A stretch of 64,000 nt of DNA, taken from contig OZ244905.1 of NCBI GenBank assembly GCA_965221695.1, positions 3,136,001-3,200,000 of the forward strand. The letters are read 5' to 3'. This document shows, in pieces, positions 1-64,000 of this stretch (its first letter is position 1; every line of letters starts with the position of its first letter). The translations under genes were made by a program, and so were the position numbers. Under the pieces are notes generated by a model that worked only from the letters and a program-made list of their open reading frames with translations, was not told where the DNA came from and searched no databases. Origin of the DNA: Gammaproteobacteria bacterium. Lineage in GTDB: Bacteria; Pseudomonadota; Gammaproteobacteria; Eutrophobiales; Eutrophobiaceae.

Positions 1-82
1 CACCGTACCACTCCCGCCCTCCGCTCAACGCCATACGGGGTCAGGCTGAAAAGCGGGAGTTCAGTGGAATACGATGTCGCCC

Positions 83-175
83 GGAGCGGATTTGGACATC
101 CGATGGATGCCCGCAAGGATAGGGCGCATCAAAAAATCCTCAGCGATCATCGCATCAATTGGTGAGATTTTCGGG
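83..175. mobile_element. Right end of MITE family B (partial; left end not identified in window)
   Basis: Near-identical to 59515-59619 (ggagcggatttggacatccg...cagcgatcatcgcatcaattggtgaga.tttcggg); followed by TTAA, which contains the hemH stop codon. Confidence 0.75.
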
Positions 176-1189
176 TTAAGCGTGCGCCTTGATGATGTCG
201 CATAGCGCGGCAATATGTCGGGGATGATCATTCAGGGCAGGAATGTAGGAAAACAGTTTCCCCCCGGCAGACAGGAAAAAATCCCTGTTCTGGATTTGAA
301 TCTCTTCCAGTGTTTCCAGGCAGTCCGCGGCAAATCCTGGACAGATCACTTGTGTGTGGCTGACGCCACTCTTGCCCCATTTCTGCAGCAGCTTGTCAGT
401 ATAAGGCTGCAGCCATTTGCGCGGTCCGAAACGGGATTGGAATGACACAGTCCACATATCCTCGGGCAAGTCCAGTCGCTGTGCCACCAGGCGCGCGCTG
501 GTATGGCACTGTTCCGGGTAAGGGTCTCCTGCCAGCGCGTAGGCTTCGGGCAAACCATGAAATGAAAACAGAAGCTTGTCCGGCTTCCCGAACTCTGCCC
601 AATGGCTGCGGATGCTGCCCGTCAGGGCCCCGATGTAACCGGGATCATCGTGGTAGCTGTTTATCATCCTGAGCCCAGGGATACGCCGCCATGTTTTCAG
701 CGCCTCGGCTACCGCATCAAAGGTTGACCCCGTGGTCGCGGCCGAATACTGCGGATATAGGGGCAATGCCAGCAAAGTATCGATATTGCAGTTGCGCAGT
801 TTCTCCAAAGCGGCGCGTATGGATGGGTTACCGTAGCGCATGCCCAGTTCTATCCGGTAGGGTTTCTCAGCGCTATCGCCCAGCGCCGACCGGATTGCCT
901 CACGTTGCTTTTGCGATATAACCAGCAGTGGCGAACCTGCCTCGGTCCACACCTCGCGGTAGGCTCTGGCTGAACGGCGCGGTCGCAGCCTGAGGATGAT
1001 TCCGTGCAATATCGGCCACCACAATAGCCTGGGAGTTTCGATTACCCGCCGGTCCCACAGGAATTCCGCCAGGTATTTTCTTAACGCTGAAGGCGTTGGC
1101 GCATCGGGCGTGCCGAGATTGGTGATCAGAACCCCGATGCCTGCCGGCGTCTCGGATTTGAATTCCGGGTTGCCCAGATAGCCGGCCAT
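176..1189 (-). CDS. hemH: Ferrochelatase
   Basis: NLGTP, LYPQYS, FSFHGLP, QSRFGP.WL.P and FAADCLETLEEI motifs; ATG at 1189 preferred over TTG at 1240. Confidence 0.95.
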   Translation of the reverse strand: MAGYLGNPEFKSETPAGIGVLITNLGTPDAPTPSALRKYLAEFLWDRRVIETPRLLWWPILHGIILRLRPRRSARAYREVWTEAGSPLLVISQKQREAIRSALGDSAEKPYRIELGMRYGNPSIRAALEKLRNCNIDTLLALPLYPQYSAATTGSTFDAVAEALKTWRRIPGLRMINSYHDDPGYIGALTGSIRSHWAEFGKPDKLLFSFHGLPEAYALAGDPYPEQCHTSARLVAQRLDLPEDMWTVSFQSRFGPRKWLQPYTDKLLQKWGKSGVSHTQVICPGFAADCLETLEEIQIQNRDFFLSAGGKLFSYIPALNDHPRHIAALCDIIKAHA

Positions 1190-1236
1190 TTCTGGCTGTC
1201 TCCGGTTAACCGTATGCAGGCCAGGTTGGGCAGTTG

Positions 1237-1578
1237 TCAATGAGCAGTGGTTTCGGCAGACCCCGGGCCGGTCTGTTCGAGGATGGTTTTCAGTTCGCCG
1301 GTCTGGTGCATTTCCAGCACGATATCACAACCGCCGATCAACTCGCCGTTGACGAATACCTGTGGGAATGTCGGCCAGTTGGAGACGCTGGGCAGGTTTT
1401 GGCGCACCTCCGGCGCGGCCAGCACGTCGACATAGACAAACTCCACGTCGCAGGACTTCAGCGCCTGCGCGGTGCGCATGGAGAAACCGCACTGGGGAAA
1501 ATCGGGCGTTCCTTTCATGAACAGTATGACCGGGTTTTCTGAAATAATGTTTTTCAATTCTTGAATAATTTCGCTCAT
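1237..1578 (-). CDS. grxD: Monothiol glutaredoxin Grx4
   Basis: LFMKGTP.FPQCGFS, WPTFPQ, GGCD motifs. Confidence 0.95.
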   Translation of the reverse strand: MSEIIQELKNIISENPVILFMKGTPDFPQCGFSMRTAQALKSCDVEFVYVDVLAAPEVRQNLPSVSNWPTFPQVFVNGELIGGCDIVLEMHQTGELKTILEQTGPGSAETTAH

Positions 1579-1617
1579 TGCATCGTCTCGTTGAAATAAT
1601 ACGTTTTATCAATGTCC

Positions 1618-1643
1618 ACTGGATTCCCACTGTTGCGGGAATG
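1618..1643. repeat. ATTCCC-N-GGGAAT type short palindromic repeat (half copy)
   Basis: actggattcccactgttgcggg (1618-1639) identical to 8094-8115. Confidence 0.6.
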
Positions 1644-1870
1644 GCGCAGGATACAGGTTAGCAGGCAAAACTTACACAAAATCAAAGTATGCGTTTGCCC
1701 TGTCATATCAATTTTAATGCCTGTTATTATACATCACTTCGATGGATTTTCATTGTATACTTGCCCGGCATCGGAGCAATAGTATAATTGGAACCGGTTA
1801 GCAGTTTTTTTGGGAACCTCCCGGGCGGAGCTTCCCATCTTACATATAATCTTACGTTGGAGGACTGATA

Positions 1871-2476
1871 ATGAATCCGCTTAAAACCATAAAAGGCACC
1901 TTGATTTCAGGTTTTGTCGCTGCTGTGGTGATAGCCATTCTGATTAACCTGTCTGTGACTGATGCCGCCGCGGGCGCAATCAACAGTTGGTCGCTGATGG
2001 TCTGGCTGCATGTCTTCTTCGGGGTGATCTGGATTGGCCTGTTGTATTATTTCAATTTTGTGCAGACCCCCGCCATGGCGACGGCCGGCGCGGACAAAGA
2101 CGGCCCGGGGCCGGCCGCGATCGGAAAATACGTCGCCCCCCTGGCGCTGTTGTGGTTCCGTTGGGCAGCGCTGCTGACCTGGTTGACCGGCGCCGCCACG
2201 CTGGAAATCATGGGGATAGGTATTACCCATGCTTTCATGCTGGGCAGCGGCGCTGCCATTATCGGTACCGGCGCCTGGCTGGGCACTATCATGCTGTTCA
2301 ACGTCTGGGTATTGATATGGCCCAATCAAAAGAAAATTCTGGGAATCGTCGCCGCTTCGGATGAAGAAAAAGCAAAGGCCAGGGTAGTTGCAGCCACGGC
2401 CTCGCGCGTCAATACCCTGCTGTCCATTCCCATGCTTATGTGTATGGTCGGGCAGGGCCATGGATTGCCTTTCTGA
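1871..2476 (+). CDS. Membrane protein, urate hydroxylase PuuD N-terminal-domain-like family (no cytochrome c domain)
   Basis: WLHV..G..WIGLLYYFNFVQ, LWFRWAA, M.FNVW..IWPNQKK, SR.NT.LSIPML; several TM helices; no CxxCH; AGGA RBS. Confidence 0.7.
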   Translation: MNPLKTIKGTLISGFVAAVVIAILINLSVTDAAAGAINSWSLMVWLHVFFGVIWIGLLYYFNFVQTPAMATAGADKDGPGPAAIGKYVAPLALLWFRWAALLTWLTGAATLEIMGIGITHAFMLGSGAAIIGTGAWLGTIMLFNVWVLIWPNQKKILGIVAASDEEKAKARVVAATASRVNTLLSIPMLMCMVGQGHGLPF

Positions 2477-2536
2477 GCAGCACGAACGAGTAAACCAAAG
2501 ACCTGGATTGCCGGTGTGAACGATTTGTTCTCCGGC

Positions 2537-2579
2537 AAAGGGGACGTGGCGATCAATCGTATCACCCCGTCCCCTTTTT
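2537..2579 (+). terminator. Possible intrinsic terminator
   Basis: aaaggggacg...cgtcccctttt inverted repeat with short T tract. Confidence 0.45.
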
Positions 2580-2599
2580 ACTTTAGATGAAGAACAGCT

Positions 2600-3775
2600 A
2601 TGCCGGAAGCGATCATGCCCACCTATAAGCGTCTGGACATAGCGTTTGAGTCCGGAGAGGGCGCCTGGTTGATTGACAGCCGGGGGAACCGTTATCTCGA
2701 CGCCCTGAGCGGTATCGCTGTCTGTGGTCTGGGTCATGCTCATCCGGAAATCGCCGATGTGCTGGCGCGCCAGGCGCGCCGGCTGCTGCATACGTCCAAC
2801 CTGTACCGTATTCCACTGCAGGAAGAACTGGCTGAAAAGCTGACAGGGATTTCCGGGATGGAAAAGGTATTTTTCTGTAATTCCGGCGCTGAAGCTAACG
2901 AGGCGGCGATCAAAATTTGCCGGAAATTCGCCCGTCATAAACAGGTTGAAGAGCCGCTTATCATCGTTATGGAGGACAGTTTTCACGGCAGAACCATGGC
3001 GACCCTGAGCGCTACCGGGAAGCCTGAGGCGCGCGCCGGTTTTGACCCCCTGCTGCCCGGTTTCCACTATTTGCCTTTTAATGATGTGCCCGCCTTGCGC
3101 GGTCTCGATGAGCGGCGTGAACGGGTTGTGGCCGTTATGCTGGAAGCTGTGCAGGGAGAGGGAGGGGTCGTGGTTCCTGACCCCGGCTACCTGAAGGCAT
3201 TGCGTGAGCTGTGCGACCGTAATGGCTGGCTATTGGTCCTTGATGAAGTGCAGACCGGCATGTGCCGCACCGGCGCATGGTTTGCCTACCAGCATGAACA
3301 CATCCTGCCCGATGTCGTGACTCTGGCCAAATCCCTAGGCAACGGCCTGCCCATCGGCGCTTGTCTGGCGGCCGGCCCAGCGTCCGAAATGCTGCAGCCT
3401 GGCAGTCACGGATCGACTTTCGGGGGGAATCCGCTGGCCTCGGCTGCCGCGTTGGCCGTCATTGATATCCTGAGCAAGCAGGATCTGGCGAGACGAGCGG
3501 GCTCGGTAGGCGCGGCCATGCTGCAAGCATTGCGCGCGCAACTGGCGGATCACGATGGGGTGATTTCAATACGCGGCAAGGGATTGATGATCGGCATAGA
3601 GCTATCTGTTGATTGCGCGGCGCTGGTTGAACGGGCGCTGCACAAGCGCCTGCTGATCAATGTCACTGCAGGCAGGGTGACGCGTCTGCTGCCGCCGCTG
3701 ATCATATCTGAGCAAGAAATGCGTCATATCGTCGATACGGTCTGTCTCCTGATCAGGGATTTTTTAGGCGGTTGA
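2600..3775 (+). CDS. argD: Acetylornithine aminotransferase
   Basis: NSGAEANE, SFHGRT, DEVQTG, LAKSLGNG, HGSTFGGNP; adjacent to argF. Confidence 0.93.
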   Translation: MPEAIMPTYKRLDIAFESGEGAWLIDSRGNRYLDALSGIAVCGLGHAHPEIADVLARQARRLLHTSNLYRIPLQEELAEKLTGISGMEKVFFCNSGAEANEAAIKICRKFARHKQVEEPLIIVMEDSFHGRTMATLSATGKPEARAGFDPLLPGFHYLPFNDVPALRGLDERRERVVAVMLEAVQGEGGVVVPDPGYLKALRELCDRNGWLLVLDEVQTGMCRTGAWFAYQHEHILPDVVTLAKSLGNGLPIGACLAAGPASEMLQPGSHGSTFGGNPLASAAALAVIDILSKQDLARRAGSVGAAMLQALRAQLADHDGVISIRGKGLMIGIELSVDCAALVERALHKRLLINVTAGRVTRLLPPLIISEQEMRHIVDTVCLLIRDFLGG

Positions 3776-3776
3776 G

Positions 3777-4700
3777 ATGACGCGCCATTTCCTGACTCTT
3801 GCAGACCTCAGCGCTACTGAGATTGAGGCGCTGATAGAGCGAGCTATGCGGCTGAAACAGGCGTACAAACGCCGTGAATTGCAGCCGACCTGCGCCGGCA
3901 GGGTACTGGCGATGATATTTGAAAAATCCTCCACCCGCACCCGGGTTTCGTTTGAAACCGCCATGGCGCACCTTGGAGGACATGCTGTCTTTCTATCTCC
4001 GCAGGATAGCCAGTTGGGCCGCGGCGAGCTTATCGAGGACACTGCCAGGGTGTTGTCGAAGATGGTGGACGGCGTCATGATCCGAACCTTTGAACATGCC
4101 CGGATCAGCCGTTTTGCTGAGAATTCTTCGGTTCCGGTGATCAACGGCCTATCGGACAGTTATCATCCCTGCCAGTTACTGGCGGACTTGCAGACCTATT
4201 ATGAACTGAGAGGCGCAATCAGGGGAAAAAAAGTCGCCTGGTTCGGTGATGGAAACAATATGTGCAATTCCTGGATTAACGCGGCGAGGATTATGGATTT
4301 TCACCTCCACATAGCGGGGCCGGCGCAATACCATCCGACTCCGGAAATGGTCAGGCAGGGGGGCGCAAACGTGACCCTCGTTCTGAACCCGGAACAGGCC
4401 GCCGAGCAGTCGGATCTGGTTGTCACCGATACCTGGACAAGCATGGGCCAGGAAACCGGAAAAGAGAAAAAGCGGGTCTTGTTCGAGCCGTTCCAGGTGA
4501 ACCAAGCCATTATGGCGCTGGCTGCCGAGGATGCCCTGTTCATGCATTGCCTGCCAGCGTATCGCGGCGCTGAGGTGAGCGCAGAGGTCATTGACGGTCC
4601 CCGGAGCGTGGTTTGGGAAGAGGCAGGCAATCGTCTGCATGCCCAGAAGGCCCTGTTGGAGTTTTTGCTGGGCGGCGGACTGGAACACGGCGGAGGGTGA
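3777..4700 (+). CDS. argF: Ornithine carbamoyltransferase
   Basis: FEKSSTRTR, HPCQ, DTWTSMG, FMHCLP motifs. Confidence 0.96.
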   Translation: MTRHFLTLADLSATEIEALIERAMRLKQAYKRRELQPTCAGRVLAMIFEKSSTRTRVSFETAMAHLGGHAVFLSPQDSQLGRGELIEDTARVLSKMVDGVMIRTFEHARISRFAENSSVPVINGLSDSYHPCQLLADLQTYYELRGAIRGKKVAWFGDGNNMCNSWINAARIMDFHLHIAGPAQYHPTPEMVRQGGANVTLVLNPEQAAEQSDLVVTDTWTSMGQETGKEKKRVLFEPFQVNQAIMALAAEDALFMHCLPAYRGAEVSAEVIDGPRSVVWEEAGNRLHAQKALLEFLLGGGLEHGGG

Positions 4701-4737
4701 TGGGCAGATATTGCGGCTTTCTCCGGCCTGACGAAGC

Positions 4738-4783
4738 AAATCAGCAGCGCTCATCGCATCAAATTGTGAGAAATCCGGGTTAA
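4738..4783. repeat. Degenerate right end of MITE family B
   Basis: aaatcagcagcgctcatcgcatcaaattgtgagaaatccggg+ttaa resembles 59578-59623. Confidence 0.6.
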
Positions 4784-4792
4784 GGTTGCAGC

Positions 4793-5554
4793 ATGCATTT
4801 CCTTTTGAGTAATGATGACGGCTATCAGGCCATCGGTCTGGAAATCCTGATGCGGGCCATGCAATCGTTCGGCGCTATTACCGTGGTGGCGCCAGACCGG
4901 AATCGAAGCGGCGCGAGCAACTCATTAACACTCGATGCGCCGTTGTATACACAGCAGGTCTCGGACAGGTTTTTCTATGTCAACGGCACCCCAACCGATT
5001 GTGTGCACCTGGCCATTACAGGTATGCTCAATGACATGCCGGACATGGTGGTCAGCGGCGTTAACCATGGCTCCAACCTGGGTGACGACGTGATCTATTC
5101 GGGCACCGTTGCGGCAGCCATGGAAGGGCGTTTTCTGGGGCGGCCTGCCATTGCCCTGTCGCTGGCGGGGGAAAATCCGACCCATTACGAGACCGCAGAG
5201 AAAGTCGTCAAAAATCTGATCCGCAAGTTGCTGGCAGACCCTATCGATAATGATATGTTATTGAATATCAACATACCGGATGTGCCGTTCGAGCAACTTG
5301 ATGGTTTTGAAGTCACGCGCCTGGGCCAGCGTCATAAATCCGAACCGGCGATTCAGATGAAAGATCCGAAAAACCGCACCGTCTATTGGGTAGGCCCCGC
5401 AGGCGCCGGTGAGGATGCTGGTCCGGGCACGGATTTTCATGCGATTTCCGTCAACAGGATTTCCATCACTCCGCTACAAGTGGACCTGACCCGCTATGCG
5501 GCATTGACTCAGGTCAGTGACTGGCTGGCTGATCTGGAATTAAAAGAGATGTAA
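4793..5554 (+). CDS. surE: 5'/3'-nucleotidase SurE
   Basis: SNDDG, SGASNS, GTPTDCV, SGVN.G.N, YSGTV. Confidence 0.96.
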   Translation: MHFLLSNDDGYQAIGLEILMRAMQSFGAITVVAPDRNRSGASNSLTLDAPLYTQQVSDRFFYVNGTPTDCVHLAITGMLNDMPDMVVSGVNHGSNLGDDVIYSGTVAAAMEGRFLGRPAIALSLAGENPTHYETAEKVVKNLIRKLLADPIDNDMLLNINIPDVPFEQLDGFEVTRLGQRHKSEPAIQMKDPKNRTVYWVGPAGAGEDAGPGTDFHAISVNRISITPLQVDLTRYAALTQVSDWLADLELKEM

Positions 5555-5571
5555 ACTATCCTGACAATATT

Positions 5572-6234
5572 ATGCGGGCTGATAATTTTCAAGGCATAGG
5601 AATGACGTCCCAGCGTTCTCGGGACCGGCTGGTGAAACAGTTGTCTGATATGGGAATCAAGTCTGAGTTGGTCCTGGAGGCTATTCGGAGCGCTCCCAGG
5701 CATATTTTTGTGGACGAGGCGCTGGCCAGTCGGGCCTATGACAATACCGCCCTGCCTATCGGCCATAATCAGACAATTTCGCAACCTTATATTGTCGCGC
5801 GCATGACTGAGGCGATATTGGAATCGGGAACTCCCGACAAGGTCCTGGAAATTGGCTCTGGTTGCGGCTATCAGACCGTGATCCTGGCCCAACTGGCGCG
5901 CCGAGTTTACACCATAGAACGCATTAAAGCATTGCTGGCAAGCGCCAGAGAGCGTTTCCGTACCCTGAATTACCGCAATATCCTGGCAAAACATGGCGAC
6001 GGTAATCAGGGCTGGCCGGAACACGCGCCATTCCAAGGGATACTGGTGGCGGCCGCTCCCGGGAAAATTCCCGACGCATTGCCGGAGCAACTGGCCGTCG
6101 GAGGAAGGATGATCATCCCGATTGGCTACACCGGGGAGCAGAAACTGTTGTCCGTCGCCCGCACCAGGACCGGTTTTGTGGAAAAATATCTGGACCCGGT
6201 CAGTTTTGTGCCTATGCTCAGGGGAACAGGGTAA
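5572..6234 (+). CDS. pcm: Protein-L-isoaspartate O-methyltransferase
   Basis: QTISQPY, VLEIGSGCGY, FVPM; surE-pcm-nlpD synteny. Confidence 0.96.
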   Translation: MRADNFQGIGMTSQRSRDRLVKQLSDMGIKSELVLEAIRSAPRHIFVDEALASRAYDNTALPIGHNQTISQPYIVARMTEAILESGTPDKVLEIGSGCGYQTVILAQLARRVYTIERIKALLASARERFRTLNYRNILAKHGDGNQGWPEHAPFQGILVAAAPGKIPDALPEQLAVGGRMIIPIGYTGEQKLLSVARTRTGFVEKYLDPVSFVPMLRGTG

Positions 6235-6243
6235 GGCCTGGCG

Positions 6244-7029
6244 ATGAAAAAAATTGCCGGAATGAGTCTGTTGCTGTTCCTTTTGGGCAGCATCTCCGGC
6301 TGTGCAACGGTGGAAGCTCCCGTCACTGCGCGCCCGGGGCCGGATCGGCAAGCGGCGCGCGTCGTGTCAGCGGACGCCAAGCGTCAGGAGAGCAAGCGCA
6401 CCCAACATACTGTCGCCAAGGGCGATACCTTGTATTCCATTGCCTGGCGCTACGGCTATGACTACAGAGTCCTGGCTGCCTGGAACCGGATCAAAGAGCC
6501 GTTCACAATTTATCCCGGACAGGTCATCATGTTCAAACCGGCATCGCGTTCCCGTGCGGCGCCGGCGGAGTCAAAAAAACAGTCCCGACAGCCTGACAGA
6601 TCCAGCGTCAGCGCGCCCGGATCGAACGCGCCGGACAAGATCGCCACGCCCCCCCGCGCTATGCCGTTGCGCTGGCAATGGCCGGCCCGTGGCAAGCTCT
6701 TGAAGACGTCCACGCCTACGGCAAAAAAAGGTATAAGTATTGCCGGTCGGGCTGGCCAGAAAGTCGTTGCCGCGGCTACCGGCACAGTCGTCTACAGCGG
6801 TAGTGGTTTACGCGGTTATGGCAATCTTATTATTATCAAGCATAGCGCTGCCTATCTGAGCGCCTATGCGCACAATCGCGACCTGATAGTAAAAGAGGGA
6901 GAGACGGTAGCGGCGGGGCAACAGATATCGACAATGGGTGTTGACAGTAAAGGCGCGCCTGTGTTGCACTTTGAAATCCGTAAAAACGGCAAACCGATTG
7001 ACCCGTTGGGACAGCTTCCGAGCGCCTGA
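6244..7029 (+). CDS. nlpD: LysM/M23 lipoprotein NlpD
   Basis: Lipobox ISGC, LysM (GDTLYSIAW), degenerate M23 (YAHN, LHFEIR); upstream of rpoS. Confidence 0.9.
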   Translation: MKKIAGMSLLLFLLGSISGCATVEAPVTARPGPDRQAARVVSADAKRQESKRTQHTVAKGDTLYSIAWRYGYDYRVLAAWNRIKEPFTIYPGQVIMFKPASRSRAAPAESKKQSRQPDRSSVSAPGSNAPDKIATPPRAMPLRWQWPARGKLLKTSTPTAKKGISIAGRAGQKVVAAATGTVVYSGSGLRGYGNLIIIKHSAAYLSAYAHNRDLIVKEGETVAAGQQISTMGVDSKGAPVLHFEIRKNGKPIDPLGQLPSA

Positions 7030-7067
7030 CAAGCCAGGTTATAACAGCATAAACACAGAAGCTATTC

Positions 7068-8015
7068 ATGCCAGAAGACGATGATATCCAATCCTTGAAT
7101 CTGGAAGACCCTGGTTCAGCAAGATCAGGATCTGATATTGCCAGGAAGCCGGTGAAAGTCCCCCGGCAAAACAGTTTTAGCGAAACGGAACTTGACGCTA
7201 CTCGGTTGTATTTGAGCGAGATTGGCTTTACCCCGTTGCTGACTGCTGAGCAGGAAACCGATTTTGCCCAGCGCGCGCGTCGCGGCGACACCGAGGCGCG
7301 CAAACGCATGATTGAAAGCAATTTGCGCCTGGTGGTAAAGATAGCGCGGCGTTATATGAACCAGGGGCTGGCGTTGCTGGACCTGATCGAAGAGGGCAAC
7401 CTCGGTTTGATTCGGGCAGTGGAAAAGTTCGACCCGGACAAGGGCTTTCGTTTTTCAACCTATGCCACCTGGTGGATCAGGCAGACCATTGAACGGGCGT
7501 TGATGAATCAGGCCAGGACAGTCAGGCTGCCAATCCATGTCATCAAGGAGATCAAAATTTATATGAGAGCGGCAAGAAAACTGGCGCAGACCCTCGACCG
7601 CGAACCTAGCAGCGAGGATGTGGCGGCTATGTTGGATCGCCCGTTGGAAAGTGTAAAACGTATGTTCGGACTTAGCGAACGGACCACATCGGTGGATGCC
7701 CCGATAAACAGGGAAACGGAACGACCGTTGCTGGATACCATTCCGGATGAGCAGAACATTGATCCATCATTGCTGCTGCAGAACGACGACGTCAGGGAGC
7801 ACATCGATTTATGGTTGCAGGAACTGTCGGAAAAACAACGCGCCGTGGTGGAATTGCGCTTCGGCCTGCATGACAGAGAGGCCGCCACCCTGGAAGACGT
7901 CGGCGCGCAACTGGGCGTGACGCGGGAGCGGGTCAGGCAGATACAGATTGATGCGCTGAAACGGCTGCGGCGCATCCTCATGCGGGAAGGCCTGTCTTTG
8001 GACGCCCTGTCCTGA
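7068..8015 (+). CDS. rpoS: RNA polymerase sigma factor RpoS
   Basis: [37 protein letters not shown]; synteny. Confidence 0.93.
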
Positions 8016-8037
8016 CCAGGCTGGCGCCAGACAACCC

Positions 8038-8119
8038 CATTCCCGAGGAAACTGGAATCCAGTGAGCAACTTTTCCTTATAGAGGTCTTGTCTACTGGAT
8101 TCCCACTGTTGCGGGGATG
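8038..8119. repeat. Inverted pair of ATTCCC/GGGAAT-type REP-like repeats
   Basis: cattcccg...ggaatccag then ctggattccc...gcggggatg between convergent genes. Confidence 0.55.
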
Positions 8120-8159
8120 TAGGCGTTGGCGGATAATATCAGCTTCAATAGCTGCTGTT

Positions 8160-8534
8160 TCAGGCAATCTGAAACAGTGCGGCGACGATGCGGCGGCCTT
8201 CCCCGGACAGGAAATTGAAGGCCCTGCAGGCAGCGCCGGTATCCATGATCTCGAACCCTATTTGCCGGAGATAAAGTATTTCACAGGTTTCATCAGGCGG
8301 ATAAGTGATTGTTGCGCCGCCGCCAAATATCAGGATCTCCGGATCATGCTCAAGCATGGCCAGCAGGTGTCTCTCCTCCAGCGTCTGTAGCCGTTCCGGT
8401 AGCCGGCCTTCTATGACCGCCTCCGGCGTGACGATAATGTCCGTTGCGTATTCCGTGCCCGCTACGGTTATTGAACCGGGCGCATAGGCGTCGATGTTGT
8501 ATTCGCTTTGATTGAGATCCGCTTCAATTTTCAT
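8160..8534 (-). CDS. Mth938-like (Xcc1710-like) domain protein
   Basis: PEILIFG.G, EIMDTGAACRAFN.L..EGRR motif. Confidence 0.85.
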   Translation of the reverse strand: MKIEADLNQSEYNIDAYAPGSITVAGTEYATDIIVTPEAVIEGRLPERLQTLEERHLLAMLEHDPEILIFGGGATITYPPDETCEILYLRQIGFEIMDTGAACRAFNFLSGEGRRIVAALFQIA

Positions 8535-8586
8535 ATTGGCCCGGACTTCCGGTATTGTTTCATTTTACACTAGTACTCTTTCAGCT

Positions 8587-8621
8587 TAGGAGCCTCTGAG
8601 ATCAAGTCAGAGCTTCTTTAA
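8587..8621. repeat. Family A palindromic mini-element
   Basis: ttaggagcctctgagatcaagtcagagcttctttaa. Confidence 0.6.
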
Positions 8622-8732
8622 TACCAAAAATGGAACCCGATAATATGAAGAAACCTCTGAACAATCTCCTTGCCTATATCGATCCCAATGGGTATTTTAT
8701 CGGGTATCCGCGAATCAGCAACCAGGAGAACC

Positions 8733-9392
8733 ATGAGAATCATACTATTGGGAGCGCCCGGCGCCGGCAAGGGCACACAGGCCGCGTTGATCCAAGACCG
8801 GTTTAATATTCCTCAGATTTCGACCGGCGACATGTTGCGCGCCGCAGTCAGGGCCGGCTCGCCATTGGGGCTTGAGGCAAAAAAGGTGATGGATGCCGGA
8901 GAGCTGGTCTCTGATGGCCTGATCATGGGGCTGGTCAAGGACAGGATCCAACAGGATGATTGCCGGCGGGGGTACCTGTTTGACGGTTTTCCGAGGACCC
9001 TTGGCCAGGCTGAGGCCATGCAGCGGGAAGATATACAAATCGACTGTGTGGTTGAAATCGTGGTCGCAGATGATGAGATCATCAAACGCATGAGCGGCCG
9101 CCGCGTGCATCCCGGGTCGGGGCGCGTTTACCACGTCCTGTTCAATCCGCCGCAACAGTCCGGTATTGATGATGTCACCGGTGAGACGCTTATCCAACGA
9201 GAGGATGACCAGGAGGCAACGGTCAGAAAACGCCTGCAGGTCTACCATCAGCAGACTGCGCCCTTAATCAGGTTTTACCGCGATTTGAGCGGCCCTGATG
9301 CGCCGGTTTACCTGCGTGTAGAAGGCGTTGGCGAGGTTCGGGAAATAACTCAAAACCTGGTTGCGGGATTGGAAAAAATGCTGGACAGGTGA
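8733..9392 (+). CDS. adk: Adenylate kinase
   Basis: [24 protein letters not shown]; AGGAG RBS before ATG 8733. Confidence 0.97.
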
Positions 9393-11662
9393 TGCCTTCG
9401 ACATCTGGAGCAAGAAGATCGAGGGCCAAGTCAAAGTCCCGTTCCGGCAATAAATTCCTGCGCGCGCATAGTTTGATCATCCTGTTCTGCTTGGGCGCGG
9501 CCTATGTGTTGTGGCTGGATCATCGCGTCCAGACGGAATTTGTCGGGAAACGCTGGTCCTTGCCTGCGCGTGTCTACGCCAGCCCGGCCGAACTCTATCT
9601 GGGTCAGGAGCTGACAGTCGATAAATTCCAAAGATTGCTTGCCAGGTCGGGTTACAGGAATACGCCTGTGGCCATAGAGGCGGGCGATTATCGGCTCGGA
9701 ACGTCATATATTGAATTTATGCAACGAGCATTCCACTACTGGGATGGCCGGCAGGCGAGTCGCCTGTTGCGGGTAGATTTCAGGGACGGCACAGTGCGCG
9801 GGATCCGGGACCTGACAGGCCAACAAACCCTGTCCCTGGCGCGCATCGAACCGGAATTGATCGGTAGAATCTACCCGGACCACTACCAGGATCGCATCCT
9901 GGTTTCCTACGATGAAGTTCCGCTCGCCCTGATTCATGCCTTGTTGGCGGTTGAAGACCGGAATTTTTTCAATCATATCGGCATTGATCCCCGGGGCATG
10001 TTGCGGGCTTTGTACCACAACATCCGCAACAGGAAACTTGAGCAGGGTGGCAGCTCCATTACCCAGCAACTGGTGAAAAACTTCTTTTTAAGCCCCGAAC
10101 GCACTCTGGTCAGGAAGACTAACGAGATTCTGATGGCTTTGCTGCTGGAGCGGCGCTACAGCAAGCAGGAAATTCTGGGCGCTTATATCAACGAGGTGTA
10201 CCTGGGACAACAGGGACGGCGCAGTGTGCATGGTTTCGGCGCCGCCGCGGAGTTCTATTTTGCCAGGCCGTTGAACGAGTTACGCACGGACCAACTGGCG
10301 CTGTTGGCAGGGATGGTCAGAGGCGCTTCCTGGTATAACCCGCGCCGGCATGGCAAACGGGCCAGACAACGCCGCAACCTGACGCTGCAGTTGATGCATC
10401 AACAGGGTTACCTGGACGAGCCCAGCTTGCGCCAGGCGCAGCAGCGGGGATTGGACCTGAGCGCGCAACCACGTTGGGTTTCCGGCAAATACCCGGCTTT
10501 TTTACAGTTGGTAAAGAGTCAGTTGTTGCGAGATTATGCCAGCGCGGACCTGCGCGCCAGGGGACTGCAAATCTTCACCACGCTTGATACCGAGCGGCAG
10601 GACAGTTCGGAACTGGCGCTGCGGCAACAGTTACGGCAACTGGAGCGGGCAAAGTCCCTGAAGGCCGGGACCTTGCAGGCAGCAAGCGTTTTTGTACAGA
10701 CCAGCAGCGGCGCGGTATTGTCCTTGGCTGGCGACAGGAATGCGGAATCCGTGGGTTTTAACCGGGCCATGCATGCCAGGCGGCCGGTAGGCTCGCTGGT
10801 GAAACCGTTCGTGTATTACACTGCCCTTACCCAACCTCAGCGTTATTCGCTCCTTTCCGGAGTGAGCGACGTTGATGTGTCCGTCAAACTCGCGGACGGT
10901 TCAACCTGGCGTCCGGATAATTACGATGGCAAGAACCATGGACAGGTAACCCTACTGGAAGCCCTGGCAAAGTCCTACAACAAGGCAACGGTAAGACTAG
11001 GGCGGGAGGTCGGCCTGGAGCGGGTAATCGACACGTTGAACAGGGCCGGGGTAGACCACCGGATAGAGCCGTTTCCGGCGCTGTTGCTGGGTTCTCTGGA
11101 ATTGACTCCGTTGCAGGTCAGCCAGCTTTACCAGACTCTGGCCAACGGTGGATTTCTTGTTCCTGTAAACAGCATACGGGAGGTTCTGGATAACGCCGGC
11201 AACACACTCAAGCGTTATGGTTTGGATATGCGCCAGGCCTTGGAGAGCGAAGCCGCTTTCCTGACCGGTTTCATGATGACGCAAGCAGTCAACCACGGCA
11301 CCGGCCGCGGCCTGCGCGCGCTGGCTCCGGCACAATTGCCGCTGGCCGGAAAAACAGGCACTACCAACGAGTTGCGGGATAGCTGGTTTGCCGGTTTCGG
11401 CAATGATATAACAGGCGTAGTCTGGTTGGGTCGCGACAATAACCAGCCTACCGGGCTTACTGGCGCAAGCGGCGCGCTGCGGATCTGGGGCAATATGGTA
11501 AGCCTGCAGGATTTTGGCCATATCGAGCTGGCGCCGCCGCCCGGTATCGACTTCCTGAATGATGTGGAATTGCGTTTTGACGGCGTTTGTGTCAGATTTC
11601 CGTATATGCCTTATGTTCTTGGTTTCAGACCCCGAAATACGGCCGGCGGTCGTTGCGGATGA
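9389..11662 (+). CDS. mrcB: Penicillin-binding protein 1B
   Basis: TM anchor, UB2H-like region, GT51 motifs ([17 protein letters not shown]), transpeptidase SLVK, SYN, KTG. Confidence 0.93.
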
Positions 11663-12276
11663 AGCTACACTACCAGGTCTCGAATGCGTGCTCGGCGCTC
11701 ATCACGTATCCCGGAGCGCAATCTCGCCTATTGAGCCTATCGATCATCGTCTTGCTGGCTTGCGGCGCTTGCTCAAACGTGCGCCAAGCGCCGGTTGAAG
11801 ACAGGCAAGGAGCGGATCTTGTCGCGCCGCGGCCCGATGGCCCTGACGCGGGCCATGCTGCCGCAACACAGGCCGGGGAAGAAAATTACGAACGATGGGC
11901 GGAGCTGCCGCGTCCGGATGGTTCCGCCGATCCCACTGAAACCGCCGCGTCTGCTGAAACCGGAACGCGAGTGGAGATAGGACAACCCAGCGATAATCCT
12001 GCGGTTATTGCGCTGCTGGAAGATACGGAGCTCAGGCTCAGCCAGGATGATCCGGAGGCGGCTGCCGGTTCCTTGGAGCGGGCGCTGCGCCTGGAGCCGA
12101 AGAATCCCTGGCTGTGGTATCGCCTGGCGGCGCTTAAACTGAGACAGGGAAAGCCGCGCTTGGCTATTGCCCTGGCGCAAAAATCAAATTCCCTTTCCGC
12201 CAGGCGTCCGGAGTTACGCAGGGCTAATGCCGAACTGATCGAACGGGCAAGGAAGCATCAGCAAGGGAATCAGTAA
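11659..12276 (+). CDS. TPR lipoprotein, LpoP-like PBP1B activator
   Basis: ATGA overlap with mrcB; lipobox-like ACGAC; low-complexity linker; C-terminal TPR (LERALRLEPKNPWLWYRLA). Confidence 0.7.
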   Translation: MKLHYQVSNACSALITYPGAQSRLLSLSIIVLLACGACSNVRQAPVEDRQGADLVAPRPDGPDAGHAAATQAGEENYERWAELPRPDGSADPTETAASAETGTRVEIGQPSDNPAVIALLEDTELRLSQDDPEAAAGSLERALRLEPKNPWLWYRLAALKLRQGKPRLAIALAQKSNSLSARRPELRRANAELIERARKHQQGNQ

Positions 12277-12487
12277 ACCTGACCATCTTGTTGGCAGCGC
12301 TGCGCTTCATATTGATGTTGATGCGGTGGCGCGCAACTATTACGGGCGCTGGTCCTGTTGGGTTAACGCGCGGGTGAAGTTGGCGCCGCCACGTAAATCA
12401 TGAGATATATATCAGCGTGTTAGCGAGAGTTGATAAGAGCCCGGATTAGAATTATAGTCCGCCGATGAATTCGGGATCATTTGGGAC

Positions 12488-12515
12488 TTGAAAAAAGAAT
12501 TTTATGGTGTACACT
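12488..12515 (+). promoter_or_regulatory. Sigma70-like promoter of the tRNA-fMet/rimP-nusA-infB operon
   Basis: TTGAAA-16 nt-TACACT just upstream of the tRNA. Confidence 0.6.
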
Positions 12516-12527
12516 GAAGGAATCAGT

Positions 12528-12604
12528 TGCGGGGTGGAGCAGTTTGGCAGCTCGTCGGGCTCATAACCCGAAGGTCGCAGGTTCAAATCCTGCCCCCGCT
12601 ACCA
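12528..12604 (+). tRNA. metY: Initiator tRNA-fMet (CAT)
   Basis: GCGGGGTGGAGCAG...TCGGGCTCATAACCCGA...GGTTCAAATCC...ACCA; three G-C pairs in anticodon stem, unpaired 1:72 (U:U); position upstream of rimP. Confidence 0.96.
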
Positions 12605-12743
12605 GACATTGAGGAAAGTAAAAAACCTCTGGATTTACCAGGGAATCTATGAATTGATCAGAGGTTCCATACAGGTTCCTGAACAGCAGACCGGAAGCGG
12701 GCAACCTGACAGCAAGGTCAGGGCGCTGAGCGAAGCGGTTTAT

Positions 12744-12768
12744 AAAGTGGGCTTTATGCCCACTTTTT
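12744..12768 (+). promoter_or_regulatory. rimP leader hairpin / terminator-like stem
   Basis: aaagtgggc-tttat-gcccacttttt; TGGGC/GCCCA stem typical of the rimP leader. Confidence 0.65.
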
Positions 12769-12796
12769 GTTTTGGGCTACGGCCTTGGGCATAGAT

Positions 12797-13273
12797 GTGC
12801 AAAGACAGAGAGCGAACCTTGACAGCCTGCTAAGACCCGTGGTTACGGATCTGGGCTATGTGTGCTGGGGGATCGAATTTATCAGCCAGGGACATAATTC
12901 GCTGCTGCGAATTTATATCGATAGCGGCGGCGGCGTGACTCTGGAAGATTGCGCAAAGGTCAGCAATCGGGTGTCTGGTATCCTGGATGTGGAAGACCCG
13001 ATTCCCGGCGAGTACCTGCTGGAAGTTTCATCGCCTGGCCTGGACCGGTTGTTATTCAGTCGGGAACACTATGAACAGTATATCGGAGAGACGGTAAAAA
13101 TCAGGTTGTTGAGGACTATCGATCAACGCAAACGCGTTACCGGACGTATTGAAGCCGTGACCGAAGAGACTTTGGTCCTGAACGAGTCAGGCAGGGAATT
13201 TCAAATTCCGCTGGGAGAGATAGACAGAGCTAGATTGTGTCCGGATGATATTACCAGCCGGACTGACAGGTGA
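12797..13273 (+). CDS. rimP: Ribosome maturation factor RimP
   Basis: LRIYID, LDVEDPI, YLLEVSSPGLDR; GTG start inferred. Confidence 0.93.
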   Translation: MQRQRANLDSLLRPVVTDLGYVCWGIEFISQGHNSLLRIYIDSGGGVTLEDCAKVSNRVSGILDVEDPIPGEYLLEVSSPGLDRLLFSREHYEQYIGETVKIRLLRTIDQRKRVTGRIEAVTEETLVLNESGREFQIPLGEIDRARLCPDDITSRTDR

Positions 13274-13298
13274 GAAATCGGGATAAGGTTATATTACA

Positions 13299-14819
13299 GT
13301 GAACAAAGAAATTCTGATGGTTGTGGATGTGGTGTCCAATGAAAAAGGCGTTGCCAAGGAGATCATATTCGAAGCCATTGAAGCAGCGCTGGCCAGCGCA
13401 ACGAAAAAGCGCCAGCGTGAAGATATCGAAGTGCGCGTCGCCATAGATCACGAAACAGGGGACTATGAGACCTTCCGACAATGGGAGGTGGTCGAGGACA
13501 GCCCCGAGGCTCTGGAGTTTCCGTCGCGCCAGCTCTGCTTGACAGATGCCCGCAAACAGTCGGCGGAGATGGAGCTAGGAGGTTTTATTGAAGAGCCGAT
13601 GAAGTCGGTCGAGTTCGGCAGAATTGCCGCGCAGAGCGCAAAGCAGGTGATTATGCAGAAAGTGCGCGAGGCTGAGCGCAAACAGGTTTTTGACGCATAC
13701 ATCGACCGGGTCGGCGAGATGGTTATCGGTTTTGTGAAAAAGGTCGAAAGAGGCAACGTGATCATGGATCTAGGCGGCAATGCGGAAGGCATTATCCCCA
13801 GGGATGAGGTGATCCCCAGGGAAGCGGTGCGTCCGCGGGATCAGATCCGGGCATACCTGCGCGAGGTAAAGCCGGAAAACAGAGGACCACAGTTGATCCT
13901 GAGCCGGACTGCGCCGGAGTTGCTGATCGAGTTGTTCAAAATGGAAGTGCCGGAAATTAATGAAGGCCTGATTGAAATTATCAACGGCGCGCGCGACCCG
14001 GGATCAAGGGCCAAAATAGCGGTAAAAGCTAATGATCCCAGGATCGATCCAATCGGGGCCTGCGTCGGGATGAGAGGCTCGCGGGTGCAGGCGGTTTCCA
14101 ATGCCTTGAGCGGTGAACGGGTTGATATTATTACCTGGGACGAAAATCCCGCGCAGTTTGTGATAAACGCGATGGCGCCGGCCGAGGTGGTGTCGATACT
14201 GGTCGATGAGGATAGTCACAGCATGGATGTTGCGGTGTCGGAAGAAAACCTGTCGCAGGCAATCGGACGCGGCGGCCAGAATGTCAAGCTTGCCAGTGAA
14301 CTGACGCAATGGGAACTGAATGTCATGTCCGTAGAACAGGCGGATCAGAAAACTGAAGCCGAGGCCCAGGCGCTGCAGCAGATGTTTATTGAAGAACTGG
14401 ATGTGGACGAGGAGATTGCGGTCATCCTGGTACAGGAAGGATTTTCCAGCGTAGAGGAGATAGCCTATGTGCCGGAGAATGAGATGCAGAACATAGAGGA
14501 GTTTGATGAAGAACTGGTGAAAGAACTGCGCGAGCGCGCCCGGGATATCATGCTGACTCGCGCTATCGCCAACGAGGAAAAGCTGGCGGATGTGGAGCCG
14601 GCGGCCGATTTGCTGGGTATGGAAGGCATGGATGAGGCATTGGCCTATGAACTGGCCGTGCTCGGGGTGGTCACCATGGAGGACCTGGCAGAAAGTTCGG
14701 TGGATGAATTGCTTGAAATTGAGGGCCTCGATAAAAACCGGGCCGGCGACCTGATTATGACCGCGCGTATGCCATGGTTTGCAGCGGAGGAAGCCAACGG
14801 CCAACCAAACACGAGTTGA
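13299..14819 (+). CDS. nusA: Transcription factor NusA
   Basis: [37 protein letters not shown], acidic C-terminal repeats. Confidence 0.97.
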
Positions 14820-14821
14820 CT

Positions 14822-17365
14822 ATGCCTGAAGTCACAGTAAAGCAATATGCGGATGTTATCCGGATACCGGTGGAAAAGTTGCTTGTGCAACTGCAAGAAG
14901 CCGGTTTGCCGGCCAAGTCCGAAGATGACAAAATTTCCGATAACGAGAAGACGGAACTGCTCGGCTACCTGCGCCGAAAACACGGGAAAGACAACCAGTC
15001 AGCCCCGGAAAGGATCACCCTGAGAAGGAAAACCATCAGCGAGATCAAGATGCCGGCAACCAGCGTCGGCAGCCGCAGCAAGGTGCGCTCGAAGACCGTC
15101 AGCGTTGAGGTCAGGAAGCGCCGCACTTACATCAAGCGCAGCGTGATTGAAGAGGAGGCCTTAAAGCAGGCGCAGGAGGCGGAGGAACAGCAGGCAAAAC
15201 TTGCGGCTGAGGAACAAGCTCGCCTGGAACTGGCGCAGGAAGCGGATGCGCAACAGCAGCAACCGGCGCCGGAAGAGGCAGTCCCGGAACAGCCCGTCGC
15301 CGTGGATGAGACCGTTGATGAGGAGGCGCCGGAGGATACGGAAGCCGCCCTGACGTCCGCACCGGAGGTTGAAGAAGAAAGCGCCGCCGCTGCACCTGAT
15401 GCAGAGCCAACGCCCGCTCGTGAGGAGACTGCGCAACAACCCGTTGAGCCGGCGCCGACGCCGGCGGAAAAAGAAAAGCCGGCGCGGATTCAGCGCGCGG
15501 AACTGCATGTGGCGCCCGGTAAATCAGGCCGCAGAAAGAAAAAGCAAAGGCCCATGCAGGCGCTCAGAAGGCCCGCGCAACACGGCTTCGAAAAACCCAC
15601 TGCGCCTATCGTGCGGGAAGTCGAGATTCCGGAAAGCATTACCGTATCCGAACTGGCGCAGCGTATGTCGGTAAAGAGCGCCGAGGTCATCAAGGCGCTG
15701 ATGAACCTGGGCAGCATGGTTACCATCAATCAGATGATCGACCAGGAAACGGCCACCATCGTAGCGGAGGAAATGGGCCACAAAGCGAAAATGCTGAGGG
15801 AAAATGCTTTGGAAGAGGAAATCATGCAGTCCGGCCGCAGCGAGGAAGACGAGATTGCGCGCCCCCCTGTGGTAACGATCATGGGCCATGTCGATCACGG
15901 CAAGACTTCATTGCTTGACTATATCAGGCGTAGCAAGGTAGCCGCGGGCGAAGCGGGAGGCGTCACACAGCATATCGGCGCCTACAGCGTGAACACTGAT
16001 AACGGCGTCATCACGTTCCTGGATACCCCTGGTCATGAAGCGTTTACCGCAATGCGCGCCCGGGGCGCCAAAGTGACGGATATCGTTGTCTTGGTCGTGG
16101 CCGCCGATGATGGCGTGATGCCGCAGACGGAAGAAGCCATACAGCACGCTGTGGCCGGTTCGATGCCGCTAATCGTTGCGGTAAATAAGATTGACAAGGC
16201 CGATGCTGACCCGGAGCGGGTCAGACAGGAACTCTCCAAATTTGACGTGATTCCGGAGGAATGGGGCGGAGACAATATCTTCGTCAATCTGTCCGCAAAG
16301 ACCGGGGAAGGAGTAGACAGTCTGTTGGAGAGCATCTCTTTGCAGGCCGAAATCCTGGAGCTCAAGGCGGCGCCGGAAGGCCCCGCTTCCGGCGCTGTGA
16401 TCGAGGCAAGACTGGATAAGGGCAGAGGACCGATCGCTACCGTCCTGGTGCAGAACGGAGAGTTGCAGCGCGGCGATATGATTCTTACCGGCCATGAATT
16501 CGGCCGGGTTCGGGCAATGTATGATGAAAATGGCGCCGAGGCGCCGGCAGCCGGCCCGTCTGTCCCTGTGGAAGTCCTGGGTCTGTCAGGCACGCCCAAC
16601 GCCGGCGACGACATGATAGTGGTCCCGGACGAACGCAAGGCGCGGGAAATTGCGTTGTTTCGCCAGGGCAAGTACAGAGAGGTCAAGCTCGCAAAACAGC
16701 AGGCGTCCAAGGCCAGGAACATGATCACCCGGATGAATGACGCCGACGGCGTTTCCATCAATATTCTCATAAAGGCCGATGTCCAGGGTTCGGCGGAGGC
16801 CTTGTCGGAAGCATTGCTGAAGCTGTCAGGCGACGAAGTCGCGATCAATATTATCAGCGCTGGCGTTGGTGGCATCACGGAATCAGACATCAACCTTGCG
16901 GTCGCTTCCCGCGGAATGGTAGTCGGGTTTAATGTCCGAGTGGATGGCGCGGCCAAGAAACTGGTAGATGAGGAAGGCGTAGACCTGCGTTATTACAGCG
17001 TGATTTATGATGTCATTGATGACGTGAAAGCGGCGATTAACGGTCTGCTATTGCCCGAGGTCAGGGAACAGATTATCGGCGTTGCGGAAGTCAAGGAGGT
17101 GTATCGTTCTCCTGCCTTTGGAGAGATCGCAGGCTGTATCGTATCCAGTGGACTGGTGCGCAAGTCCAATCCGATACGCGTGTTGCGGGAGAATGTGGTT
17201 ATCTACGAAGGTGAATTGGAGTCACTGCGGCGGTTCAAGGATGATGTCAGCGAGGTGAAATCCGGCGTTGAGTGCGGGATTGGCGTCAAAAATTACAACG
17301 ATGTCAAGCCCGGCGACCAGATCGAAGTATTTGAACGGATTGAAGTCCGGCGCAATATTCAATAA
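14822..17365 (+). CDS. infB: Translation initiation factor IF-2
   Basis: [18 protein letters not shown]; C-terminal [11 protein letters not shown]. Confidence 0.98.
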
Positions 17366-17373
17366 CAGGCTTA

Positions 17374-17520
17374 CCCGGATAGCGCGCCAGTCCGCTTGGG
17401 GAAAACGATAATGTTTGTATATTCATATGGTTGTATGGCTGATATTGGCTTGTGTTCGCAGGCGCCCGTCAGCGCCCGAAATACTGCGCGATCATCGCAT
17501 TCACTGACGCTATCTCCGGA
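17374..17520. repeat. Degenerate MITE-like insert related to family B
   Basis: cccggatagcg...gcgatcatcgcat...cgctatctccgg: imperfect inverted ends plus the gcgatcatcgcat subterminal motif of family B. Confidence 0.4.
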
Positions 17521-17523
17521 CTG

Positions 17524-17886
17524 ATGGCGCGTGAATATGGTCGGAATCAGCGCGTGGCAGACCTGCTGCAACGCGAAATTGCCCTGTTGCTGCAAAAAGA
17601 GACGTCCTTCAGGGAGGCGGGCCTGATCACGGTGTCGTTTGTTGACGTAAGCCCCGATCTCAGAAATGCCAGCGTTTATTTTACCTGTCTTAAACCCGCC
17701 TGCAGTGAGGAGGCGCTGACGGATTTATTAAATGAAAGGGCCGGTTATTTCCGCCGGCTGTTGGGGCAGGCCCTGCCTTTGCGGGGCGTGCCGCAATTGA
17801 TATTTTGCTTCGACCATTCCTTGGATCGGGCAAACCGCTTGACTGAGCTGATAGAACGCGCCAATCAAAAACCCAGTACTGGATAA
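17524..17886 (+). CDS. rbfA: 30S ribosome-binding factor A
   Basis: R.QRVAD..QRE, VSPDLRNA.VY, VPQL.F.FD.S. Confidence 0.93.
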   Translation: MAREYGRNQRVADLLQREIALLLQKETSFREAGLITVSFVDVSPDLRNASVYFTCLKPACSEEALTDLLNERAGYFRRLLGQALPLRGVPQLIFCFDHSLDRANRLTELIERANQKPSTG

Positions 17887-17955
17887 CACAACGATTATTT
17901 CAACCGCAGCGCGCGCAAAGCACGGACAAACCTGTGTGAGCGCCGCATTCCAACC

Positions 17956-18873
17956 ATGGCGCGCAGAAGCAAAATAAAAGGACGCAACGTCAAAGGGGTT
18001 TTACTGCTGGACAAACCCCCGGGGTTGACTTCCAATGACGCCCTGCAAAAAGTGAAGTTATTGTACCGGGCAAGGAAAGCGGGGCATACCGGCAGCCTGG
18101 ATAAGGCCGCATCCGGCCTGTTGCCGCTATGCTTTGGCGAGGCAACGAAATTTTCCGGGTATCTGCTCAACGCCGATAAACATTATCGCACACATTTCCG
18201 GCTTGGCCTGCAGACCAACACCGGCGACGCCGAAGGTGATGTCGTGTTTCGGGGTAACACCGGGAGCATCTCGCGCCAACGCGTAGAGAAAACGCTGGCC
18301 CGGTTTCTCGGTCCTATCATGCAGGTGCCGCCCATGTTTTCCGCGCTGAAACACAAAGGTCAACGGCTTTACAAACTGGCTCACCAGGGGTTGGAGGTAG
18401 ATCGGGAGCCGCGCGAGATTACCGTGCACAGCATAGATATGCTCGATTACCAGAATGACGAACTGGAACTGGAGATACGCTGTTCCAAAGGAACGTATAT
18501 CCGCACCCTGGCAGAAGACATCGGCAAGGAACTGGGCTGCGGCGCCTACGTAAAGGCGCTGCGGCGCATCGGCGTGGGGCCTTACTCCGATGAAAACATG
18601 CTGACGCCGGCGGAACTGGAAGTTATCGCCGAGACCGGGATGACCGCGCTGGATGATCGTCTGCTCGAGATCGATTCCATCGTCCGGGATATGCCAAGTA
18701 TTCGCCTGGTCGAAAGCGCCGCTTACTATCTGTGCCAGGGCCAACCGGTTACCGCGCCCAAGGCGCCGACCCGGGGGATGCTGCGGGTCTACACCGAAGA
18801 TGGCCGTTTTCTGGGGGTCGGCGAAGTGCTCAGTGATGGCCGCGTGGCGCCGAAACGCCTGTTGCAAGAATAG
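17956..18873 (+). CDS. truB: tRNA pseudouridine(55) synthase
   Basis: LDKP.G.TSN, KAGHTGSLD, QVPPMFSALK, CSKGTYIR. Confidence 0.96.
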   Translation: MARRSKIKGRNVKGVLLLDKPPGLTSNDALQKVKLLYRARKAGHTGSLDKAASGLLPLCFGEATKFSGYLLNADKHYRTHFRLGLQTNTGDAEGDVVFRGNTGSISRQRVEKTLARFLGPIMQVPPMFSALKHKGQRLYKLAHQGLEVDREPREITVHSIDMLDYQNDELELEIRCSKGTYIRTLAEDIGKELGCGAYVKALRRIGVGPYSDENMLTPAELEVIAETGMTALDDRLLEIDSIVRDMPSIRLVESAAYYLCQGQPVTAPKAPTRGMLRVYTEDGRFLGVGEVLSDGRVAPKRLLQE

Positions 18874-19002
18874 GATCCGATCTGCTCAGGCCTGCTCACC
18901 GGCGTTTATTTTTTGGCCATATCGGGTTTGTTGTTACCGGTAAAGTTAAGAGCAGGAATTACCGTCCCACCGCTCAGCCTCCGACAAAATTACAGGTTTT
19001 TC

Positions 19003-19031
19003 TTGTTTGTTTTTGCAAGCGTGGGTACAAT
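19003..19031 (+). promoter_or_regulatory. Putative sigma70 promoter for rpsO
   Basis: TTGTTT-17 nt-TACAAT. Confidence 0.45.
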
Positions 19032-19072
19032 ACCCGCGTTTTAGAAAGATCGGACAGGAGAAAAATACATCG

Positions 19073-19342
19073 ATGCCATTAAGTCAGCAGCACAAGGCTG
19101 ATATCTTGCAGCAATATCAACGCTCATCCGGCGATACGGGTTCGCCCGAGGTCCAGGTGGCGTTACTGACCGCGCGCATTACTGATTTGTCGCAACACTT
19201 TAAACTGCATTCCAAAGACCACCATTCTCGCCAGGGTTTGTTGCGCATGGTAAATCGGCGGCGGAAACTGCTGAACTATTTAAAGAATAATGACGTTGAT
19301 CGGTATCGTGAATTGATAGGCCGGTTGTCCCTTAGAAAGTAA
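19073..19342 (+). CDS. rpsO: 30S ribosomal protein S15
   Basis: [21 protein letters not shown]. Confidence 0.97.
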
Positions 19343-19472
19343 TCGGAACGCTATTGCTATGTGCCCGGCAACAAGGTTCTCTCAGGTTGCCGTCCCGGTC
19401 TTGGCGCAGAACAAGCAGGTCATCTTATATTTCATATGTAAAACTTCATCTGGATAATTATCGGAAAAAATA

Positions 19473-21557
19473 ATGAACGTGGTAAAAAAAGAATTTCAAT
19501 ACGGGGATATTCCGGTCTCACTGGAGACCGGCAGAATTGCCAGGCAAGCCACTGGCGCGGTATTAGTGAGCATGGGGGATACAGTCGTGCTGGTAACCTG
19601 TGTCGCCAGCAAGGAAGCCCGGCCGGAGCAGGATTTTTTTCCTCTCACGGTGGATTACATGGAGAAAACTTATGCTGCCGGGAAGATTCCCGGCGGTTTT
19701 TTTCGGCGTGAGGGCCGACCCTCGGAAAAGGAAGTGTTGACGTGCAGGCTGATTGACAGGCCGATACGTCCCCTGTTTCCGAAAGATTTTAGAAATGAGG
19801 TGCAAATCATCGCCACGGTCATGTCGCTGGATCCGCAGATTGATCCGGACATACCGGCGCTGATTGGCGCGTCTGCCGCGCTCGGGGTGTCGGGAATTCC
19901 TTTCAACGGGCCCATCGGCGCAGCGCGGGTCGGTTATTCCGATGGCCAGTACCTGCTCAATCCCGGTTATGCCGAGTTGGCGCGATCGGAACTGGACCTG
20001 GTCGTGGCCGGCACAGAAACTTCCGTCCTGATGGTTGAATCCGAAGCTTCACTGCTATCGGAGGAAGTCATGCTCGGCGCAGTAATGTTTGGTCACGAGC
20101 GCATGCAGATCGTTATTGATAACATTCAGCAGTTGGTTGCTGAGGCCGGGACCAAGCCTTGGGACTGGCAGCCGCCGGAAGATGACAAGGAATTGGTGGC
20201 TGAAGTCGCCGAGCAGTGCGCCGACTTGCTGCGCGAAGCCTATTCGATCCAGGACAAGATCAGCCGGCGCGATCGGCTGTCGGATATTCGTTCCACGGTT
20301 GTCGCAGCGATTACAGCGAAACATGAAGAGCGTTGGAGCGAAAAGACCATCGCGCAGGCGTTTGAGAAATTGGAAAGTAGTACCGTTAGAGGCGCAATCG
20401 TGGCCGGCGAACCGCGCATCGACGGCAGGGACACCAGCGCCGTAAGGGAGATCAGTGTGGAAGTGGGCGTATTGCCCAGGGCGCACGGGTCTGCCTTGTT
20501 TACCCGGGGTGAGACCCAGGCCCTGGTAACCGCCACCCTGGGAACAGACCGGGATGCGCAGATTATCGACGCCATTGAAGGAGAGCGCAAAGATCCGTTC
20601 ATGCTGCATTACAATTTCCCGCCGTATTGCGTCGGTGAAACAGGACGCGCCGGTTCGCCCAAACGGCGCGAGATCGGTCACGGCAGGCTGGCCAAGCGCG
20701 CGCTGATGACAGTCATGCCAAACCTGGAGGAGTTTCCCTACGCCATCAGGATTGTGTCCGAGATCACGGAATCGAACGGTTCCAGTTCCATGGCCTCGGT
20801 CTGCGGCGCCAGCCTGGCGTTGATGGACGCGGGTATCAGCATAAAAGCCCCTGTGGCCGGCATCGCTATGGGCTTGATCAAAGAAGAAGATAAATTTGTG
20901 GTGTTGTCGGATATCATGGGCGATGAAGATCATCTTGGCGATATGGATTTCAAGGTGGCCGGTTCGGAAACCGGCATCAGCGCGCTGCAAATGGATATCA
21001 AGGTTCCGGGCATTACCAGGGAGATCATGTCGACTGCCTTGTCCCAGGCTCGGGCCGGTCGACTGCATATTCTCGAGAAGATGGGCGCGGCGCTCAGCGA
21101 GGCGCGCGCGGAGATGTCAGAATACGCTCCCCGCATCACCACTATCAAGATTCACCCGGACAAGATCAGGGACGTTATCGGCAAGGGCGGCGCTACCATC
21201 CGCGCCATCACGGACGAGACCGGCGCGGCTATCGACATCGACGACAACGGTTACGTGAAGATTTACTCCAGCGACAAGACTGCCAGTGATGCCGCGCGTA
21301 AACGCATTGAAGATATCACGGCTGAGGTTGAAGTCGGTAAAATCTATCGCGGCAGGGTTGCAAAGCTCATGGATTTCGGGGCATTTGTCAATATTCTGCC
21401 AGGCAAGGATGGACTGGTGCACATATCGCAGATTTCCGAGGAGCGCGTGCAGAATGTCAGCGACAAATTGTCGGAAGGCGATTTCGTCAAGGTCAAGGTG
21501 CTTGAGATTGACCGCCAGGGCAGGGTCCGCCTCAGCATGAAAGCAGTCGGCGAGTGA
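19473..21557 (+). CDS. pnp: Polyribonucleotide nucleotidyltransferase
   Basis: [36 protein letters not shown] and S1 domains. Confidence 0.98.
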
Positions 21558-21874
21558 AACTACGCGCATTTCTGGTTGCCGGCGGATTATTGGGCGGCGG
21601 CCTGGCGCTGGGCTTTTTTTTTACACCGAACCGGCTGGCTATGCGAGCCGGCTCTTCTCCTGAACAGGTCTGGCTGATTTCTTGGGTCAGCGGTAATGCG
21701 GATAATCCGATTACGGCGCTGATCCAGCAGACGGAAATGGTTACCGGCGCACCGCTTGGCGGCATGGGAGAAGTCACCACACCGCCGCTGGCGCCAGCTT
21801 TGTGTAACGCCATCTGCGCGGTAACCGGACAGCGCATACGCCGTTTGCCATTGCTGGATCAGTTTTCGATATAG
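21554..21874 (+). pseudogene. Internally deleted IorB-like (xanthine dehydrogenase family molybdopterin subunit) relic
   Basis: N-terminal signal-like [17 protein letters not shown] and W..W....DN.IT......EM fused in frame to the C-terminal GG.GE...PP.APA..NAI...TG.RIR.LP motif; only 106 aa. Confidence 0.7.
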
Positions 21875-21890
21875 CTCACAAAGCGCCATT

Positions 21891-22736
21891 ATGAGACTCA
21901 CAGGCAATGAATTCAGGCGCTGGGAGCATAAGTCCGTGACGCTCCTGGGCATGTCCGGGGTGGGCAAGACCACCCTGGCCAGGAAACTGCGGCGCCACAA
22001 CTGGTTCCACTATTCGGGCGATTACCGCATCGGCACCCGCTACCTTAATGAGGCCATCCTCGATAACATTAAGCACCATGTGATGCAGATCCCGTTTACC
22101 CGGGAGTTGCTGCGATCCGATTCGATCTATATCACCACCAACCTGGACATCGACAACCTGAAGCCACTGTCGAGTTTTCTGGGCAAACTGGGCAACCCGG
22201 AGCAAGGTGGCCTCGACCTGACGGAATTCAAACGCCGCCAGGCATTGCATCGGGTTGCCGAGGTCAATGCGATGAACGACGTGCCGGAATTCATGCAGAG
22301 GGCTCGTGAAGTCTACGGTTATGCCCATTTCGTCAATGATGCCGGCGGCAGCCTGTGCGAGCTGGACGATAACGTGATCGCGATGCTGGCACAGCATACC
22401 CTGGTGCTGTATATGCAGGCCACGGCCGCGGATGAAAAGGAACTGATGGCGCGTGCGGAGCAGGACCCCAAGCCGTTGTATTACCAGGAGGACTTCCTGG
22501 ATGAGCAACTGGCCGGTTACATGCGGGAACGGGACCAGGATTATATCGCGCTGATAGAACCCGACGATTTTGTCAGGTGGGTGTTCCCGAGGCTGTTCCG
22601 CGCCCGTATTCCGCGCTATGAGCAGATTGCCGCGAAGTATGGCTATACCGTTGCCAGCGATGAAGTGCTCGGCCTCGAGTCCGAACAGGATTTCGTCGAT
22701 GTCATCGCCGGTGTACTCGACCGGCAGGGAGTCTGA
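21891..22736 (+). CDS. P-loop ATPase/kinase-like protein of unknown function
   Basis: Walker A GMSGVGKTT; DYRIGTRY, DAGGS.CE, PKPLYY; upstream of metA. Confidence 0.75.
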   Translation: MRLTGNEFRRWEHKSVTLLGMSGVGKTTLARKLRRHNWFHYSGDYRIGTRYLNEAILDNIKHHVMQIPFTRELLRSDSIYITTNLDIDNLKPLSSFLGKLGNPEQGGLDLTEFKRRQALHRVAEVNAMNDVPEFMQRAREVYGYAHFVNDAGGSLCELDDNVIAMLAQHTLVLYMQATAADEKELMARAEQDPKPLYYQEDFLDEQLAGYMRERDQDYIALIEPDDFVRWVFPRLFRARIPRYEQIAAKYGYTVASDEVLGLESEQDFVDVIAGVLDRQGV

Positions 22737-22801
22737 AAAATGTGCAGTAATGCGCTGATAACGAACAACTACCAGACCGCAGCCGACGGTCCGGCTCGAT
22801 C

Positions 22802-23815
22802 ATGCCGCTGGTAGCAAACACCGACCTGCCCAGTTTTGCGCGTTTGCAGAGCGAAGGCAGTCTTGTGATTCCCCGGGATACGGCGCTGAGCCAGGAAGTG
22901 CGCGAGTTGCATATCGGCCTGCTGAATATGATGCCGGACAAGGCCCTGGAGGCTACGGAAAGGCAGTTCTTTCGGCTGGTCGGTGAAAGCAACCAGATAG
23001 CGAGGTTTTACCTGCACCCGTTTACCCTGGAGCAACTGCAGCGCAGCCGCCAAGGTCGCGAGCATGTGAACAGGTATTACAAGCGTTTTGAGCAAATCCA
23101 ATCCGACGGCCTGGATGCGTTAATCATCACCGGCGCCAATGTCGTCGAGCCTGAGCTGGACCGGCAGGAGTTCTGGGACCCGCTGATCGAGGTGGTCGAC
23201 TGGGCCTGTGGGAATGTCACATCCATATTATGTTCCTGCCTGGCCACGCACGCGGTGTTGCAGTTCCGTTATCGGCAACGCCGGGTCGCCCTGCCCGAGA
23301 AGTGCTGGGGTATTTATTCACACCGGGTCATGGACCGGTCGCATCCGCTGGTGGCCGGTATGAACACCCGCTTTGACGTGCCCCATTCCCGCTTCAATGC
23401 GGTGACGCCGGAGCAGTTCGCCGCGGCCGGCCTGAAGGTGCTGGCGCAGAGCGGCGAGGTTGGTGTCCACCTTGCCGTCAGTGAGGATGGGTTGCGCCTG
23501 GTATTTTTCCAGGGGCATCCCGAGTATGACGCGAACAGCTTGCTCAAGGAATACAAGCGTGAGGTCTTGCGTTATTTCTCCGCGGAGGTGGACACCTATC
23601 CGCCGTTCCCCGAGAATTATTTCAGCATGCAGACCCGGGCGATACTGGAGGAGTACCGGGATCGCGTGGCCACGGCCAGGGAAACCGGCGGCGACCTGCC
23701 GCTGTTCCCGGAGGAGCTAATCAGCCCCGGCCTGGACAACACCTGGCATGACAGCGCCGAGTCCGTGATCAATAACTGGATCGGGCAGGTCTACCGTTTG
23801 ACCCACTCTGGTTAA
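22802..23815 (+). CDS. metA: Homoserine O-succinyl/acetyltransferase (MetA family)
   Basis: IGLLNMMP, IITGA, catalytic Cys (SCLATHA), PHSR, QGHPEY. Confidence 0.9.
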   Translation: MPLVANTDLPSFARLQSEGSLVIPRDTALSQEVRELHIGLLNMMPDKALEATERQFFRLVGESNQIARFYLHPFTLEQLQRSRQGREHVNRYYKRFEQIQSDGLDALIITGANVVEPELDRQEFWDPLIEVVDWACGNVTSILCSCLATHAVLQFRYRQRRVALPEKCWGIYSHRVMDRSHPLVAGMNTRFDVPHSRFNAVTPEQFAAAGLKVLAQSGEVGVHLAVSEDGLRLVFFQGHPEYDANSLLKEYKREVLRYFSAEVDTYPPFPENYFSMQTRAILEEYRDRVATARETGGDLPLFPEELISPGLDNTWHDSAESVINNWIGQVYRLTHSG

Positions 23816-24163
23816 TCATTCAGCTTCTTTTTTCGAGCGGGTAGTACGGCGCCGTCGCGCCCTGGGTTTTGGCGCAGGCGCGGTCTCAGCCGCGGCCTGT
23901 TCCGGCCAGGGGCTGAAGGGGAACGGCCTGTCATCCGACTGGAAGGTCGCATAACCCAGGATCTGGGAGATGTAACGCAACAGGCCACCGCCGAAATCGG
24001 CAAGTTGCCGGTTCAGGTTACCTGTGAGCAGCTTAGTCACAAATTGGAAAACCACCAGCAGCGACACAAGAATGATCGCAAAATAAAAGATGCAGGCGAA
24101 AATGAGGATAAACAGGCCGCGCAGCCATATGTCCGGATTTTTTACATTTTCTTTTACGCTCAC
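23816..24163 (-). CDS. DUF4389-like small membrane protein
   Basis: W.RGL....F, QF...L.TG..N..L..FG, Y.TF..D.RPFPF..WP. Confidence 0.75.
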   Translation of the reverse strand: MSVKENVKNPDIWLRGLFILIFACIFYFAIILVSLLVVFQFVTKLLTGNLNRQLADFGGGLLRYISQILGYATFQSDDRPFPFSPWPEQAAAETAPAPKPRARRRRTTRSKKEAE

Positions 24164-24233
24164 TGGAATTCTCCTGATTACGAATTACCATTTACGACAG
24201 TATAACTCATAATTTGGTTCCCGCAGAGGTCCT

Positions 24234-26027
24234 TCAGTCAAGACTGAATGTCAGTATCTCGTCGCCGGTCTCATAGCCGAACAGGGAATTTCCGCCCGCG
24301 GCGACGGTAATGTACTGTTTGCCGTTCACCATGTAGCTGACCGGTGGCGCGTTCACGCCGTACTTACTCGTGTACTCCCACAGCGGCGCGCCGCTATGGG
24401 CGTGATAGGCGACGAAACGGCCGTTGCCCTCACCGGCGAACACCAGGTCGCCGGCGGTGGCCAGCGCGCCGCCGACCATCGGCCGTTCCACTTTTCGCTG
24501 CCATTTCAGTTTGCCGGATACGACATCAATCGCGCTGAGCACGCCCCAATCCGGCTCATCCGCCTTCTTGAAAAACGTGAAGCTCTGCCAGGGCGCGCCC
24601 GGCTTAGGTTCCAGTTTCCTGGAAAAGAACAGGGAAGGCTGGTAAATGCCCGGAATATAAACCTGTTGCAGTCCGGGATGGTAAGCCACCGGAGACCAGG
24701 ATACCGCGCCCAGGGTGCCGGGCACGATGCGCACGCCTTGCTCTGTCGGCCGCGCGAACAGGTTTTCCGGCTTGATGAAAGGTTCGCTGCGCCGGATCAA
24801 CCTGCCGGTGAGCCGGTCATGGATAAAGAACCAGCCGAGCTTGCTCGCCTGGCCGACCACCTTGACCGTCTTTCCATCTTCGACCAGGTCGAACAGTACC
24901 GGCGGGCTGGCCACATCATAGCCCCAGCGGTCATGGGGCGCCTGCTGGTAATGCCAGCGCAATTTGCCCGTGTCCGCTTCCAGCGCGACCAGGCTGACGG
25001 TGTACAGGTTGTCGCCGGGCCGGGTGCTGTCGTCCATCTGCGGTGACGGGTTACCGGTGCCGATATAGACCAGGCCCAGTTCCGGGTCGATGGCGGGGGT
25101 GGTGTAGATTGAACCGCCCCCGTAGCGCCAGGTGTCGGCATAGGTCTTGTTGGCGCGCCGCTCTGCTCTCAGGTCCCGGTTCAACGGCACACCGTAACGG
25201 GTTTCCCTGCGCCAATTGCCCTGCCAGCCGGTTTCCGGCGTGCTGTACCAGCGCCAGATCTCCGCCCCTGTTTCCGTATCGTAGGCGACGATGAAGCCCC
25301 GTAACCCATGCCCGCCGCCGGACAGGCCGCCCACCGACAATACCTGCTTGCCATCCTCTTCCAGGTCCATATGCAGGCCGTAACCGGCGCCGGAAATACC
25401 CACCAGCACTTTACCGGCAAATACCTGTGGCGCCAGGTTGGCGGTGTACCCGGTCTGCCCCGATTGTGTTGCGCCTTTCAGTTCATCCACACCCAGCAAC
25501 GGGTCGAGGCGTTCCGCCTTGCCGGCATCGGTATCCGTGATGGCTGTCTCCCACAGCGCCTTCCCTGTGTTTCGGTCCAGCGCTATCAACCTGGCATCGA
25601 TAGTGACGGTGAATACCTTGTTTGCGTTCAGCGCCGGGCCGCGGTTGGCGGGGCCGCAGCAGAAGGTCCTGTCTTTCGGTAGGTTATGCCGATAACGCCA
25701 CAACACTTTCCCCGTGCGCGCGCGCAGGGCTATCACGTCGTTATAAGGGGTGGTGATGTACATGGTTCCAGCCCGTACGATGGGCGAGGTCTGGAACGAT
25801 CCGACCTTGCCGGTCTGGTATCGCCAGGCCAGTCGCAGGCGTTCCACGTTGCCGGCATTCACCTGGGACAGGGGGCTGAAACGCTGGTTGTCAAAGGTGC
25901 GCCCGTACAGCGGCCAGTCACTGTTGTCGGTGAGTATCACGGCCGCGCCGGCAGGTTGAGCGACGAGGCACCACAGCGCTGCCGCCAGCCCGCAATAACA
26001 GCGGATTCCATTGATTAACGCCTGCAT
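24234..26027 (-). CDS. Secreted PQQ-dependent dehydrogenase-like beta-propeller with non-canonical active site
   Basis: Signal peptide, W..YG.....QRFSPL.Q, vicinal CC (FCCGPANRG), TGNP, PHDRWGYD, Trp-docking repeats. Confidence 0.85.
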   Translation of the reverse strand: MQALINGIRCYCGLAAALWCLVAQPAGAAVILTDNSDWPLYGRTFDNQRFSPLSQVNAGNVERLRLAWRYQTGKVGSFQTSPIVRAGTMYITTPYNDVIALRARTGKVLWRYRHNLPKDRTFCCGPANRGPALNANKVFTVTIDARLIALDRNTGKALWETAITDTDAGKAERLDPLLGVDELKGATQSGQTGYTANLAPQVFAGKVLVGISGAGYGLHMDLEEDGKQVLSVGGLSGGGHGLRGFIVAYDTETGAEIWRWYSTPETGWQGNWRRETRYGVPLNRDLRAERRANKTYADTWRYGGGSIYTTPAIDPELGLVYIGTGNPSPQMDDSTRPGDNLYTVSLVALEADTGKLRWHYQQAPHDRWGYDVASPPVLFDLVEDGKTVKVVGQASKLGWFFIHDRLTGRLIRRSEPFIKPENLFARPTEQGVRIVPGTLGAVSWSPVAYHPGLQQVYIPGIYQPSLFFSRKLEPKPGAPWQSFTFFKKADEPDWGVLSAIDVVSGKLKWQRKVERPMVGGALATAGDLVFAGEGNGRFVAYHAHSGAPLWEYTSKYGVNAPPVSYMVNGKQYITVAAGGNSLFGYETGDEILTFSLD

Positions 26028-26048
26028 TTTTTTCTCCACGTGAATGGG

Positions 26049-26099
26049 TGCGATATTCGGGTCAGCCCGAATATCTCACCAATTGATGCGATATTCGGG
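26049..26099. repeat. Minimal family B element(s)
   Basis: cccgaatatctcaccaatt (perfect family B TIR, 26066-26084) closed by gcgatattcggg, preceded by a second gcgatattcggg end. Confidence 0.7.
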
Positions 26100-26185
26100 T
26101 TTGAGATCATATTTGAACTTGCGCGCAAGCTCAAACACGAGTCTGGGGTGTCTGCACGGTATTGCGTTGGCGCCATGCTTTAACA

Positions 26186-26764
26186 TCAGCAGGTGATAAC
26201 CCGTCTCTCCGTAATAATCTTCTGCACCCGCATGTCTGAAGAGGTGGTGGGCAAGTCTTCCACGAGCTGGCATTCATAACACAGCGCCACCCGCGCGCTC
26301 CCGGGGTGCGCGGCGAACCACCGGTCGTAATAGCCTCTGCCGTAACCGATGCGCCTGCCGTCCGCGGTAAAACCCAGGCCCGGGGTGATGCACAGGTCCG
26401 CCTCTCCGGACCATTCCCTGTCCGTATCCGGCGTGAGTATGCCCAGTTGTCCGACCCGCAACCTGTCCCAGCCTTCGAATGCGACGGCGATCATGGTTTC
26501 GCGATTGAGTATTCTCGGGATCAGTACTGTTTTGCCCGCTCGCCGCAGGCGATCGATGATACTGCGGGTATCCACTTCCTGGTCCGCCGACACGTAAGTG
26601 AAAACCGTGGCTGCCTGATCGGTCTGCTGCAGCAGGCGTGTGCGAATGGCCCGGTCGTATTCGGGCTGCAGCCGCTCCGGCACACGGCGTTGTTGTTTCA
26701 GGTATGTACGCAGGCGCGCTTTCTGTTGCGCGGGTGTGGTCTCGTCTTTAACCGGGGGGGGCAT
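26186..26764 (-). CDS. ygfA: 5-formyltetrahydrofolate cyclo-ligase
   Basis: K..LR, EVDT, PGLGF...G.RIGYG.GYYDR, D......ITE. Confidence 0.9.
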   Translation of the reverse strand: MPPPVKDETTPAQQKARLRTYLKQQRRVPERLQPEYDRAIRTRLLQQTDQAATVFTYVSADQEVDTRSIIDRLRRAGKTVLIPRILNRETMIAVAFEGWDRLRVGQLGILTPDTDREWSGEADLCITPGLGFTADGRRIGYGRGYYDRWFAAHPGSARVALCYECQLVEDLPTTSSDMRVQKIITERRVITC

Positions 26765-26888
26765 ATTCAATCAGGAGTGCGACAATTTTGTGAGATTAAG
26801 GTTATTTTACACCTGCCCGATATTCCCTGAAGTCATCGAAACGGTTGCTGCGGATGGCGTTGGCGCCGTTGATTGAATCAACGGTATT

Positions 26889-26916
26889 TTGTTTTTTTGT
26901 AAAAACATAATACAAT
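26889..26916 (+). promoter_or_regulatory. Putative sigma70 promoter for the rpsP operon
   Basis: TTGTTT-16 nt-TACAAT in AT-rich spacer. Confidence 0.4.
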
Positions 26917-26962
26917 AGTGCACTTTTTCAGCAGAGAACTAAAGCCGGTACAAGGTGAGTAT

Positions 26963-27223
26963 ATGGTTACAATACGATTGGCTCGGGCAGGCGCAAAGAA
27001 AAGACCTTTTTATCACATAGTTGCCGCAGATTCACGCAGTCCGCGTGACGGCAGGTATATTGAAAGACTGGGTTTCTTCAACCCGATCGCGAGCGGCCGG
27101 GAGCAGAAACTTAAACTGGAACAGGCGCGCATAGACTACTGGCTGTCCCAGGGGGCGCAGCCCTCTGAACGCGTGGTCCGACTGATAAAGAACAACGCCG
27201 GAAGCGAAGCCGGTAGCGGTTGA
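26963..27223 (+). CDS. rpsP: 30S ribosomal protein S16
   Basis: [23 protein letters not shown]. Confidence 0.97.
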
Positions 27224-27228
27224 GGCCG

Positions 27229-27765
27229 ATGCCGGCGCAGGCTGGCAACAAGCCGGGCAGACGGATAATCCTCGGCCGGATATCAGGCATACACGGGGTA
27301 CGCGGCTGGCTTAAGGTCTTCTCCTACACGGACCCCAGGGAAAACATCTTTTTGTATCAACCCTGGTTGCTGGCGCAGGGTGGGGAGGAGGATGGCACGG
27401 CCTGGACCGAGATCGAGTTTGCCGATTGCGGGACCAGCGGCAAGACCCTGATGGCTAAATTTCCGGGAATTGAAGACAGGGAAAGCGCATATCAATTTGT
27501 CGGCCGATCATTGGCGGTGTATCGCGATCGGTTGCCGGCGCCGGAACCGGGTGAATATTACTGGACGGACTTGATGAACATGGAAGTTGTGGCGCTGACC
27601 GGGGAACGCCTGGGAAGGGTTGCCGATATCCATGCAACCGGCGCCAACGATGTGCTGATCGTGCAGGGTAACAGGCGCCTTACCATTCCGTTCGTCATGG
27701 ACGAGGTCATCCGGCAGGTGGACCTGGAGGCGTCCCTGATCACGGTGGACTGGGAATGGGATTGA
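27229..27765 (+). CDS. rimM: Ribosome maturation factor RimM
   Basis: [26 protein letters not shown]. Confidence 0.95.
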
Positions 27766-28511
27766 AGGTAACTGTGGTTACGCTGTTTCCGGAGATGTTT
27801 GCCGCAGTCAGTGACTATGGTGTGACCGGAAAAGCCAGCGGTTCCGGATTGCTGCGGATCAACACGATCAATCCGCGCGATTATGCGACAGACCGACACC
27901 GCAGTGTAGATGACAGGCCTTATGGCGGCGGGCCTGGCATGGTCATGCTGGCGCAGCCGCTGCTGGCGGCCATAGACGACGCTAAGCGGGCTTTGCCCGG
28001 CGCCGCGGTGTGTTACCTGTCTCCGCAGGGGCGGCAACTCAGACAACAGGACGTGATGGAATTTGCGCGTAGGGACTCGTTCATCCTGGTTGCCGGCCGT
28101 TATGAAGGCGTTGATGAACGGGTTATCGAGTTGGAAGTTGACGAGGAGTGGTCCATCGGAGATTACGTGCTCAGCGGTGGCGAACTGCCGGCCATGGTAC
28201 TGATAGATGCGGTAGCCAGATGCCTGCCCGGCGCACTGGGGAACGAGGAGTCCGCGGCGGCGGATTCTTTTTTCAGGGGGCTGTTGGATTGTCCCCATTA
28301 CACCAGGCCCGAGGTCGTGGCCGGCAAGTCGGCGCCGCCGGTATTGTTGAGCGGCGACCATGAAAAAATACGCAAATGGCGCCTGAAACAGGCGCTGGGA
28401 CGAACCTGGAAACGGCGTCCCGACCTGTTGCGGACGCCGGAGTTGGATGCCGAGCAACAGGCGCTGCTGGATGAATACATCATCGAAGAACAGGATAACG
28501 ATAACGTTTGA
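27756..28511 (+). CDS. trmD: tRNA (guanine37-N1)-methyltransferase
   Basis: [33 protein letters not shown]. Confidence 0.97.
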
Positions 28512-28529
28512 GTAAAGAGGTTTTGAACC

Positions 28530-28886
28530 ATGGCGAATATTATTGAACAGCTCGAAGCCGAGCAATGCGACCGGGAAATACCGGAGTTTAATCCCGGCGA
28601 CACCGTTATCGTACAGGTCAAGGTGGTGGAAGGTCAGCGCGAACGCTTGCAGGCGTTTGAAGGTACGGTCATCGCCAAGAAAAACCGCGGCCTCAACTCT
28701 TCGTTCACCGTGCGCAAGATTTCCTATGGCGAAGGCGTGGAACGGGTGTTCCAGACCTACAGCCCGAGTATTGCCGGCATTACCGTAAAACGGCGCGGCG
28801 CGGTGCGCAGGGCCAAACTGTATTACATGCGCGACCGGCGCGGCAAGGCAGCCAGGATCAAGGAGAAAATCAAACCCTCATCCTGA
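28530..28886 (+). CDS. rplS: 50S ribosomal protein L19
   Basis: [20 protein letters not shown]. Confidence 0.97.
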
Positions 28887-28896
28887 CGAGTAACTA

Positions 28897-29784
28897 ATGC
28901 CTGATAAACAGGCTGTTATTGACCAGTTTCTCGATGCCTTGTGGCTGGAGCGGGGGCTCAGCGAAAATACCCTCAGCGCTTACCGCAGCGACCTTTATTC
29001 CTATTCCGATTGGCTTGCGCCCTCAGCCCGCGGCCTGTTGCACTCGCGGCCCGAGGATGTGCTCGCCTACCTGGCCACGTTAACCGGCAAATCTGCGCGC
29101 ACCAGCGCCAGGCGCCTGTCTTCCCTGCGCCGCTTCTTCCAGTACCAGGCCAGGGAGGGGCAAATTGACGGCGATCCCTGTGCCCACATCGCATCGCCGC
29201 GCATCGGCCGACCATTGCCGAAATCCCTGACCGAGGAGGAGGTTGAGAACCTGCTCGCAGCGCCGGATACCACTACCGCGCTAGGCCAGCGCGACCGGGC
29301 GATGCTGGAGGTGTTGTACGCGACCGGGCTCAGAGTATCGGAACTGGTCAGCCTGCAACTGGGCCAGGTGAATTTGAGACAAGGCGTGTTGCGGGTGATC
29401 GGCAAGGGCAATAAGGAACGCCTGGTACCGCTGGGAGAAGAAGCCTCCGACTGGGTCGAGAAATTTATTCGTCAGGGACGCGCTGAACTGTTGCCGGCAA
29501 CGCCTGTGGACATGTTGTTTCCCAGCCGGCGCGGCCGCGTGATGGCGCGCCAGACCTTCTGGCATGCGATAAAACGCCATGCGACCCGGGCGGGCATCAG
29601 CAAGACACTGTCCCCGCATGTGCTCAGGCATGCATTTGCCACGCACCTGCTGAACCATGGCGCTGATTTGCGCGTGGTGCAACTGCTGCTGGGTCACAGC
29701 AATATATCAACCACGCAGATTTACACCCATGTCGCCAGGGAACGGCTGAAAAACCTGCATGCCGAACACCACCCGCGGGGATGA
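28897..29784 (+). CDS. xerD: Tyrosine recombinase XerD
   Basis: LW.ERGLSENT..AYR.DL, YATGLRVSEL, H.LRHAFATH, LLGH, TQIYTHV, HHPRG; xerD-dsbC synteny. Confidence 0.95.
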   Translation: MPDKQAVIDQFLDALWLERGLSENTLSAYRSDLYSYSDWLAPSARGLLHSRPEDVLAYLATLTGKSARTSARRLSSLRRFFQYQAREGQIDGDPCAHIASPRIGRPLPKSLTEEEVENLLAAPDTTTALGQRDRAMLEVLYATGLRVSELVSLQLGQVNLRQGVLRVIGKGNKERLVPLGEEASDWVEKFIRQGRAELLPATPVDMLFPSRRGRVMARQTFWHAIKRHATRAGISKTLSPHVLRHAFATHLLNHGADLRVVQLLLGHSNISTTQIYTHVARERLKNLHAEHHPRG

Positions 29785-29823
29785 AATACGTTGGACTTTA
29801 GCGTTTTCGGACGTTAGAATCAG

Positions 29824-29856
29824 GGAACCTCTGAGATTAAGTCAGAGCTTTCTTAA
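29824..29856. repeat. Family A palindromic mini-element
   Basis: ggaacctctgagattaagtcagagctttc+ttaa. Confidence 0.65.
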
Positions 29857-29881
29857 GCTTAATTTGACAAGGAGTTGGCAT

Positions 29882-30601
29882 ATGCGATCCAAGTGGCTGC
29901 TGATACTAACCGTTTTCCTGTTTTCTGCCGGTATAAATGCCGATCAGGACCGGGAAGACTTGCTGCGCAAGGCTATTACTGATGTGTTCCCTGATGTGAC
30001 CATCACCCGCATCAAACCGTCGCCGATACCCGGGCTGTATGAAGTCATGCTGGGCACGGAAATAATTTACCTGAGTGAAGACGGTCGCTATATCTTGCAG
30101 GGGGACCTGATTGACCTGGGAAAGCGAGTCAACCTGAGTGAAGAGCAACGCGCCGCGGCCAGGAAACGGGTATTAGCCGGCATCCCTGCATCCGAGACCA
30201 TAGATTTTGTTCCCGAAAACATCCGGCATACGGTATATGTGTTTACCGACATAACCTGCGGCTACTGCCAGCGTTTCCACCGCGACATGGCCGAGTTGAA
30301 CGGCAAGGGTATTGCCGTCAGGTACCTGGCCTTCCCGCGTGCCGGGAGCGGTTCGGACTCTTTCAGCGAGATGGAATCGGTCTGGTGTGCGGCAAACCCG
30401 AATGAAGCAATGACCCTGGCCAAGGGCGGCCGGCCGGTGGCGCCGGCGCATTGCGATAACCCGGTGCAGCGCCAATATGAACTGGGCCAGGGCCTGGGCG
30501 TGCGCGGAACGCCTGCGATCTACCTGGAAAACGGCCAGGCGCTGCCCGGTTACGTCCCGCCTGACACGTTGCTGGAAGCGCTCACCAGCTACGCAGGTTG
30601 A
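29882..30601 (+). CDS. dsbC: Disulfide isomerase DsbC
   Basis: Signal peptide, N-terminal dimerisation region, FTD.TCGYC, AFPR.G, GV.GTP. Confidence 0.92.
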   Translation: MRSKWLLILTVFLFSAGINADQDREDLLRKAITDVFPDVTITRIKPSPIPGLYEVMLGTEIIYLSEDGRYILQGDLIDLGKRVNLSEEQRAAARKRVLAGIPASETIDFVPENIRHTVYVFTDITCGYCQRFHRDMAELNGKGIAVRYLAFPRAGSGSDSFSEMESVWCAANPNEAMTLAKGGRPVAPAHCDNPVQRQYELGQGLGVRGTPAIYLENGQALPGYVPPDTLLEALTSYAG

Positions 30602-30628
30602 TACCCCCTATATCGCGCCAGGCACACC

Positions 30629-30682
30629 CCTTGGAGCGCGGGCGTCCCGCCCGCAGGCAGGCGAGACGCCTGCGATCCCAGG
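30629..30682. repeat. Inverted REP doublet (REPIN-like)
   Basis: Hairpins GCGGGCG-tcc-CGCCCGC and GCAGGCG-aga-CGCCTGC inside ccttggagc...gatcccagg, between convergent genes. Confidence 0.7.
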
Positions 30683-30709
30683 TTGTCGGCGTGGTTATCG
30701 GACGCAGTA

Positions 30710-31462
30710 CTAATTCTGCAGCTCTCCCTGAAGTGATTTGAGCACTGCCACGGTAGCGCTGCCGTCTTTTTCGGTATGCTCGACCTTCACCTGTAAGAAC
30801 GCCAGGTCGGGCGCGCACCAGAATACGGATTTGCGGCTGCTGCCGGGTTTGTGCCGGCGCATTTTTATCGTGTTGAAGTTGCCCAGTGGCGTTTCCACGA
30901 CTTCCTCGCCCAGTTTCTCGAAATTGTAGGTTCTGATACCACCTCCGTCGGCGATGCGGTAGGAGGCAGGGATGCGCCCGTTTTGCAGGTCGTACATGAT
31001 GGCAAGCTGGTAGAGCAGTTTGTCCATCACTTCAGGCTCCAATGGCAGGCGCCAGAAATCGCCGTTGATAGTGTGTTTTATATTGCCGGTTTCGCGATTG
31101 AACTCTATGGAGACCACGCGTTTTTTTCTGTAGCCGGTGCGCGCGTAGCTATAGTAAATCGGTTGCAACTTGCGTTGTTCCAGCGCCAGGCGGCTGGATT
31201 CGACGATATGCAGCTTCTTGAACAACGAGATCAGTCCCACCGTTTTCGTCTCGGAATGGTACTCATAGCTGTTGTCATCCAATCGGGTCAGGCTGCGCAC
31301 GACCTTTGCGGCTCGGGTATTTTTCGCATACAGGGAATATTCCGCCCGGAAGGTAAGCAGGCCGCCGGTGGATTCCGCGCGCGCAAGCTGAGAAGCGAGA
31401 GGCAGGCAGATACACAATACCGTTGTGAATAAGCGGGTAACGCCTGTATAGTTAACCCGCAT
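30710..31462 (-). CDS. DUF3108-like exported protein
   Basis: Signal peptide, beta-rich, D.L.YQL, GEE.V.TP.G.F.T, W.AP.L..L.V. Confidence 0.75.
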   Translation of the reverse strand: MRVNYTGVTRLFTTVLCICLPLASQLARAESTGGLLTFRAEYSLYAKNTRAAKVVRSLTRLDDNSYEYHSETKTVGLISLFKKLHIVESSRLALEQRKLQPIYYSYARTGYRKKRVVSIEFNRETGNIKHTINGDFWRLPLEPEVMDKLLYQLAIMYDLQNGRIPASYRIADGGGIRTYNFEKLGEEVVETPLGNFNTIKMRRHKPGSSRKSVFWCAPDLAFLQVKVEHTEKDGSATVAVLKSLQGELQN

Positions 31463-31661
31463 ACCTGATTGCCGATTGATGCGAAGATTGCGCCGGAATT
31501 TTCCCGCCGGCGGGGAAAAAACAGGCGAGAGCATTGAGTGCAGTGTGCGATGGTAACATGAGAACCAGAATACCATAACTCACAGAGAGCAAACATCTAC
31601 CCGACGACAGCAAACAGGTTGGTGAATAAGTTGACAGTTACAGGCGGGGACTTTTCGGGAC

Positions 31662-33103
<1,442 letters not shown>

Positions 33104-33107
<4 letters not shown>

Positions 33108-34063
33108 TTGTCGTCACCGGGGCGGCCGGGTTTATCGGTAGTAACCTGGTGCGTGGCCTGAACGCGTCCGGCCGTTCCGATATCATCGCCGTCGACGACC
33201 TCACCGACGGAACCCGGTTCCGCAACCTGGTCGAGTGCGAAATTCTGGATTACCAGGACAAGGATGAATTCATTGCATCCCTGCCGGCTGGGCTCGAGGG
33301 GGTTGAGGTCGTGTTCCACCAGGGCGCCTGCTCCGATACCCTGGAGCAGAACGGCAAGTACATGCTGGAAAACAACTATGCCTGGTCCCGGCGCCTGCTG
33401 CAGGCCTGCACCGATAACGGCGCCAGCTTGATCTATGCTTCCAGCGCCGCGGTGTACGGCGGTAACCGGCGATTCATCGAAAAACCCCAATATGAGCGCC
33501 CTGCCAACCTGTATGGCTACTCCAAGCTGCTGTTTGACCGCCATGCGCGCCGGGTCATGCAAAGCGCGTCATCACAGGTTGCCGGCCTGAGGTATTTCAA
33601 TGTTTACGGCCCCGGGGAATGGCACAAGGGAAGAATGGCCAGCATGGTCTTGCAGTTGCACCGGCAGTTGCAGAAAGACGGCGCCGCGAAACTGTTCAAG
33701 GGCAGCGGCGGTTATCAGGACGGAGAACAGCGTCGGGATTTCATCCATATCGACGACGTAGTAGCCGTTATCCTGTGGTTCATGCAACACCAGCAGGTGA
33801 GCGGTATTTTCAACGTCGGTACCGGTAAAAGCAGGAGTTTTAACGATATCGCTCGTCTGGTTATCGATTGGCATCGCGGCGGCAAGGTTCAGTACATGGA
33901 TTTCCCCGACGGTTTGGCGGATGCATACCAGAGTTTTACCGAGGCCGATATTTCTGCGTTGCGGCGAGCCGGATACCGCAGGTCTTTCACCGGGTTGGAA
34001 CCGGGCGTGAGAAAATACCTGGAGCAGATGGAAGCGCAGTCCGGGGACAAAATAACGCTATGA
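33104..34063 (+). CDS. hldD: ADP-L-glycero-D-manno-heptose 6-epimerase
   Basis: TGAAGFIGSN, HQGACS, YASSAA, YGYSK, RYFNVYG. Confidence 0.95.
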
Positions 34064-34121
34064 GCAGGCAAACGGTATTGTCTTGCTCCGGGCAAACCGG
34101 CGCAATATCCCGGTCAGCCTG

Positions 34122-35414
34122 ATGAGGGTGTTATACAGCCTGGCGCTGTACCTGTGCGCGCCGTTGGCGCTGTTGCATCTGCTGTGGCGCGGGAGCAGGA
34201 ATCGCGCTTATCTCGAACGTATCCCCGAGCGTTTCGGTTGGATTCCGAAACCGACCGGCGCCGGACAGCCTGTGATCTGGGTGCACGCAGTGTCGGTGGG
34301 CGAGGTGCAGGCCGCTAGCCTGTTGGTGAAACGCGTGCTCGGCGCCTATCCCGGTTGCCGGGTCGTGTTGACGACCACCACGCCCACCGGCGCGGCGCGG
34401 GCCAGGGCCTTGTTCGCGGGAACGGTGGAGCGCCGTTACCTGCCTTATGATTTGCCTCATGCCGTGCGCCTGTTCCTGCGCCGAGTCAAGCCGCAGTTGC
34501 TGGTAATCATGGAAACGGAGATCTGGCCAAACCTGCTCTACTATTGCAAACAACGCGGCGTTCCCGCGTTGCTGGTCAATGCCAGGCTGTCTCCCGCGTC
34601 GTACCGGGCTTACCTGAGGTTGCGGCGTTTTTCCGCGGCGGCTGTGCAGATGCTGACCCATATTGCAGCCCGTAGCGCCGCGGATGCGGAACGCTTTCAG
34701 GCGCTGGGCGCAGACCCTGCCCGGGTTACGATCGCGGGCAACCTGAAGTTCGACATTGCGACAGAGGATAACCTTATCGATCGGGCGCTGCCGTTACGGC
34801 AAACGCGCGCGGCCGGCCGTCCAGTCTGGATCGCGGCCAGCACCCACGCGGGTGAGGAGGAGCAGGCGCTGGATGCGTTCGACCGGATCCGGCGCTGCAT
34901 TGACAACTGCCTCTTGATTATCGCGCCGCGCCATCCGGAGCGCTTTGACAAGGTGTATGAACTGTGCCGGCGGCGCGGCCTGCATACAACCCGGCACAGT
35001 GGCGCTAACGGCGCGGCGCCAAAGGCTGCGGATGTGTATCTGCTGGATACCCTGGGAGAGCTTCCCCTGTTCTATGCCTGTGCCGGCGTCGCGTTTGTCG
35101 GCGGCAGTCTGGCGCCCGCGGGCGGGCATAATGTGCTGGAGCCGGCCGCGCTAGGTGTGCCGCTGATCAGTGGGCAACACACCGCCAATTTTGCCGAAAT
35201 TATCGAGCTGTTCCGTGGTGAGGACGCGATCATGATTGTTGCGGATGCCGCGCAACTTGCCGCCGCGGTGATCAACTTGCTACAGGATGAAGACTTAAGA
35301 CGCGCCTACGGCCAACGCGGCCGGCGGCTGGTGCGGCGCTACCAGGGCGCAATCGATACTGTCCTGGAATTGCTGGATAAATATCTCCTTGATCATTCTG
35401 CGGGCAAACACTAA
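34122..35414 (+). CDS. waaA: Kdo transferase
   Basis: WVHAVSVGE, ETEIWPN, AASTH.GEE, APRHPER, GGHN.LEPA. Confidence 0.95.
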   Translation: MRVLYSLALYLCAPLALLHLLWRGSRNRAYLERIPERFGWIPKPTGAGQPVIWVHAVSVGEVQAASLLVKRVLGAYPGCRVVLTTTTPTGAARARALFAGTVERRYLPYDLPHAVRLFLRRVKPQLLVIMETEIWPNLLYYCKQRGVPALLVNARLSPASYRAYLRLRRFSAAAVQMLTHIAARSAADAERFQALGADPARVTIAGNLKFDIATEDNLIDRALPLRQTRAAGRPVWIAASTHAGEEEQALDAFDRIRRCIDNCLLIIAPRHPERFDKVYELCRRRGLHTTRHSGANGAAPKAADVYLLDTLGELPLFYACAGVAFVGGSLAPAGGHNVLEPAALGVPLISGQHTANFAEIIELFRGEDAIMIVADAAQLAAAVINLLQDEDLRRAYGQRGRRLVRRYQGAIDTVLELLDKYLLDHSAGKH

Positions 35415-35534
35415 TCTGTATAGGAACTATTGGTTAAGCCAGAGCTTACGGTGATACAGGGATGCGTGCTCTGACAAGTCCTGGATGGTCTTGTTCAGAT
35501 ATTCATATGAATTCATTCAAGACCGGGAGGTTTT

Positions 35535-37850
35535 ATGAACAAACTACGACTGAATAAATACACGATTACCCGCGTGCTCCTGCCGGCCCTGGCAGGTCTG
35601 CTGATATGCTCCGGTAGCGCCCGGGCGCAGATGCTCGAAGAGATCGTGGTCACCGCGCAGAAGCGTTCCGAAGACCTGCAGGACACACCGGTTGCCGTCA
35701 CCGCGTTCACCGGCGAACAACTGCAGCAGGTGGGCGTCGTCGATTCCATCGGGCTGAGTAATGTGGTGCCCAACGTGACTATCGGAACCGAGGATGCCAG
35801 GGACGCAATATTTATCAACATACGCGGCATATCCCAGTCCGAACGCAGGAACGCCTCGGATTCGACCACTGCGTTCTACATGGACGGCGCGCTGGTGCCG
35901 CGCATGTCCGGCATCAACGCCTACTTCTATGATGTTGAGCGTATTGAAGTGCTGCGCGGTCCGCAGGGTACGCTGTACGGGCGCAACAGTACCTCGGGTG
36001 TGGTCAACGTGATCACAAAAAAACCCGACCTGGAAGCGATCGGAGGCGACCTCCAGGTAGGTTATGGCAATTATGATGCGGTTGACGTAAAGGGCGCGCT
36101 GAATGTGCCGTTTTCTGACAGTATCGGCGCCCGCGTGGCGTTCACCTATAATGAACGGGACGGTTACCGGGATAACGGACCGCTGGTTGCCGATGGAGAC
36201 GACTTAGATGATATCGGCGTGCGCGGTCACCTGCTGTGGGATATCGGCGAGTCTACCTCGTTGCTGCTCTCCGCGGATTACTATGAACACCAGGGTGTTG
36301 GCCCGGTAGGGGCACAGGTGGAATGTCCCGACAGCGGCTGTAACATCCCGCTCGCCCCCGATCCTGCCCGCGCCAACCCGCTCAATACGGAAGGCTACCG
36401 CGATAATACGGATACCAATTTCAAGCTCCAACTGGACCACTCATTCCCGTTTGCCGACCTGACCTTCATCGGTTCCTACCGGGATCATGAACGGGATTAC
36501 CTGATGGACACAGACGGCACCGGCGCTTCGGTATTTCTGCCGCCGGCAGGCAGGCTGGTCGCGATCGACACCACTGTCGTGGAGCAGACGGAGTCAGAAT
36601 CTTTCTCAGCCGAGCTGCGGCTGAATTCCAACTCGGACAGCCGCCTGCAATGGATCCTGGGTGGCTTTTACCTGGATGAAGATATCGCCGGTGATTTTCG
36701 TTATCAACCGGTGTTGCCGAACGGTTTGCACCTGAACGTGCAGTTTGTCGACAAGGGTTTCAACGTGGAGTCGTGGGCCGTTTTTGCCAATGCTTCCGTG
36801 GATGTCACCGATCGCTTCACCCTGAACGGCGGTGTGCGTTATACGGAGGATGAGAAGGACAAAGGCGGCGTTAACGACCCCGCCAATCCCACCGCCGGCA
36901 GTTATATGTTAGTCAGTATCCGCGAATTCGGCGCGCCGGTGGCGCCGTTTTTTCCGCGCGCCCAGGTGGCGAATCCCTCCTGGAACGAGGTTACCTGGTC
37001 GTTCGGTTTTGACTGGCATCTGAATGACGACATGCTTGCCTATGTCAAGTACAGCAAGGGGTTCAAGTCGGGCGGTTTCAGCCGCGGCAGCGTGGATCCG
37101 TTGAACCCGAGTGGCGCCCCGAACGTGGCAAACCTGACCGTCTACAACCCGGAACAGGTGCTTGCCAGTGAAGTCGGCCTCAAGAGCACTTTCATGGATG
37201 GCCGCGCCCGGGCGAACCTGAGCGCGTTCTGGTATGACTATTCCGACAAGGAAGAGGCAGTTGTGCGTGTGATCGGCGGTATTCCGACCAATACCGTGAT
37301 CAATGCGGGACAGGCGACCATTTACGGGGCGGAACTGGAGGCGACATTATTGTATGGCGCACACGGCGGGCGCATCGACCTTAACCTCGGCTGGCTGGAC
37401 GCGCAATTCGATGAATTCATCGGCCTCGATGATCCGCTGACGCCCGGCCAGGACAACCTGGATCTCGGCGGCAGCGACTTGGTGAATGCGCCGGACTGGA
37501 ATATCAGCGCCACCTGGGTACCTGCCGAATTGGAAATGCTGAACGGGCGCCTGTATCCTCTGGTCCAGTTTTCATTCAAGTCCAGTTACATTACCCGGCC
37601 CCACAACCAGTCTGTCGACCGGCAGGATTCCTATACCCGCACCAATGCGAGCCTGCACTGGGAATCCGTTAACACAGGCCTGTACCTGGAAGGTTTCGTG
37701 CACAACATCGAGAATAAAGACATCCAGACCTCTTCGTTTTGCCAGCAACAGGTCAACGGCGTCGCGGGAACACCCTTCCCCGGGTTGGGCTGTACTCATA
37801 TGTACCAGCCCCCGCGCACCTACGGGGTGCGGCTGGGATACAGGTTCTGA
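35535..37850 (+). CDS. TonB-dependent outer membrane receptor
   Basis: Signal peptide, EEIVVTAQKR TonB box, plug RIEVLRGPQGTLYGRN, C-terminal PRTYG...GYRF. Confidence 0.93.
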   Translation: MNKLRLNKYTITRVLLPALAGLLICSGSARAQMLEEIVVTAQKRSEDLQDTPVAVTAFTGEQLQQVGVVDSIGLSNVVPNVTIGTEDARDAIFINIRGISQSERRNASDSTTAFYMDGALVPRMSGINAYFYDVERIEVLRGPQGTLYGRNSTSGVVNVITKKPDLEAIGGDLQVGYGNYDAVDVKGALNVPFSDSIGARVAFTYNERDGYRDNGPLVADGDDLDDIGVRGHLLWDIGESTSLLLSADYYEHQGVGPVGAQVECPDSGCNIPLAPDPARANPLNTEGYRDNTDTNFKLQLDHSFPFADLTFIGSYRDHERDYLMDTDGTGASVFLPPAGRLVAIDTTVVEQTESESFSAELRLNSNSDSRLQWILGGFYLDEDIAGDFRYQPVLPNGLHLNVQFVDKGFNVESWAVFANASVDVTDRFTLNGGVRYTEDEKDKGGVNDPANPTAGSYMLVSIREFGAPVAPFFPRAQVANPSWNEVTWSFGFDWHLNDDMLAYVKYSKGFKSGGFSRGSVDPLNPSGAPNVANLTVYNPEQVLASEVGLKSTFMDGRARANLSAFWYDYSDKEEAVVRVIGGIPTNTVINAGQATIYGAELEATLLYGAHGGRIDLNLGWLDAQFDEFIGLDDPLTPGQDNLDLGGSDLVNAPDWNISATWVPAELEMLNGRLYPLVQFSFKSSYITRPHNQSVDRQDSYTRTNASLHWESVNTGLYLEGFVHNIENKDIQTSSFCQQQVNGVAGTPFPGLGCTHMYQPPRTYGVRLGYRF

Positions 37851-38002
37851 ATCCAGTGGGGTTACGCGATGGTCTGCCACGGAGATATCGCTGATCCGGG
37901 AGATGATGCCTGTCAGCGTATCAATGCCTGCGGCATTGATTTTGCCAGAACGTGCCTGTATCGTAGCAGTTTCAGAGACATTAACCAGAGGTTGCTTAGC
38001 TC

Positions 38003-38386
38003 ATGTTGAAACCCATAATAATAATTCTGGCCCTGGCGGCGCCGTCCTTCGCGGCAGCCGCCGGATTTCCTACAGTTGAAACGGTGAGGCAAGTCGTCAG
38101 TTGCATGGCTGAGCTTGGTGGCCAGACTGATGAGAACCTATTGACTTGCGGGTGCCGGCAGGACGAGATTGAAGCCGGGATGAGTTTTGAGGTTTTCGAG
38201 CAGGCCAGTCTGCAGGAACGTTATAACCGCATGCCGGGCAAACGCGGCGGCCTGTTCCGTGATGATAAAATAAGCAGGGAACAACTCAAGCAGTTAAAAG
38301 ACGTCAGGAAGAAGGCCTTTGCCGCATGTCCCGCAGTCAAGAAGGTGATGCGGGCTGATGAGATGAATAAAGGAACCTCTGAATAA
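38003..38386 (+). CDS. Small exported Cys-containing protein next to the quinoprotein cluster
   Basis: Signal peptide; four Cys (SCM, TCGC, AAC). Confidence 0.65.
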   Translation: MLKPIIIILALAAPSFAAAAGFPTVETVRQVVSCMAELGGQTDENLLTCGCRQDEIEAGMSFEVFEQASLQERYNRMPGKRGGLFRDDKISREQLKQLKDVRKKAFAACPAVKKVMRADEMNKGTSE

Positions 38387-38401
38387 GTCCTCAGAGGTCC
38401 C
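38371..38401. repeat. Family A palindrome overlapping a gene end
   Basis: ggaacctctgaataagtcctcagaggtccc; supplies the last codons and TAA of 38003-38386. Confidence 0.65.
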
Positions 38402-38416
38402 AAAAGCAATTCCGGA

Positions 38417-39253
38417 TCAGTTTACCGCAAAATCTGAAGACCAGGCCGCGTTCTTGGTGTCCGTCGCCTCAACAGTCAATATCCCCTTGTCTTTCGGCAC
38501 GAAGAAGAAACGCAGGCTGGGGTCCATACTGATCGCAAAGGTCAGGATTGCCTTCATTACCGGCGCGCCGTTGTAATTCACATTCAGCGTATTGACGAAG
38601 TGCGCGGGAGGATGGAAGTGGGAACCTATCTTCATCGGCTGCAGGCCGGTGATGTTCGGGTGTTTGATCTTCAGTTGCATCAGGTTCGGTTTGCTGTATT
38701 CGACATCGCCGATCATCTTCATCTTCATCATGCCCATGTTGGCAATGGAATCGCCGATGCTCTTGGGCGGCGGCGCGGAGCAGGCGCCTGTTGCCCGGGA
38801 GAAACTCTTGGCCATGTACAGTTCACCGGTATTCAACTCGGCAATGGCGCGCACATAGGTATGATCGTTGATGCGCACACGCATCGCCAGGTCGGCCTTG
38901 CCGCTGGCCGGGGTAAAATCGAAGATCCCTACCAGCGGGACCGGGTTCTTGTCGATGAAAACATGCATGCGCTTGACATACAACTCATCGGTCTGCGGAA
39001 TCCTGGTGTGGATGGTGACCGGGGCGAGCGCCGCATCCTGAGCACGGTATGGCGCCTTGACCTCCAGGATATTCTGCTCGGCGTCTTCGATGATTTCCCG
39101 GTCCTGGAATGTTGGATGGCGCAGGTTCTCCTCCCATGCCTGGTCCGATAACTTTTGTCGCCAGTCATGGGGCATCACGTCCGCAAACAGCGCCGGCGCG
39201 CAAATGAATAATACGGCAACGGATAAAAACGTTTTCATGGTTGTGTTCAACAT
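38417..39253 (-). CDS. Quinoprotein-dehydrogenase-associated fused SoxYZ-like carrier
   Basis: APYRA.DAA..P, ID.NP.P, RA.AE...G.LY, ATGACSAP, HPN.TG.Q, IS.DP..RF; divergent from xoxF. Confidence 0.85.
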   Translation of the reverse strand: MLNTTMKTFLSVAVLFICAPALFADVMPHDWRQKLSDQAWEENLRHPTFQDREIIEDAEQNILEVKAPYRAQDAALAPVTIHTRIPQTDELYVKRMHVFIDKNPVPLVGIFDFTPASGKADLAMRVRINDHTYVRAIAELNTGELYMAKSFSRATGACSAPPPKSIGDSIANMGMMKMKMIGDVEYSKPNLMQLKIKHPNITGLQPMKIGSHFHPPAHFVNTLNVNYNGAPVMKAILTFAISMDPSLRFFFVPKDKGILTVEATDTKNAAWSSDFAVN

Positions 39254-39405
39254 ACGTTCCTCTTTCATTGACGTGGGTAACATTGTTCCTGTTCCCGAAA
39301 ATTACACAGCAAAATACGTTTAAACGGACTAACCGCTAAAGTATACTATATCGACAATAGTAATTCCAAATTCCAGAGATTCAGGCGAATTTCAGTGAAA
39401 TATGC

Positions 39406-39480
39406 TTGACAAGCTCTTAGAATAAGGTGGAATATATGGCTTTAGAGGAAAAGTGCTTGCATAGCACATGAAATTTTCCT
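39406..39480 (+). promoter_or_regulatory. Putative xoxF promoter and palindromic site
   Basis: TTGACA at 39406 with weak -10 (TGGAAT); AGGAAAA-GTGCT-N5-AGCAC-...-TTTTCCT dyad in an AT-rich divergent spacer. Confidence 0.35.
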
Positions 39481-39674
39481 AGACTTGATTGTATTGTGAT
39501 GATATTTTCTGTAATATTCACACTAGATAATAAACGTACACAAGATTTAAGTTGAACGCGGGCATATCGCCCCGATAATTTAACTCTCGGCTATCTTTCA
39601 TGATCTCGAGATAGCGGGGAGGTCAATAAAAATCGAGATCAAACATTTGTTAATTAACAAAAGAGGAGGAGGTC

Positions 39675-41678
39675 ATGAGTAAATTTTCCTTCAGTAAATG
39701 GATAATTGTCCCTCTTGCCCTGTTCATGTCTTTGTCAGCTTTCGCCAATGACGGCGTCAGAGAGTTGATGAAAGACCCGAACTACTGGGTATATCCGGGA
39801 GGCAATTATTGGAACTGGCGTTATTCTGAACTTGATCAGATTAACAACAATAACGCCGGTGATTTGGTGGCTGCGTGGACGTTCTCGACAGGACGCCTGC
39901 AAGGCCATGAGGGAGGTCCGTTGGTCCTGCCGCCCAGTGAGACGGGTCTGGCAACCGATCATCTGTATATTCACGCGTCATTCCCGAATGATGTGTTCGC
40001 GATCGATCTTGAGACCCTCGAGATCACCTGGGACTTCGTGCCCCCGCAGGACGCTGATGCAACCGTTCCCAAGATGTGTTGCGATATCGTGAACCGCGGT
40101 CTTGGCTACAGCATGGGCCAGATTTACCTGCAAGCAGCCGACACCACTTTGTATGCCTTGAACCCGATGGACGGCAGCATTATCTGGCAGACAAAGAACG
40201 GCGCCGACATCTCTGACGACCTGGTTGGTCCCAGCGCTGACGGCAGAGGCTATGGTCCGCATAACGGCATGACCAACACCAATGCCCCGCACCCGATCAA
40301 GGACAAAGTCTTTACCGGCTGCTCCGGCGCCGAGTTTGGTGTGCGTTGCTGGATCGCGGCTTTCAATGCCAGCGATGGCAGCCTGGCATGGCGTGCGTTC
40401 AGCATGGGTCCGGATGAAGACATCCTGTTTGACGAAAACACCACGTCCATGGGGCAACCGGTTGGCGCCGATTCTTCCCTGAAGACCTGGTGTGCGTTCG
40501 ATGCCGAAGTTGGCACCGGTCATAGCACCTGGGGTAAAGAAGCCCTGCGCGCTAATTCCGCTGAAGAGCGTCTCTGCAAAGAGACTTCCGACCAGTGGAG
40601 GATCGGCGGCGGTTCCGTATGGGGCTGGTGGCCTGCCGATTTCGATGAGAACCTGATGTACTACGGCAACGGCAATCCCGGCACCTGGAACCCGGTCGTA
40701 CGTCCCGGCGACAACAAGTGGTCCATGACCATCTTCGCCCGCGACATCGACACCGGTGTGGCACGCTGGGTTTACCAGATGACGCCCCATGATGAGTGGG
40801 ACTACGACGGCGTTAACGAGATGATCCTGGCTGACATGACTGTAAAAGGCGAGGAGAACGTGCCGTCCCTGGTTCACTTTGATCGGAACGGTTTTGCTTA
40901 CACCATGAACCGTAAGACCGGCGACCTGCTGGTAGCTGAGAAGTATGACCCGGCCGTTAACTGGGCAACTCATGTTGACATGAAGACGGGTTATCCCCAG
41001 GTCGTTAATGAGTTCAGCACTCACTTCAACGGCCAGGACGTTACCTCCAAGGACGTCTGCCCTGCAGCATTGGGCACCAAGGACCAGCAACCTGCAGCCT
41101 ACTCCCCGCGTACCGGACTGTTCTATGTGCCTACAAACCATGTTTGTATGACCTATGAGCCTGTCAGCTACGACGCAGGCGGTGTGACCTACGAACAGGC
41201 AGCCGGCAGTTGGTATGTGAATGCCAACCTGACGATGTATCCGGCAGGCCAGGTACTGGGTAACGGCACGACCAACATGGGCAATTTCATTGCCTGGGAT
41301 GCCGGCGAAGGCAAGATCGCATGGTCTATTCCCGAGCGTTGGTCGGTCTGGAGCGGCGTATTGACAACCGCCGGTGACGTAGCTTTCTATGGTACGCTTG
41401 AAGGCTATGCAAAAGCGGTTGATGCCAACAGTGGCAAACTGTTGTGGCAGTTCAAGACCCCGTCAGGCATTATCGGCAACTTCCATAGCTGGGCCCACAA
41501 GGGCAAGCAGTACGTTGGTGTGCTTTCCGGAATCGGTGGATGGGCCGGCGCTGTTGTGGCCATCCCGGTTCTGCGTGACATGTCCGGCGATGCGGCCCTC
41601 GGCGCAGTTGGCGGCTATCGCGCCCTGTGGAACTCCACACGTAACAGTGGCGTGTTGATGGTGTTCAGCCTGCCGTAG
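39675..41678 (+). CDS. xoxF: Lanthanide-dependent PQQ methanol dehydrogenase (XoxF type)
   Basis: Signal peptide, CCD.VNRG, SGAEFG (Glu ligand), GNPG (Asn), PHDEWDYDGVNE (catalytic Asp plus extra lanthanide Asp), CPAALGTKDQQP; strong GAGGAGG RBS; no mxaI nearby. Confidence 0.92.
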   Translation: MSKFSFSKWIIVPLALFMSLSAFANDGVRELMKDPNYWVYPGGNYWNWRYSELDQINNNNAGDLVAAWTFSTGRLQGHEGGPLVLPPSETGLATDHLYIHASFPNDVFAIDLETLEITWDFVPPQDADATVPKMCCDIVNRGLGYSMGQIYLQAADTTLYALNPMDGSIIWQTKNGADISDDLVGPSADGRGYGPHNGMTNTNAPHPIKDKVFTGCSGAEFGVRCWIAAFNASDGSLAWRAFSMGPDEDILFDENTTSMGQPVGADSSLKTWCAFDAEVGTGHSTWGKEALRANSAEERLCKETSDQWRIGGGSVWGWWPADFDENLMYYGNGNPGTWNPVVRPGDNKWSMTIFARDIDTGVARWVYQMTPHDEWDYDGVNEMILADMTVKGEENVPSLVHFDRNGFAYTMNRKTGDLLVAEKYDPAVNWATHVDMKTGYPQVVNEFSTHFNGQDVTSKDVCPAALGTKDQQPAAYSPRTGLFYVPTNHVCMTYEPVSYDAGGVTYEQAAGSWYVNANLTMYPAGQVLGNGTTNMGNFIAWDAGEGKIAWSIPERWSVWSGVLTTAGDVAFYGTLEGYAKAVDANSGKLLWQFKTPSGIIGNFHSWAHKGKQYVGVLSGIGGWAGAVVAIPVLRDMSGDAALGAVGGYRALWNSTRNSGVLMVFSLP

Positions 41679-41709
41679 ACCGAACAAACTTTTCAAAGTT
41701 TGTGACGAT

Positions 41710-41743
41710 ATCCCCGGTATCATTGGTACCGGGGATTTTTTTT
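41710..41743 (+). terminator. Intrinsic terminator after xoxF
   Basis: atccccggta-tcattgg-taccggggat followed by T run. Confidence 0.85.
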
Positions 41744-41806
41744 GAACTTATTGAATGCAAGGCCGGTCATATACTGAAATCTGTGGTGACCGGTTATAGT
41801 TGAAAG

Positions 41807-41870
41807 TCATTGATTTTGACGGCATATCCCTGTACCGTTGCAACCTCTGATTTAATCTGAGGTTCCTTAA
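41807..41870. repeat. Degenerate right part of family A element
   Basis: gtcattgattttg...atccctgta...aacctctgatttaatctgaggttcc+ttaa aligns with 50415-50478. Confidence 0.55.
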
Positions 41871-41901
41871 TAATAATTCAAGATTTAAGAGGATTTGGAA
41901 T

Positions 41902-42369
41902 ATGTATTTGAGAAGTCTTTTTGTTGGTTTATTCCTGCTGGGTTCCATACAGGTATCCGCCCAGCAGATTCATGTGATTAACGCAGAAGCGCGTATCTTC
42001 AACCCGGATGTCATTTATGTACAACCCGGGGATAACGTGAGATTTGTCAACATGACATCCCATGACGCGGTATCGATTAATCAGGTCCCGCTTCCCGACG
42101 GCCAGGTGTTCGAGGGAATGCTACCTGAAGGCACCGAGGGCTGGAAGAGTAGAATGGGTGACGATTTTACGTTGCAACTGGACGTAGAGGGTGTGTATCC
42201 CTATGTGTGCATTCCCCATATCGGCTTCGGAATGGTGGGTGTCATTGTAGTAGGCGAGCCGGTTAACATAGACGCCGCGATGGACGCTGCGAGAGCCAAC
42301 CTTAAGGGTCCCTACCGCCGGCTTATCGGCAAGATCCTCAAGGTGCAACGAGCGGCGAAAAAAGGGTAA
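41902..42369 (+). CDS. Periplasmic type-1 blue copper protein (pseudoazurin-like)
   Basis: Signal peptide, F.P..I.V.PGD.V.F, His (SHD), C-x2-H-x4-M (YVCIPHIGFGM), C-terminal helical tail. Confidence 0.9.
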   Translation: MYLRSLFVGLFLLGSIQVSAQQIHVINAEARIFNPDVIYVQPGDNVRFVNMTSHDAVSINQVPLPDGQVFEGMLPEGTEGWKSRMGDDFTLQLDVEGVYPYVCIPHIGFGMVGVIVVGEPVNIDAAMDAARANLKGPYRRLIGKILKVQRAAKKG

Positions 42370-42374
42370 TAACA

Positions 42375-43241
42375 GTGAAAAAATATCTGCTGGTGTGCTT
42401 GTTGTTGATGCCTGGCGCTTCCGCAATGGCGGTCGATGTCGGAGAAATGACCGTGTTGAAGGTATGCGCCGACCCGTTCATGCTGCCTTTTTCCAATCGC
42501 AAGGAACAGGGTTTTGAGAACAAAATAGCCGAGTTGTTTGCCGAGAAGCTGGGAGTGGACCTGCAGTACGAATTTTTTCCCCAGAGGATTGGCTTCATCC
42601 GCAATACTCTCAGGGCAGAATCCGATTCAGGTTCCGGCTACAAGTGCGACCTGGTGATGAGCGCGCCGGTTAATTTCGAACGGGCTGCTGCGACAAATCC
42701 GTATTATACGTCTTCCTATGCGTTGGTATTGGCAAAGGGGCGGGGCATGGATGATATCACTTCGCCTGAAATGCTGGTCGAAAAGGTTCAAGGCGGTCTG
42801 AAAATAAGGCTCGGCGTCACCGATCGAGGCCAGGACCAGTTCTGGGCGGCCGCGAACAACTTGATGGGGAGTATTGTGCCGTATCAGGGACAACCCGGCG
42901 ACCCCGAAAAGTATCCGGGCAAGACCCTGACCGAAGATATACTTGCCGGGAAAATCGATGCCGCGATTATCTGGGGACCCATCGCAGGCTATTTTGCCCA
43001 AACCATGGAAAGTGGCGAGGATCTTATCCTTCTGCCGTTAACTGATGATCCCACAAATCCCTACCTGAAGTTTACATTTACCGTGGCCATGGCAGTCAGA
43101 CACGGGGAACAGGAATGGCGTGACAAGGTGAACCAACTCATAGCCGAAAACCAGACGGAGATCAACGCCATTATGGAAGATTACGGTGTGCCGTTGTTAC
43201 CGCTGGAGAAAATCGAGATACGGGAAGATGATGATGATTAG
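42375..43241 (+). CDS. xoxJ: XoxJ/MxaJ-family periplasmic binding protein
   Basis: LKVCADP..LPFSN, GFENKIAE, GFIRNTL, CDLV, PYY.S.Y, WGPIAGY, YGVPL. Confidence 0.88.
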   Translation: MKKYLLVCLLLMPGASAMAVDVGEMTVLKVCADPFMLPFSNRKEQGFENKIAELFAEKLGVDLQYEFFPQRIGFIRNTLRAESDSGSGYKCDLVMSAPVNFERAAATNPYYTSSYALVLAKGRGMDDITSPEMLVEKVQGGLKIRLGVTDRGQDQFWAAANNLMGSIVPYQGQPGDPEKYPGKTLTEDILAGKIDAAIIWGPIAGYFAQTMESGEDLILLPLTDDPTNPYLKFTFTVAMAVRHGEQEWRDKVNQLIAENQTEINAIMEDYGVPLLPLEKIEIREDDDD

Positions 43242-43272
43242 CTTCGGCCTCAGGGGACACAGGGCTTGTTTC

Positions 43273-44040
43273 ATGTATAAAGGCTGGCAACTTGCATTTT
43301 ATGCGCTATGCTCTCTGTGGCTGATAGCAGCCGTGCCGGTTGTTGCCGAGGATGACAGTGGGGACGTGGAAGTGAAGGGCGCCACTCTTGGCAGAATGGG
43401 TGACCCCGCTGCAGTAGATCCGAATACCTTTGAGTTTGCCGACGCGGAGGTCAAACTTTGGCTGGATAATCACCTCAGGAACATAGGCAGTCCGGGCCGG
43501 CTCTATTACGACTTCGTCAAGAGCGGGACTTACGAGAAGGGCTTCAGCGATTCCATCTACCTGGATATTCTCAAGCTCAATGAGGATGGCAGCAAGGATG
43601 CGAACCTGGAGTTCTTCACTGCAGAAAGACAGCAGCAACCGCGCCGCGACAACCTGGTCGGCATCACCGGCAACCCGGTGCTGGTCGTATACATGCAGGG
43701 CGACGTGTACGAGATGAACCGGCTGACCAACGGCAGTTGGCGTTATTTCCAGCGGCGTATCAAGTCAGCGTTTGCCGAAGAAGCGAAAGTCGAGCCGGTC
43801 ACCTTTGAATATGACGGTATGGAGATGACCGGCGAAAAAATTTCCATCACCCCGTATATCAACGACCCCAGGCGCAGGCAATTCGCCGAGTTTGCCACCA
43901 AGCTGTACGAGTTCATATTATCCGATCAAGTCCCCGGGAAACTGTACCAGATCAAAACTGTCATTCCGGCAGGCTCACCAGACAGCGAACCGCTGATTGA
44001 AGAGGTGCTGACCCTGCAAAGCGCAGAATTTGCTAACTGA
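43273..44040 (+). CDS. Exported hypothetical protein co-directional with xoxJ
   Basis: Signal peptide, 255 aa, GNPV and PY..DP motifs; start uncertain. Confidence 0.65.
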   Translation: MYKGWQLAFYALCSLWLIAAVPVVAEDDSGDVEVKGATLGRMGDPAAVDPNTFEFADAEVKLWLDNHLRNIGSPGRLYYDFVKSGTYEKGFSDSIYLDILKLNEDGSKDANLEFFTAERQQQPRRDNLVGITGNPVLVVYMQGDVYEMNRLTNGSWRYFQRRIKSAFAEEAKVEPVTFEYDGMEMTGEKISITPYINDPRRRQFAEFATKLYEFILSDQVPGKLYQIKTVIPAGSPDSEPLIEEVLTLQSAEFAN

Positions 44041-44166
44041 CATTTCATTTACATGGATATACAGGATAGACAGGATGTAAAAAATTCTTCTTTATTCGGC
44101 ACAATAACTCTGCAAGAGTGCGTTGCCAAGGAAGTACTGACCAAGTCAGAGATTACCCTGTATGTA

Positions 44167-44202
44167 TTAGGAAGCACTGAGACTTAATCAGAGCTTCCTT
44201 AA
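44167..44202. repeat. Family A palindromic mini-element
   Basis: ttaggaagcactgagacttaatcagagcttcc+ttaa next to the fhcC stop. Confidence 0.65.
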
Positions 44203-44205
44203 TTC

Positions 44206-45027
44206 TCACCTGGCCGTATTGAGCAATACCATGATTTCGCCCTTGCCGTCGTTAGCAAGGTCGCCGGTATAAAGGCGTACTTCCGGGCCGAAATTGCGAA
44301 AGAACCGGTAGCGGCTTCCCATCAGCGACAATTGCTTGAAAAACAGTCGCAGGTATTCCATCTTCAACGCGCCGCAGTCTGTCAGGGTGGCGCCGATCCG
44401 GCTTGGCCGCCTGCCCAGGATGATACTCCCGCGCTTCATCCCGTAGCCGGGCAGCTTGCCGGCTTTGCCCAGGATCAATATCGTGCCGGCAACCATACCG
44501 GAGCCGCTGAAATCGCCCGCATCACCGCCGATCATGATCATGCCGCGCCGCATCCTGTCGCCGATACGGTTTCCGGCATTGCCCCAGACCGTGATCAGAC
44601 CGTCCCGCATCCCGTAAGCGCCGGTGGATGTGCCGGCCCCGATGTAATCGCCGGCGTCACCCTCCACGTCAATCCGGCCCCACTCCATATCACAGCCCAG
44701 CCACTCGCCGCAACTGCCGTTGACTTTGATTGCGCCGCCGCGCATACCGTGGCCGAGATGGCTGCCGCCATGGGCCTTGACGTCGATCTGCCCGCGGGTC
44801 ATCTGCGCGCCTATCCGGGTTACCAGTTCCGTGGTGCGGCGTAACTCGATATGTTCGGGATTTTCCCCGCTGATGGAAAACAGGTCGCCGACCCGGGCGG
44901 GCCGAGCGCCATAGGTGAGTTCGATATCGGCAATATTGTCCGCCGCCGACAGCCGGTCCGGTGTCAGCGCCGACAAGTCCAGCAGCCGCTGAGGTTTTTT
45001 CTTCAGGGTGAAGATCAAGGGTTTCAC
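44206..45027 (-). CDS. fhcC: Formyltransferase/hydrolase complex subunit C
   Basis: LD...L.PD, GxxM.xG.I.V.G beta-helix repeats, GDRMRRG, GDLA..GKGEI. Confidence 0.9.
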   Translation of the reverse strand: MKPLIFTLKKKPQRLLDLSALTPDRLSAADNIADIELTYGARPARVGDLFSISGENPEHIELRRTTELVTRIGAQMTRGQIDVKAHGGSHLGHGMRGGAIKVNGSCGEWLGCDMEWGRIDVEGDAGDYIGAGTSTGAYGMRDGLITVWGNAGNRIGDRMRRGMIMIGGDAGDFSGSGMVAGTILILGKAGKLPGYGMKRGSIILGRRPSRIGATLTDCGALKMEYLRLFFKQLSLMGSRYRFFRNFGPEVRLYTGDLANDGKGEIMVLLNTAR

Positions 45028-45920
45028 CGTAAAATGTCCCTCAGGTGAAAATGGTAAGGTCCCAATTTGCCGCCGTAATTGCCAGCGCCGACTCGATAGA
45101 TGCCCTTGTCGGGTCCGTTTTCGCAGACCGCTTCGATGCCTGCGCGCATGGCCTCGCTGATCGCGCCTTCGCTGAGGCCATCAATGACGATCTCCAGCAC
45201 GGAACCGATCTCTTCGGTGAGCTCACTGTTTACCCGGCCTTTCAGGGTTGGGCAGAACAACTCGTTGGTCGATGCCGGCAAAAACGAGTACTTGGATCCC
45301 ACCTTGGAGCCGGACCCGACGATGCCGCCGGGGAACGTGGTGACTGCGCCTTCCACTGCTCTGATGGCTTTTACCGCTTTTTCACAAGCATTCAGGCCGT
45401 GGCGGGAGGTTTTGGCCATTACCAGGAAGTTGCCGCCACCAATGGCGGGGACCACGCCGGTGGTCTCTTCACACAGGAATTCGCCATGCATCACCGGGAT
45501 GCGCCAGTAGCGGATGCCGCGCAGTATCTTTGAGATCTGGTAACCGTCGCCGAAATATCTCAGGCTTTTGCCCAGGGGCAACATGGTGTCGCTGTGGGTG
45601 CCGGCAAAACAGGCGCTGGTCGCGGTGGTCATTACCGACTGCCCGACGCGCCGGGTAAGCTGGTCCGCCAACTGGGATTTGGACATCGCAAACATGATGA
45701 TCGCCACACCGGGCCTGCCGTCAGGGGTTTCATCCGGCCTGAGCTCCCGTTCGATGTCCGCCTCGCAACCGCAGGCGATCACGGACGAGGCGAAACCGGT
45801 CAGCGAGTTGGCTGCGATATAGGCATACTTCATCGTCATGGCGGTAATGATCAGCCGCGTTGCCTTCATAGGGAAGGCCTCGGCAAAAGTATCATCAATG
45901 CTTACACCGTTAATATTCAT
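45024..45920 (-). CDS. fhcD: Formylmethanofuran:H4MPT formyltransferase (Fhc copy)
   Basis: DTFAEAF, GFA.SVI.CGCEA, TPDGRPG, LRYFGDG, GSKVGSKY, GNYGGKLG. Confidence 0.93.
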   Translation of the reverse strand: MNINGVSIDDTFAEAFPMKATRLIITAMTMKYAYIAANSLTGFASSVIACGCEADIERELRPDETPDGRPGVAIIMFAMSKSQLADQLTRRVGQSVMTTATSACFAGTHSDTMLPLGKSLRYFGDGYQISKILRGIRYWRIPVMHGEFLCEETTGVVPAIGGGNFLVMAKTSRHGLNACEKAVKAIRAVEGAVTTFPGGIVGSGSKVGSKYSFLPASTNELFCPTLKGRVNSELTEEIGSVLEIVIDGLSEGAISEAMRAGIEAVCENGPDKGIYRVGAGNYGGKLGPYHFHLRDILR

Positions 45921-45953
45921 GTTAAGGTATTCTCTGTGACCTCTGTGGCTATG

Positions 45954-47603
45954 TTACTTGCAATCATGTACCAGCAGTGAATGTTGATTACAGGCTTCCA
46001 GCTCGTCTCGGCCGATCTTGAAATTCTCCAGGCTCATGGTCATGTACCTGTCAAAATACTGTTTAAGCGGTTTCTCAATGCCCGCGTCGTAGTCCGGTTC
46101 GACCACGTGAGTGGAGGTGGCCGGGATGGCGCAGACTTTACCGTCCCTGACGCAGAGTTCGCCGCGCTTGAATACGTATTCCGGTCTGCTGAACATGGTC
46201 TCGCGGTTGGCGTCGGGTTGGTACACGGTGATATCCGCGGTGGCGCCGATGCCCAGGTGGCCCAGGTCCCTGAGCCCCAGGCTTCTTGCCGGCGCGGCGC
46301 GGGTGATAATCGCGATCTCGTACAAGGAATATTCCCGGTCGATCGAGGACAGGATGCTGGCATCGGCTGCGTCCTTGTTTATCGTGCCCAGCATGTCGTC
46401 GCGAAAACCCTTGTCCATCAGCAGCCTGACCAGGTGCGGGTAAAAGGTAAACGGCGCGCCGTTAGGGTGGTCGGTGGTCATGAACACGCGCCAGGGATCA
46501 TCGACGAGCAGGAATATTTCGAGGCCGATGCACCACTGCAACGCGTTGACAAAATTCTTGTCCCGGTAACGGAACGGCACAACACCGCAGCCTGCCTCGC
46601 ATTCAATGTCCATGCACATCCATTTTTTCGGATGGGCATGAACATGCCCCTTATGCTGTATCATCGTGTCCGCCGACGCGGTGACCGTCTGGCCGAACAT
46701 GACCTGGCCGACATCTATCGACAAGTTTGCGTTCCTGTTCACTGCCTCCGCTACCTGCGCGGCCGCGGACGAGAATTTTCTGTCGCCCTCCTGCCCGTAG
46801 CTGTGGAATTGCACGTGGGTCAGGTGCACCGGTCTGCCCTCGGCCGCAGCAATGGTATCGAGTGTTGTCCGGAAATTGCCGGGCACGCCCAGGTTGCAGG
46901 CATGCACATGCAGGGGATGGGGTACGCCGGTAGCATCCAGCGCATCCAGCAATGCGGACAGAATCGCCCGCGGCGTCAGTCCGTAATGTTTGTTGGATTC
47001 ATCCAGGTCCAGTTTTCTCTGGTTGAACTTGAACGCGCTGATCCCACCCGGATTGACCACCTTGACTCCCATCGCCCGGGTTGCCTGTATGGTCCAGGCC
47101 ACGTAATCGTTAACAAGCTGCCGGTCCTTATTGCGTTCAAGCAGGCGCAACAGGAAGTCATCATTACCCAGCAGAACATAGGCGCCCGTGTCCAGCATGG
47201 GCGTATCGGCCATTTCCAGGTGCGAGTGACGGGCGTTCATCGGCATCATCGCCGGTTCGAAACAAGAGGTATAACCCATTTCGGCATAGCGGTAGCCGGT
47301 GACGAAACTGCTTGGGGCGATAGCGCCAGATCCCGAACGCAACAGCTTGTCCGATGCGGTGATATTATTGCTGTGGTCATCCGCCAGCAACATCCTGGCG
47401 ATGTTGACCTTGCCGCCGCCGATATGGGTGTGGATATCGATACCGCCCGGCATGACGATGCGTCCGTCCAGGTCCACCACGCGGTCGATCCTGCTTGCGC
47501 GCGCCGGATCGGCGAGCCTGCCGTCCTTGATATACAAGTCCATGATGCTGCCGTCTATCCCGTTTGTCGGGTCGTAGACCTTGCCGCCTTCGAGCTTGAT
47601 CAT
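45954..47603 (-). CDS. fhcA: Formyltransferase/hydrolase complex subunit A (amidohydrolase)
   Basis: DIHTH, KVVNPGG, HVH, THVQFHSYG, TTDHPNG; ATG 47603 overlaps the fhcB stop. Confidence 0.92.
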   Translation of the reverse strand: MIKLEGGKVYDPTNGIDGSIMDLYIKDGRLADPARASRIDRVVDLDGRIVMPGGIDIHTHIGGGKVNIARMLLADDHSNNITASDKLLRSGSGAIAPSSFVTGYRYAEMGYTSCFEPAMMPMNARHSHLEMADTPMLDTGAYVLLGNDDFLLRLLERNKDRQLVNDYVAWTIQATRAMGVKVVNPGGISAFKFNQRKLDLDESNKHYGLTPRAILSALLDALDATGVPHPLHVHACNLGVPGNFRTTLDTIAAAEGRPVHLTHVQFHSYGQEGDRKFSSAAAQVAEAVNRNANLSIDVGQVMFGQTVTASADTMIQHKGHVHAHPKKWMCMDIECEAGCGVVPFRYRDKNFVNALQWCIGLEIFLLVDDPWRVFMTTDHPNGAPFTFYPHLVRLLMDKGFRDDMLGTINKDAADASILSSIDREYSLYEIAIITRAAPARSLGLRDLGHLGIGATADITVYQPDANRETMFSRPEYVFKRGELCVRDGKVCAIPATSTHVVEPDYDAGIEKPLKQYFDRYMTMSLENFKIGRDELEACNQHSLLVHDCK

Positions 47604-48835
47604 CCGGGTTGGTCCGTGAGTTGTGAGATGATGCGGTTGATGATCCCGGCGGCGCTCTGCGAACCGGAATCTCTGAGCTTTTTCAGGGGCAGGCTGATGA
47701 CTCCGTCCGTCCGGAACAGCGTGCCGGCATGATCGATGCCCGGGATGCCTGTCGGAATGAAAACGTCGGCGCTGTTCGCGCCGGCACGAAACGGGGATAG
47801 AATCACGGTTGGGACGCCCAGGGATGGAGGCGCTTCCTCGGTAAACCCCGATATCCACAACAAGCTGTCTATGTCCGCCGTGTGTGCGCCGGCGCCGGAC
47901 GGACGTCCATCGTTGAAATTCAGCGCCGCCGGGAAGCCGGTCTGCCAGGTGGCGACGCTGTGCCAGGCTGCGCCGCCATTGCTGCCGCCCAAGGATAAAC
48001 CGGCAAATCGTTGTTTTGCGTTCAGGTCGCGCAACAAGTCCTGCGCCGAACCGATGACCAGGTCGGCCTGGTCCGCCGGGAGGGCTGCCGCGTTCCATAC
48101 CAGTACGCCGTATTGTGCGTCTCTGACCAGGTCGGCAACCTGTTCCAACTTACGCGCTTTTGGTGCGGATATAGGACTGCAATCCGGCAGTTGCCGGCCG
48201 GTCAGTCGGGCGCGCAGCAGCGCCAGGTTTTCGGCAACCTCATCGTTGCGGCCGGAAATGATGAGGCGCTCATGGCCGTCGCAGCCAGCCAGTTCAGTCC
48301 GCCCCGGCCGGCCCAGGTAGGCCAGTTTTCTGCCGGCCGCAGCAAACAGCGAATGGGGTGTGTTGATGAAGCGCTCGATGAACCGGGGATAAGCGCCGGT
48401 CACGTTATTACCGATAAAGATAATCGTGTCCGCCCGATTTTTTACTTCGGCGAGAGTGGTCGTGATCCCGCCCCGGGACTGCAGCGCTTTCAGGTTACGC
48501 CAGGCATGACCTTCAGTGGAATGGCGTAGCGCGGCATCTGTCTTTTCGGCCAGTTGCAATGCTGCGCGCAAGCCGTTAACGTCTGTGCCAAGACCCGCAA
48601 TCAGCGGTTTATGGGACTTATGCAGGAGTTTTGCCGCGGCGCTGATGGCCCGTTCCACGGTCGCCGGCGCGCCTTTTATGGCCGCTTCAGGCATCGGCAG
48701 CGGGGCGGAAAAGCCCTGCTTGGCAAGTCGGCACGCATTCGCGGAGACCCTGAGTTGCCGCCTCTTTGTGCGCAGCGTCAGGTCATCGCATAACAGGCTG
48801 CAAAACGGGCAGGTTACATTTACTGCTGCTTGCAT
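47600..48835 (-). CDS. fhcB: Formyltransferase/hydrolase complex subunit B (no Mo/W Cys ligand)
   Basis: CPFCSLLCDD, TTLAEVKNRAD, WQTGFP, PGIDHAG..FR.DGV; no Cys where FwdB has SVCHG. Confidence 0.88.
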   Translation of the reverse strand: MQAAVNVTCPFCSLLCDDLTLRTKRRQLRVSANACRLAKQGFSAPLPMPEAAIKGAPATVERAISAAAKLLHKSHKPLIAGLGTDVNGLRAALQLAEKTDAALRHSTEGHAWRNLKALQSRGGITTTLAEVKNRADTIIFIGNNVTGAYPRFIERFINTPHSLFAAAGRKLAYLGRPGRTELAGCDGHERLIISGRNDEVAENLALLRARLTGRQLPDCSPISAPKARKLEQVADLVRDAQYGVLVWNAAALPADQADLVIGSAQDLLRDLNAKQRFAGLSLGGSNGGAAWHSVATWQTGFPAALNFNDGRPSGAGAHTADIDSLLWISGFTEEAPPSLGVPTVILSPFRAGANSADVFIPTGIPGIDHAGTLFRTDGVISLPLKKLRDSGSQSAAGIINRIISQLTDQPG

Positions 48836-50199
48836 CAATCCAGCAAGGCCAACATTTCGCTGACACGGGTGTACTTCTCCCTGGGTTTGCCCGCGGATTC
48901 GCCTCGGGCAATCTCGGTATCATCGATTTTTTTCCAGTCTGTAAAGCTGATGTGGCGGATATTGCGCCGGTCGAGAAGTTCGTAGCAGGCTTCAGCGCCG
49001 CGCCGCTGTTTACCGTCGTCCAGCCGGTCCAGGTCTTGCAGCAGCATCCCTACTGTTTCCACGCTGTCTGCCTTGTTGGTGCCGATGATGCCGGTGGGGC
49101 CGCGCTTGATCCACCCGGCGGTGTACAATCCCGGTTCCACCGTTCCGTCCCTGGTGATCCTGCCTTGATCATTGGAGAAAACCCCGCGGGATTCGTCGAA
49201 CGGCACGCCGGGCATGGGCACGCCGTGGTAGCCGATACTGCGAAAGACAATGCCGGTATCCAAGGTAAATGTTTCTCCGCTACCTCTTGCCGATTGCCGA
49301 AACGCCTCTCCCGATAAGCTGTTTTTTTCTATCAGCAAGCGTTCCACCTTGCCATCGCCGAGTATTTCTCTGGGGCTCTTCAGGAAAGTGAAAATACAGC
49401 GCCTGTCCTTGGCTGTCTCCCGGTCGGCAAATCCGCAGAACAGGTCATAGATTTTTTTGTTGCCGGTATTTCCCAGTTCAGCTTCGCTTTCCGGGTTCAG
49501 CGCCAGTTCGCCCGCGTCTATCACCGGGTCACAGGTGTCCAGGACACCGAATTCCTTCAGCTCCTTGGACGTGAACTTGGCTTGCGCCGGCCCGCGGCGG
49601 CCAATGACGTAGATATTTTTTACCTTGCTCTCGGCCAGCGCTTCCAGTGCATGTGCAGCGATATCCGTATGCTTCAATTCATCAACGGTCTTGGCCAGGA
49701 TCCGGCTCACGTCGGCGGCCACGTTGCCCTGGCCGATTATGACGGCGGTTTCATGGGACAGGTCAAACTGCCTGTCGCGATAATCGGGATGGCCGTTATA
49801 CCAGCCGACAAATTCCGTTGCCGTGTAACTGCCCTGCAGGTCTTCACCGGGGATGCCCAGGCGTCGGTCGGTTTCAGCCCCGCAGGTAAGAATCACCGCG
49901 TGGTGGGCGGCGCGCAATTCGTCAATGCTGATGTCCTTGCCCGCAGTCACGTTTCCGAGATAGTTGAATTGTTCCGCCTCGGCAAGCCTGGCGTAGACCT
50001 TGATAGCCTGTTTCAGTTTCGGGTGATCGGGCGCAACGCCGCTTCTTACCAGGCCATATGGTACAGGCAAGCGTTCGAACATGTTGATGCGGACCTGGAT
50101 ATCGGCTTTGATCAGCGCGTCAACCGCGTAAAATCCACTGGGGCCGCTACCGACGATAGCGACTGTCAGCGGATTGTCTGGTGTTCCTAATCGAGTCAT
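48835..50199 (-). CDS. Ferredoxin-NADP+ reductase (FprA/adrenodoxin-reductase family)
   Basis: GSGPSG, GL.R.GVAPDH, WYNGHP, GQGNVA.D, GRRGP.QAKFT.KEL, GWIKRGPTG.IGTN. Confidence 0.92.
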   Translation of the reverse strand: MTRLGTPDNPLTVAIVGSGPSGFYAVDALIKADIQVRINMFERLPVPYGLVRSGVAPDHPKLKQAIKVYARLAEAEQFNYLGNVTAGKDISIDELRAAHHAVILTCGAETDRRLGIPGEDLQGSYTATEFVGWYNGHPDYRDRQFDLSHETAVIIGQGNVAADVSRILAKTVDELKHTDIAAHALEALAESKVKNIYVIGRRGPAQAKFTSKELKEFGVLDTCDPVIDAGELALNPESEAELGNTGNKKIYDLFCGFADRETAKDRRCIFTFLKSPREILGDGKVERLLIEKNSLSGEAFRQSARGSGETFTLDTGIVFRSIGYHGVPMPGVPFDESRGVFSNDQGRITRDGTVEPGLYTAGWIKRGPTGIIGTNKADSVETVGMLLQDLDRLDDGKQRRGAEACYELLDRRNIRHISFTDWKKIDDTEIARGESAGKPREKYTRVSEMLALLD

Positions 50200-50324
50200 G
50201 ATGCACCCAGTTGGTAAAAAAAGAGAAATATATCCCGAACGCCCGACGCCGCGCAGTCCGGGGCCGTTCGAAGATGAACCGAGGAGAACCTATTGCAATT
50301 CACAGGTTCCCTGATGTAATTTAA

Positions 50325-50474
50325 CGAAGCTCTGACAAGTCCATCCTGGACTTGTCAGAGCACGCAAAACAAAAATGCGATTTTTGTTTTGCCCTCAAAT
50401 TCAATGACTTATCGTCATCGAATTTGGCGATACATCCCTGTATCGCAGGAACCTCTGACTTAATCAGAGGTTCT
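50325..50474. mobile_element. Full-length family A MITE-like element (~150 bp)
   Basis: TTAA|cgaagctctga...tcagaggttct|TTAA; left half near-identical to 57907-57975; several internal hairpins. Confidence 0.7.
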
Positions 50475-50496
50475 TTAATTTCAGGCTGGTATTTAT

Positions 50497-50802
50497 TCAA
50501 AAGCCCAGGGCAGCTTTCCTTTCGTCCGCGCCGGGCAACGGGTCCATGGTATCGGTGATGACCGGCAATACCTTGGAACGTTCTGCATTGATTTCTATCC
50601 ACTCATGCTTGTCTTCCGGCAGGTCATCTTCTTCGTAGATGGCCTCGACCGGGCATTCCGGGAGGCATGCGCTGCAGTCGATGCAGACCTCCGGATCGAT
50701 GTACAGCATCTGATCATCGTAATGGAAGCATTCCACCGGGCAGACCGCGACGCAGTCGGTATAACGGCAGTCTTTACAGTTGTCGGTAACGATTGTTGTC
50801 AT
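50497..50802 (-). CDS. 7Fe ([3Fe-4S][4Fe-4S]) ferredoxin, FdxA type
   Basis: VTDNC..C.YTDCV.VCPV.CF and I.P..CIDC..C.PECP as in Azotobacter ferredoxin I; AGGAG RBS. Confidence 0.9.
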   Translation of the reverse strand: MTTIVTDNCKDCRYTDCVAVCPVECFHYDDQMLYIDPEVCIDCSACLPECPVEAIYEEDDLPEDKHEWIEINAERSKVLPVITDTMDPLPGADERKAALGF

Positions 50803-50951
50803 GATTATCTCCTGTTTAGCCCGGATTTCTTACCAGACTGCTTAATATTGAAGGAAACCTGCTTTTCTGCTTATCGTCAATGAGGTAAATCTTATTAGCA
50901 TGTCGCCGCTACACACTGCGCACGATGCGCTGTTGCGCGATATTACCCGTT

Positions 50952-51761
50952 TTATCCTGCATATAATAGTATTTCTCCCCGGTTCATCTCAACACTGTCG
51001 CCGCAATAGCGTTTGTACGAACCCTGCAGGTATTCTTCGGCGCTTGCGAATACCCGGGACAGGCGCAACAGGTACAGCGTCATGTAGCCCGGCCGGTAAG
51101 TGCATGAATAGCTGAACGTGGGCAGTAACGGCGCATCTTTCATACTGATGATGGAACCCCGTTTCATCCCTGCGCCGGTGCGGATGCCGAGTTCCCCGAA
51201 TACGAAAATACTGCCGGAGAGCATGTTGACGCCGGTGAAGTCGCCGCTGTTGCCGGCGACGGCGATTAGCCCGTTACGCATTGCGTTGCCGGTCTCGTTG
51301 CGAACATTGCCGTGAATGATGATTTCCCCGCCGGTCATTCCCATGCTTGCGCCCCGGTAAGCGCTGCCGACCAGGTGACCGGCATTGCCGCGGATTTCAA
51401 TTCTTCCTCCGGACATCTCCGGCCCGACCCAGTCGGCGGCATTGCCGTCGATGAGGATTTCGCCGCCGCTCATGGCAGCGCCCAGGTGTTCGCCGACATC
51501 GCCTTCGACCCGGATCGTCCCCTGTGACATGCCGGCGCCGATGAATTTCGCCCGCTCCAGGTGATCACCTTGCAGTTCAATGGTTCCGTCATAGCTGCCG
51601 GCAACATTGAAAAAATCGCCGATTACCCGGCGTTCGCTGCCGTGCATCACCACCAGTTTCTCCACGCCCGCCGCATCCTGGCCGATAAGCCGGGCAGGAG
51701 TGATGTTGTCTGCCTCTATGGGCACATCCGGCGCGGCAACCTGTTTCAGTATTAAGGGCAT
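50952..51761 (-). CDS. fwdC: Formylmethanofuran dehydrogenase subunit C
   Basis: VP.EA..I.P, IGA.M..G, GSAYRG...GM.GG, GAGMKRG beta-helix repeats. Confidence 0.88.
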   Translation of the reverse strand: MPLILKQVAAPDVPIEADNITPARLIGQDAAGVEKLVVMHGSERRVIGDFFNVAGSYDGTIELQGDHLERAKFIGAGMSQGTIRVEGDVGEHLGAAMSGGEILIDGNAADWVGPEMSGGRIEIRGNAGHLVGSAYRGASMGMTGGEIIIHGNVRNETGNAMRNGLIAVAGNSGDFTGVNMLSGSIFVFGELGIRTGAGMKRGSIISMKDAPLLPTFSYSCTYRPGYMTLYLLRLSRVFASAEEYLQGSYKRYCGDSVEMNRGEILLYAG

Positions 51762-51842
51762 GTCAGAAATCCGTACGAGGCACTAAGTAACTTCTGATTA
51801 ACTCAGCGGTTACTACGATACAAGGATGTTTCCCTGATTTCA

Positions 51843-52730
51843 TCATTTCAGGTCAAGGTCATGCAGGTTGATCCTGTATTGTCCGAGATTGCCGCCGTAA
51901 TTTCCCGCGGAGACCTGCCTGATGCCGGGTTTTGCCGCGGCCCGTATCCCTGCGGCCATGGCCAGTCTGACTGCATTCTCGGTGAGGCCGTCGATCACGA
52001 TTTCCAGCGCGCAATTGACATCCGCCGGCAGGCTGCTGCCGGTCACGGCCTTCAACGTCGGACAGTAGGCGTCGTTGGTGGATGCGGGCAGGGTCTTGTA
52101 GCGTGATCCCACCTTGCTGCCGCTGCGCACGACGCCATTGGGAAACGGCAGGATGATATCGCTGATGGTCCCCATCGCCCGGGTTGCGGCGCCGGCCGCG
52201 GCCAGGGTTTTCTTCTCGTTCGTGCCCAGTATGATGATATTGCCGCCGCCCACCGATTTCTGCACGGCGAACGATTCTTCCACGGTGAATTCACCGTCCA
52301 TGACCGGGATGCGCCAGAAACGCCGCTCCCCCAGCTTCTTGCTGCCCTGGAAGCCGTCGCCGAAATAACGCAGTTGGGAACCGACCTGGACCGTTTCGCC
52401 GGCATCAAGGCCATTGAAACAGGCCGTTGTCGGGCAGGTCATCACGCATTGGCCGATGCGCTCCACCAGGCGTTTCCCTACCGATGCCTTGTCCATCGCG
52501 AATAACAGGATGCTGGCGCCGGGACGGCGGTCCGGCGTCTCATCCGCGGACAGAAATCGTTCAATGCCGGCCTCGCACTTGCAGCCGATCACCGATGTCG
52601 CAAAGCCGGTCATCGATCGCGCCGCAGCCTCGCTCCATTGCCGGGTGGCTGCGGTGACGATCACCCGCGCCCCCCACATGCTGAATGCCTCGGCAAAGGT
52701 ATCGACGATTTCCGTGGATTTTATCTTCAT
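51843..52730 (-). CDS. ftr: Formylmethanofuran:H4MPT formyltransferase (Fwd-associated copy)
   Basis: DTFAEAF, TGFATSVIGC.CEAG, RIGQCVMTCPT, RSGSKVGS, GNYGG.LG. Confidence 0.92.
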   Translation of the reverse strand: MKIKSTEIVDTFAEAFSMWGARVIVTAATRQWSEAAARSMTGFATSVIGCKCEAGIERFLSADETPDRRPGASILLFAMDKASVGKRLVERIGQCVMTCPTTACFNGLDAGETVQVGSQLRYFGDGFQGSKKLGERRFWRIPVMDGEFTVEESFAVQKSVGGGNIIILGTNEKKTLAAAGAATRAMGTISDIILPFPNGVVRSGSKVGSRYKTLPASTNDAYCPTLKAVTGSSLPADVNCALEIVIDGLTENAVRLAMAAGIRAAAKPGIRQVSAGNYGGNLGQYRINLHDLDLK

Positions 52731-54364
52731 ACCGTGGCGACCACTTCGTGATCATGCAGGTAGCTGTCATCGACTGCATAATTGGGGAACTCAATGGAGT
52801 AATAGTTCTCGAAGAACGGTCTTACCGTGGTGATGATGGATTCATCATAGCCAGGTTCGGTGTGCAGGAACTTCCCGTAAAAATCCCGGCAAAATTCATG
52901 GTTATCGATGATCTGGACGCCGGATTTGATCACGTAGCGGGGCGCGTTGAACATCGCTTCCTTGTCGGCCATCTCATCATAGATAGTGATGTCCGCATCG
53001 GCGCCCGGACCCAGGTGGCCCTTGTTGGTCAGGTTCAGGGCGCGCGCCGGACCGGCGCGGGTGATAATCGCTATCTCATTGAGCGTGTATTCACGGTCCA
53101 GCTCATTCAGTATCGTGCCGTTAATGGCCTTCTGGTTCACGCGCTTGATCTCTTCCTTGCGAAATTCCCTGTCCATCAGCAAGCGGATCAGCTTCGGGTA
53201 GCTCAGGAAGGAACCGCCGTTCGGGTGATCCGTGGACAGGACGATGCGCCAGGGGTCTTTTGACAGCAGGAACAGCTCCAGGCCGATGGCCCATTGCAGC
53301 GCATGGACGTAAATATGTTCCTGGTAGCTGAAGGGCATGATGCCGCAGCCGCTTTCACACTCCGTATCGGCGTTTACCCATTTTCCTTTCTTGAAGCCCC
53401 TGAGCATGTAGGCCAGTGGCGCGTCCGCGGTCATGATCGTCGCCTTGCCGAACATGACCTGGCCGACATCACAGGAGATATTCGGATGGTCATTGATGTA
53501 TTCGGCAATTTCCCTGGATGCCGATTTGGGATTCTTACCGAGTTCGCCCGCGTAGCTGTGAAACTGTATGTGGGCCAGGTGCGCGCGCCGGTCACCGGCG
53601 GTTTTCATCGTCTCCAGGGTTGTCTTGTAGTTGCCGCTGTGTCCCAGGTTGTTGCAGTGTATGTGCGGCGGATGGGGCAGGCCCAGCTCATTGACCGTTT
53701 CGACAAACGCATCGATCACCTGTCGCGGGGACACTTCGATGACATCGCTTTCCTCATCTATGTCCTTGACGTTGGAATTCTTCTTGCCTTTCCAGGGCTC
53801 GTCTCCGCCGGGGTTGACCAGCTTGGTCGTATAAGCCTTGGTTGCGTTGACCCACCAGGCAACGGCATGGCGAAATTCCTCTTTGCGCCCTTCCTTGATT
53901 AGCTGCTGCAGGAAGATATTATTGCCCAGCAGCACGTAAAAACCTTTGTCGATGACCGGTGTATCATGCAGTTCCTCGATGGTATGCCTGGCGCCGATAG
54001 GGGTGACGGCCGCCTCCATCGCGGTGGTGTAACCCAGGGTCGCATAGCGGTACCCGGTGGCAAACGTGGAAGGGACGGTGCCGCCCGCGCCCGAGCGGGT
54101 GTGTTCCGTTCCGGGATGCGGGTCGCGGCGGTGATCTTCGGGTTGCAGCTTCCTGGCCAGGTTTACCTTGGGGCCGGCGATGTGGCAGTGGATGTCCACG
54201 CCGCCGGGCATGACGACCATGCCGCTTACGTCAATTTTTCTGGGTGTGGAGGAGGGTGTTTCCACCATGCGTCCCTGTTCCAGGTAGAGGTCTCTTATTT
54301 CCCCGTCAATACCGTTTGCCGGGTCATACACCTTGCCCCCCGCAAGTAGAATGCAATCCGTCAT
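52727..54364 (-). CDS. fwdA: Formylmethanofuran dehydrogenase subunit A
   Basis: DIHCHIAGPKVN.AR, TGYRYA.LGYTT, KLVNPGG, HIHCNNLG, STDHPNGG. Confidence 0.9.
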   Translation of the reverse strand: MTDCILLAGGKVYDPANGIDGEIRDLYLEQGRMVETPSSTPRKIDVSGMVVMPGGVDIHCHIAGPKVNLARKLQPEDHRRDPHPGTEHTRSGAGGTVPSTFATGYRYATLGYTTAMEAAVTPIGARHTIEELHDTPVIDKGFYVLLGNNIFLQQLIKEGRKEEFRHAVAWWVNATKAYTTKLVNPGGDEPWKGKKNSNVKDIDEESDVIEVSPRQVIDAFVETVNELGLPHPPHIHCNNLGHSGNYKTTLETMKTAGDRRAHLAHIQFHSYAGELGKNPKSASREIAEYINDHPNISCDVGQVMFGKATIMTADAPLAYMLRGFKKGKWVNADTECESGCGIMPFSYQEHIYVHALQWAIGLELFLLSKDPWRIVLSTDHPNGGSFLSYPKLIRLLMDREFRKEEIKRVNQKAINGTILNELDREYTLNEIAIITRAGPARALNLTNKGHLGPGADADITIYDEMADKEAMFNAPRYVIKSGVQIIDNHEFCRDFYGKFLHTEPGYDESIITTVRPFFENYYSIEFPNYAVDDSYLHDHEVVATV

Positions 54365-54403
54365 TATTATCTGCCTTCCATCAACTATTTCAGCCTGCGC
54401 CGG

Positions 54404-55768
54404 TTACTGCATCGGCGCGGCAGCGCGCGCAACGCCACTTGCCCCGCCGGCCTGGCCGCGGGCCAGAACCAACTCGCGCACGCGTTTTCTGATCGCGGTC
54501 AGTATTTCCTCATCGGTGGGAAAAGGTGAATCGAAGGCCTTGCGCAACGTGATCGGCACATCGTCCATCCGGTATACGGTGCCGGCAGTATTGATGCCGT
54601 AGGTGCTGGTCCGGAATGCCACGTGCGCCAGCTTGCTGGTGTGGGTTGCCTTGGTATCCAGGCATATGACCGGGATCTTTGCCAGGTGGTCGATAGCCGC
54701 CTGGGGGAAATTGGATGCAGGGTCCGTGGCGATGATCAGCGCGGCATCAACATCCCGCTTCGACAGCAAGTCCACGGTGGTGAATTCTCCCGGGTTGAAA
54801 CGGGGGAAGCCGCGGCTGAAGTTGACACCGAACGGATAGCCGGTCTGCCAGGACATCACGTTGTCGGCCCCGGTGACGTTGCCGTGGCCACGTACCGGCT
54901 TGGCGACGAAATGGGTGTATTCATTCAGGTCCGTGGCCAGCGCAAGCAGCGCGCCCGAATTGAAATGCCGGCCCCGGGTCATGGTCAGGCCCATGCCGAA
55001 AAACAATACGCCGTAACGGCAGTTTTTCATTCGGTCCACCAGCTCCTCCATGGTTTCCAGGCTGACACCGGTCTGTTCTTCTATATCCGGGTCTATCTTG
55101 CGGTTCTTCACCAGCGCCCGCAACGCCCACAGCACTTCAAAGTCTTTTCCCGGCTTTACCTGGATAAACTGGCTGGCCGCCGGCGCGCTGGGAGTCCTGC
55201 GCACATCCACCAGGACCACGTGGCGATCTTTTTTGCCCCTTGGGGTGAACATCCCCTTGGCGGTGACCGCATAGCGGCCGAAGTGGCGCGGGTGCGACTC
55301 GGCAGGATTGCCGCCCCAGTAAATGACCAGGTCGGCGCGGTTCTTCACTTCACCTAAAGTCATCGTGCTTTCGCCGACTCCCTGGAGCGCGATGCCGGAC
55401 GGACCATGGCAGACCGAAGTCGTGGTGTCGATGTTTCCCCTGATGGTATCGGTAATGGCGACAGCCTGGCGCTGCGCCTCGCAGGTCGTGTCGCTGAGAC
55501 CGTAGGTAATCGGGAACCTGGCATTGACCAGGGTCCTGGCCGCTTCTTCCACTGCCTCTTCCACGGCGACAGGCCGGTTATCTATCATCGCGGCCGGCGC
55601 GTCTTCTTCGATATAGTGTTCGGCAAACCAGGCCCGGCCCAGGACGCAGGCATTTTTTGCCTTGGTAATCCGTTTTTCATCCATATCCACGGTCAGTATC
55701 ATGTCGTCACAGACACAGCCGCAGAATGTGCAAGTGGCATTTTCTACAACTTTTACGTTTTCACTCAT
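54404..55768 (-). CDS. fwdB: Formylmethanofuran dehydrogenase subunit B (Mo/W-bis-PGD catalytic subunit)
   Basis: CTFCGCVCDD...C [4Fe-4S] motif, TTSVCHGPS (Mo/W Cys plus His), TLGEVKNRAD, HPRH, RGHGNV, GT.YRMD.V. Confidence 0.9.
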   Translation of the reverse strand: MSENVKVVENATCTFCGCVCDDMILTVDMDEKRITKAKNACVLGRAWFAEHYIEEDAPAAMIDNRPVAVEEAVEEAARTLVNARFPITYGLSDTTCEAQRQAVAITDTIRGNIDTTTSVCHGPSGIALQGVGESTMTLGEVKNRADLVIYWGGNPAESHPRHFGRYAVTAKGMFTPRGKKDRHVVLVDVRRTPSAPAASQFIQVKPGKDFEVLWALRALVKNRKIDPDIEEQTGVSLETMEELVDRMKNCRYGVLFFGMGLTMTRGRHFNSGALLALATDLNEYTHFVAKPVRGHGNVTGADNVMSWQTGYPFGVNFSRGFPRFNPGEFTTVDLLSKRDVDAALIIATDPASNFPQAAIDHLAKIPVICLDTKATHTSKLAHVAFRTSTYGINTAGTVYRMDDVPITLRKAFDSPFPTDEEILTAIRKRVRELVLARGQAGGASGVARAAAPMQ

Positions 55769-55858
55769 GATTGCTCCTCATGGGGTCAGACCGGCCCGGA
55801 TAGCGCTTTGGCCTACGCAAAATCAAGGTTAAGAAACCTCTGTCGATTATTAAGCATT

Positions 55859-56203
55859 CTAACTGATTTTTTCCACCTGGACAGAAATATGTTTGGACAG
55901 CGGCATGCCACTGCCAGCGGTGTCACTTTCCATCAGGCGGCTGGATGTGGGGCCGTAGGCAATGAAAATCATGCCTTCAGGCAGGTCGCCGGCTTTTTTT
56001 GAGACGCAGGTAACAACAACTTCTCCCACATGGTTTTTCAGCCGCAGTTTATCGCCATTGCTGAAACCGAGGCGAGCCATCTCGTCCGCATTGATTTCAA
56101 CGGTAGAAGTAACCTCCCGGTACTCGTCACCCAGTTTTCCCTTGTTTAGGGAGGTCCCCTGTTTACTGGACCGCCCGGGTATCAATAACATGGTTTCCGG
56201 CAT
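55859..56203 (-). CDS. fwdD: Formylmethanofuran dehydrogenase subunit D (molybdopterin dinucleotide-binding)
   Basis: L..GR...QG.....GK...Y, G.IFI.YGP....L...T.G.GMP..K; directly upstream of fwdB. Confidence 0.85.
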   Translation of the reverse strand: MPETMLLIPGRSSKQGTSLNKGKLGDEYREVTSTVEINADEMARLGFSNGDKLRLKNHVGEVVVTCVSKKAGDLPEGMIFIAYGPTSSRLMESDTAGSGMPLSKHISVQVEKIS

Positions 56204-56346
56204 ATTCAGCTCCGCAAAAGCGCTATGAGAATCGGTAAAGAAGCCTCCGACCAGATCAGAGGCGATGGAAACAACGTGGGATATATGCCGGCGCCATAAT
56301 CCACAACGGTTTCATATCTATAACATTTTTCCCGGGAATCGTCAAA

Positions 56347-56376
56347 TGATTCCCCCGCGCTTGATTCCCCCGCGCT
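56347..56376. repeat. 15-bp perfect tandem duplication
   Basis: tgattcccccgcgct x2 in the fwdD/mptG divergent spacer. Confidence 0.8.
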
Positions 56377-56551
56377 TCTTGGGAAATAAGTAGTTCCCGA
56401 CGCTGTCCATGTGCGTGATGCATGAGGGACACGCACCCCCGAGGAAATAACTGACCGATTTATGGCACTTGCCCCACATAGGTAGTGTCGGGATTCAACC
56501 TTCTGCAATTTTCCTCTGAGGAGATATTCGGGTTAGAATATTTCCGTGCTT

Positions 56552-57544
56552 ATGAGGACGATACGAAATGATCATGCCGCTGCTGAAACGGTGAGGGTTG
56601 CTGCGCCGGCGCGGCTGCACCTGGGTTTCCTGGACCTGAACGGCGGCGACGAACGGCGTTTTGGCAGTATCGGTGTCGGTATTACCGGTTTTTCCACCGT
56701 GATCAGCGTCAGCCATAGCGAGCGGTTGGATATCAACGGCGCGCAGGATGAATATATCGCTGCCATTGCGCAAACCGTTCTGGATTGCTTTCACATCACG
56801 TCCGGTGTCAGGATACAGGTTGAAGAACACATTCCCAGGCACCAGGGCCTGGGCTCAGGCACACAGATGGCATTGGCGCTGGGCGCCGCGATAACCCGCC
56901 TGTATGGCATTGATGCCGGTGTTGACGACATCGCGCTGGCAACGGGCAGGGGCAGACGCTCCGGGGTCGGACTGGGTGTGTTCAGACACGGTGGTTTCAT
57001 CCTTGACAGCGGCAGGTCTGAAGGCCGTAGTTTACCGACGGTGGTTTTTCGCCATGCCATACCGGAACCATGGCGGTTTGTCCTGGTTATGGATACCCGG
57101 GACCAGGGGGTCAGTGGAACGGATGAAGTCGACGCGTTCAAATCACTGCCGGATATGGACCCCGGAGTTTGTGCGCAGATTTGTCAGCAGGTGTTGATGC
57201 AGATGTTGCCGGCCATCATTGAACAGGATTGCCGCCGCTTCGGCGCGGCCGCCAGCAGTATTCAGGCCAGTATCGGTGACTATTTCAGCAGCGTGCAGGG
57301 CGGGGCGTATGCCAATGAAAATGTCAGACAGGCGCTGGAACTGTTGCTGGAGCGTGATGCGGCCGGCGCTGGCCAGACCTCCTGGGGGCCGACCGGTTTT
57401 GCCGTGTTCCCGGATGAACAATCAGCGCGCCGGGCAGTGAATGATCTCGCGGCGCAGGATAACGGGTTAAGCTTCGTGCTTGCCGCGGCGGAGAATAACC
57501 CGGCACAGGTCCGCAAATCGCGACAAACAAGCGGGCTGACATAA
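56552..57544 (+). CDS. mptG: Beta-ribofuranosylaminobenzene 5'-phosphate synthase
   Basis: PARLHLGFLDL, IPRH.GLGSGTQ (GHMP), GRG.RSG.G, GQTSWGPTGF. Confidence 0.92.
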   Translation: MRTIRNDHAAAETVRVAAPARLHLGFLDLNGGDERRFGSIGVGITGFSTVISVSHSERLDINGAQDEYIAAIAQTVLDCFHITSGVRIQVEEHIPRHQGLGSGTQMALALGAAITRLYGIDAGVDDIALATGRGRRSGVGLGVFRHGGFILDSGRSEGRSLPTVVFRHAIPEPWRFVLVMDTRDQGVSGTDEVDAFKSLPDMDPGVCAQICQQVLMQMLPAIIEQDCRRFGAAASSIQASIGDYFSSVQGGAYANENVRQALELLLERDAAGAGQTSWGPTGFAVFPDEQSARRAVNDLAAQDNGLSFVLAAAENNPAQVRKSRQTSGLT

Positions 57545-57624
57545 CAGCCGGGTATTGCTCTGATTGAAGCGACCTTTCCAGCGCGGCAAGTAATACAATC
57601 GGGCGGATTACGATTTTGTTTACC

Positions 57625-57715
57625 TGGCGGAGAGAGAGGGATTCGAACCCTCGATACGCTATTAACGTATACACACTTTCCAGGCGTGCGCCTTAAGCCA
57701 CTCGGCCATCTCTCC
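57625..57715 (-). tRNA. tRNA-Ser (GGA)
   Basis: GGAGAGATGGCCGAGTGGCTTAAGGCGCACGCCTGGAAAGTGTG...GGTTCGAATCCCTCTCTCTCCGCCA with long variable arm. Confidence 0.96.
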
Positions 57716-57795
57716 TGATACGTTCTTTTTCCCACGCGCCGGCAACCTTCCTGACACCGGCTGCCCGGTTACTGGCGGCACATCTCTGTACCGTT

Positions 57796-57828
57796 GGAAC
57801 CTCTGCGACTTAATCAGAGGCTCCTTAT
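57796..57828. repeat. Family A palindrome
   Basis: ggaacctctgcgacttaatcagaggctcc+tta. Confidence 0.6.
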
Positions 57829-57902
57829 ATTATTTTACCCTGATTCAGCAGAATAATCCCATCTCCTCGAATCCTGCATTAGCTACGCCGAATAAGGCCC
57901 AC

Positions 57903-57980
57903 TTAAGGAAGCTCTGACAAGTCCAAGATGGACTTGTCAGAGCGCGCAAAACAAAAATGCAATTTTTGTTTGCTCACAAA
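57903..57980. repeat. Left half of family A element
   Basis: TTAA-ggaagctctgacaagtcc...ggacttgtcagagc.cgcaaaacaaaaatgc.atttttgttt matches 50321-50400. Confidence 0.7.
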
Positions 57981-58092
57981 TGACTGAAAGCATTTGTTGA
58001 AAAACAGCCTGGCTTCTATACTCTGAACTCATCACAGAGCATGCATAGTGAGAATGTAACATCCCGTTTGTGTTAAACTCGGCTGATTACAA

Positions 58093-58404
58093 TTGAGCGC
58101 CTACGTAAAAATCAATCAATGGGTAAAGCGCGTGCCGGAAGGCAAGGTAGCTACTTACGGTCAAATTGCCAGATTGGCCGGCACATCTGCCAGACAAGTG
58201 GGCTACGCGATGGCCGCGATGCCTGCCGCTACCGAAGTGCCGTGGCACAGGATCATTAACAGCCAGGGGCGCATCAGTTTGCGTGCCGGTGAGGGGCATG
58301 CGCTGCAGCGGATTCTATTGGAGGCCGAAGGTGTTGAATTCTCAATCGATGCCAAAATTGACTTAGCGACCCATCACTGTGACGACGCTGAATTATTGCG
58401 ATGA
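58093..58404 (+). CDS. atl: Alkyltransferase-like (ATL) O6-alkylguanine flippase
   Basis: VP.GKVATYGQIA, ARQVG, PWHR (Trp in place of the catalytic Cys), Q...L..EGV. Confidence 0.85.
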   Translation: MSAYVKINQWVKRVPEGKVATYGQIARLAGTSARQVGYAMAAMPAATEVPWHRIINSQGRISLRAGEGHALQRILLEAEGVEFSIDAKIDLATHHCDDAELLR

Positions 58405-59201
58405 AAAGACGATTATTTCCGTTGTGCTTCCTGGCCCTGTGCAGCCTGGCCGCAGTCGGCCAGACATCAACCGATAACGGAATTTATCTGAGTGTTGGCG
58501 TGGCCCCGATGTTTTCCGAAGACACCTTGTTTGTCGATGGCGGAAGACCTGACTCCGACCTGCCGCAGCTCTATGGCAGAGCGGATATTTATACGGACAG
58601 CCGCATCAATACGGGTATGATGGCGCATGCCGGCGCGGGCTACCGATTCAACTCGCAGTTACGCGCGCAGGTGGAATTCAACATGAGCCATGGCTTAAGT
58701 CTGTATGGCAATACGAATTACCTGCACGCCGGCGAATCCCAGCCAGCAAGCGCGGAGTTGGACCTGCGCCAATTTTTGCTTTCCGGGTTTTATGATTTCC
58801 CGTCTTTACAACACGCTTCCGGTCTGCGCGTGCGACCTTACCTTGGCGCCGGCATAGGCGTCAGCGACTATGACCTCAAAAATTTTGTACAAACATTCCC
58901 GGCCCTGCAGCAGGGCGCTGACGGCGGTATCGCGCTGACTCGTCTTCCCGATGGTGACGGGCAGGAATTTGTCTATATGCTTTCTGCCGGTATAGTGGTC
59001 CCGTTAACGCCGCGCGCAGAACTTGACCTGGGTTATCGCTATACGGATATGGGAGAAATAAAAACCGATGTTGGCGCCATTACTATCGAACGCTACAGAC
59101 AGGATGGTAGCCGCCGCCCGGACTTTTCAGTCAGCATAGACGAGACGTTGGCCGAGTTGAAAACCCACGCAGTACTGGTCTCATTCAGACTCCAATTCTA
59201 A
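58401..59201 (+). CDS. Outer membrane beta-barrel protein (opacity/porin-like)
   Basis: Signal peptide, GAGYRF, PY.GAG.G, LDLGYRY.D.G, C-terminal Phe. Confidence 0.8.
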   Translation: MKRRLFPLCFLALCSLAAVGQTSTDNGIYLSVGVAPMFSEDTLFVDGGRPDSDLPQLYGRADIYTDSRINTGMMAHAGAGYRFNSQLRAQVEFNMSHGLSLYGNTNYLHAGESQPASAELDLRQFLLSGFYDFPSLQHASGLRVRPYLGAGIGVSDYDLKNFVQTFPALQQGADGGIALTRLPDGDGQEFVYMLSAGIVVPLTPRAELDLGYRYTDMGEIKTDVGAITIERYRQDGSRRPDFSVSIDETLAELKTHAVLVSFRLQF

Positions 59202-59228
59202 GGAACCTCTGACTTAATCAGAGGTTCC
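59202..59228. mobile_element. Family A minimal element with CTAA target duplication
   Basis: CTAA|GGAACCTCTGA-cttaa-TCAGAGGTTCC|CTAA; perfect 11-bp inverted repeat. Confidence 0.7.
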
Positions 59229-59232
59229 CTAA

Positions 59233-59619
59233 CCCGAATATCTCACCAATTCGCTTGTTAGCATCAGATAGATGTTTGCTGTCAATGAGTTATGGTAATC
59301 TGTCGAGTATGTTGCCATTACACACTGCGCTTGATGCGCCCTCACTGGTCTTTTTTGCGTTAGCGGGCACATGTTCATTGCACACATCCCTGTGTGCAAC
59401 CCTGCGGGCGGCCTTCGCCGTGCAAATCGGCTGTCCTGCCGATTTGTCCCTCAACCAGAAGAACCACTATGCTTTCGGTCACGAGCGCCCGCGTACTGAC
59501 ACACAAATCCGCCTGGAGCGGATTTGGACATCCGAAGGATGCCCGAAGGGGGTGCCCCACGGATGGGGCGCATCAAAAAATCCTCAGCGATCATCGCATC
59601 AATTGGTGAGATATTCGGG
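59233..59619. mobile_element. Family B MITE (387 bp)
   Basis: Perfect 19-bp TIRs CCCGAATATCTCACCAATT / AATTGGTGAGATATTCGGG flanked by CTAA on both sides; no transposase ORF. Confidence 0.85.
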
Positions 59620-59901
59620 CTAAATGGTCAAGCCAGGAGAAGCCGCCATCAAGCGATGAAACCAATCGCTTTCAAACCAGCTTACTGATATACTGCGGTC
59701 ATGACACCAGTAACTTATAAGACTTTCGCGACCGGAATTGCGCTGGCTGCAGGGCCTTCCGCGTTGTAATCCGACGCAGCCCGCCACTTCCAACCGCCAA
59801 GACCAGGCAGCCTGACAGCGCCCGTTCCACATCAAACCCGGGATAGAATTAACTAGAGGTTTCTTAACGCTATGAATACGAATTTTGCGACTGCGAGGGA
59901 C

Positions 59902-60897
59902 ATGAACAGTCAGGAAACTGAAAACAGCAACTTGAGCATCAACAACCTGATCGCTCCCAAGGTGAATCATCTGGTCGACTTTGCGCACGGCCTGGGTTTG
60001 AGCGCCAGCCGCACGTCAAACGGAAGTTTGCTGATAGACGCGGGCATCAGCAGTCACGGCAGCATCGAGGCCGGCAGGCAGATTGCCGAAATCTGTCTGG
60101 GAGGGCTGGCCACGGCCAGGTTGCGGGCCGCGCGGGACTACCAAAACTGGCCCTGGCATGTGGACGTCCATACCAGCCACCCTGTGATCGCCTGCCTGGC
60201 CAGCCAGTATGCGGGCTGGAGCCTGTCACATGGCGAGGGCAAGGGCACCTTCAGCGCGCTCGGTTCCGGCCCGGCCAGGGCCTTGGGCAGCAAGGAACCG
60301 TTGTTAGATGAAATCGGATACCGCGACAAGGCGGACACCACTTGCATCGTGCTGGAGGTCGACAAGTTACCGCCGATTGAGATTTCCGACAAAATTGCCG
60401 AACGCTGCCAGGTTGCGCCGGAAAACCTCACATTGATTCTTACGCCTACTTCCAGCCTGGCGGGAGCGGTGCAGGTCGTTGCCCGAGTATTTGAATCCGC
60501 GCTGCACAAGGCCCATACATTGCGTTTTCCGCTGACTGAAATTGTAGACGGCATGGGCACCGTGCCCTTATGTCCTCCGTCACCCGATTTTCTGACAGCC
60601 ATGAGCCGTACCAATGACGCGATTCTATTTGGCGGCCATGTTCACTTGTTTGTCAGTTCCGGCGATGAAGACGCGCAAGGGCTGGCACACCAGTTACCGA
60701 GCAATACATCTGAAGATTACGGCAGGCCGTTCGCCGAGGTGTTCAAAAATTCCGGTTTTGATTTCTACAAACTCGATCCCATGTTGTTCAGCCCGGCCCG
60801 GGTGACCGTGAGTTCGCTTAAGACAGGACGTTCTTTCCAGGCGGGGGATATCAACCTGCAGGCCCTGAACGAGTCATTCACCGGGATATTCAGCTAA
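59902..60897 (+). CDS. mch: Methenyl-H4MPT cyclohydrolase
   Basis: IDAG...GS.EAG, ACL.SQYAGW, GSGPARAL, PT.S.AG.VQVVAR, TNDAIL.GG, FYK.DP.LFSP. Confidence 0.95.
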   Translation: MNSQETENSNLSINNLIAPKVNHLVDFAHGLGLSASRTSNGSLLIDAGISSHGSIEAGRQIAEICLGGLATARLRAARDYQNWPWHVDVHTSHPVIACLASQYAGWSLSHGEGKGTFSALGSGPARALGSKEPLLDEIGYRDKADTTCIVLEVDKLPPIEISDKIAERCQVAPENLTLILTPTSSLAGAVQVVARVFESALHKAHTLRFPLTEIVDGMGTVPLCPPSPDFLTAMSRTNDAILFGGHVHLFVSSGDEDAQGLAHQLPSNTSEDYGRPFAEVFKNSGFDFYKLDPMLFSPARVTVSSLKTGRSFQAGDINLQALNESFTGIFS

Positions 60898-60912
60898 TCC
60901 GCCAATCCGGGT

Positions 60913-61755
60913 TTGCCTTCCATCGCGAGTCTGGCGCAGCAGGTATACGATTGTTTCATTTGTGATATTGACGCGCTGAAGCCGGGAAACGTAGGTCGCC
61001 ACGGCGCCGGTCATGGCATGGAGTGTGCGGATTTTATCAGGAGCGCACAAGCCGTTACGCCCATTCTTTGTGACCGGCGTCTCGATATCGGCAAAAAAAT
61101 CCTGTCCAGCGTCAAAGCCACCATGGCCGAGGTACAGTGCAATACCAACCTGGGTATGGTTTTGCTGATTGCGCCCATAATCCAGGTGTTTCAGCAACAT
61201 GGCCCGCAGGCATACTTTCGGCACACTGTCACATCGACCCTGAAGTCTCTCGGGCGGCAGGAAGCGCAGGACATATTCGCTGCCATTCGCTTGGCAAACC
61301 CCGGCGGTCTTGGCAAAGTGGACAAATATGACGTAAACTCTCCACTGGACATCGATATTTATTCAGCTATGGAGGCCGCGCAGGATCGGGATTTGGTTGC
61401 TCGACAATACGTGAACGGATACCGGGAAGTGACAAATATCGGAGTAAAATGCCTGCGAGACCATCATGATCGCTGGAATAGTGTTGAATGGGCGGTTGTT
61501 GCCTGTTATCTTATGTACATGGCGAGTTTTCCGGATTCGCATATCCGTAGAAAATATGGAATTGAAACCGCGCATCAGGTGAGGAAGAGAACAAAACCTG
61601 TGCTCGAGCAGTTTATGAGCTATGATAATCCGGAAGATGCAAGAAAAACATTGATGCATTTTGACAGGGAACTCAAGGCGTCGGGGCTAAATCCAGGCGC
61701 GTGCGCTGATCTTACCGTAGCCAGCTTGTTATTGTTCCGGCTTGGCATAGACTGA
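60913..61755 (+). CDS. CitG-like protein (Orf7 of the H4MPT/methanofuran cluster)
   Basis: KPGNV, NTNLG..LL.AP, AIRLA.PGGLG, PDSHI.RK.G, LNPG..ADL; TTG start uncertain. Confidence 0.85.
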
Positions 61756-61870
61756 GTTACGGGTTGTAACTGTTGGTGTGGGGAGTAGTGATAGACCTTA
61801 CGGAGGTATCATGTTTAAAATATTTGACAAACTTTGTAGCATTTTTAAATCAGAAGAAGGAGGTAATGAA

Positions 61871-62383
61871 ATGGCTGTTATAGATAAAGTACTCGTTGGT
61901 GAAGCATTGGTGGGGGATGGCAATGAGGTCGCCCATATCGACCTGATTATGGGCCCTCGGGGCAGCGCTGCGGAAACCGCGGCATGCAATGCCCTTACCA
62001 ATAACAAAGACGGTTTTACATCCCTGCTGGCGGTAGTCTCGCCGAATCTCGCATGTAAACCGACTACCGTCATGTTCAATAAGGTGACTATTAAAGGCGC
62101 ACAGCAGGCTGTACAGATGTTTGGCCCGGCCCAGCGCGCAGTGTCCATGGCGGTGATGGATTGTGTTGAAGACGGCACTATCCCTGCTGACGAAGCTGAT
62201 GATATTTTCATCTGCGTCGGCGTGTTTATCCACTGGCTGGCTGAGGATGACGGGAAAATCCAGGACTACAACTATGAAGCCACCAAGATGTCGATTAAAC
62301 GCGCTGTTGCACGCGAACCCAAGGCTTCCGAGGTGTTGAGTAAGCGCGGCGATGCGGATCATCCGTTCCAGGCTCACTCATAA
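61871..62383 (+). CDS. fae: Formaldehyde-activating enzyme
   Basis: [22 protein letters not shown]...[15 protein letters not shown]; AGGAGG RBS. Confidence 0.96.
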
Positions 62384-62401
62384 GCGAGTCCGACCCCAAC
62401 A

Positions 62402-62430
62402 AAGACCCCGGCCTGTGCCGGGGTTTTTTT
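62402..62430 (+). terminator. Intrinsic terminator after fae
   Basis: accccggc-ctgt-gccggggt followed by T run. Confidence 0.85.
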
Positions 62431-62599
62431 GTTGATGCCAGTGAGACAAAGGGTCGCCCTCCGTTTTCACGAGGGCGGGCTCTGCGGGCGACAAAATAGT
62501 TGACTGGACTCTCGCTTTTCAGCCTACCCCTGTATGGCGTTGAGCAGGGGCGGGAGTGATGAACGCTGGCGGGCAATATCAGATTGAGAGGTAAGAGCG

Positions 62600-63292
62600 C
62601 TAAAATTCAGCCAGATGTTCTGACGTGATCGTTTTATTGTGCAACGCCGAGGCGATCAGCGCGCCTTGGATGCCCTGCTTGGCGAGCTCGCGCAGATCCT
62701 CCACGTTGCGCACGCCACCGGCTGCGTAGATCCGTTTGCCGGGCAGGCTGTCCGCCAGCACGCGGATGTGTTCCAGGTCAGGGCCGGCATGGCTGCCTAC
62801 CTGATCCAGGTTCATGACGATAATACGCTGCGGCAACCGGGAAGGCTGCGCAAGCAAATTCGGATTGCCGAGCAGGCTTCCGTGACGGTAATCCAGCGAC
62901 AGGATGCAATCTGATTTACGCATATAATAGTCCAGTTGTTCGATGGAAATACCTGTTTCCGAACCCAATACGTTGCTCACACGAGTCCGGAAAGCGGAGC
63001 AGTTGTCATTGATGAACGGTTTAGCGCCCGAATCAATCCACAGGCTGATGTCAGTATAAGCGTTCAGCAGGTGGGCAATGAGCGCATGGTTATTGCCGTT
63101 TTCCTCAATGGCGTTGAGATCGGCGAGATAAAATGCCCTGAAAGGGAATACACGCAGATAAGCGCGAATCACGGCCAGGAGTTCCGATTGCGGACACAGC
63201 GGAGAGGTCAGAGGCTTGTAGGTTTGCCTTTTTCCCAGTCTGGCCGCTACCACCAGACCGTCTTTTAAATCTATGACGGGGAGGATATGCAT
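62600..63292 (-). CDS. HisA/HisF-like TIM barrel (Orf17 of the H4MPT/methanofuran cluster)
   Basis: I.PVIDL..G.VV.A..G.R..Y.P, Y.ADL.AI, V.GSET, VGS..GPD, AAGGVR...DL, ASALH. Confidence 0.85.
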   Translation of the reverse strand: MHILPVIDLKDGLVVAARLGKRQTYKPLTSPLCPQSELLAVIRAYLRVFPFRAFYLADLNAIEENGNNHALIAHLLNAYTDISLWIDSGAKPFINDNCSAFRTRVSNVLGSETGISIEQLDYYMRKSDCILSLDYRHGSLLGNPNLLAQPSRLPQRIIVMNLDQVGSHAGPDLEHIRVLADSLPGKRIYAAGGVRNVEDLRELAKQGIQGALIASALHNKTITSEHLAEF

Positions 63293-64000
63293 ACAGAAAA
63301 TTATACAGGTTGGGATATCGGTGGCGCGCATTTGAAAATTGCGTGGCTCGACAAAAACGGCGCGCTAGGTGGTCTTGGCCAATATGCGACACCCTTATGG
63401 GAAGGAATTCATACGCTGTCGCATCCGCTCGGCCTGGCATTCGACTCCCTGCCCGCCGGGAAGCGAGTTCATGCCCTCACCATGACCGGCGAGCTGGCTG
63501 ACTGCTTTAGTACGCGCAGTGAGGGGGTAATGGCGTTGGTGAATTATCTGTCAGCCCGGCTCGGCCCGGAAGAACCGGTCTACGTGTATGCCGGCAACAA
63601 AGGCCTTGTGGCGCCGCATCAGGCTCATACCTTGCGCGCTGAAATTGCTTCAGCCAACTGGCATGCGACAGCCGCTTATGCCGCACAGTGTCTGGGTTCA
63701 GGCTGCCTGATTGACCTGGGCACCACCACGACCGATATCATTCCTTTTCATGAACATCGGGTTTGCTACCGCGGTTATACTGACCAAGAGCGATTGCGCA
63801 CCGGGGAACTGGTTTATTCTGGCATAACGAGAACGCCTGTGATGGCGCTGGTCGACCGGCTGCCCTATAGGAACGTATGGCAAGCCATCGCCGCTGAGTA
63901 TTTTGCCGGTATGGCCGATGTGTATCGTATCACCGGGGACCTGGATGAACGTTTCGATTTAATGCCTGCTGCTGACGGAAACGCAAAAACCCTCTACCAT
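63287..64000 (+). CDS. Hydantoinase/oxoprolinase-family Orf9 (MfnF-like, methanofuran-type cofactor biosynthesis); truncated by window end
   Basis: Read directly from sequence (absent from ORF track): MHTENYTGWDIGGAHLK...LW...HALTMTGELADCF...ASANW...D.G.TTTDI.P...GELVYSG..RTP. Confidence 0.85.
   Translation, partial: MHTENYTGWDIGGAHLKIAWLDKNGALGGLGQYATPLWEGIHTLSHPLGLAFDSLPAGKRVHALTMTGELADCFSTRSEGVMALVNYLSARLGPEEPVYVYAGNKGLVAPHQAHTLRAEIASANWHATAAYAAQCLGSGCLIDLGTTTTDIIPFHEHRVCYRGYTDQERLRTGELVYSGITRTPVMALVDRLPYRNVWQAIAAEYFAGMADVYRITGDLDERFDLMPAADGNAKTLYH

Follow-up and report, generated by a model that had tools for sequence, protein, structure and literature searches.

A pseudoazurin-type copper protein in the XoxG position: a candidate electron acceptor for a lanthanide-type methanol dehydrogenase in a gammaproteobacterial family

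In canonical xoxF-xoxG-xoxJ clusters (Methylorubrum extorquens AM1 type; structures 6OC5 and 6ONP, with 6DAM from a gammaproteobacterial methanotroph) the middle gene encodes a CxxCH cytochrome. The cluster analyzed here, within a stretch of 64,000 nucleotides hereafter called the window, shares with them the enzyme family, with its D-Y-D motif, Cys-Cys pair and Glu ligand, the XoxJ partner and the gene order, but its middle gene encodes a haem-free type-1 copper protein, no XoxG was found in the genome, and its XoxF differs from the canonical enzyme by four insertions and an additional cysteine, Cys216. The clusters of XoxG type can also contain two of the genes found next to the present one, i.e., the SoxYZ-like gene and orf284 (L064 and L066).

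Copper proteins are known partners of quinoprotein dehydrogenases. In the methylamine dehydrogenase-amicyanin and aromatic amine dehydrogenase-azurin couples a periplasmic quinoprotein transfers its electrons to a dedicated cupredoxin from the same gene cluster. The layout, a C1 or amine quinoprotein dehydrogenase with a clustered cupredoxin, is the one observed here, but those dehydrogenases use the protein-derived TTQ and not PQQ with a lanthanide, and amicyanin belongs to a different cupredoxin subfamily from our pseudoazurin-type protein. The quinohaemoprotein alcohol dehydrogenase of Pseudomonas putida HK5 is a PQQ enzyme ultimately re-oxidised by azurin via a fused haem c domain; our proposal shares with it the blue copper protein as end acceptor, while the present XoxF is without a haem domain (no CxxCH in the locus). 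Plastocyanin and cytochrome c6 of cyanobacteria and algae are interchangeable soluble carriers for the same partners, their genes usually coexisting under a copper switch. A similar interchange is seen at a second locus of the relatives, which is occupied by a cupredoxin, by a XoxG-like cytochrome or by the two together. Unlike the plastocyanin/c6 pair, the swap at the xox cluster is fixed in the genome of a whole lineage. In Paracoccus, pseudoazurin donates electrons to cd1 nitrite reductase and to further enzymes of denitrification (PMC12848317). Our protein has the same fold, the same spacing of ligands and the same helices at the C-terminus, and this genome likewise encodes a cd1 NirS, but the gene context is a xox cluster and not a set of denitrification genes.

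Both coordinates and gene content of the xoxF-cupredoxin-xoxJ order were checked at positions 39675-43241 (Table 1). The initial annotation had placed a pseudoazurin where XoxG is expected, between xoxF and xoxJ, had pointed to a terminator and a repeat separating it from xoxF, and had reported no CxxCH cytochrome gene in 35-44 kb. All three observations held up: the copper protein has the full type-1 ligand set and lies 5 nt from xoxJ in a slot taken by XoxG in 20 of 28 loci elsewhere, a hairpin with a T-run and small inverted repeats are present in the gap, and not one C-x-x-C-H motif occurs in the six frames of 35000-44200.

Table 1. Features of the xox cluster and its flanks, in coordinates of the window.
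Feature	Position	Strand	Remarks
TonB-dependent receptor, 5' of cluster	35535..37850	+	Pfam Plug and TonB_dep_Rec_b-barrel
orf127, small protein with N-terminal hydrophobic leader	38003..38386	+	5' of cluster, conserved
Quinoprotein-dehydrogenase-associated SoxYZ-like carrier	38417..39283	-	Divergent from xoxF; TIGR04557, Pfam SoxY and SoxZ
xoxF, predicted lanthanide-type PQQ methanol dehydrogenase, XoxF5-like, distinct subclade	39675..41678	+	667 aa
Two hairpins 3' of the xoxF stop	41684..41736	+	Inverted repeat 41684-41703; terminator-like 41710-41736
Pseudoazurin-type cupredoxin in the XoxG slot	41902..42369	+	155 aa; PF00127
xoxJ, periplasmic binding-protein-like XoxF accessory protein	42375..43241	+	TIGR03871
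orf284, conserved fourth module gene	43186..44040	+	Probable start ATG 43273, giving 255 aa; N-terminal hydrophobic leader

The dehydrogenase exceeds the curated threshold for PQQ methanol/ethanol dehydrogenases (TIGR03075, 588.3 bits against a cut-off of 480.05), and its best solved relatives are the XoxF enzymes 6DAM (709 bits) and 6OC5 (677 bits). Another XoxF-type structure, 4MAE, came third among the XoxF entries with 510 bits, eleven MxaF-type methanol dehydrogenase large-subunit chains 443-477 bits and 7O6Z 438 bits, the twelve rows below 6DAM and 6OC5 in this comparison spanning 438-510 bits, and ethanol dehydrogenases of the PedH/ExaA type did not exceed 244 bits. By sequence, the enzyme thus resembles characterised XoxF more than it resembles MxaF or ethanol-type enzymes. 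The segment W375-D376-Y377-D378-G379, the C135-C136 pair and E220 are invariant, the lanthanide motif D376-Y-D378, C135-C136 and E220 being kept in 21/21 and in 52/52 XoxF sequences, while an MxaF-like control (L094) has Ala at XoxF position 378. In this motif the additional, lanthanide-binding Asp stands two positions past the catalytic one. Judged from these residues the lanthanide/PQQ site is intact, and we regard the protein as a predicted lanthanide-dependent methanol dehydrogenase of XoxF5-like type. Its partner XoxJ scored 241.2 bits against TIGR03871 (cut-off 212.15) and has the XoxJ 6ONP as best solved relative (1.9e-39, vs. 6.2e-11 for MxaJ).

The type-1 copper site of the cupredoxin is likewise intact at the residue level: H54 and C103-x2-H106-x4-M111 are invariant in 23/23 orthologues and align with the ligands of solved pseudoazurins. 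The structure model (pLDDT 87.5) ends in two helices at residues 123-133 and 136-154, and its best 27 PDB matches are all pseudoazurins (target-normalised TM-scores 0.74-0.81; 4BWU and 1ADW on top), with amicyanin structures ranking well below. The score against the pseudoazurin equivalog TIGR02375 (81 bits) stays under the cut-off of 109.85, and we therefore call the protein pseudoazurin-type and not a member of the curated family. Its N-terminus (MYLRSLFVGLFLLGSIQVSA, followed by QQ) resembles a Sec signal peptide by eye, the first 20 residues having low pLDDT, and a conserved ribosome-binding site, AAG[AG]GGA, stands 5' of the ATG.

Further genes accompany this core. The SoxYZ-like carrier (215.5 bits against TIGR04557, cut-off 140) is found upstream in 40/80 species-representative loci, and orf127, for which no Pfam or NCBIfam family was matched, has homologues at the same position in many relatives (including G026, G023 and G029). 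For orf284, with no Pfam or NCBIfam family and no solved relative found, the position after xoxJ is kept in 65 of the 68 loci having the cupredoxin followed by xoxJ, and also in cupredoxin-less clusters (L211, L213, L215 and L066). The TonB-dependent receptor matched no specific NCBIfam model above its cut-off and was syntenic with the cluster in 1/80 loci, the fetched flanks being mostly too short to include it; a tie to the xox cluster, e.g., through lanthanide or PQQ uptake, is a guess.

The lack of a recognisable XoxG extends from the locus to the whole genome. A genome-wide search for xoxG or mxaG, suggested by the initial annotation, was carried out on the complete 3.54-Mb genome, and the profiles revealed neither a XoxG or MxaG nor a PedF cytochrome standing on its own. 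TIGR03874 gave no match; TIGR03872 gave one, of 30 bits, in a 329-codon open frame containing a 301-aa CcoP-like di-haem ORF, on which our own XoxG HMM, built from five relatives, also had its best genome score (45 bits). For TIGR04494 (PedF) the matches fell in two quinohaemoprotein alcohol dehydrogenases, and there solely in their haem domains. True XoxGs adjoining XoxF score 95-160 bits against TIGR03874, and as a positive control the probe recovered cytochromes of this type beside XoxF and/or XoxJ in three of five class hits (L063, L064 and L066). With the same model none of 121 family genomes had a match of 58 bits or more, and the 20 genomes of the genus were all without any match. A copper acceptor would, as proposed in the initial annotation, spare iron; many haem proteins are still encoded in this genome, including the cd1 NirS, cbb3 subunits and several small c-type cytochromes (L040, L041, L044 and L045 among them), and none of these small cytochromes resembles XoxG, MxaG or PedF.

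The survey of neighbourhoods, suggested at the same stage, revealed a conserved cupredoxin position. The protein is present in 35/36 family genomes, and the xoxF-cupredoxin-xoxJ order in 26/30 relatives' loci and in 58/80 species-representative loci; ten further loci of the 80 hold cupredoxin-xoxJ, the contig ending upstream in nine of them. The order is retained while cupredoxin identity drops to about 41%, and a genome from a second family (G050) shares it. Such a recurrence is far beyond chance. As a comparison we used 400 genomes sampled evenly across the phylum, with 28 XoxF loci outside the family: a XoxG-type cytochrome lies directly downstream of xoxF in 20 of them (14 of these with xoxJ within the fetched flank), and a cupredoxin takes that slot in none of the 28. 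By position, the cupredoxin replaces XoxG across the family. Three exceptions were met: G023, with xoxF-xoxJ-orf284 and no carrier gene between, G026 (95% complete), with the same xoxF-xoxJ-orf284 order and not a single PF00127 protein, and G001, which keeps cupredoxin-xoxJ-orf284 and has no XoxF at E <= 1e-100.

Because a pseudoazurin-type protein fills the XoxG slot beside XoxF, the electrons of methanol probably pass to copper, a transfer deduced from gene position. We consider, with a probability of roughly 0.6, that in this xoxF-type methanol oxidation module XoxG has been superseded by a pseudoazurin dedicated to the same task. In a literature search no paper was found connecting XoxF with a cupredoxin.

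The enzyme itself may bear traces of the association. In a tree whose XoxF groups were collected via the cupredoxin itself, and in which relatives are non-independent samples, all 52 XoxFs linked to a cupredoxin fall into a single clade (SH-aLRT 100, branch length 0.36), and the linkage corresponds to a single change. Clade members carry private insertions at about residues 85-96, 177-194, 273-305 and 497-510. The first (+8 aa) is found in 52/52 linked sequences and in 0/20 other XoxF/MxaF, the second (+5 to +21) and the fourth (+5 to +7) in 52/52, the third, with the Cys273/Cys301 pair, in 49/52, and Cys216 in 52/52 vs. 0/20; none of the 20 other sequences has any of the four insertions or Cys216. 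Two family XoxFs without an adjoining cupredoxin (G026 and G035) are without insertion 2 and Cys216, while the G023 enzyme retains all insertions despite the missing carrier gene. We give slightly better than even odds to the stronger proposal that this is the first PQQ/lanthanide methanol dehydrogenase with a type-1 copper protein as physiological acceptor, the surface of the clade XoxF having been remodelled, by the four insertions and new cysteines beside the lanthanide-binding Glu, to dock the pseudoazurin.

The same divergence could be taken to mean that the real substrate is not methanol, the module being a general lanthanide alcohol/aldehyde oxidation system and the cupredoxin its acceptor in a different physiology. 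The long branch, the proximity of the four insertions to conserved active-site segments and the three other PQQ alcohol dehydrogenases encoded in the genome are compatible with this reading, which we hold to be very unlikely, given that the enzyme is far closer to XoxF methanol dehydrogenases than to ethanol-type ones and that fae, mch, two fhc/fwd sets and H4MPT biosynthesis genes adjoin the cluster. With pqqC and pqqE also found in the genome, the methanol-oxidation system is otherwise complete.

The gap 3' of xoxF bears on another reading. The second of its two hairpins leads into a T-run and thereby resembles an attenuator or an intrinsic terminator; a further small inverted repeat lies at 41842-41864. 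Both hairpins are kept in 8/8 of the genus loci that were aligned, where the stems show compensatory changes. Because this conserved terminator-like element intervenes, the cupredoxin is operonic with xoxJ and orf284 and not demonstrably with xoxF. Moreover, the genome encodes no other PF00127 protein, and so the cupredoxin may double as a general periplasmic carrier. A 48-58% identical, longer paralogue occurs in 12/80 loci of relatives and adjoins housekeeping genes in L160 and L161, the two of the twelve with annotated neighbours, while a more distant copy in G040 (38%) stands directly 5' of three ORFs that by eye resemble bc1-complex genes. For these reasons a general carrier role is plausible. 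In its full form, this explanation takes the cupredoxin as the general periplasmic shuttle of the lineage, loaded at the bc1 complex, unloaded at terminal oxidases or nitrite reductase, and located by chance beside xoxJ. XoxF would then hand its electrons to another carrier, a small cytochrome c that is encoded elsewhere and escaped recognition, or would reach the cupredoxin by way of such a cytochrome. The NirS, cbb3 subunits and small cytochromes of the genome, and the xoxF-xoxJ clusters devoid of cupredoxin in G023 and G026, would fit with it. We nonetheless judge it unlikely: the cupredoxin sits in the exact XoxG slot, is translationally close to xoxJ (the 5-nt gap here becoming overlapping or abutting ORFs in relatives), keeps its order at the species level and is linked to a separate XoxF clade with private insertions, and no small cytochrome of the XoxG, MxaG or PedF kind was recognised. 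A shuttle role and an acceptor role for XoxF are, besides, mutually compatible. The narrower idea of a donor to cd1 nitrite reductase only was rejected as a poor fit, NirS occurring in 4/36 family relatives vs. 35/36 for the cupredoxin.

The tight coupling to xoxJ, an accessory gene of XoxF, could also indicate that cupredoxin and XoxJ serve the maturation or redox upkeep of XoxF and not catalytic flux, acting, for example, on Cys135-Cys136, on the clade cysteine pairs, on the PQQ redox state or in enzyme activation. The extra cysteines of the clade and the G001 locus, where cupredoxin-xoxJ-orf284 stands without xoxF, agree with such a function. We find it highly improbable, as a pseudoazurin fold whose type-1 site is complete and invariant typifies diffusible electron carriers, XoxF would be left without a recognisable acceptor in the genome, and no precedent emerged from the literature search.

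Under the preferred reading, in which the pseudoazurin does the job of XoxG, periplasmic XoxF with PQQ and a lanthanide would oxidise methanol to formaldehyde, to be handled by the products of the adjoining Fae/H4MPT/Fhc genes. The pseudoazurin would dock on the surface remodelled by the clade-specific insertions, and its type-1 Cu(II) centre would re-oxidise the reduced PQQ in two one-electron steps. The reduced Cu(I) protein might then diffuse to a terminal oxidase, either cbb3 or an oxidase with a subunit II-fused cytochrome c domain, and could also reduce cd1 nitrite reductase, where present.

According to PMC6277846, it is not apparent which acceptors take the electrons from XoxF5 enzymes in Gammaproteobacteria. 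The exchange of a XoxG-like cytochrome for a pseudoazurin at the second locus of relatives hints at a haem-to-copper carrier swap throughout the lineage. If the proposed transfer is true, the first step of periplasmic methanol respiration would be haem-free in these bacteria, and the pseudoazurin would be a concrete candidate for the acceptor sought for the XoxF5 enzymes of Gammaproteobacteria.

The open reading frame listing and the family scans agree with the initial annotation on the order xoxF-pseudoazurin-xoxJ and on its coordinates (see table). The 5 bp it had given between the cupredoxin gene and xoxJ were measured as 5 nt from stop to start, and the lack of a CxxCH gene it had reported for 35-44 kb holds for all six frames of 35000-44200, where the motif does not occur. 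By its sequence the dehydrogenase belongs with the lanthanide-type XoxF enzymes, more precisely those of the XoxF5 kind: it reaches 588 bits on TIGR03075 (cut-off 480), 709 and 677 bits against the solved XoxF enzymes 6DAM and 6OC5, 443-477 bits against eleven MxaF-type large-subunit chains and at most 244 bits against ethanol-type enzymes. Across 21 orthologues there is no variation in its W375-D376-Y377-D378-G379 segment, in the vicinal C135-C136 or in E220, position 378 being Ala in an MxaF-like control. XoxJ scores above the TIGR03871 cut-off, with XoxJ 6ONP as nearest solved relative (1.9e-39).

Features of the xox cluster and its surroundings, in window positions
Feature	Position	Strand	Basis or remark
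Divergent PQQ dehydrogenase, 601 aa	24237-26039	-	fourth PQQ dehydrogenase
TonB-dependent receptor	35535-37850	+	ORF listing and family scans
orf127, small ORF	38003-38386	+	without family (Pfam, NCBIfam)
SoxYZ-like carrier, quinoprotein-dehydrogenase-associated kind	38417-39283	-	TIGR04557, 215 bits (cut-off 140)
xoxF, PQQ dehydrogenase, 667 aa	39675-41678	+	ORF listing and family scans
Hairpin with T-run	41710-41736		12 pairs
Cupredoxin, 155 aa	41902-42369	+	ORF listing and family scans
xoxJ, periplasmic binding-protein-like gene	42375-43241	+	ORF listing and family scans
orf284	43186-44040	+	without family; probable start 43273
fhcC/D/A/B	44206-48838	-	downstream of cluster
Second fwd/fhc-like set	50955-56203	-	downstream of cluster

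The product of the middle gene matches PF00127, its best solved match is the pseudoazurin 3TU6 (2.3e-19), and the ligand residues H54, C103, H106 and M111 are invariant in 23/23 orthologues. The AlphaFold model (pLDDT 87.5) has the pair of C-terminal helices that is typical of pseudoazurins, and pseudoazurins make up all of its 27 best PDB matches; on the curated pseudoazurin family the protein scores 81 bits, below the cut-off of 109.85, and it is therefore named pseudoazurin-type. After the His ligand come 11 inserted residues, INQVPLPDGQVF, at about residues 59-70 (42058-42093); the insertion is shared with the closest genus relatives and absent from other clade members and from solved pseudoazurins.

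The fhc sets, together with the beta-RFAP synthase, mch and fae genes encoded on the plus strand beyond the second set, place the xox cluster in a C1 (H4MPT) island of a 3.54-Mb genome, complete on one contig, in which pqqC and pqqE are also present. The genes related to formylmethanofuran form two sets. One is fhcC/D/A/B-like. In the other, subunits C, D (formyltransferase), A and B (512 bits, cut-off 328) all score in full and a FwdD-like gene is also present; this set appears to encode a true formylmethanofuran dehydrogenase next to the hydrolase complex. The divergent 601-aa PQQ dehydrogenase, at 449 bits against the methanol/ethanol family cut-off of 480, has neither a haem domain nor xox-like neighbours. 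The two quinohaemoprotein alcohol dehydrogenases encoded in the genome (1623194-1631791 and 2752060-2758380) adjoin genes with TonB-dependent-receptor-like N-termini, and xoxF likewise lies near a TonB-dependent receptor, a recurrence that hints at receptor-coupled supply of cofactor or metal.

The terminator and repeat that the initial annotation had noticed between xoxF and the cupredoxin gene correspond to a 12-pair hairpin with a T-run, flanked by smaller inverted repeats. The hairpin is kept 3' of xoxF in 8/8 aligned genus loci, with compensatory changes in its stem, and a ribosome-binding site is conserved 5' of the cupredoxin gene in the aligned genus loci; because of these two elements, cupredoxin, xoxJ and orf284 may form a unit under its own regulation or attenuation. 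The orf284 product, probably 255 aa from its likely start, returned no relatives in Pfam, NCBIfam or the PDB, the PDB sequence search giving noise only. Its gene follows xoxJ in 65 of the 68 cupredoxin-type loci and is also found 3' of xoxJ in clusters with XoxG or without a carrier (loci L211, L213, L215 and L066); from gene order it appears to be a fourth, previously undescribed component of xox modules. The orf127 product has an N-terminal hydrophobic leader and several cysteines, and in many relatives its gene is likewise conserved ahead of the one for the SoxYZ-like carrier.

The search for a xoxG elsewhere in the genome, which the initial annotation had proposed as a check, found none. 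TIGR03874, the methanol-related c-type cytochrome family, has no match in the complete genome, and the single match of TIGR03872 (MoxG), at 30 bits, falls in a 329-codon open frame with a 301-aa di-haem ORF that is read, on its sequence, as CcoP-like. As a positive control, TIGR03874 was searched against 300 genomes of the class, yielding five matches; three of them (loci L063, L064 and L066, the last from a genome flagged unpublished) adjoin XoxF and/or XoxJ and score 95-160 bits. Since these true XoxGs adjoining XoxF remain below the curated cut-off of 161.75 bits, that value is unusable as a yes/no test; score ranges were compared instead, and a XoxG HMM was built from the five cytochromes. 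Against the window's genome, its best hit was the same CcoP-like ORF (45 bits), with nothing better. PedF-like sequence is limited there to the haem domains of the two quinohaemoprotein alcohol dehydrogenases, and the remaining small c-type cytochromes are similar to c', c4, SorB-like or generic class I proteins. No TIGR03874 match exceeded 58 bits in the 121 genomes of the family, and none at E <= 0.001 was obtained in the 20 genomes of the genus.

The position of the cupredoxin is conserved among relatives, a point on which the initial annotation had made its reading depend. With the cupredoxin as query, a homologue was found in 35/36 family genomes; the fetched loci keep the order xoxF-cupredoxin-xoxJ in 26 of 30 cases and cupredoxin-xoxJ in 29. 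A species-representative scan gave 80 loci, every one from an uncultured gammaproteobacterium or a record with that label. In 68 of them xoxJ follows the cupredoxin, and 58 of these have xoxF upstream as well; of the 10 others, 9 break off no more than 451 nt upstream of the cupredoxin. The same order occurs in a second family (genome G050). Outside the family, 400 genomes sampled evenly across the phylum provided 28 XoxF-like loci: a XoxG-type cytochrome lies directly 3' of xoxF in 20 (with xoxJ behind it in 14 within the fetched flank), xoxJ directly follows xoxF in one, one is MxaF-like and six have neither. None of the 28 has a cupredoxin, and the cupredoxin therefore holds exactly the position of XoxG. 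As to the anticorrelation with xoxG that had been put forward for a survey, the XoxG HMM matched none of the 80 cupredoxin loci, and G050 is one counter-example at the level of whole genomes, carrying an orphan XoxG-like gene besides its cupredoxin-type cluster. The cupredoxin observation is thus real and conserved, a variation on the xoxF-xoxG-xoxJ system, alongside which the module reads as working alike, although it lacks the cytochrome partner that defines that system.

Departures from this order also occur. In two relatives (G023 and G026) the cluster reads orf127-SoxYZ-xoxF-xoxJ-orf284 with 230-340 nt separating xoxF and xoxJ, PF00127 proteins being absent from G026 (95% complete) and numbering three elsewhere in G023. 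Another (G001, loci L106/L144) keeps cupredoxin-xoxJ-orf284, no XoxF having been found in its assembly, and in a fourth (G005, L111/L142) an insert of about 2.2 kb separates xoxF from the cupredoxin gene.

Maximum-likelihood analysis of 72 sequences groups all 52 cupredoxin-linked XoxFs in a single clade (SH-aLRT 100, stem length 0.36), the cupredoxin link needing one change on the tree. All 52, and none of the 20 other XoxF/MxaF sequences, have an insertion of +8 residues after GPLVL, one of +5 to +21 after K-N-G (at most +3 in the others), one of +5 to +7 in the E-P-V-S-Y segment, and Cys216, which precedes the lanthanide-binding Glu220 by four residues; a further insertion, at most 31 residues long and bearing a Cys273/Cys301 pair, occurs in 49/52 against 0/20. 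The family XoxFs without an adjacent cupredoxin in G026 (L211) and G035 (L214) lack Cys216 and the insertion at about residues 177-194, and that of G035 also the one at about 273-305; both G023 copies (L212/L213) keep all the insertions and Cys216. From these alignments, the XoxF surface may co-vary with its carrier; as the XoxF groups were gathered via the cupredoxin and relatives are not independent, the comparison gives a lead rather than a statistic. Net charge and pI were uninformative as partner signals: mature cupredoxin-type XoxFs average -24 vs -10 for XoxG-type ones with widely overlapping ranges (-36 to +2 vs -42 to +2), and mean pI is similar in cupredoxins (6.7) and XoxG domains (7.1).

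We propose, with a probability of about 0.6 and on genomic grounds, that the pseudoazurin is the electron acceptor of XoxF. PQQH2 would be re-oxidised by it in one-electron steps at the type-1 copper, and the electrons would then reach a cbb3 oxidase, or an oxidase with a cytochrome c domain on subunit II, ORFs for both being present in the genome. To our knowledge, all characterised methanol dehydrogenases of the MxaF/XoxF kind donate to a dedicated c-type cytochrome. Precedents for transfer from quinoproteins to cupredoxins exist in TTQ enzymes, with amicyanin or azurin, and in a fused-haem quinohaemoprotein alcohol dehydrogenase with azurin.

In the main rival reading, which overlaps with that of a XoxF acceptor and which we regard as rather improbable, the cupredoxin would be a general carrier that is simply encoded in the xox cluster. 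Relatives have a second pseudoazurin gene outside the xox cluster, a longer paralogue of about 200-230 aa found in 12 loci; in the two with annotated neighbours (L160 and L161) these are housekeeping genes, for an M20 peptidase, a redoxin, a hexapeptide transferase, spermidine synthase and gidA. The XoxG-like cytochrome of G050 adjoins a redoxin and spermidine synthase, the same kinds of neighbours; in G035 a XoxG-like cytochrome and a cupredoxin lie side by side, adjoining a 471-aa ORF of the size of the M20 peptidase, and in G040 a cupredoxin is directly upstream of three ORFs that, read by eye, resemble bc1-complex genes. Pseudoazurins therefore plausibly also serve as general carriers in these lineages. 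In the genome holding the window, the xox-cluster cupredoxin is the only PF00127 protein, and queries with M20 peptidase, speE and speA found nothing at 1e-10; the paralogue's locus is therefore not conserved there. Across relatives the content of this second small-carrier locus differs by genome: a pseudoazurin with a long leader, a XoxG-like cytochrome c, or the two together (L154, L156, L157, L159-L161, L163, L165, L168, L169, L171, L172; L065; L123; L118). It is unlikely that the cupredoxin serves only as the donor to cd1 nitrite reductase: NirS is present in this genome and in 4/36 family relatives, vs 35/36 for the cupredoxin.

Full-text searching of papers outside subscription yielded no title or abstract that pairs a cupredoxin with XoxF or any PQQ methanol dehydrogenase. 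One report describes the electron acceptors of gammaproteobacterial XoxF5 enzymes as not apparent (PMC6277846); another names only a hypothetical protein of cupredoxin fold, in a lanthanide transport cluster (PMC6850437), and a third proved unrelated (PMC9038741).

An uncultured, widespread gammaproteobacterial lineage thus offers a pseudoazurin as candidate XoxF5 partner, and one that is directly testable, both proteins being soluble. If confirmed, the pair would constitute a new quinoprotein-cupredoxin couple for bioenergetics and would link the use of lanthanide, copper and iron in methanol turnover, where the saving of iron supposed in the initial annotation may be one consequence. The clade-specific XoxF insertions would then indicate a docking surface, and the annotation of xox clusters would be altered, as cupredoxin-type clusters would otherwise be taken as acceptor-less.

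Follow-up and report, generated by a model that had tools for sequence, protein, structure and literature searches.

Our data suggest, with moderate confidence, that this gammaproteobacterial genome encodes two non-redundant complexes for disposing of formyl groups at the end of the H4MPT-linked formaldehyde-oxidation pathway, one of them with its own FdxA/FprA electron route. Both lie on the minus strand of the window, the whole 64,000-nucleotide stretch of DNA analysed (GCA_965221695.1 OZ244905.1:3136001-3200000), in the order fwdD-fwdB-fwdA-ftr-fwdC (block 1), fdxA, an fprA-like reductase gene, and fhcB-fhcA-fhcD-fhcC (block 2):

55859..56203, minus strand: fwdD, molybdopterin-dinucleotide-binding cap subunit (114 aa)
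54404..55768, minus strand: fwdB, catalytic subunit carrying the Mo/W-pterin site and an N-terminal [4Fe-4S] motif (454 aa)
52727..54364, minus strand: fwdA, amidohydrolase subunit, formyl-MFR forming/cleaving (545 aa)
51843..52730, minus strand: ftr1, formylmethanofuran:H4MPT formyltransferase within the Fwd block (295 aa)
50952..51761, minus strand: fwdC, beta-helix scaffold subunit with a C-terminal helix-loop-helix of the Fhc type (269 aa)
50497..50802, minus strand: fdxA, 7Fe-type ferredoxin, dedicated paralogue (101 aa)
50326..50470, no strand assigned: repeated element of ~145 nt (MITE/REP-like) between fdxA and fprA
48835..50199, minus strand: fprA-like NADPH:ferredoxin oxidoreductase, adrenodoxin-reductase type (454 aa)
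47600..48835, minus strand: fhcB, scaffold B subunit that has lost the Mo/W site but retains four Fe-S Cys (411 aa)
45954..47603, minus strand: fhcA, formyl-MFR hydrolase (549 aa)
45024..45920, minus strand: fhcD (ftr2), formyltransferase (298 aa)
44206..45027, minus strand: fhcC, scaffold C subunit, GTG start (273 aa)

All 11 reading frames are open, and fwdA and ftr1 share 4 nt where the former stops and the latter starts. As an earlier note on this DNA had read it, and as NCBIfam naming bears out, the B, A, formyltransferase and C genes each occur twice on the same strand, in the order B-A-D-C in both blocks; no further copies were found elsewhere in the 3.54-Mb single-contig genome. The fdxA gene, fwdD as a gene and the ~145-nt repeat, which has 100–139 genomic copies at about 92–97% identity, are features beyond those in the earlier note.

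Block 1 has the residues of a working dehydrogenase. FwdB scored 512.2 bits against TIGR03129 (cut-off 327.8) and 376–394 bits against archaeal FwdB/FmdB chains (9sfi_Q, 8rja_B, 5t5i_B), with its SVCHGPS motif aligned to their catalytic Cys-His. By alignment, Cys120, His121 and Arg293 correspond to Cys(Sec)118, His119 and Arg288 in M. wolfeii numbering, the residues that define Fwd/Fmd B subunits in the relevant section of PMC6926001. The Fe-S motif cysteines are C13, C16, C20 and C41, and all four, together with Cys-His-Arg, were present in 31/32 Fwd-type B rows, the remaining row being truncated at a contig end. FwdD, encoded 5′ of fwdB in 29 related loci, matched Pfam Molydop_binding (38.9 bits; cut-off 26.8), while its 78.8 bits against NF042908 fall well under a 175-bit cut-off tuned to archaeal W enzymes. 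FwdA scored 695.3 bits against TIGR03121; its top PDB match was archaeal (8rja_A, 469.3 bits) and M. extorquens FhcA came last (359.7). Of the binuclear-metal ligands expected of an amidohydrolase A subunit (HxH, a carboxylated Lys, two His and an Asp), HxH (H59/H61) was present in 57/59 rows, the other two being truncated at contig ends, and K181, H234, H265 and D379 were invariant in 59/59, with the pairing of the invariant His to particular metal ligands made by position only. The Fwd-type label given to block 1 in the earlier note thus agrees with its catalytic Cys-His-Arg, Fe-S motif and FwdD; Mo and W enzymes, according to a part of PMC11656701, are not distinguishable from sequence.

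Archaeal Fwd/Fmd enzymes (M. wolfeii 5T5I; 8RJA, 9SFI, 9SW6, 7BKB) share with block 1 Cys-His-Arg, [4Fe-4S], FwdD, FwdA and FwdC, at 334–394 bits for B and 416–469 bits for A. Unlike them, block 1 lacks FwdE and, in block and flanks alike, any gene for the FwdF/FwdG polyferredoxin, in whose place stand a small soluble 7Fe ferredoxin and an FprA-type reductase. It also differs in having a formyltransferase gene between A and C, Fhc-type C-terminal helices on C, and a bacterial host with four haem-copper oxidase genes. A passage of PMC5020050 states that fwdD is absent from Proteobacteria and Planctomycetes; contrary to that statement, this gammaproteobacterial lineage has fwdD together with a FwdB that, judged by its residues, appears catalytically complete. 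The same source describes 13 Burkholderia genomes with an additional H4MPT/MFR gene set of distinct phylogeny, which, like this genome, thereby hold two divergent formyl-processing sets.

The formyltransferase of block 1 is predicted to be built in as it is in Fhc, where a helix-loop-helix at the C terminus of the C subunit holds FhcD. Ftr1 scored 417.4 bits against TIGR03119, with FhcD (6s6y_D, 310.7 bits) as its top PDB match. FwdC (TIGR03122, 249.8 bits) was modelled by AlphaFold at pLDDT 94.6 with Fhc-type C-terminal helices at 225–234 and 242–246, and in Foldseek the model reached TM 0.89 to both FhcC and archaeal FwdC, neither being nearer. A predicted FwdC+Ftr1 complex gave an ipSAE of 0.75 (best of three controls 0.00), a mark that 116/157 solved complexes and 2/215 mismatched pairs reached, the comparison being approximate because our own alignments were the input here. 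Runs agreed on at least 94% of contacts at partner pLDDT of at least 92, and the interface fell on C residues 220–233 and 245, so that Ftr1 is predicted to dock on the C-terminal helices of FwdC. Because the similar complex 6S6Y has already been solved, this prediction counts as likeness only.

The fdxA and fprA genes probably provide the electron outlet of the dehydrogenase to NADP+, since they follow fwdC in 11/11 judgeable loci found by FwdB search (four others ended at contig ends, and four unpublished genomes were not included). They also follow fwdC in 35 loci found by FprA search, and two loci (L050, L061) have the alternative order fdxA-fprA-fwd. The FdxA scored 121.5 bits against NF045490, just under the cut-off of 135, and has the DUF3470 tail; a second FdxA elsewhere in the genome is 53% identical to it. 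The reductase gene is single-copy, and its product matched M. tuberculosis FprA over its full length (1lqt_A, 376.7 bits, residues 10–451) and adrenodoxin reductase (1cjc_A, 343.8 bits). M. tuberculosis FprA (1LQT) partners with FdxA, a 7Fe ferredoxin. The reductase gene here lies beside a 7Fe-type ferredoxin gene, but its genomic partner is a C1 dehydrogenase cluster and electrons are proposed to flow from ferredoxin to NADP+. The pair is not exclusive to Fwd: about 10 of 80 loci in the FprA-search sample, from many phyla, have FdxA-FprA alone, and in one locus (L022) fdxA-fprA still lies beside fhc although fwd has been lost.

The earlier note had also proposed that the reductase physically joins the two blocks through a TGATG. 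The overlap is real here, the reductase TGA (48837-48835) and the fhcB ATG (48835-48833) sharing an A, but the joining role does not extend to wider relatives, in which fprA lies 5–400 nt past fdxA (median 55) and a median of 176 nt ahead of fhcB. With fdxA close and fhcB far, the reductase and fdxA are both part of the Fwd block, and the tight reductase-fhcB overlap is a genus-level feature.

Block 2 is of the Fhc type, as first proposed, the catalytic residues of its B subunit being gone and no D cap gene being present in the block. FhcB scored 242.1 bits against TIGR03129, under the cut-off of 327.8, and its equivalents of Cys118/His119/Arg288 are His/Ala/Gly. Cys-His-Arg occurred in 0/26 FhcB orthologue rows, in which the residues at those columns vary, and in 0/150 representatives of the wider Fhc-type B family. 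The other subunits each had a chain of M. extorquens FhcABCD as top PDB match: FhcA (TIGR03121, 748.7 bits; 6s6y_A, 456.5 bits), FhcD (TIGR03119, 422.7 bits; 6s6y_D, 330.2 bits) and FhcC (TIGR03122, 229.4 bits; 6s6y_C, 136.4 bits), the last aligned full length (12–267 to 10–262). Block 2 and the Methylorubrum extorquens complex (6S6Y; described in part of PMC6926001) share the order fhcB-A-D-C, a B subunit without catalytic Cys/His/Arg, the missing D cap and FhcA-type amidohydrolase ligands, although fhcB here, unlike in M. extorquens, is preceded by a reductase gene. They differ further in the N-terminal four-Cys Fe-S domain of FhcB, which the M. extorquens protein, as described in that part of PMC6926001, lacks; accordingly the 6s6y_B match (83 bits) begins at FhcB residue 51, and archaeal FwdB scored higher (127 bits). 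The four cysteines were invariant in 26/26 orthologue rows while overall identity drops to 36–40%, and since 127/150 wider-family representatives keep them, loss of the domain marks the M. extorquens form and not the family. By these alignments, Fhc-type B proteins generally retain the four Fe-S cysteines, a new observation that sets them apart from the solved M. extorquens protein; a pure scaffold role leaves this retention unexplained.

The two blocks are ancient paralogues. Pairwise identities of 29.8% (B), 45.0% (A), 49.7% (Ftr) and 32.3% (C) bear out the visible divergence first remarked on, and the A-subunit tree separates a Fwd clade of 34 rows from an Fhc clade of 25 rows, both with 100% support; the branch between them measures ~2.9 changes per site, and their inner topologies run parallel. 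Relaxed selection on either set, which had been raised as a doubt, was not seen: dN/dS against six relatives was 0.02–0.30 across all 11 genes, highest in fhcB (0.19–0.30), and GC3 was 0.60–0.77 in both blocks, which have the same composition. The blocks have co-diverged, both under purifying selection. An origin of the arrangement in assembly chimerism, recent tandem duplication or an incipient pseudogene block has a practically negligible chance. Its one footing is the spacer at 50326-50470, which is rich in repeats and interrupts short-read contigs; in four runs, a spike in depth, loose ends and breaks in the contigs were seen there. Against it, contigs from four runs in four studies cover the whole stretch, the same gene order recurs in 19 independently assembled loci and in further families, 17/19 genus genomes bearing both sets carry them on one contig, and the open frames, low dN/dS, 30–50% paralogue identity and long connecting branch speak against recent duplication or decay.

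Both sets occur in 19/23 genomes of the genus and in several other families of uncultured Gammaproteobacteria. The earlier note had allowed that the tandem arrangement might prove common and already characterised; it is common, but our literature search found no paper characterising it; the pairing is widespread in uncultured relatives yet unstudied. The fdxA-fprA link to fwdC, the genus-specific reductase-fhcB junction and the Fhc-like formyltransferase in block 1 are likewise new.

In the proposed mechanism, block 1 (FwdD-B-A, Ftr, FwdC) would be a Mo- or W-pterin formylmethanofuran dehydrogenase with the architecture of bacterial Fhc, converting formyl-H4MPT to CO2 by way of formyl-methanofuran and channelled formate, and passing electrons from the FwdB [4Fe-4S] site to the dedicated 7Fe FdxA, the FprA-type reductase and NADP+. 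Block 2 (FhcB-A-D-C) would be a hydrolytic formyltransferase/hydrolase complex that frees formate from formyl-H4MPT, for assimilation through formate-tetrahydrofolate ligase or oxidation by an NAD-type formate dehydrogenase. The genome contains both of these enzymes (876 bits for the ligase and 748 bits for the dehydrogenase alpha subunit), and its search returned neither RuBisCO nor hexulose-phosphate synthase, so released formate could feed assimilation, as the earlier note had supposed. The two complexes may divide labour or be switched. The host is an uncultured, aerobic, marine-type bacterium, and its four COX1 homologues (the haem-copper oxidase genes) contrast with the oxygen sensitivity of known Fwd/Fmd enzymes (noted in PMC11656701), which counts against our preferred explanation. 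The need for Fwd is also unexplained, since Fhc with formate dehydrogenase already gives a route to CO2.

Alternatively, the blocks may serve the same dissimilatory flux as metal- or O2-dependent back-ups, with Fwd operating under Mo/W supply or low O2, and metal-free Fhc working together with formate dehydrogenase under other conditions. Losses of either block suggest such overlapping function: within the genus one genome has Fwd alone (G009) and two have Fhc alone (G005, G010), and Fhc-type B is absent from 5/20 Fwd-bearing genomes of the class sample. Fhc, moreover, requires no pterin, according to part of PMC6926001. However, the formate dehydrogenase needed to complete the Fhc route itself belongs to a Mo/W enzyme family, so that Fhc would not release the cell from the metal, and neither a regulator, a riboswitch (in a search at the locus) nor a promoter signal (in a promoter scan) was found between or ahead of the blocks; we regard this explanation as unlikely. 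It is less likely again that the Fhc block is also redox-linked, with the FhcB [4Fe-4S] site acting as a sensor or electron relay or with hybrid complexes containing Fwd subunits. The invariant cysteines amid low overall identity, the presence of fprA ahead of fhcB in 25 loci and the persistence of fdxA-fprA beside fhc in L022 fit such a link, but the kept clusters may be purely structural, the catalytic columns vary in a block without a D cap, fhcB evolves faster than any other gene here, and only close relatives have fprA and fhcB so tightly joined.

A reductive role for block 1, in which FprA loads FdxA from NADPH and reduced ferredoxin drives CO2 to formyl-H4MPT for CO2 capture or C1 assimilation, appears very improbable. 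Methanogen Fwd does catalyse CO2 reduction, M. tuberculosis FprA runs from NADPH to ferredoxin, and Fwd-only versions occur in 1.7–2.0 Mb genomes related to sulfur-oxidising lineages. Yet NADPH (about −320 mV) alone cannot drive a couple near −500 mV, and the cluster holds no bifurcating module, hydrogenase or polyferredoxin. The flanking fae and mch point in the formaldehyde-oxidising direction, as they do in Fwd-only loci, which retain fae, mch and RFAP synthase of the oxidative pathway, and next to the locus lies a cluster for a PQQ alcohol dehydrogenase. For the oxidative dehydrogenase that we favor, a precedent is the Fmd with which the ethane oxidiser Ca. Ethanoperedens reduces F420 (8RJA), an oxidative formyl-MFR dehydrogenase with an added module leading to an acceptor outside the usual ferredoxin pool, as described in portions of PMC11493965 and PMC11656701. 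In that enzyme the reductase module is a component of the complex and electrons go to F420, whereas here synteny alone suggests a free ferredoxin and FprA-type flavoenzyme leading to NADP+.

We tentatively suggest that block 1 may represent an undescribed bacterial FwdABCD-Ftr supercomplex, with an Fhc-like build, a working Mo/W site, FdxA-FprA leading to NADP+ and perhaps a tethered methylofuran, in an oxygen-respiring host, and that with FhcB it may preserve two intermediates of one evolutionary path. If so, block 1 and the Fe-S-retaining FhcB would be successive steps from archaeal-type CO2-fixing Fwd to formate-releasing Fhc, and recruitment of the formyltransferase would have preceded loss of the dehydrogenase, opposite to the order of steps given in the relevant section of PMC6926001.

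The earlier note had described two tandem sets of formyl-processing genes on one strand, with divergent paralogues and a TGATG overlap, and this description was confirmed in full. The locus occupies 44206–56203 on the minus strand and, in order of transcription, comprises fwdD, fwdB, fwdA, ftr1, fwdC, fdxA, a 297-nt spacer, a flavoprotein gene, fhcB, fhcA, fhcD/ftr2 and fhcC. The B, A, formyltransferase and C families each received two NCBIfam assignments, and identity between block 1 (Fwd-type) and block 2 (Fhc-type) is 29.8% for B, 45.0% for A, 49.7% for the formyltransferases and 32.3% for C. The flavoprotein is 454 aa long and its TGA (48837–48835) has one base in common with the fhcB ATG. 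No additional copies of the locus genes were found in the window's genome, a single 3.54-Mb contig.

The B, A and C subunits sort alike by residues and by matches, which supports the Fwd-type and Fhc-type names already given to the two blocks. Block-1 B scored 512 bits on TIGR03129 (cut-off 327.8) and 334–394 bits against archaeal FwdB/FmdB structures; it has an SVCHGPS motif aligned to the catalytic Cys-His, the Arg and four N-terminal Fe-S cysteines, and a 114-aa FwdD-like cap is encoded ahead of its gene. Block-2 B reached 242 bits on the same model, under the cut-off, and its residues in the three catalytic columns are His, Ala and Gly; a D gene is absent from block 2. Archaeal FwdA was the best match of block-1 A (469 bits), with Methylorubrum extorquens FhcA ranking last (360 bits), while block-2 A and C best matched FhcA (456.5 bits) and FhcC. 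The formyltransferases of both blocks are closest to bacterial FhcD. Candidate amidohydrolase metal ligands are kept in both A subunits (K181, H234, H265 and D379 in 59 of 59 rows), as is the HxH motif (57 rows, the remaining two being cut by contig ends).

According to one structural study, Fhc differs from Fwd in that Cys118 is replaced, His119 and Arg288 are not conserved, FwdD is lacking and the N-terminal Fe-S domain is missing (PMC6926001). FhcB is regarded as a pterin-free scaffold in another paper, which reports 149 bacterial FwdB homologues (PMC10100899). Unlike the solved M. extorquens FhcB, which is without that domain, the window's FhcB keeps the Fe-S cysteines. None of the four varies across the 26 orthologues compared, at identities down to 36–40%. 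The 150 nearest FhcB-family representatives of clusters at 50% identity (protein rows P0050–P0267) include 127 with all four cysteines and 10 without the N-terminus, and the Cys-His-Arg triad is absent from all 150; since so many keep the cysteines, the N-terminally truncated M. extorquens protein is the exception.

The Fwd block, for its part, is Fhc-like in predicted architecture. A formyltransferase gene lies between A and C in every Fwd block seen except that of locus L050, where it follows fwdC, and the fwdA stop and ftr1 start overlap. FwdC as modeled by AlphaFold from a 26-row alignment (pLDDT 94.6) has C-terminal helices at residues 225–234 and 242–246, the same place as the helix-loop-helix of FhcC of the type solved in M. 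extorquens FhcABCD (6S6Y); in FhcC, this element is described as holding FhcD and replacing an archaeal beta-hairpin (PMC6926001). Complex prediction for FwdC with Ftr1 gave 0.75, the highest of three controls being 0.00. Solved complexes attain the FwdC-Ftr1 mark in 116 of 157 cases and mismatched pairs in 2 of 215, counts that hold roughly because our own alignments were used. Runs agreed in at least 94% of contacts, with partner pLDDT of at least 92 and the interface on the FwdC C-terminal helices. Because a like complex (6S6Y) is already solved, the score speaks for likeness, not binding. Foldseek matched the FwdC model equally to archaeal FwdC and to FhcC (TM 0.89 each), so fold search does not decide the C type.

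Pairing of the two blocks extends well beyond the window. Both B types were found in 19 of 23 genus genomes, the window's own included, and in 17 of these they lie on one contig and the same strand, 6.4–7 kb apart. Genome G009 (97% complete) has the Fwd type only, G005 (98%) and G010 (97%) have the Fhc type only, and just Fwd pieces were found, in a single search, in G021 (77%). In an evenly drawn sample of 401 genomes of the class, 55 have a B subunit and 20 a high-scoring Fwd type (494–520 bits). An Fhc-type B is also present in 15 of these 20 and absent from five, four of which are complete genomes of 1.7–2.0 Mb; four of the 15 are flagged unpublished (G165, G332, G320 and G063), and leaving these out lowers the counts to 16 and 11.

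A further sample of 80 loci was collected with the flavoprotein as query, with record titles nearly all of uncultured Gammaproteobacteria metagenome-assembled genomes (MAGs). Both blocks surround fdxA and the reductase gene in 19 of these loci, and 12 have the Fwd block with both genes and no Fhc over at least 4 kb downstream. The two genes lie upstream of fwd in L050 (titled Gemmatimonadales) and L061, and in L022 they accompany fhc, with fwd absent within 9 kb upstream. Block order is reversed in L095 (G034:C98), with fhcBADC before fwdDBA-ftr and neither a ferredoxin nor a reductase gene in between. A molybdopterin-oxidoreductase-like gene, 21–26% identical to FwdB and not present in the window, lies ~2.7 kb past fhcC in L024, L060, L100, L106, L107 and L108. 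The earlier note would have counted its reading as refuted by a tandem that was both common and characterized; it is common among genomes, yet we found no paper describing it. A 2016 survey gives fwdD as not present in Proteobacteria and reports that 13 Burkholderia genomes carry a further, distinct H4MPT gene set (PMC5020050).

The two genes between the blocks appear to be a further component of the bacterial Fwd locus. Over its full length the flavoprotein matched M. tuberculosis FprA (376.7 bits), and adrenodoxin reductase was a further match; the ferredoxin belongs to the 7Fe FdxA type (121.5 bits, under the cut-off of 135), and a second FdxA, 53% identical, is encoded elsewhere in the genome. 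Within the class sample, the four unpublished genomes were left out and the remaining 15 of 19 further Fwd-bearing genomes were checked: wherever the locus is long enough for a judgment (11 loci), fdxA and fprA come right after fwdC, in one case with a 1.4-kb insert, and contig ends truncate the remaining four. Median gaps are 55 nt from fdxA to fprA (range 5–400, n=35 relatives) and 176 nt from fprA to fhcB (range −13 to 374, n=25). The constant gene order and the wider second gap place the pair with the Fwd block. The TGATG overlap, which the earlier note took as joining the blocks, is thus real but a genus-level novelty, the gap closing to about zero in the closest relatives alone. Because of this narrow distribution, the idea that the overlap reflects a physical FprA-FhcB complex was rejected.

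The locus encodes no polyferredoxin subunit (FwdF/G). Electrons would instead leave FwdB through FdxA and pass via FprA to NADP+, a route that would be downhill for formylmethanofuran oxidation. FdxA-FprA pairs also occur alone in other phyla and stay beside fhc in L022, so the pair is not exclusive to Fwd. A ~145-nt repeat with hairpin ends, present in 100–139 genome copies at ~92–97% identity, enlarges the fdxA-fprA spacer in the window's genome (50326–50470); a related hairpin end of ~35 nt follows fhcC directly (44168–44205).

Could the doubled locus instead be an artifact, or a recent or decaying duplicate? Contigs of four runs from four studies, of unspecified kind and showing only that the stretch is present, cover the whole of it and break only at the spacer repeat, where depth spikes 40-fold; an assembly chimera was rejected on this basis. 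Recent tandem duplication was rejected given paralogue identities of at most 49.7% and the A-subunit tree (59 rows; quick search, SH-aLRT support only, midpoint root), in which 34 Fwd-type and 25 Fhc-type sequences form two clades, each with 100% support, linked by ~2.9 changes per site. The parallel topologies within these separate clades show that the split long predates these lineages and that the two forms have been co-inherited since. Relaxed selection on one block was likewise rejected: dN/dS against six relatives is 0.02–0.30 for all eleven genes, and FhcB, the least constrained (0.19–0.30), would be expected to have the highest value from its scaffold role. GC3 is similar in both blocks (0.60–0.77; genome GC 0.55).

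The flanking genes (a PQQ alcohol dehydrogenase cluster, RFAP synthase, mch, fae and methanofuran-biosynthesis genes) point to the formaldehyde-oxidizing direction, and these genes also accompany Fwd-only loci. Also encoded in the genome are the alpha subunit of a formate dehydrogenase (748 bits) and a formate-tetrahydrofolate ligase (876 bits), with which formate from Fhc could be oxidized or, as the earlier note proposed, assimilated. Neither RuBisCO nor hexulose-phosphate synthase was found in this genome; a pmoA/AMO family search gave no match, and its control likewise matched in no genome, which makes this negative uninformative. Four haem-copper oxidase subunit I homologues indicate that the host respires oxygen. 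One of these COX1-family matches, outside the window, scored only 185 bits, in a 773-aa open frame (G000:C1:1765059–1766402), and may represent a divergent haem-copper oxidase, nitric-oxide-reductase-like or otherwise.

The quinoprotein cluster adjoining fhcC (38417–43241) encodes a SoxYZ-like carrier, a PQQ methanol/ethanol-family dehydrogenase (588 bits), a pseudoazurin-like protein and a MoxJ-like binding protein; these neighbors also occur in L015, L017, L018, L022 and L031. Convergent to fhcC is a 284-aa open reading frame (43186–44040, plus strand) with no Pfam or NCBIfam family and only "hypothetical protein" clusters of Pseudomonadota in the protein atlas; at least 14 related loci keep it (38–85% identity) beside fhcC or beside the MoxJ-like gene.

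The proposed formate-versus-CO2 switch between the two sets remains a hypothesis. Promoter-like sites (7 versus 7.7 in shuffles) and terminator-like sites (10 versus 14.1) gave no signal, and an Rfam scan of 43500–58000 found no Moco or other riboswitch, its sole match being a tRNA gene (57628–57715, minus strand, 57.8 bits) flanked by the RFAP synthase gene and a small methyltransferase-like open reading frame.

Formylmethanofuran dehydrogenases are regarded as oxygen-sensitive archaeal enzymes, found in methanogens and alkane oxidizers, that attract interest as all-in-one CO2-capturing catalysts (PMC11656701). In many uncultured Gammaproteobacteria, small-genome relatives of sulfur oxidizers among them, the present analysis finds a complete Fwd set that is conserved and under strong constraint, with the same ferredoxin-reductase pair in every judgeable locus of the class sample. 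Our analysis adds to the earlier note the ferredoxin-reductase pair tied to bacterial Fwd, the Fhc-like build of Fwd, the wide pairing and the general retention of the Fe-S motif. The adjacent Fwd and Fhc forms, with Fe-S retention in most Fhc-type B subunits, offer testable material on Fhc evolution, and MAG annotations that merge fwd with fhc may misjudge whether the product is formate or CO2. If the proposed electron route is true, these bacteria would convert formaldehyde-derived carbon to CO2 without free formate while gaining NADPH, and would provide a possibly oxygen-tolerant Fwd with a simple soluble electron module to study.

What the first reader, a model, noticed from the sequence alone, without database searches (positions are those of the whole stretch)
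48835..56203. Methanogen-like redox-active Fwd complex co-encoded with a ferredoxin and a ferredoxin-NADP reductase in a proteobacterial methylotroph
Seen: the co-directional run fwdD-fwdB-fwdA-ftr-fwdC-fdx-FNR. FwdB keeps the [4Fe-4S] motif (CxxCxxxC...C), the Mo/W-ligating Cys-His (TSVCHG) and RGHxNV, and a separate pterin-binding FwdD is present. Established: the characterised methylotroph Fhc (Methylorubrum extorquens) lacks the Mo/W cofactor and only hydrolyses the formyl carrier to formate, while archaeal Fwd interconverts formyl-methanofuran and CO2 at low potential through FwdF/G ferredoxin-like subunits. No fwdF/G is in this window. Inference: a 7Fe FdxA-type ferredoxin plus an FprA-type FNR replace them, forming formyl-carrier -> CO2 + reduced ferredoxin -> NADPH (or the reverse). 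Fwd-like genes do occur in some other bacteria, so the candidate novelty is the dedicated Fd/FNR wiring.
Basis: partly seen in the sequence, partly recalled or inferred. Interest (0 to 1): 0.9.

Follow-up and report, generated by a model that had tools for sequence, protein, structure and literature searches.

The report
Bacterial Fwd operon beside ferredoxin pair
An uncultured gammaproteobacterium carries a methanogen-type formylmethanofuran dehydrogenase operon next to a ferredoxin and its NADPH reductase, but relatives that lack this enzyme keep the same redox pair, so it is a plausible partner and not a dedicated one.

Summary
Window 48835-56203 (minus strand) encodes fwdD-fwdB-fwdA-ftr-fwdC, a 7Fe FdxA-type ferredoxin and an FprA/adrenodoxin-reductase-type FNR. 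A second, Fhc-type set (fhcBADC, 44206-48838) follows directly. FwdB keeps the four [4Fe-4S] cysteines, Cys120-His121 and Arg293. FwdD is present. The genome has MobA, ModA and other molybdoenzymes, and no polyferredoxin.

Of 65 informative related loci, 64 carry fdx+fnr beside fwd. When fhc lies elsewhere, the pair stays with fwd. A survey of the whole order (one family, 126 genomes) shows that the pair is not dedicated to Fwd:
- It is present in 12 of 17 genomes with no Fwd/Fhc B subunit. Five of these, 98-100% complete, were checked and also lack Ftr and the A subunit.
- It is kept under purifying selection in two sister species that deleted fwdDBA-ftr-C.
- Eight of the 99 Fwd-bearing genomes lack the FNR ortholog; three loci examined keep fdx without fnr.
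- One has neither gene.
- The locus backbone is nrdAB-[C1 genes]-fdx-fnr-[fhc/FDH]-waaA.

Best reading: a probably active bacterial Fwd that most likely hands its electrons to this shared ferredoxin. This is inferred and untested. A bacterial fwdDBA-ftr-fwdC operon without fwdFG is already in print for Actinobacteria.

The parts
55859..56203 (-). fwdD, the pterin-capping 'fourth domain' subunit (114 aa)
   Evidence: NF042908 FwdD E 3.6e-22 and Pfam PF01568. PDB FwdD chains 2ki8_A E 2.4e-17 and 5t5i_D E 3.8e-13.
54404..55768 (-). fwdB, Mo/W-bisPGD catalytic subunit with an N-terminal [4Fe-4S] domain (454 aa)
   Evidence: TIGR03129, 512 bits. PDB FwdB chains E 1e-111 to 5e-117, against 2e-11 for M. 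extorquens FhcB 6s6y_B. C13/C16/C20/C41, C120-H121 and R293 are invariant in 80-81 of 81 relatives.
52727..54364 (-). fwdA, amidohydrolase subunit (545 aa)
   Evidence: TIGR03121, 695 bits; Pfam Amidohydro_3. 45% identical to the fhcA copy.
51843..52730 (-). ftr, formylmethanofuran:H4MPT formyltransferase inside the fwd operon (295 aa)
   Evidence: TIGR03119, 417 bits; Pfam FTR + FTR_C. 50% identical to fhcD.
50952..51761 (-). fwdC (269 aa)
   Evidence: TIGR03122, 250 bits; Pfam GXGXG.
50963..50992 (-). Promoter-like site (TTGAGA-18-TATTAT) inside the last codons of fwdC, upstream of fdx
   Evidence: 10 of 12 consensus matches. The same 38 bases are all that is left of fwdC in the two species that deleted fwd. 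The site overlaps a conserved FwdC C-terminal motif, so promoter function is an inference.
50497..50802 (-). fdx, 7Fe FdxA/FdI-type ferredoxin (101 aa)
   Evidence: PDB A. vinelandii ferredoxin I, E 2e-32. All nine cysteines are invariant in 67 of 67 sequences. It is a paralogue of a second FdxA at genome C1:4363-4650, 53% identical.
50320..50480 (.). Copy of a multi-copy intergenic repeat of about 155 nt that widens the fdx-fnr spacer
   Evidence: The 298-nt spacer gives 169 blastn matches in the genome. The top matches listed are 92-97% identical, and up to 135 matches cover spacer positions about 121-280.
48835..50199 (-). FprA/adrenodoxin-reductase-type NADPH:ferredoxin reductase (454 aa)
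   Evidence: PDB 1lqt FprA, E 1.4e-111, full length. GSGPSG, GQGNVA and GRRGP are invariant in 61 of 61 sequences. It is the only orthologue in the genome.
47600..48838 (-). fhcB, Cys-less B subunit (scaffold type) that still has the four N-terminal cysteines
   Evidence: TIGR03129, 242 bits, below the cut-off of 328. His and Ala replace Cys120-His121. Its start overlaps the FNR stop.
45954..47603 (-). fhcA
   Evidence: TIGR03121, 749 bits from residue 167 of the long frame. The ATG at 47603 overlaps the fhcB stop as ATGA.
45024..45920 (-). fhcD (second formyltransferase)
   Evidence: TIGR03119, 423 bits.
44206..45027 (-). fhcC
   Evidence: TIGR03122, 229 bits.
56546..57544 (+). mptG-like beta-RFAP synthase (H4MPT biosynthesis), divergent from fwdD
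   Evidence: TIGR00144, 145 bits. It is conserved next to fwdD in most related loci.
59872..62383 (+). mch, a citG-like orf and fae (H4MPT-linked formaldehyde oxidation)
   Evidence: TIGR03120, 392 bits; TIGR03126, 248 bits.

Best explanation
The run consists of two formyl-methanofuran (methylofuran) modules stacked around a ferredoxin/reductase pair.

fwdDBA-ftr-fwdC encodes an archaeal-type, Cys-ligated Mo/W-bisPGD formylmethanofuran dehydrogenase with its own formyltransferase. The sequence requisites are shown. That it is active and oxidises the carrier-bound formyl group to CO2 is inferred.

FwdB has a single [4Fe-4S] exit cluster and the genome has no FwdF/G. The electrons must therefore leave to a soluble carrier. 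The neighbouring 7Fe ferredoxin is the most likely acceptor, and the FprA-type reductase can pass the electrons on to NADP+. Both steps are inferred.

The fdx-fnr pair is not a dedicated Fwd accessory. It is a backbone element of this locus across the family (nrdAB-[C1 genes]-fdx-fnr-[fhc / NAD-FDH]-waaA). Relatives that lost Fwd, or the whole methanopterin pathway, keep it intact, so it has at least one other job. Fwd can also occur without the FNR.
For: Fwd is of the redox type:
- FwdB matches solved archaeal FwdB chains at E 1e-111 to 5e-117, against 2e-11 for M. extorquens FhcB.
- Cys120-His121 align to Cys118-His119 of 5t5i_B.
- These residues, Arg293 and the four cluster cysteines are kept in 80-81 of 81 relatives.
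- FwdD is present.
- MobA, ModA and an FDH alpha subunit are in the genome.

Fwd is probably used:
- G009 (97% complete) has FwdB as its only B subunit.
- FwdB was also the only B-subunit match in G453 (97% complete), G481 (74% complete) and 6 of the 7 genomes of a small-genome genus (1.0-1.5 Mb).

No polyferredoxin: no frame in the genome has more than two CxxCxxCxxxC motifs.

Link to fdx/fnr:
- 64 of 65 informative loci carry the pair. The median spacing between tblastn hits is 58 bases for fwdC to fdx and 57 bases for fdx to fnr.
- The pair stays with fwd in 8 loci where fhc is not adjacent.
- fdx stays after fwdC in 3 loci that have lost fnr.
- The FNR orthologue was found in none of the 13 genomes of other families in the class that lack a FwdB-type match. 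It was found in none of 4 Fhc-only genomes of other families in the phylum.
- The island fdx is a paralogue of a second FdxA.

Fdx and FNR as a pair:
- FprA-type fold and NADP motifs.
- In the three fnr-less loci the Fdx shares one distinct set of changes around residues 56-66.

Energetics:
- The CO2/formyl-MFR couple is about -0.53 V (passage in PMC11656701).
- The [3Fe-4S] potential of about -0.42 V in the A. vinelandii protein and NADP+ at -0.32 V are recalled, not taken from a call.

Against: There is no direct evidence for any electron transfer.

- The pair is kept in 12 of 17 genomes with no B subunit. It is kept under purifying selection after a shared deletion of fwd in G005/G010. Its main constraint therefore need not come from Fwd.
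- G470 (96% complete, one contig) has Fwd and Fhc with neither the island fdx nor the FNR.
- Eight of 99 Fwd-bearing genomes lack the FNR orthologue. Four of these eight are 74-83% complete.
- In this genome the FNR stop overlaps the fhcB start, and a promoter-like site precedes fdx. So fdx-fnr may be transcribed with fhc and not with fwd.
- Seven metagenomic loci with more distant FwdB (43-57% identical) show no fdx, fnr or CxxCxxCxxxC frame in the flanks held.
- The 80 surveyed loci are close kin (FwdB at least 77% identical), so 64 of 65 is largely one inheritance.
- The metal ligands of FwdA were not inspected.
Confidence: 0.5

Rival explanations
1. Neighbourhood by locus history only. fdx-fnr is a general-purpose NADPH-driven ferredoxin system of this family. 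One possible role is keeping the class Ia ribonucleotide reductase cofactor or other Fe-S/radical enzymes reduced. The C1 genes accumulated on both sides of it, and Fwd uses some other carrier.
For: - The pair is present in 108 (FNR) and 112 (Fdx) of 126 genomes, whether or not Fwd is present.
- In 4 genomes of one Fwd-less genus the order is nrdA-nrdB-fdx-fnr with waaA facing them.
- In the window's genome nrdAB lies at C1:3202434-3206702 and waaA at 3170083-3171414, with the C1 genes in between.
- Purifying selection continues after the loss of fwd.
- G470 has Fwd without the pair.
Against: - Five Fhc-only genomes, 99-100% complete, lack the pair altogether, so it is not essential housekeeping.
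- A second FdxA exists in the window's genome.
- Outside the families that hold Fwd, the FNR orthologue was not found.
- fdx remains directly after fwdC even where fnr is lost.
- The gap between nrdB and fdx is about 0.9 kb, and the adjacency was seen in one genus only.
- The ribonucleotide-reductase role is my analogy with E. coli YfaE, recalled and not tested.
Confidence: 0.3
2. The pair serves the Mo/W formate-type enzymes of the locus in general (Fwd and the NAD-linked FdsGB-FdsA formate dehydrogenase). It could act as a side acceptor or for reductive reactivation. It is not specific to Fwd.
For: - fdsGB-fdsA follows fnr directly in G465, G472, G501, L045, L078 and L098.
- It precedes fdx in L105.
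- It follows fhcC in G529, G474, G496, L013, L015 and L024; in G485 the part of fdsGB held follows fhcC.
- Two genomes that lack both B subunits, G465 and G472, keep fdx-fnr-fdsGB-fdsA.
Against: - Four genomes of one genus and G469 keep the pair with no formate dehydrogenase within 10 kb.
- In the window's genome fdsGB-fdsA lies 1.66 Mb away.
- This type of formate dehydrogenase has its own NuoEF-like NAD module and needs no ferredoxin (family matches).
Confidence: 0.08
3. The Fwd set is catalytically silent or a scaffold, like Fhc, and the conserved motifs are relics.
For: - The clade's own FhcB shows that cluster cysteines can outlive catalysis: 54-56 of 57 keep them without Cys-His.
- One relative (G518) has FwdB split over two frames.
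Against: - Cys120, His121, Arg293 and His295 are invariant in 81 of 81 sequences.
- FwdD is retained.
- G009 has no FhcB by family search, and in eight further genomes FwdB was the only B-subunit match.
Confidence: 0.07
4. Reverse direction. NADPH reduces ferredoxin through the FNR, and Fwd fixes CO2 onto the carrier.
For: Archaeal Fwd works in this direction (passage in PMC11656701).
Against: The reaction runs uphill by about 0.2 V from NADPH (-0.32 V, recalled) to the -0.53 V couple. No bifurcating module was seen in the locus. The context is formaldehyde oxidation (fae, mch, XoxF).
Confidence: 0.03

Closest known systems
Tungsten formylmethanofuran dehydrogenase FwdABCDFG of Methanothermobacter wolfeii (PDB 5T5I)
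   Same: The B, D, A and C subunits match at E 1.8e-111 (B) and 3.8e-13 (D). Cys118/His119 equivalents, the four [4Fe-4S] cysteines and Arg are conserved.
   Different: There is no FwdF polyferredoxin and no FwdG. A formyltransferase gene sits inside the operon. The host is a gammaproteobacterium with XoxF, fae and mch, so oxidation is the likely direction (inferred).
Formyltransferase/hydrolase complex FhcABCD of Methylorubrum extorquens (PDB 6S6Y; PMC6926001, passages read)
   Same: The second set in the window (fhcBADC) has a B subunit without the catalytic Cys-His and no FwdD. Both sets include a formyltransferase.
   Different: The first set keeps everything that paper lists as lost in FhcB: the Cys, the His, the Arg, FwdD and the N-terminal cluster domain. 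Even the window's FhcB keeps the four N-terminal cysteines, which the paper says M. extorquens FhcB lacks.
fwdDBA-ftr-fwdC operon without fwdE/F/G in Hakuba actinobacterial single-cell genomes (PMC7325909, passages read)
   Same: Same gene order. FwdB has the N-terminal [4Fe-4S] domain and the catalytic Cys118. There are no fwdFG.
   Different: Different phylum and metabolic setting (Wood-Ljungdahl there, H4MPT-linked formaldehyde oxidation here). The passages I read name no ferredoxin or FNR neighbour. Their Supplementary Figure S4 was not seen.
F420-coupled Fmd of 'Candidatus Ethanoperedens thermophilum' (PMC11656701 passages; PMC11493965, search listing only)
   Same: It is a precedent that the electron-transfer module of this enzyme is exchangeable and that it can run in the oxidative direction.
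   Different: There, a bound F420 reductase is the module. Here, a free 7Fe ferredoxin is proposed, and it is untested.
Mycobacterium tuberculosis FprA (PDB 1LQT) and Azotobacter vinelandii 7Fe ferredoxin I
   Same: The FNR matches FprA at E 1.4e-111 over its full length. The ferredoxin matches FdI at E 2e-32 with the same cysteine pattern. That FprA reduces a mycobacterial 7Fe ferredoxin is recalled, not taken from a call.
   Different: Here the two genes are adjacent and lie between C1-oxidation operons. Their physiological partners are unknown.

Membership tests
Redox-active formylmethanofuran dehydrogenase (Fwd/Fmd) | B subunit with Cys/Sec ligand, neighbouring His, and the conserved Arg | tested here: met
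   C120-H121 align to C118-H119 of 5t5i_B; R293GHGNV is present. Invariant in 81 of 81 relatives.
Redox-active formylmethanofuran dehydrogenase (Fwd/Fmd) | N-terminal [4Fe-4S] domain with four cysteines in FwdB | tested here: met
   C13, C16, C20 and C41, kept in 80 of 81 relatives; the one exception is a gap.
Redox-active formylmethanofuran dehydrogenase (Fwd/Fmd) | FwdD capping domain | tested here: met
   NF042908 E 3.6e-22, at 78.8 bits, below that model's cut-off of 175. Pfam PF01568 is above its cut-off. PDB FwdD chains E 2e-17 to 5e-8.
Redox-active formylmethanofuran dehydrogenase (Fwd/Fmd) | FwdA amidohydrolase and FwdC subunits | tested here: met
   TIGR03121, 695 bits; TIGR03122, 250 bits; both above their cut-offs. 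The metal ligands of FwdA were not inspected.
Redox-active formylmethanofuran dehydrogenase (Fwd/Fmd) | Polyferredoxin FwdF and ferredoxin FwdG as the electron wire (archaeal complexes) | tested here: not met
   No frame in the genome has more than two CxxCxxCxxxC motifs, and none of the six two-motif frames lies in the window. The island Fdx matches FwdG only at E 8.5e-4.
Redox-active formylmethanofuran dehydrogenase (Fwd/Fmd) | Supply of the bis-guanine-dinucleotide pterin cofactor and the metal | tested here: met
   MobA at 244 bits and ModA at 139 bits, both above their cut-offs, plus several other MopB enzymes. A tungstate transporter was not searched for.
Redox-active formylmethanofuran dehydrogenase (Fwd/Fmd) | Mo/W content and formyl-MFR:acceptor oxidoreductase activity | not testable with these tools
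   This needs purification and assay.
Formyltransferase/hydrolase complex (Fhc), second set | B subunit without the Cys-His-Arg triad and without FwdD | tested here: met
   His/Ala replace Cys-His in the window. Across 57 FhcB sequences none has Cys at the ligand position, His at the next position, or Arg at the position of R293.
Formyltransferase/hydrolase complex (Fhc), second set | Loss of the N-terminal [4Fe-4S] domain (as described for M. extorquens FhcB) | tested here: not met
   The four cysteines are kept in 54-56 of 57 FhcB sequences of this clade.
7Fe FdxA / ferredoxin I | Cysteine pattern CxxCxxxxCxxxCP...CxxCxxCxxxCP and overall likeness | tested here: met
   The pattern is read. 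PDB FdI E 2e-32. NF045490 scores 121.5 bits, just under its cut-off of 135.
FprA / adrenodoxin-reductase-type FNR | Full-length likeness, FAD and NADP(H) glycine motifs, Arg-Arg at the 2'-phosphate site | tested here: met
   1lqt E 1.4e-111, residues 10-451. GSGPSG, GQGNVA and GRRGP in 61 of 61 sequences. The role of the Arg pair is recalled.
   64 of 65 informative loci.
   Present in 12 of 17 genomes without a B subunit and in 5 of 10 Fhc-only genomes. Absent (FNR) from 8 of 99 Fwd genomes.
   See Tried and rejected.

The most novel reading that the evidence does not exclude
In an uncultured, widespread family of Gammaproteobacteria, a methanogen-type Fwd complex with a built-in formyltransferase oxidises the carrier-bound formyl group directly to CO2. 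It does so without a polyferredoxin. It delivers low-potential electrons to a free 7Fe ferredoxin, and an FprA-type reductase turns these into NADPH. This would be a ferredoxin-linked, formate-free end to methanopterin-dependent C1 oxidation, and in some lineages it has replaced Fhc altogether.
Probability: 0.35. Interest if true: 0.7.

Novelty: new member of a known kind. Interest (0 to 1): 0.45.

Why it matters
A 2016 opinion article (PMC5020050, passage read) stated that fwdD is not present in Proteobacteria. Bacterial methylotrophy is taught as ending in Fhc plus formate dehydrogenase.

In this family, 99 of 126 genomes carry a complete Cys-type fwdDBA-ftr-fwdC. FwdB was the only B-subunit match in nine of them; for one (G009) a family search confirmed that FhcB is missing. 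If the enzyme is active, formyl groups can go to CO2 without free formate, and the electrons leave at about -0.5 V. That changes redox budgets in models of these uncultured, partly sponge- and sediment-associated bacteria. It would also offer an Fwd from a bacterium with aerobic C1 genes, with a simple soluble acceptor, for CO2-conversion work.

The survey also carries a caution. Very strong synteny (64 of 65 loci) did not mean dedication.

Tried and rejected
1. Structure prediction of FwdB with the ferredoxin (collected; alignments A3 and A2). The verdict was 'no answer': score 0.29 against a mark of 0.32, and the controls were not run. I take it as no evidence either way.

2. Expression. No RNA holder was listed for window 48000-56300, only contig-level holders of unrecorded library kind. 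I did not lay reads, because contigs cannot show transcripts. This is no evidence on co-transcription.

3. My first phyletic reading, 'FNR occurs only where FwdB does', came from 41 relatives. I rejected it after the order-wide survey.

4. More distant Fwd clusters as an independent test. I scanned metagenome contigs with the closest outgroup representative, P0006, and got 10 loci, 7 of them with a clear FwdB. None shows fdx, fnr or a ferredoxin motif. The flanks are short for several, and the taxonomy is unknown.

5. A possible selenocysteine in the FwdB of G490, which was flagged '1 TGA'. No stop lies within the aligned FwdB, so I dropped it.

6. The 1658-aa frame between fwd and fhc in G470, considered as an alternative redox module. 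It has no Pfam match and may not be a gene.

7. The phylum-wide even sample gave only 6 of 401 genomes with any B homologue. That is too sparse to use.

8. A labelled phylogeny of the B/A/C copies was not made. The 150 representatives carry no taxonomy, and PDB sequences cannot be pulled into an alignment. I relied on scores instead: FwdB against archaeal FwdB chains at E about 1e-111 or better, against 30% identity to its own FhcB.

9. Literature. I found no paper linking Fwd to an FprA-type reductase or FdxA. The library lacks most subscription journals. Supplements are closed, and I did not ask for any. The supplementary tables of PMC10100899 (which bacteria hold FwdB), Figure S4 of PMC7325909 and the SI of PMC6926001 could bear on the novelty claim.

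Full report
**What is there**

The window is G000:C1:3136001-3200000 of a 3.54-Mb single-contig genome with 55% G+C. Record titles of near-identical loci call it an uncultured Gammaproteobacteria MAG.

On the minus strand, 56203 to 44206 holds eleven co-directional genes:
- fwdD, fwdB, fwdA, ftr, fwdC;
- a 101-aa ferredoxin;
- a 454-aa flavoprotein;
- fhcB, fhcA, fhcD, fhcC.

Divergent from fwdD are an mptG-like gene, mch, a citG-like orf and fae. Beyond fhcC lie xoxJ, a pseudoazurin-like gene, a XoxF-type PQQ dehydrogenase and a SoxYZ-like carrier.

**The first set is of the dehydrogenase type**

FwdB scores 512 bits on TIGR03129 (cut-off 328). It matches solved archaeal FwdB chains at E 4.7e-117 to 1.8e-111, but M. 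extorquens FhcB only at 2.1e-11.

In the printed alignment, TSVC120H121G lies on ASVC118H119G of 5t5i_B, and R293GHGNV lies on its RGHYNV. These are the residues that the Fhc structure paper names as catalytic in FwdB and lost in FhcB (PMC6926001, passages).

C13, C16, C20, C41, C120, H121, R293 and H295 are kept in 80-81 of 81 sequences from related loci. FwdD matches FwdD chains.

The genome has MobA, ModA, an FDH alpha subunit above its cut-off and other MopB enzymes.

The second B copy (FhcB) scores 242 bits and has His-Ala in place of Cys-His. The paired copies are 30% (B), 45% (A), 50% (Ftr/FhcD) and 32% (C) identical, so they are not a recent duplication.

**The redox pair**

The ferredoxin has the 7Fe pattern. 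It matches A. vinelandii ferredoxin I at E 2e-32 and FwdG only at 8.5e-4.

The flavoprotein matches M. tuberculosis FprA at E 1.4e-111 and bovine adrenodoxin reductase at 1.4e-101, over its full length. GSGPSG, GQGNVA and GRRGP are invariant in 61 of 61 relatives.

The genome has a second FdxA, 53% identical, at C1:4363-4650. It has no second FprA-type gene. No frame has more than two CxxCxxCxxxC motifs, so there is no FwdF.

**Synteny near and far**

I fetched fourteen regions from relatives and 80 loci from genome contigs (FwdB 77-100% identical).

Of the 80 loci:
- 70 reach fwdC;
- 64 have fdx and fnr;
- 2 have fdx and end 19-54 bases later;
- 3 end within 6 bases of fwdC;
- 1 (L102) has 929 further bases with mch and no fdx.

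That gives 64 of 65 informative loci. Median hit-to-hit spacings are 58 and 57 bases.

In seven loci, at least 3.3 kb follows fnr without fhc. In L105 the pair lies upstream of fwdD. In all eight the pair is with fwd. In four of them an NAD-type formate dehydrogenase (a NuoEF-like fusion plus FdhA) adjoins the pair.

These loci are close kin, so the count is not 64 independent events.

**The test that changed the reading**

The order holds one family, 126 genomes including the window's. I searched it with FwdB, the FNR and the ferredoxin.

I classified genomes as follows:
- FwdB-type: best E at most 1e-70.
- FNR orthologue: at least 53% identity in the listed pieces. This excludes a 42% hit in G470.
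- Island ferredoxin: at least 69% identity. This excludes a 56% hit in G466.

| Genome class | n | FNR present | Fdx present |
|---|---|---|---|
| FwdB-type | 99 | 91 | 95 |
| FhcB only | 10 | 5 | 5 |
| No B subunit | 17 | 12 | 12 |

- Among the FhcB-only genomes, G005, G010, G448, G478 and G524 have both genes. G023, G466, G494, G495 and G496 have neither and are 99-100% complete.
- The five genomes with no B subunit and no pair are 59-80% complete.
- Five genomes with no B subunit, 98-100% complete, also have no Ftr and no A subunit by family search. The control genomes of methanogens did ring in those searches.
- In nine such genomes the two genes are adjacent, full-length and open, with all motifs.

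**Losses are uncoupled in both directions**

Fwd lost, pair kept. G005 and G010 are each other's nearest relatives (dS 0.23-0.38, against more than 0.9 to others). They lack fwdD to fwdC, and their deletions end at the same base (within one), 38 bases before the fwdC stop. That points to one ancestral event. Since then fdx (dN/dS 0.09) and fnr (0.15) have evolved like fhcA (0.09) and fhcD (0.15).

FNR lost, Fwd kept. G485, G529 and G474 have fwdDBA-ftr-C-fdx-fhcBADC with no fnr anywhere in the genome. Their ferredoxins share a distinct set of changes, including a one-residue deletion near residue 57.

Both lost, Fwd kept. G470 has Fwd and Fhc but neither gene of the pair.

**Locus history**

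In four genomes of one Fwd-less genus the order is nrdA-nrdB-fdx-fnr, with waaA facing them.

In the window's genome nrdAB lie at 3202434-3206702 and waaA at 3170083-3171414. Between nrdB and fdx sit fae, mch, mptG and fwd. Between fnr and waaA sit fhc and the xox cluster.

So fdx-fnr is the constant element, and the C1 genes sit on both sides of it.

At a wider scale the pair and Fwd share a range. The FNR orthologue was found in none of the 13 genomes of other families in the class that lack a FwdB-type match, and in none of 4 Fhc-only genomes elsewhere in the phylum. Two of the three Fwd-bearing genomes of other families in the class have it. The third (G034) is 75% complete and its contig ends in fwdC.

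**Transcription hints in the window**

- The FNR stop (TGA, 48837-48835) overlaps the fhcB ATG (48835-48833). The fhcB stop overlaps the fhcA start as ATGA.
- The 298-base fdx-fnr spacer holds a copy of a repeat of about 155 nt. Up to 135 matches elsewhere in the genome cover that part of the spacer.
- A promoter-like site (10 of 12 consensus matches) lies in the last codons of fwdC. It is the only part of fwdC retained in G005 and G010. It also overlaps a conserved protein motif.
- No terminator-like site falls between fwdC and fnr on the minus strand.

Whether fdx-fnr are read with fwd, with fhc or alone is open.

**How it most likely works**

Shown: a complete Cys-type Fwd with its own Ftr, no polyferredoxin, cofactor supply, and genomes in which Fwd was the only B-subunit match (G009, confirmed by family search; G453, G481 and 6 of the 7 genomes of a small-genome genus).

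Inferred:
- The enzyme oxidises formyl-methylofuran to CO2.
- The single exit cluster hands electrons to a soluble ferredoxin.
- The neighbouring 7Fe ferredoxin is the best candidate.
- FprA-type FNR then reduces NADP+.

The couple is about -0.53 V (PMC11656701, passage). The ferredoxin and NADP+ potentials are recalled.

The pair must also serve something else, because it outlives the pathway.

I put the whole reading at 0.5, pure neighbourhood by history at 0.3, and the remaining rivals at 0.18 together.

**Comparison with what is known**

- The operon fwdDBA-ftr-fwdC without fwdE/F/G, with Cys118 and the cluster domain, is described for actinobacterial single-cell genomes (PMC7325909, passages).
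- A 2023 survey counted 149 bacterial FwdB homologues and ascribed them to transfer from Archaea (PMC10100899, passages).
- A 2016 opinion article stated that fwdD is not present in Proteobacteria (PMC5020050, passage). This family is an exception.
- Exchange of the electron module has a precedent in an F420-coupled archaeal enzyme.
- I found nothing in print that links Fwd with FdxA or FprA. Supplements were not seen.

**Verdict**

This is a new, proteobacterial member of a described bacterial Fwd operon type, of moderate interest.

Noticed in passing
window 47600-48838 (fhcB) and related loci: FhcB of this clade keeps the four N-terminal [4Fe-4S] cysteines (54-56 of 57 sequences) although it has lost Cys-His-Arg. 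M. extorquens FhcB is described as lacking that domain. The two sequences printed that lack some of the cysteines (G023, G028) come from genomes that also lack fdx-fnr.
   Followed up: partly
window about 50320-50480: A repeat of about 155 nt lies between fdx and fnr. Up to 135 matches elsewhere in the genome cover it, and the top matches listed are 92-97% identical. It explains the unusually long spacer in this genome.
   Followed up: partly
window 59255-59623: The 122-codon frame here is not a gene but part of another multi-copy repeat (151 blastn matches in the genome). Pieces of it also turn up in intergenic spots of the cluster in relatives.
   Followed up: partly
G009, G453, G481, G500-G506; L018, L129: In nine genomes FwdB was the only B-subunit match. 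They include 6 of the 7 genomes of one genus of 1.0-1.5 Mb. For G009 a family search confirmed that FhcB is missing. In G501 the order is fwdDBA-ftr-C-fdx-fnr-fdsGB-fdsA.
   Followed up: partly
L125, L126, L127 (G485, G529, G474): A cluster variant has fdx but no fnr. Its ferredoxins, from three genera, share the same substitutions and a one-residue deletion. This suggests a distinct subtype or an exchange of the cluster.
   Followed up: partly
L120-L123 (G460, G456, G457, G463); G000:C1:3202434-3206702: Class Ia ribonucleotide reductase genes nrdAB lie directly upstream of fdx-fnr in a Fwd-less genus, and upstream of the whole C1 island in the window's genome. By recalled analogy with E. coli nrdAB-yfaE, the pair might serve NrdB.
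   Followed up: no
L022:2595-8866 (G005): Between fdx and fnr sits a 7.5-kb insert with a type I restriction-modification hsdM gene that is split by an IS1634-family transposase.
   Followed up: partly
L133 (G518:C1:1022900-1024500): FwdB is split over two frames near residue 199 in a 97%-complete single-contig genome. This is either a pseudogene or an assembly indel.
   Followed up: partly
window 38417-43241: A XoxF-type PQQ dehydrogenase lies with a quinoprotein-associated SoxYZ-like carrier, a pseudoazurin-like protein and a MoxJ-like binding protein, next to the fhc genes.
   Followed up: no
L098, L045, L078, L105, L118, L130: An NAD-type formate dehydrogenase (a NuoE-NuoF fusion plus FdhA, 717-771 bits on TIGR01591 in the three scored) adjoins fdx-fnr in several lineages. 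In the window's genome the same genes lie at C1:1521112-1525504.
   Followed up: partly
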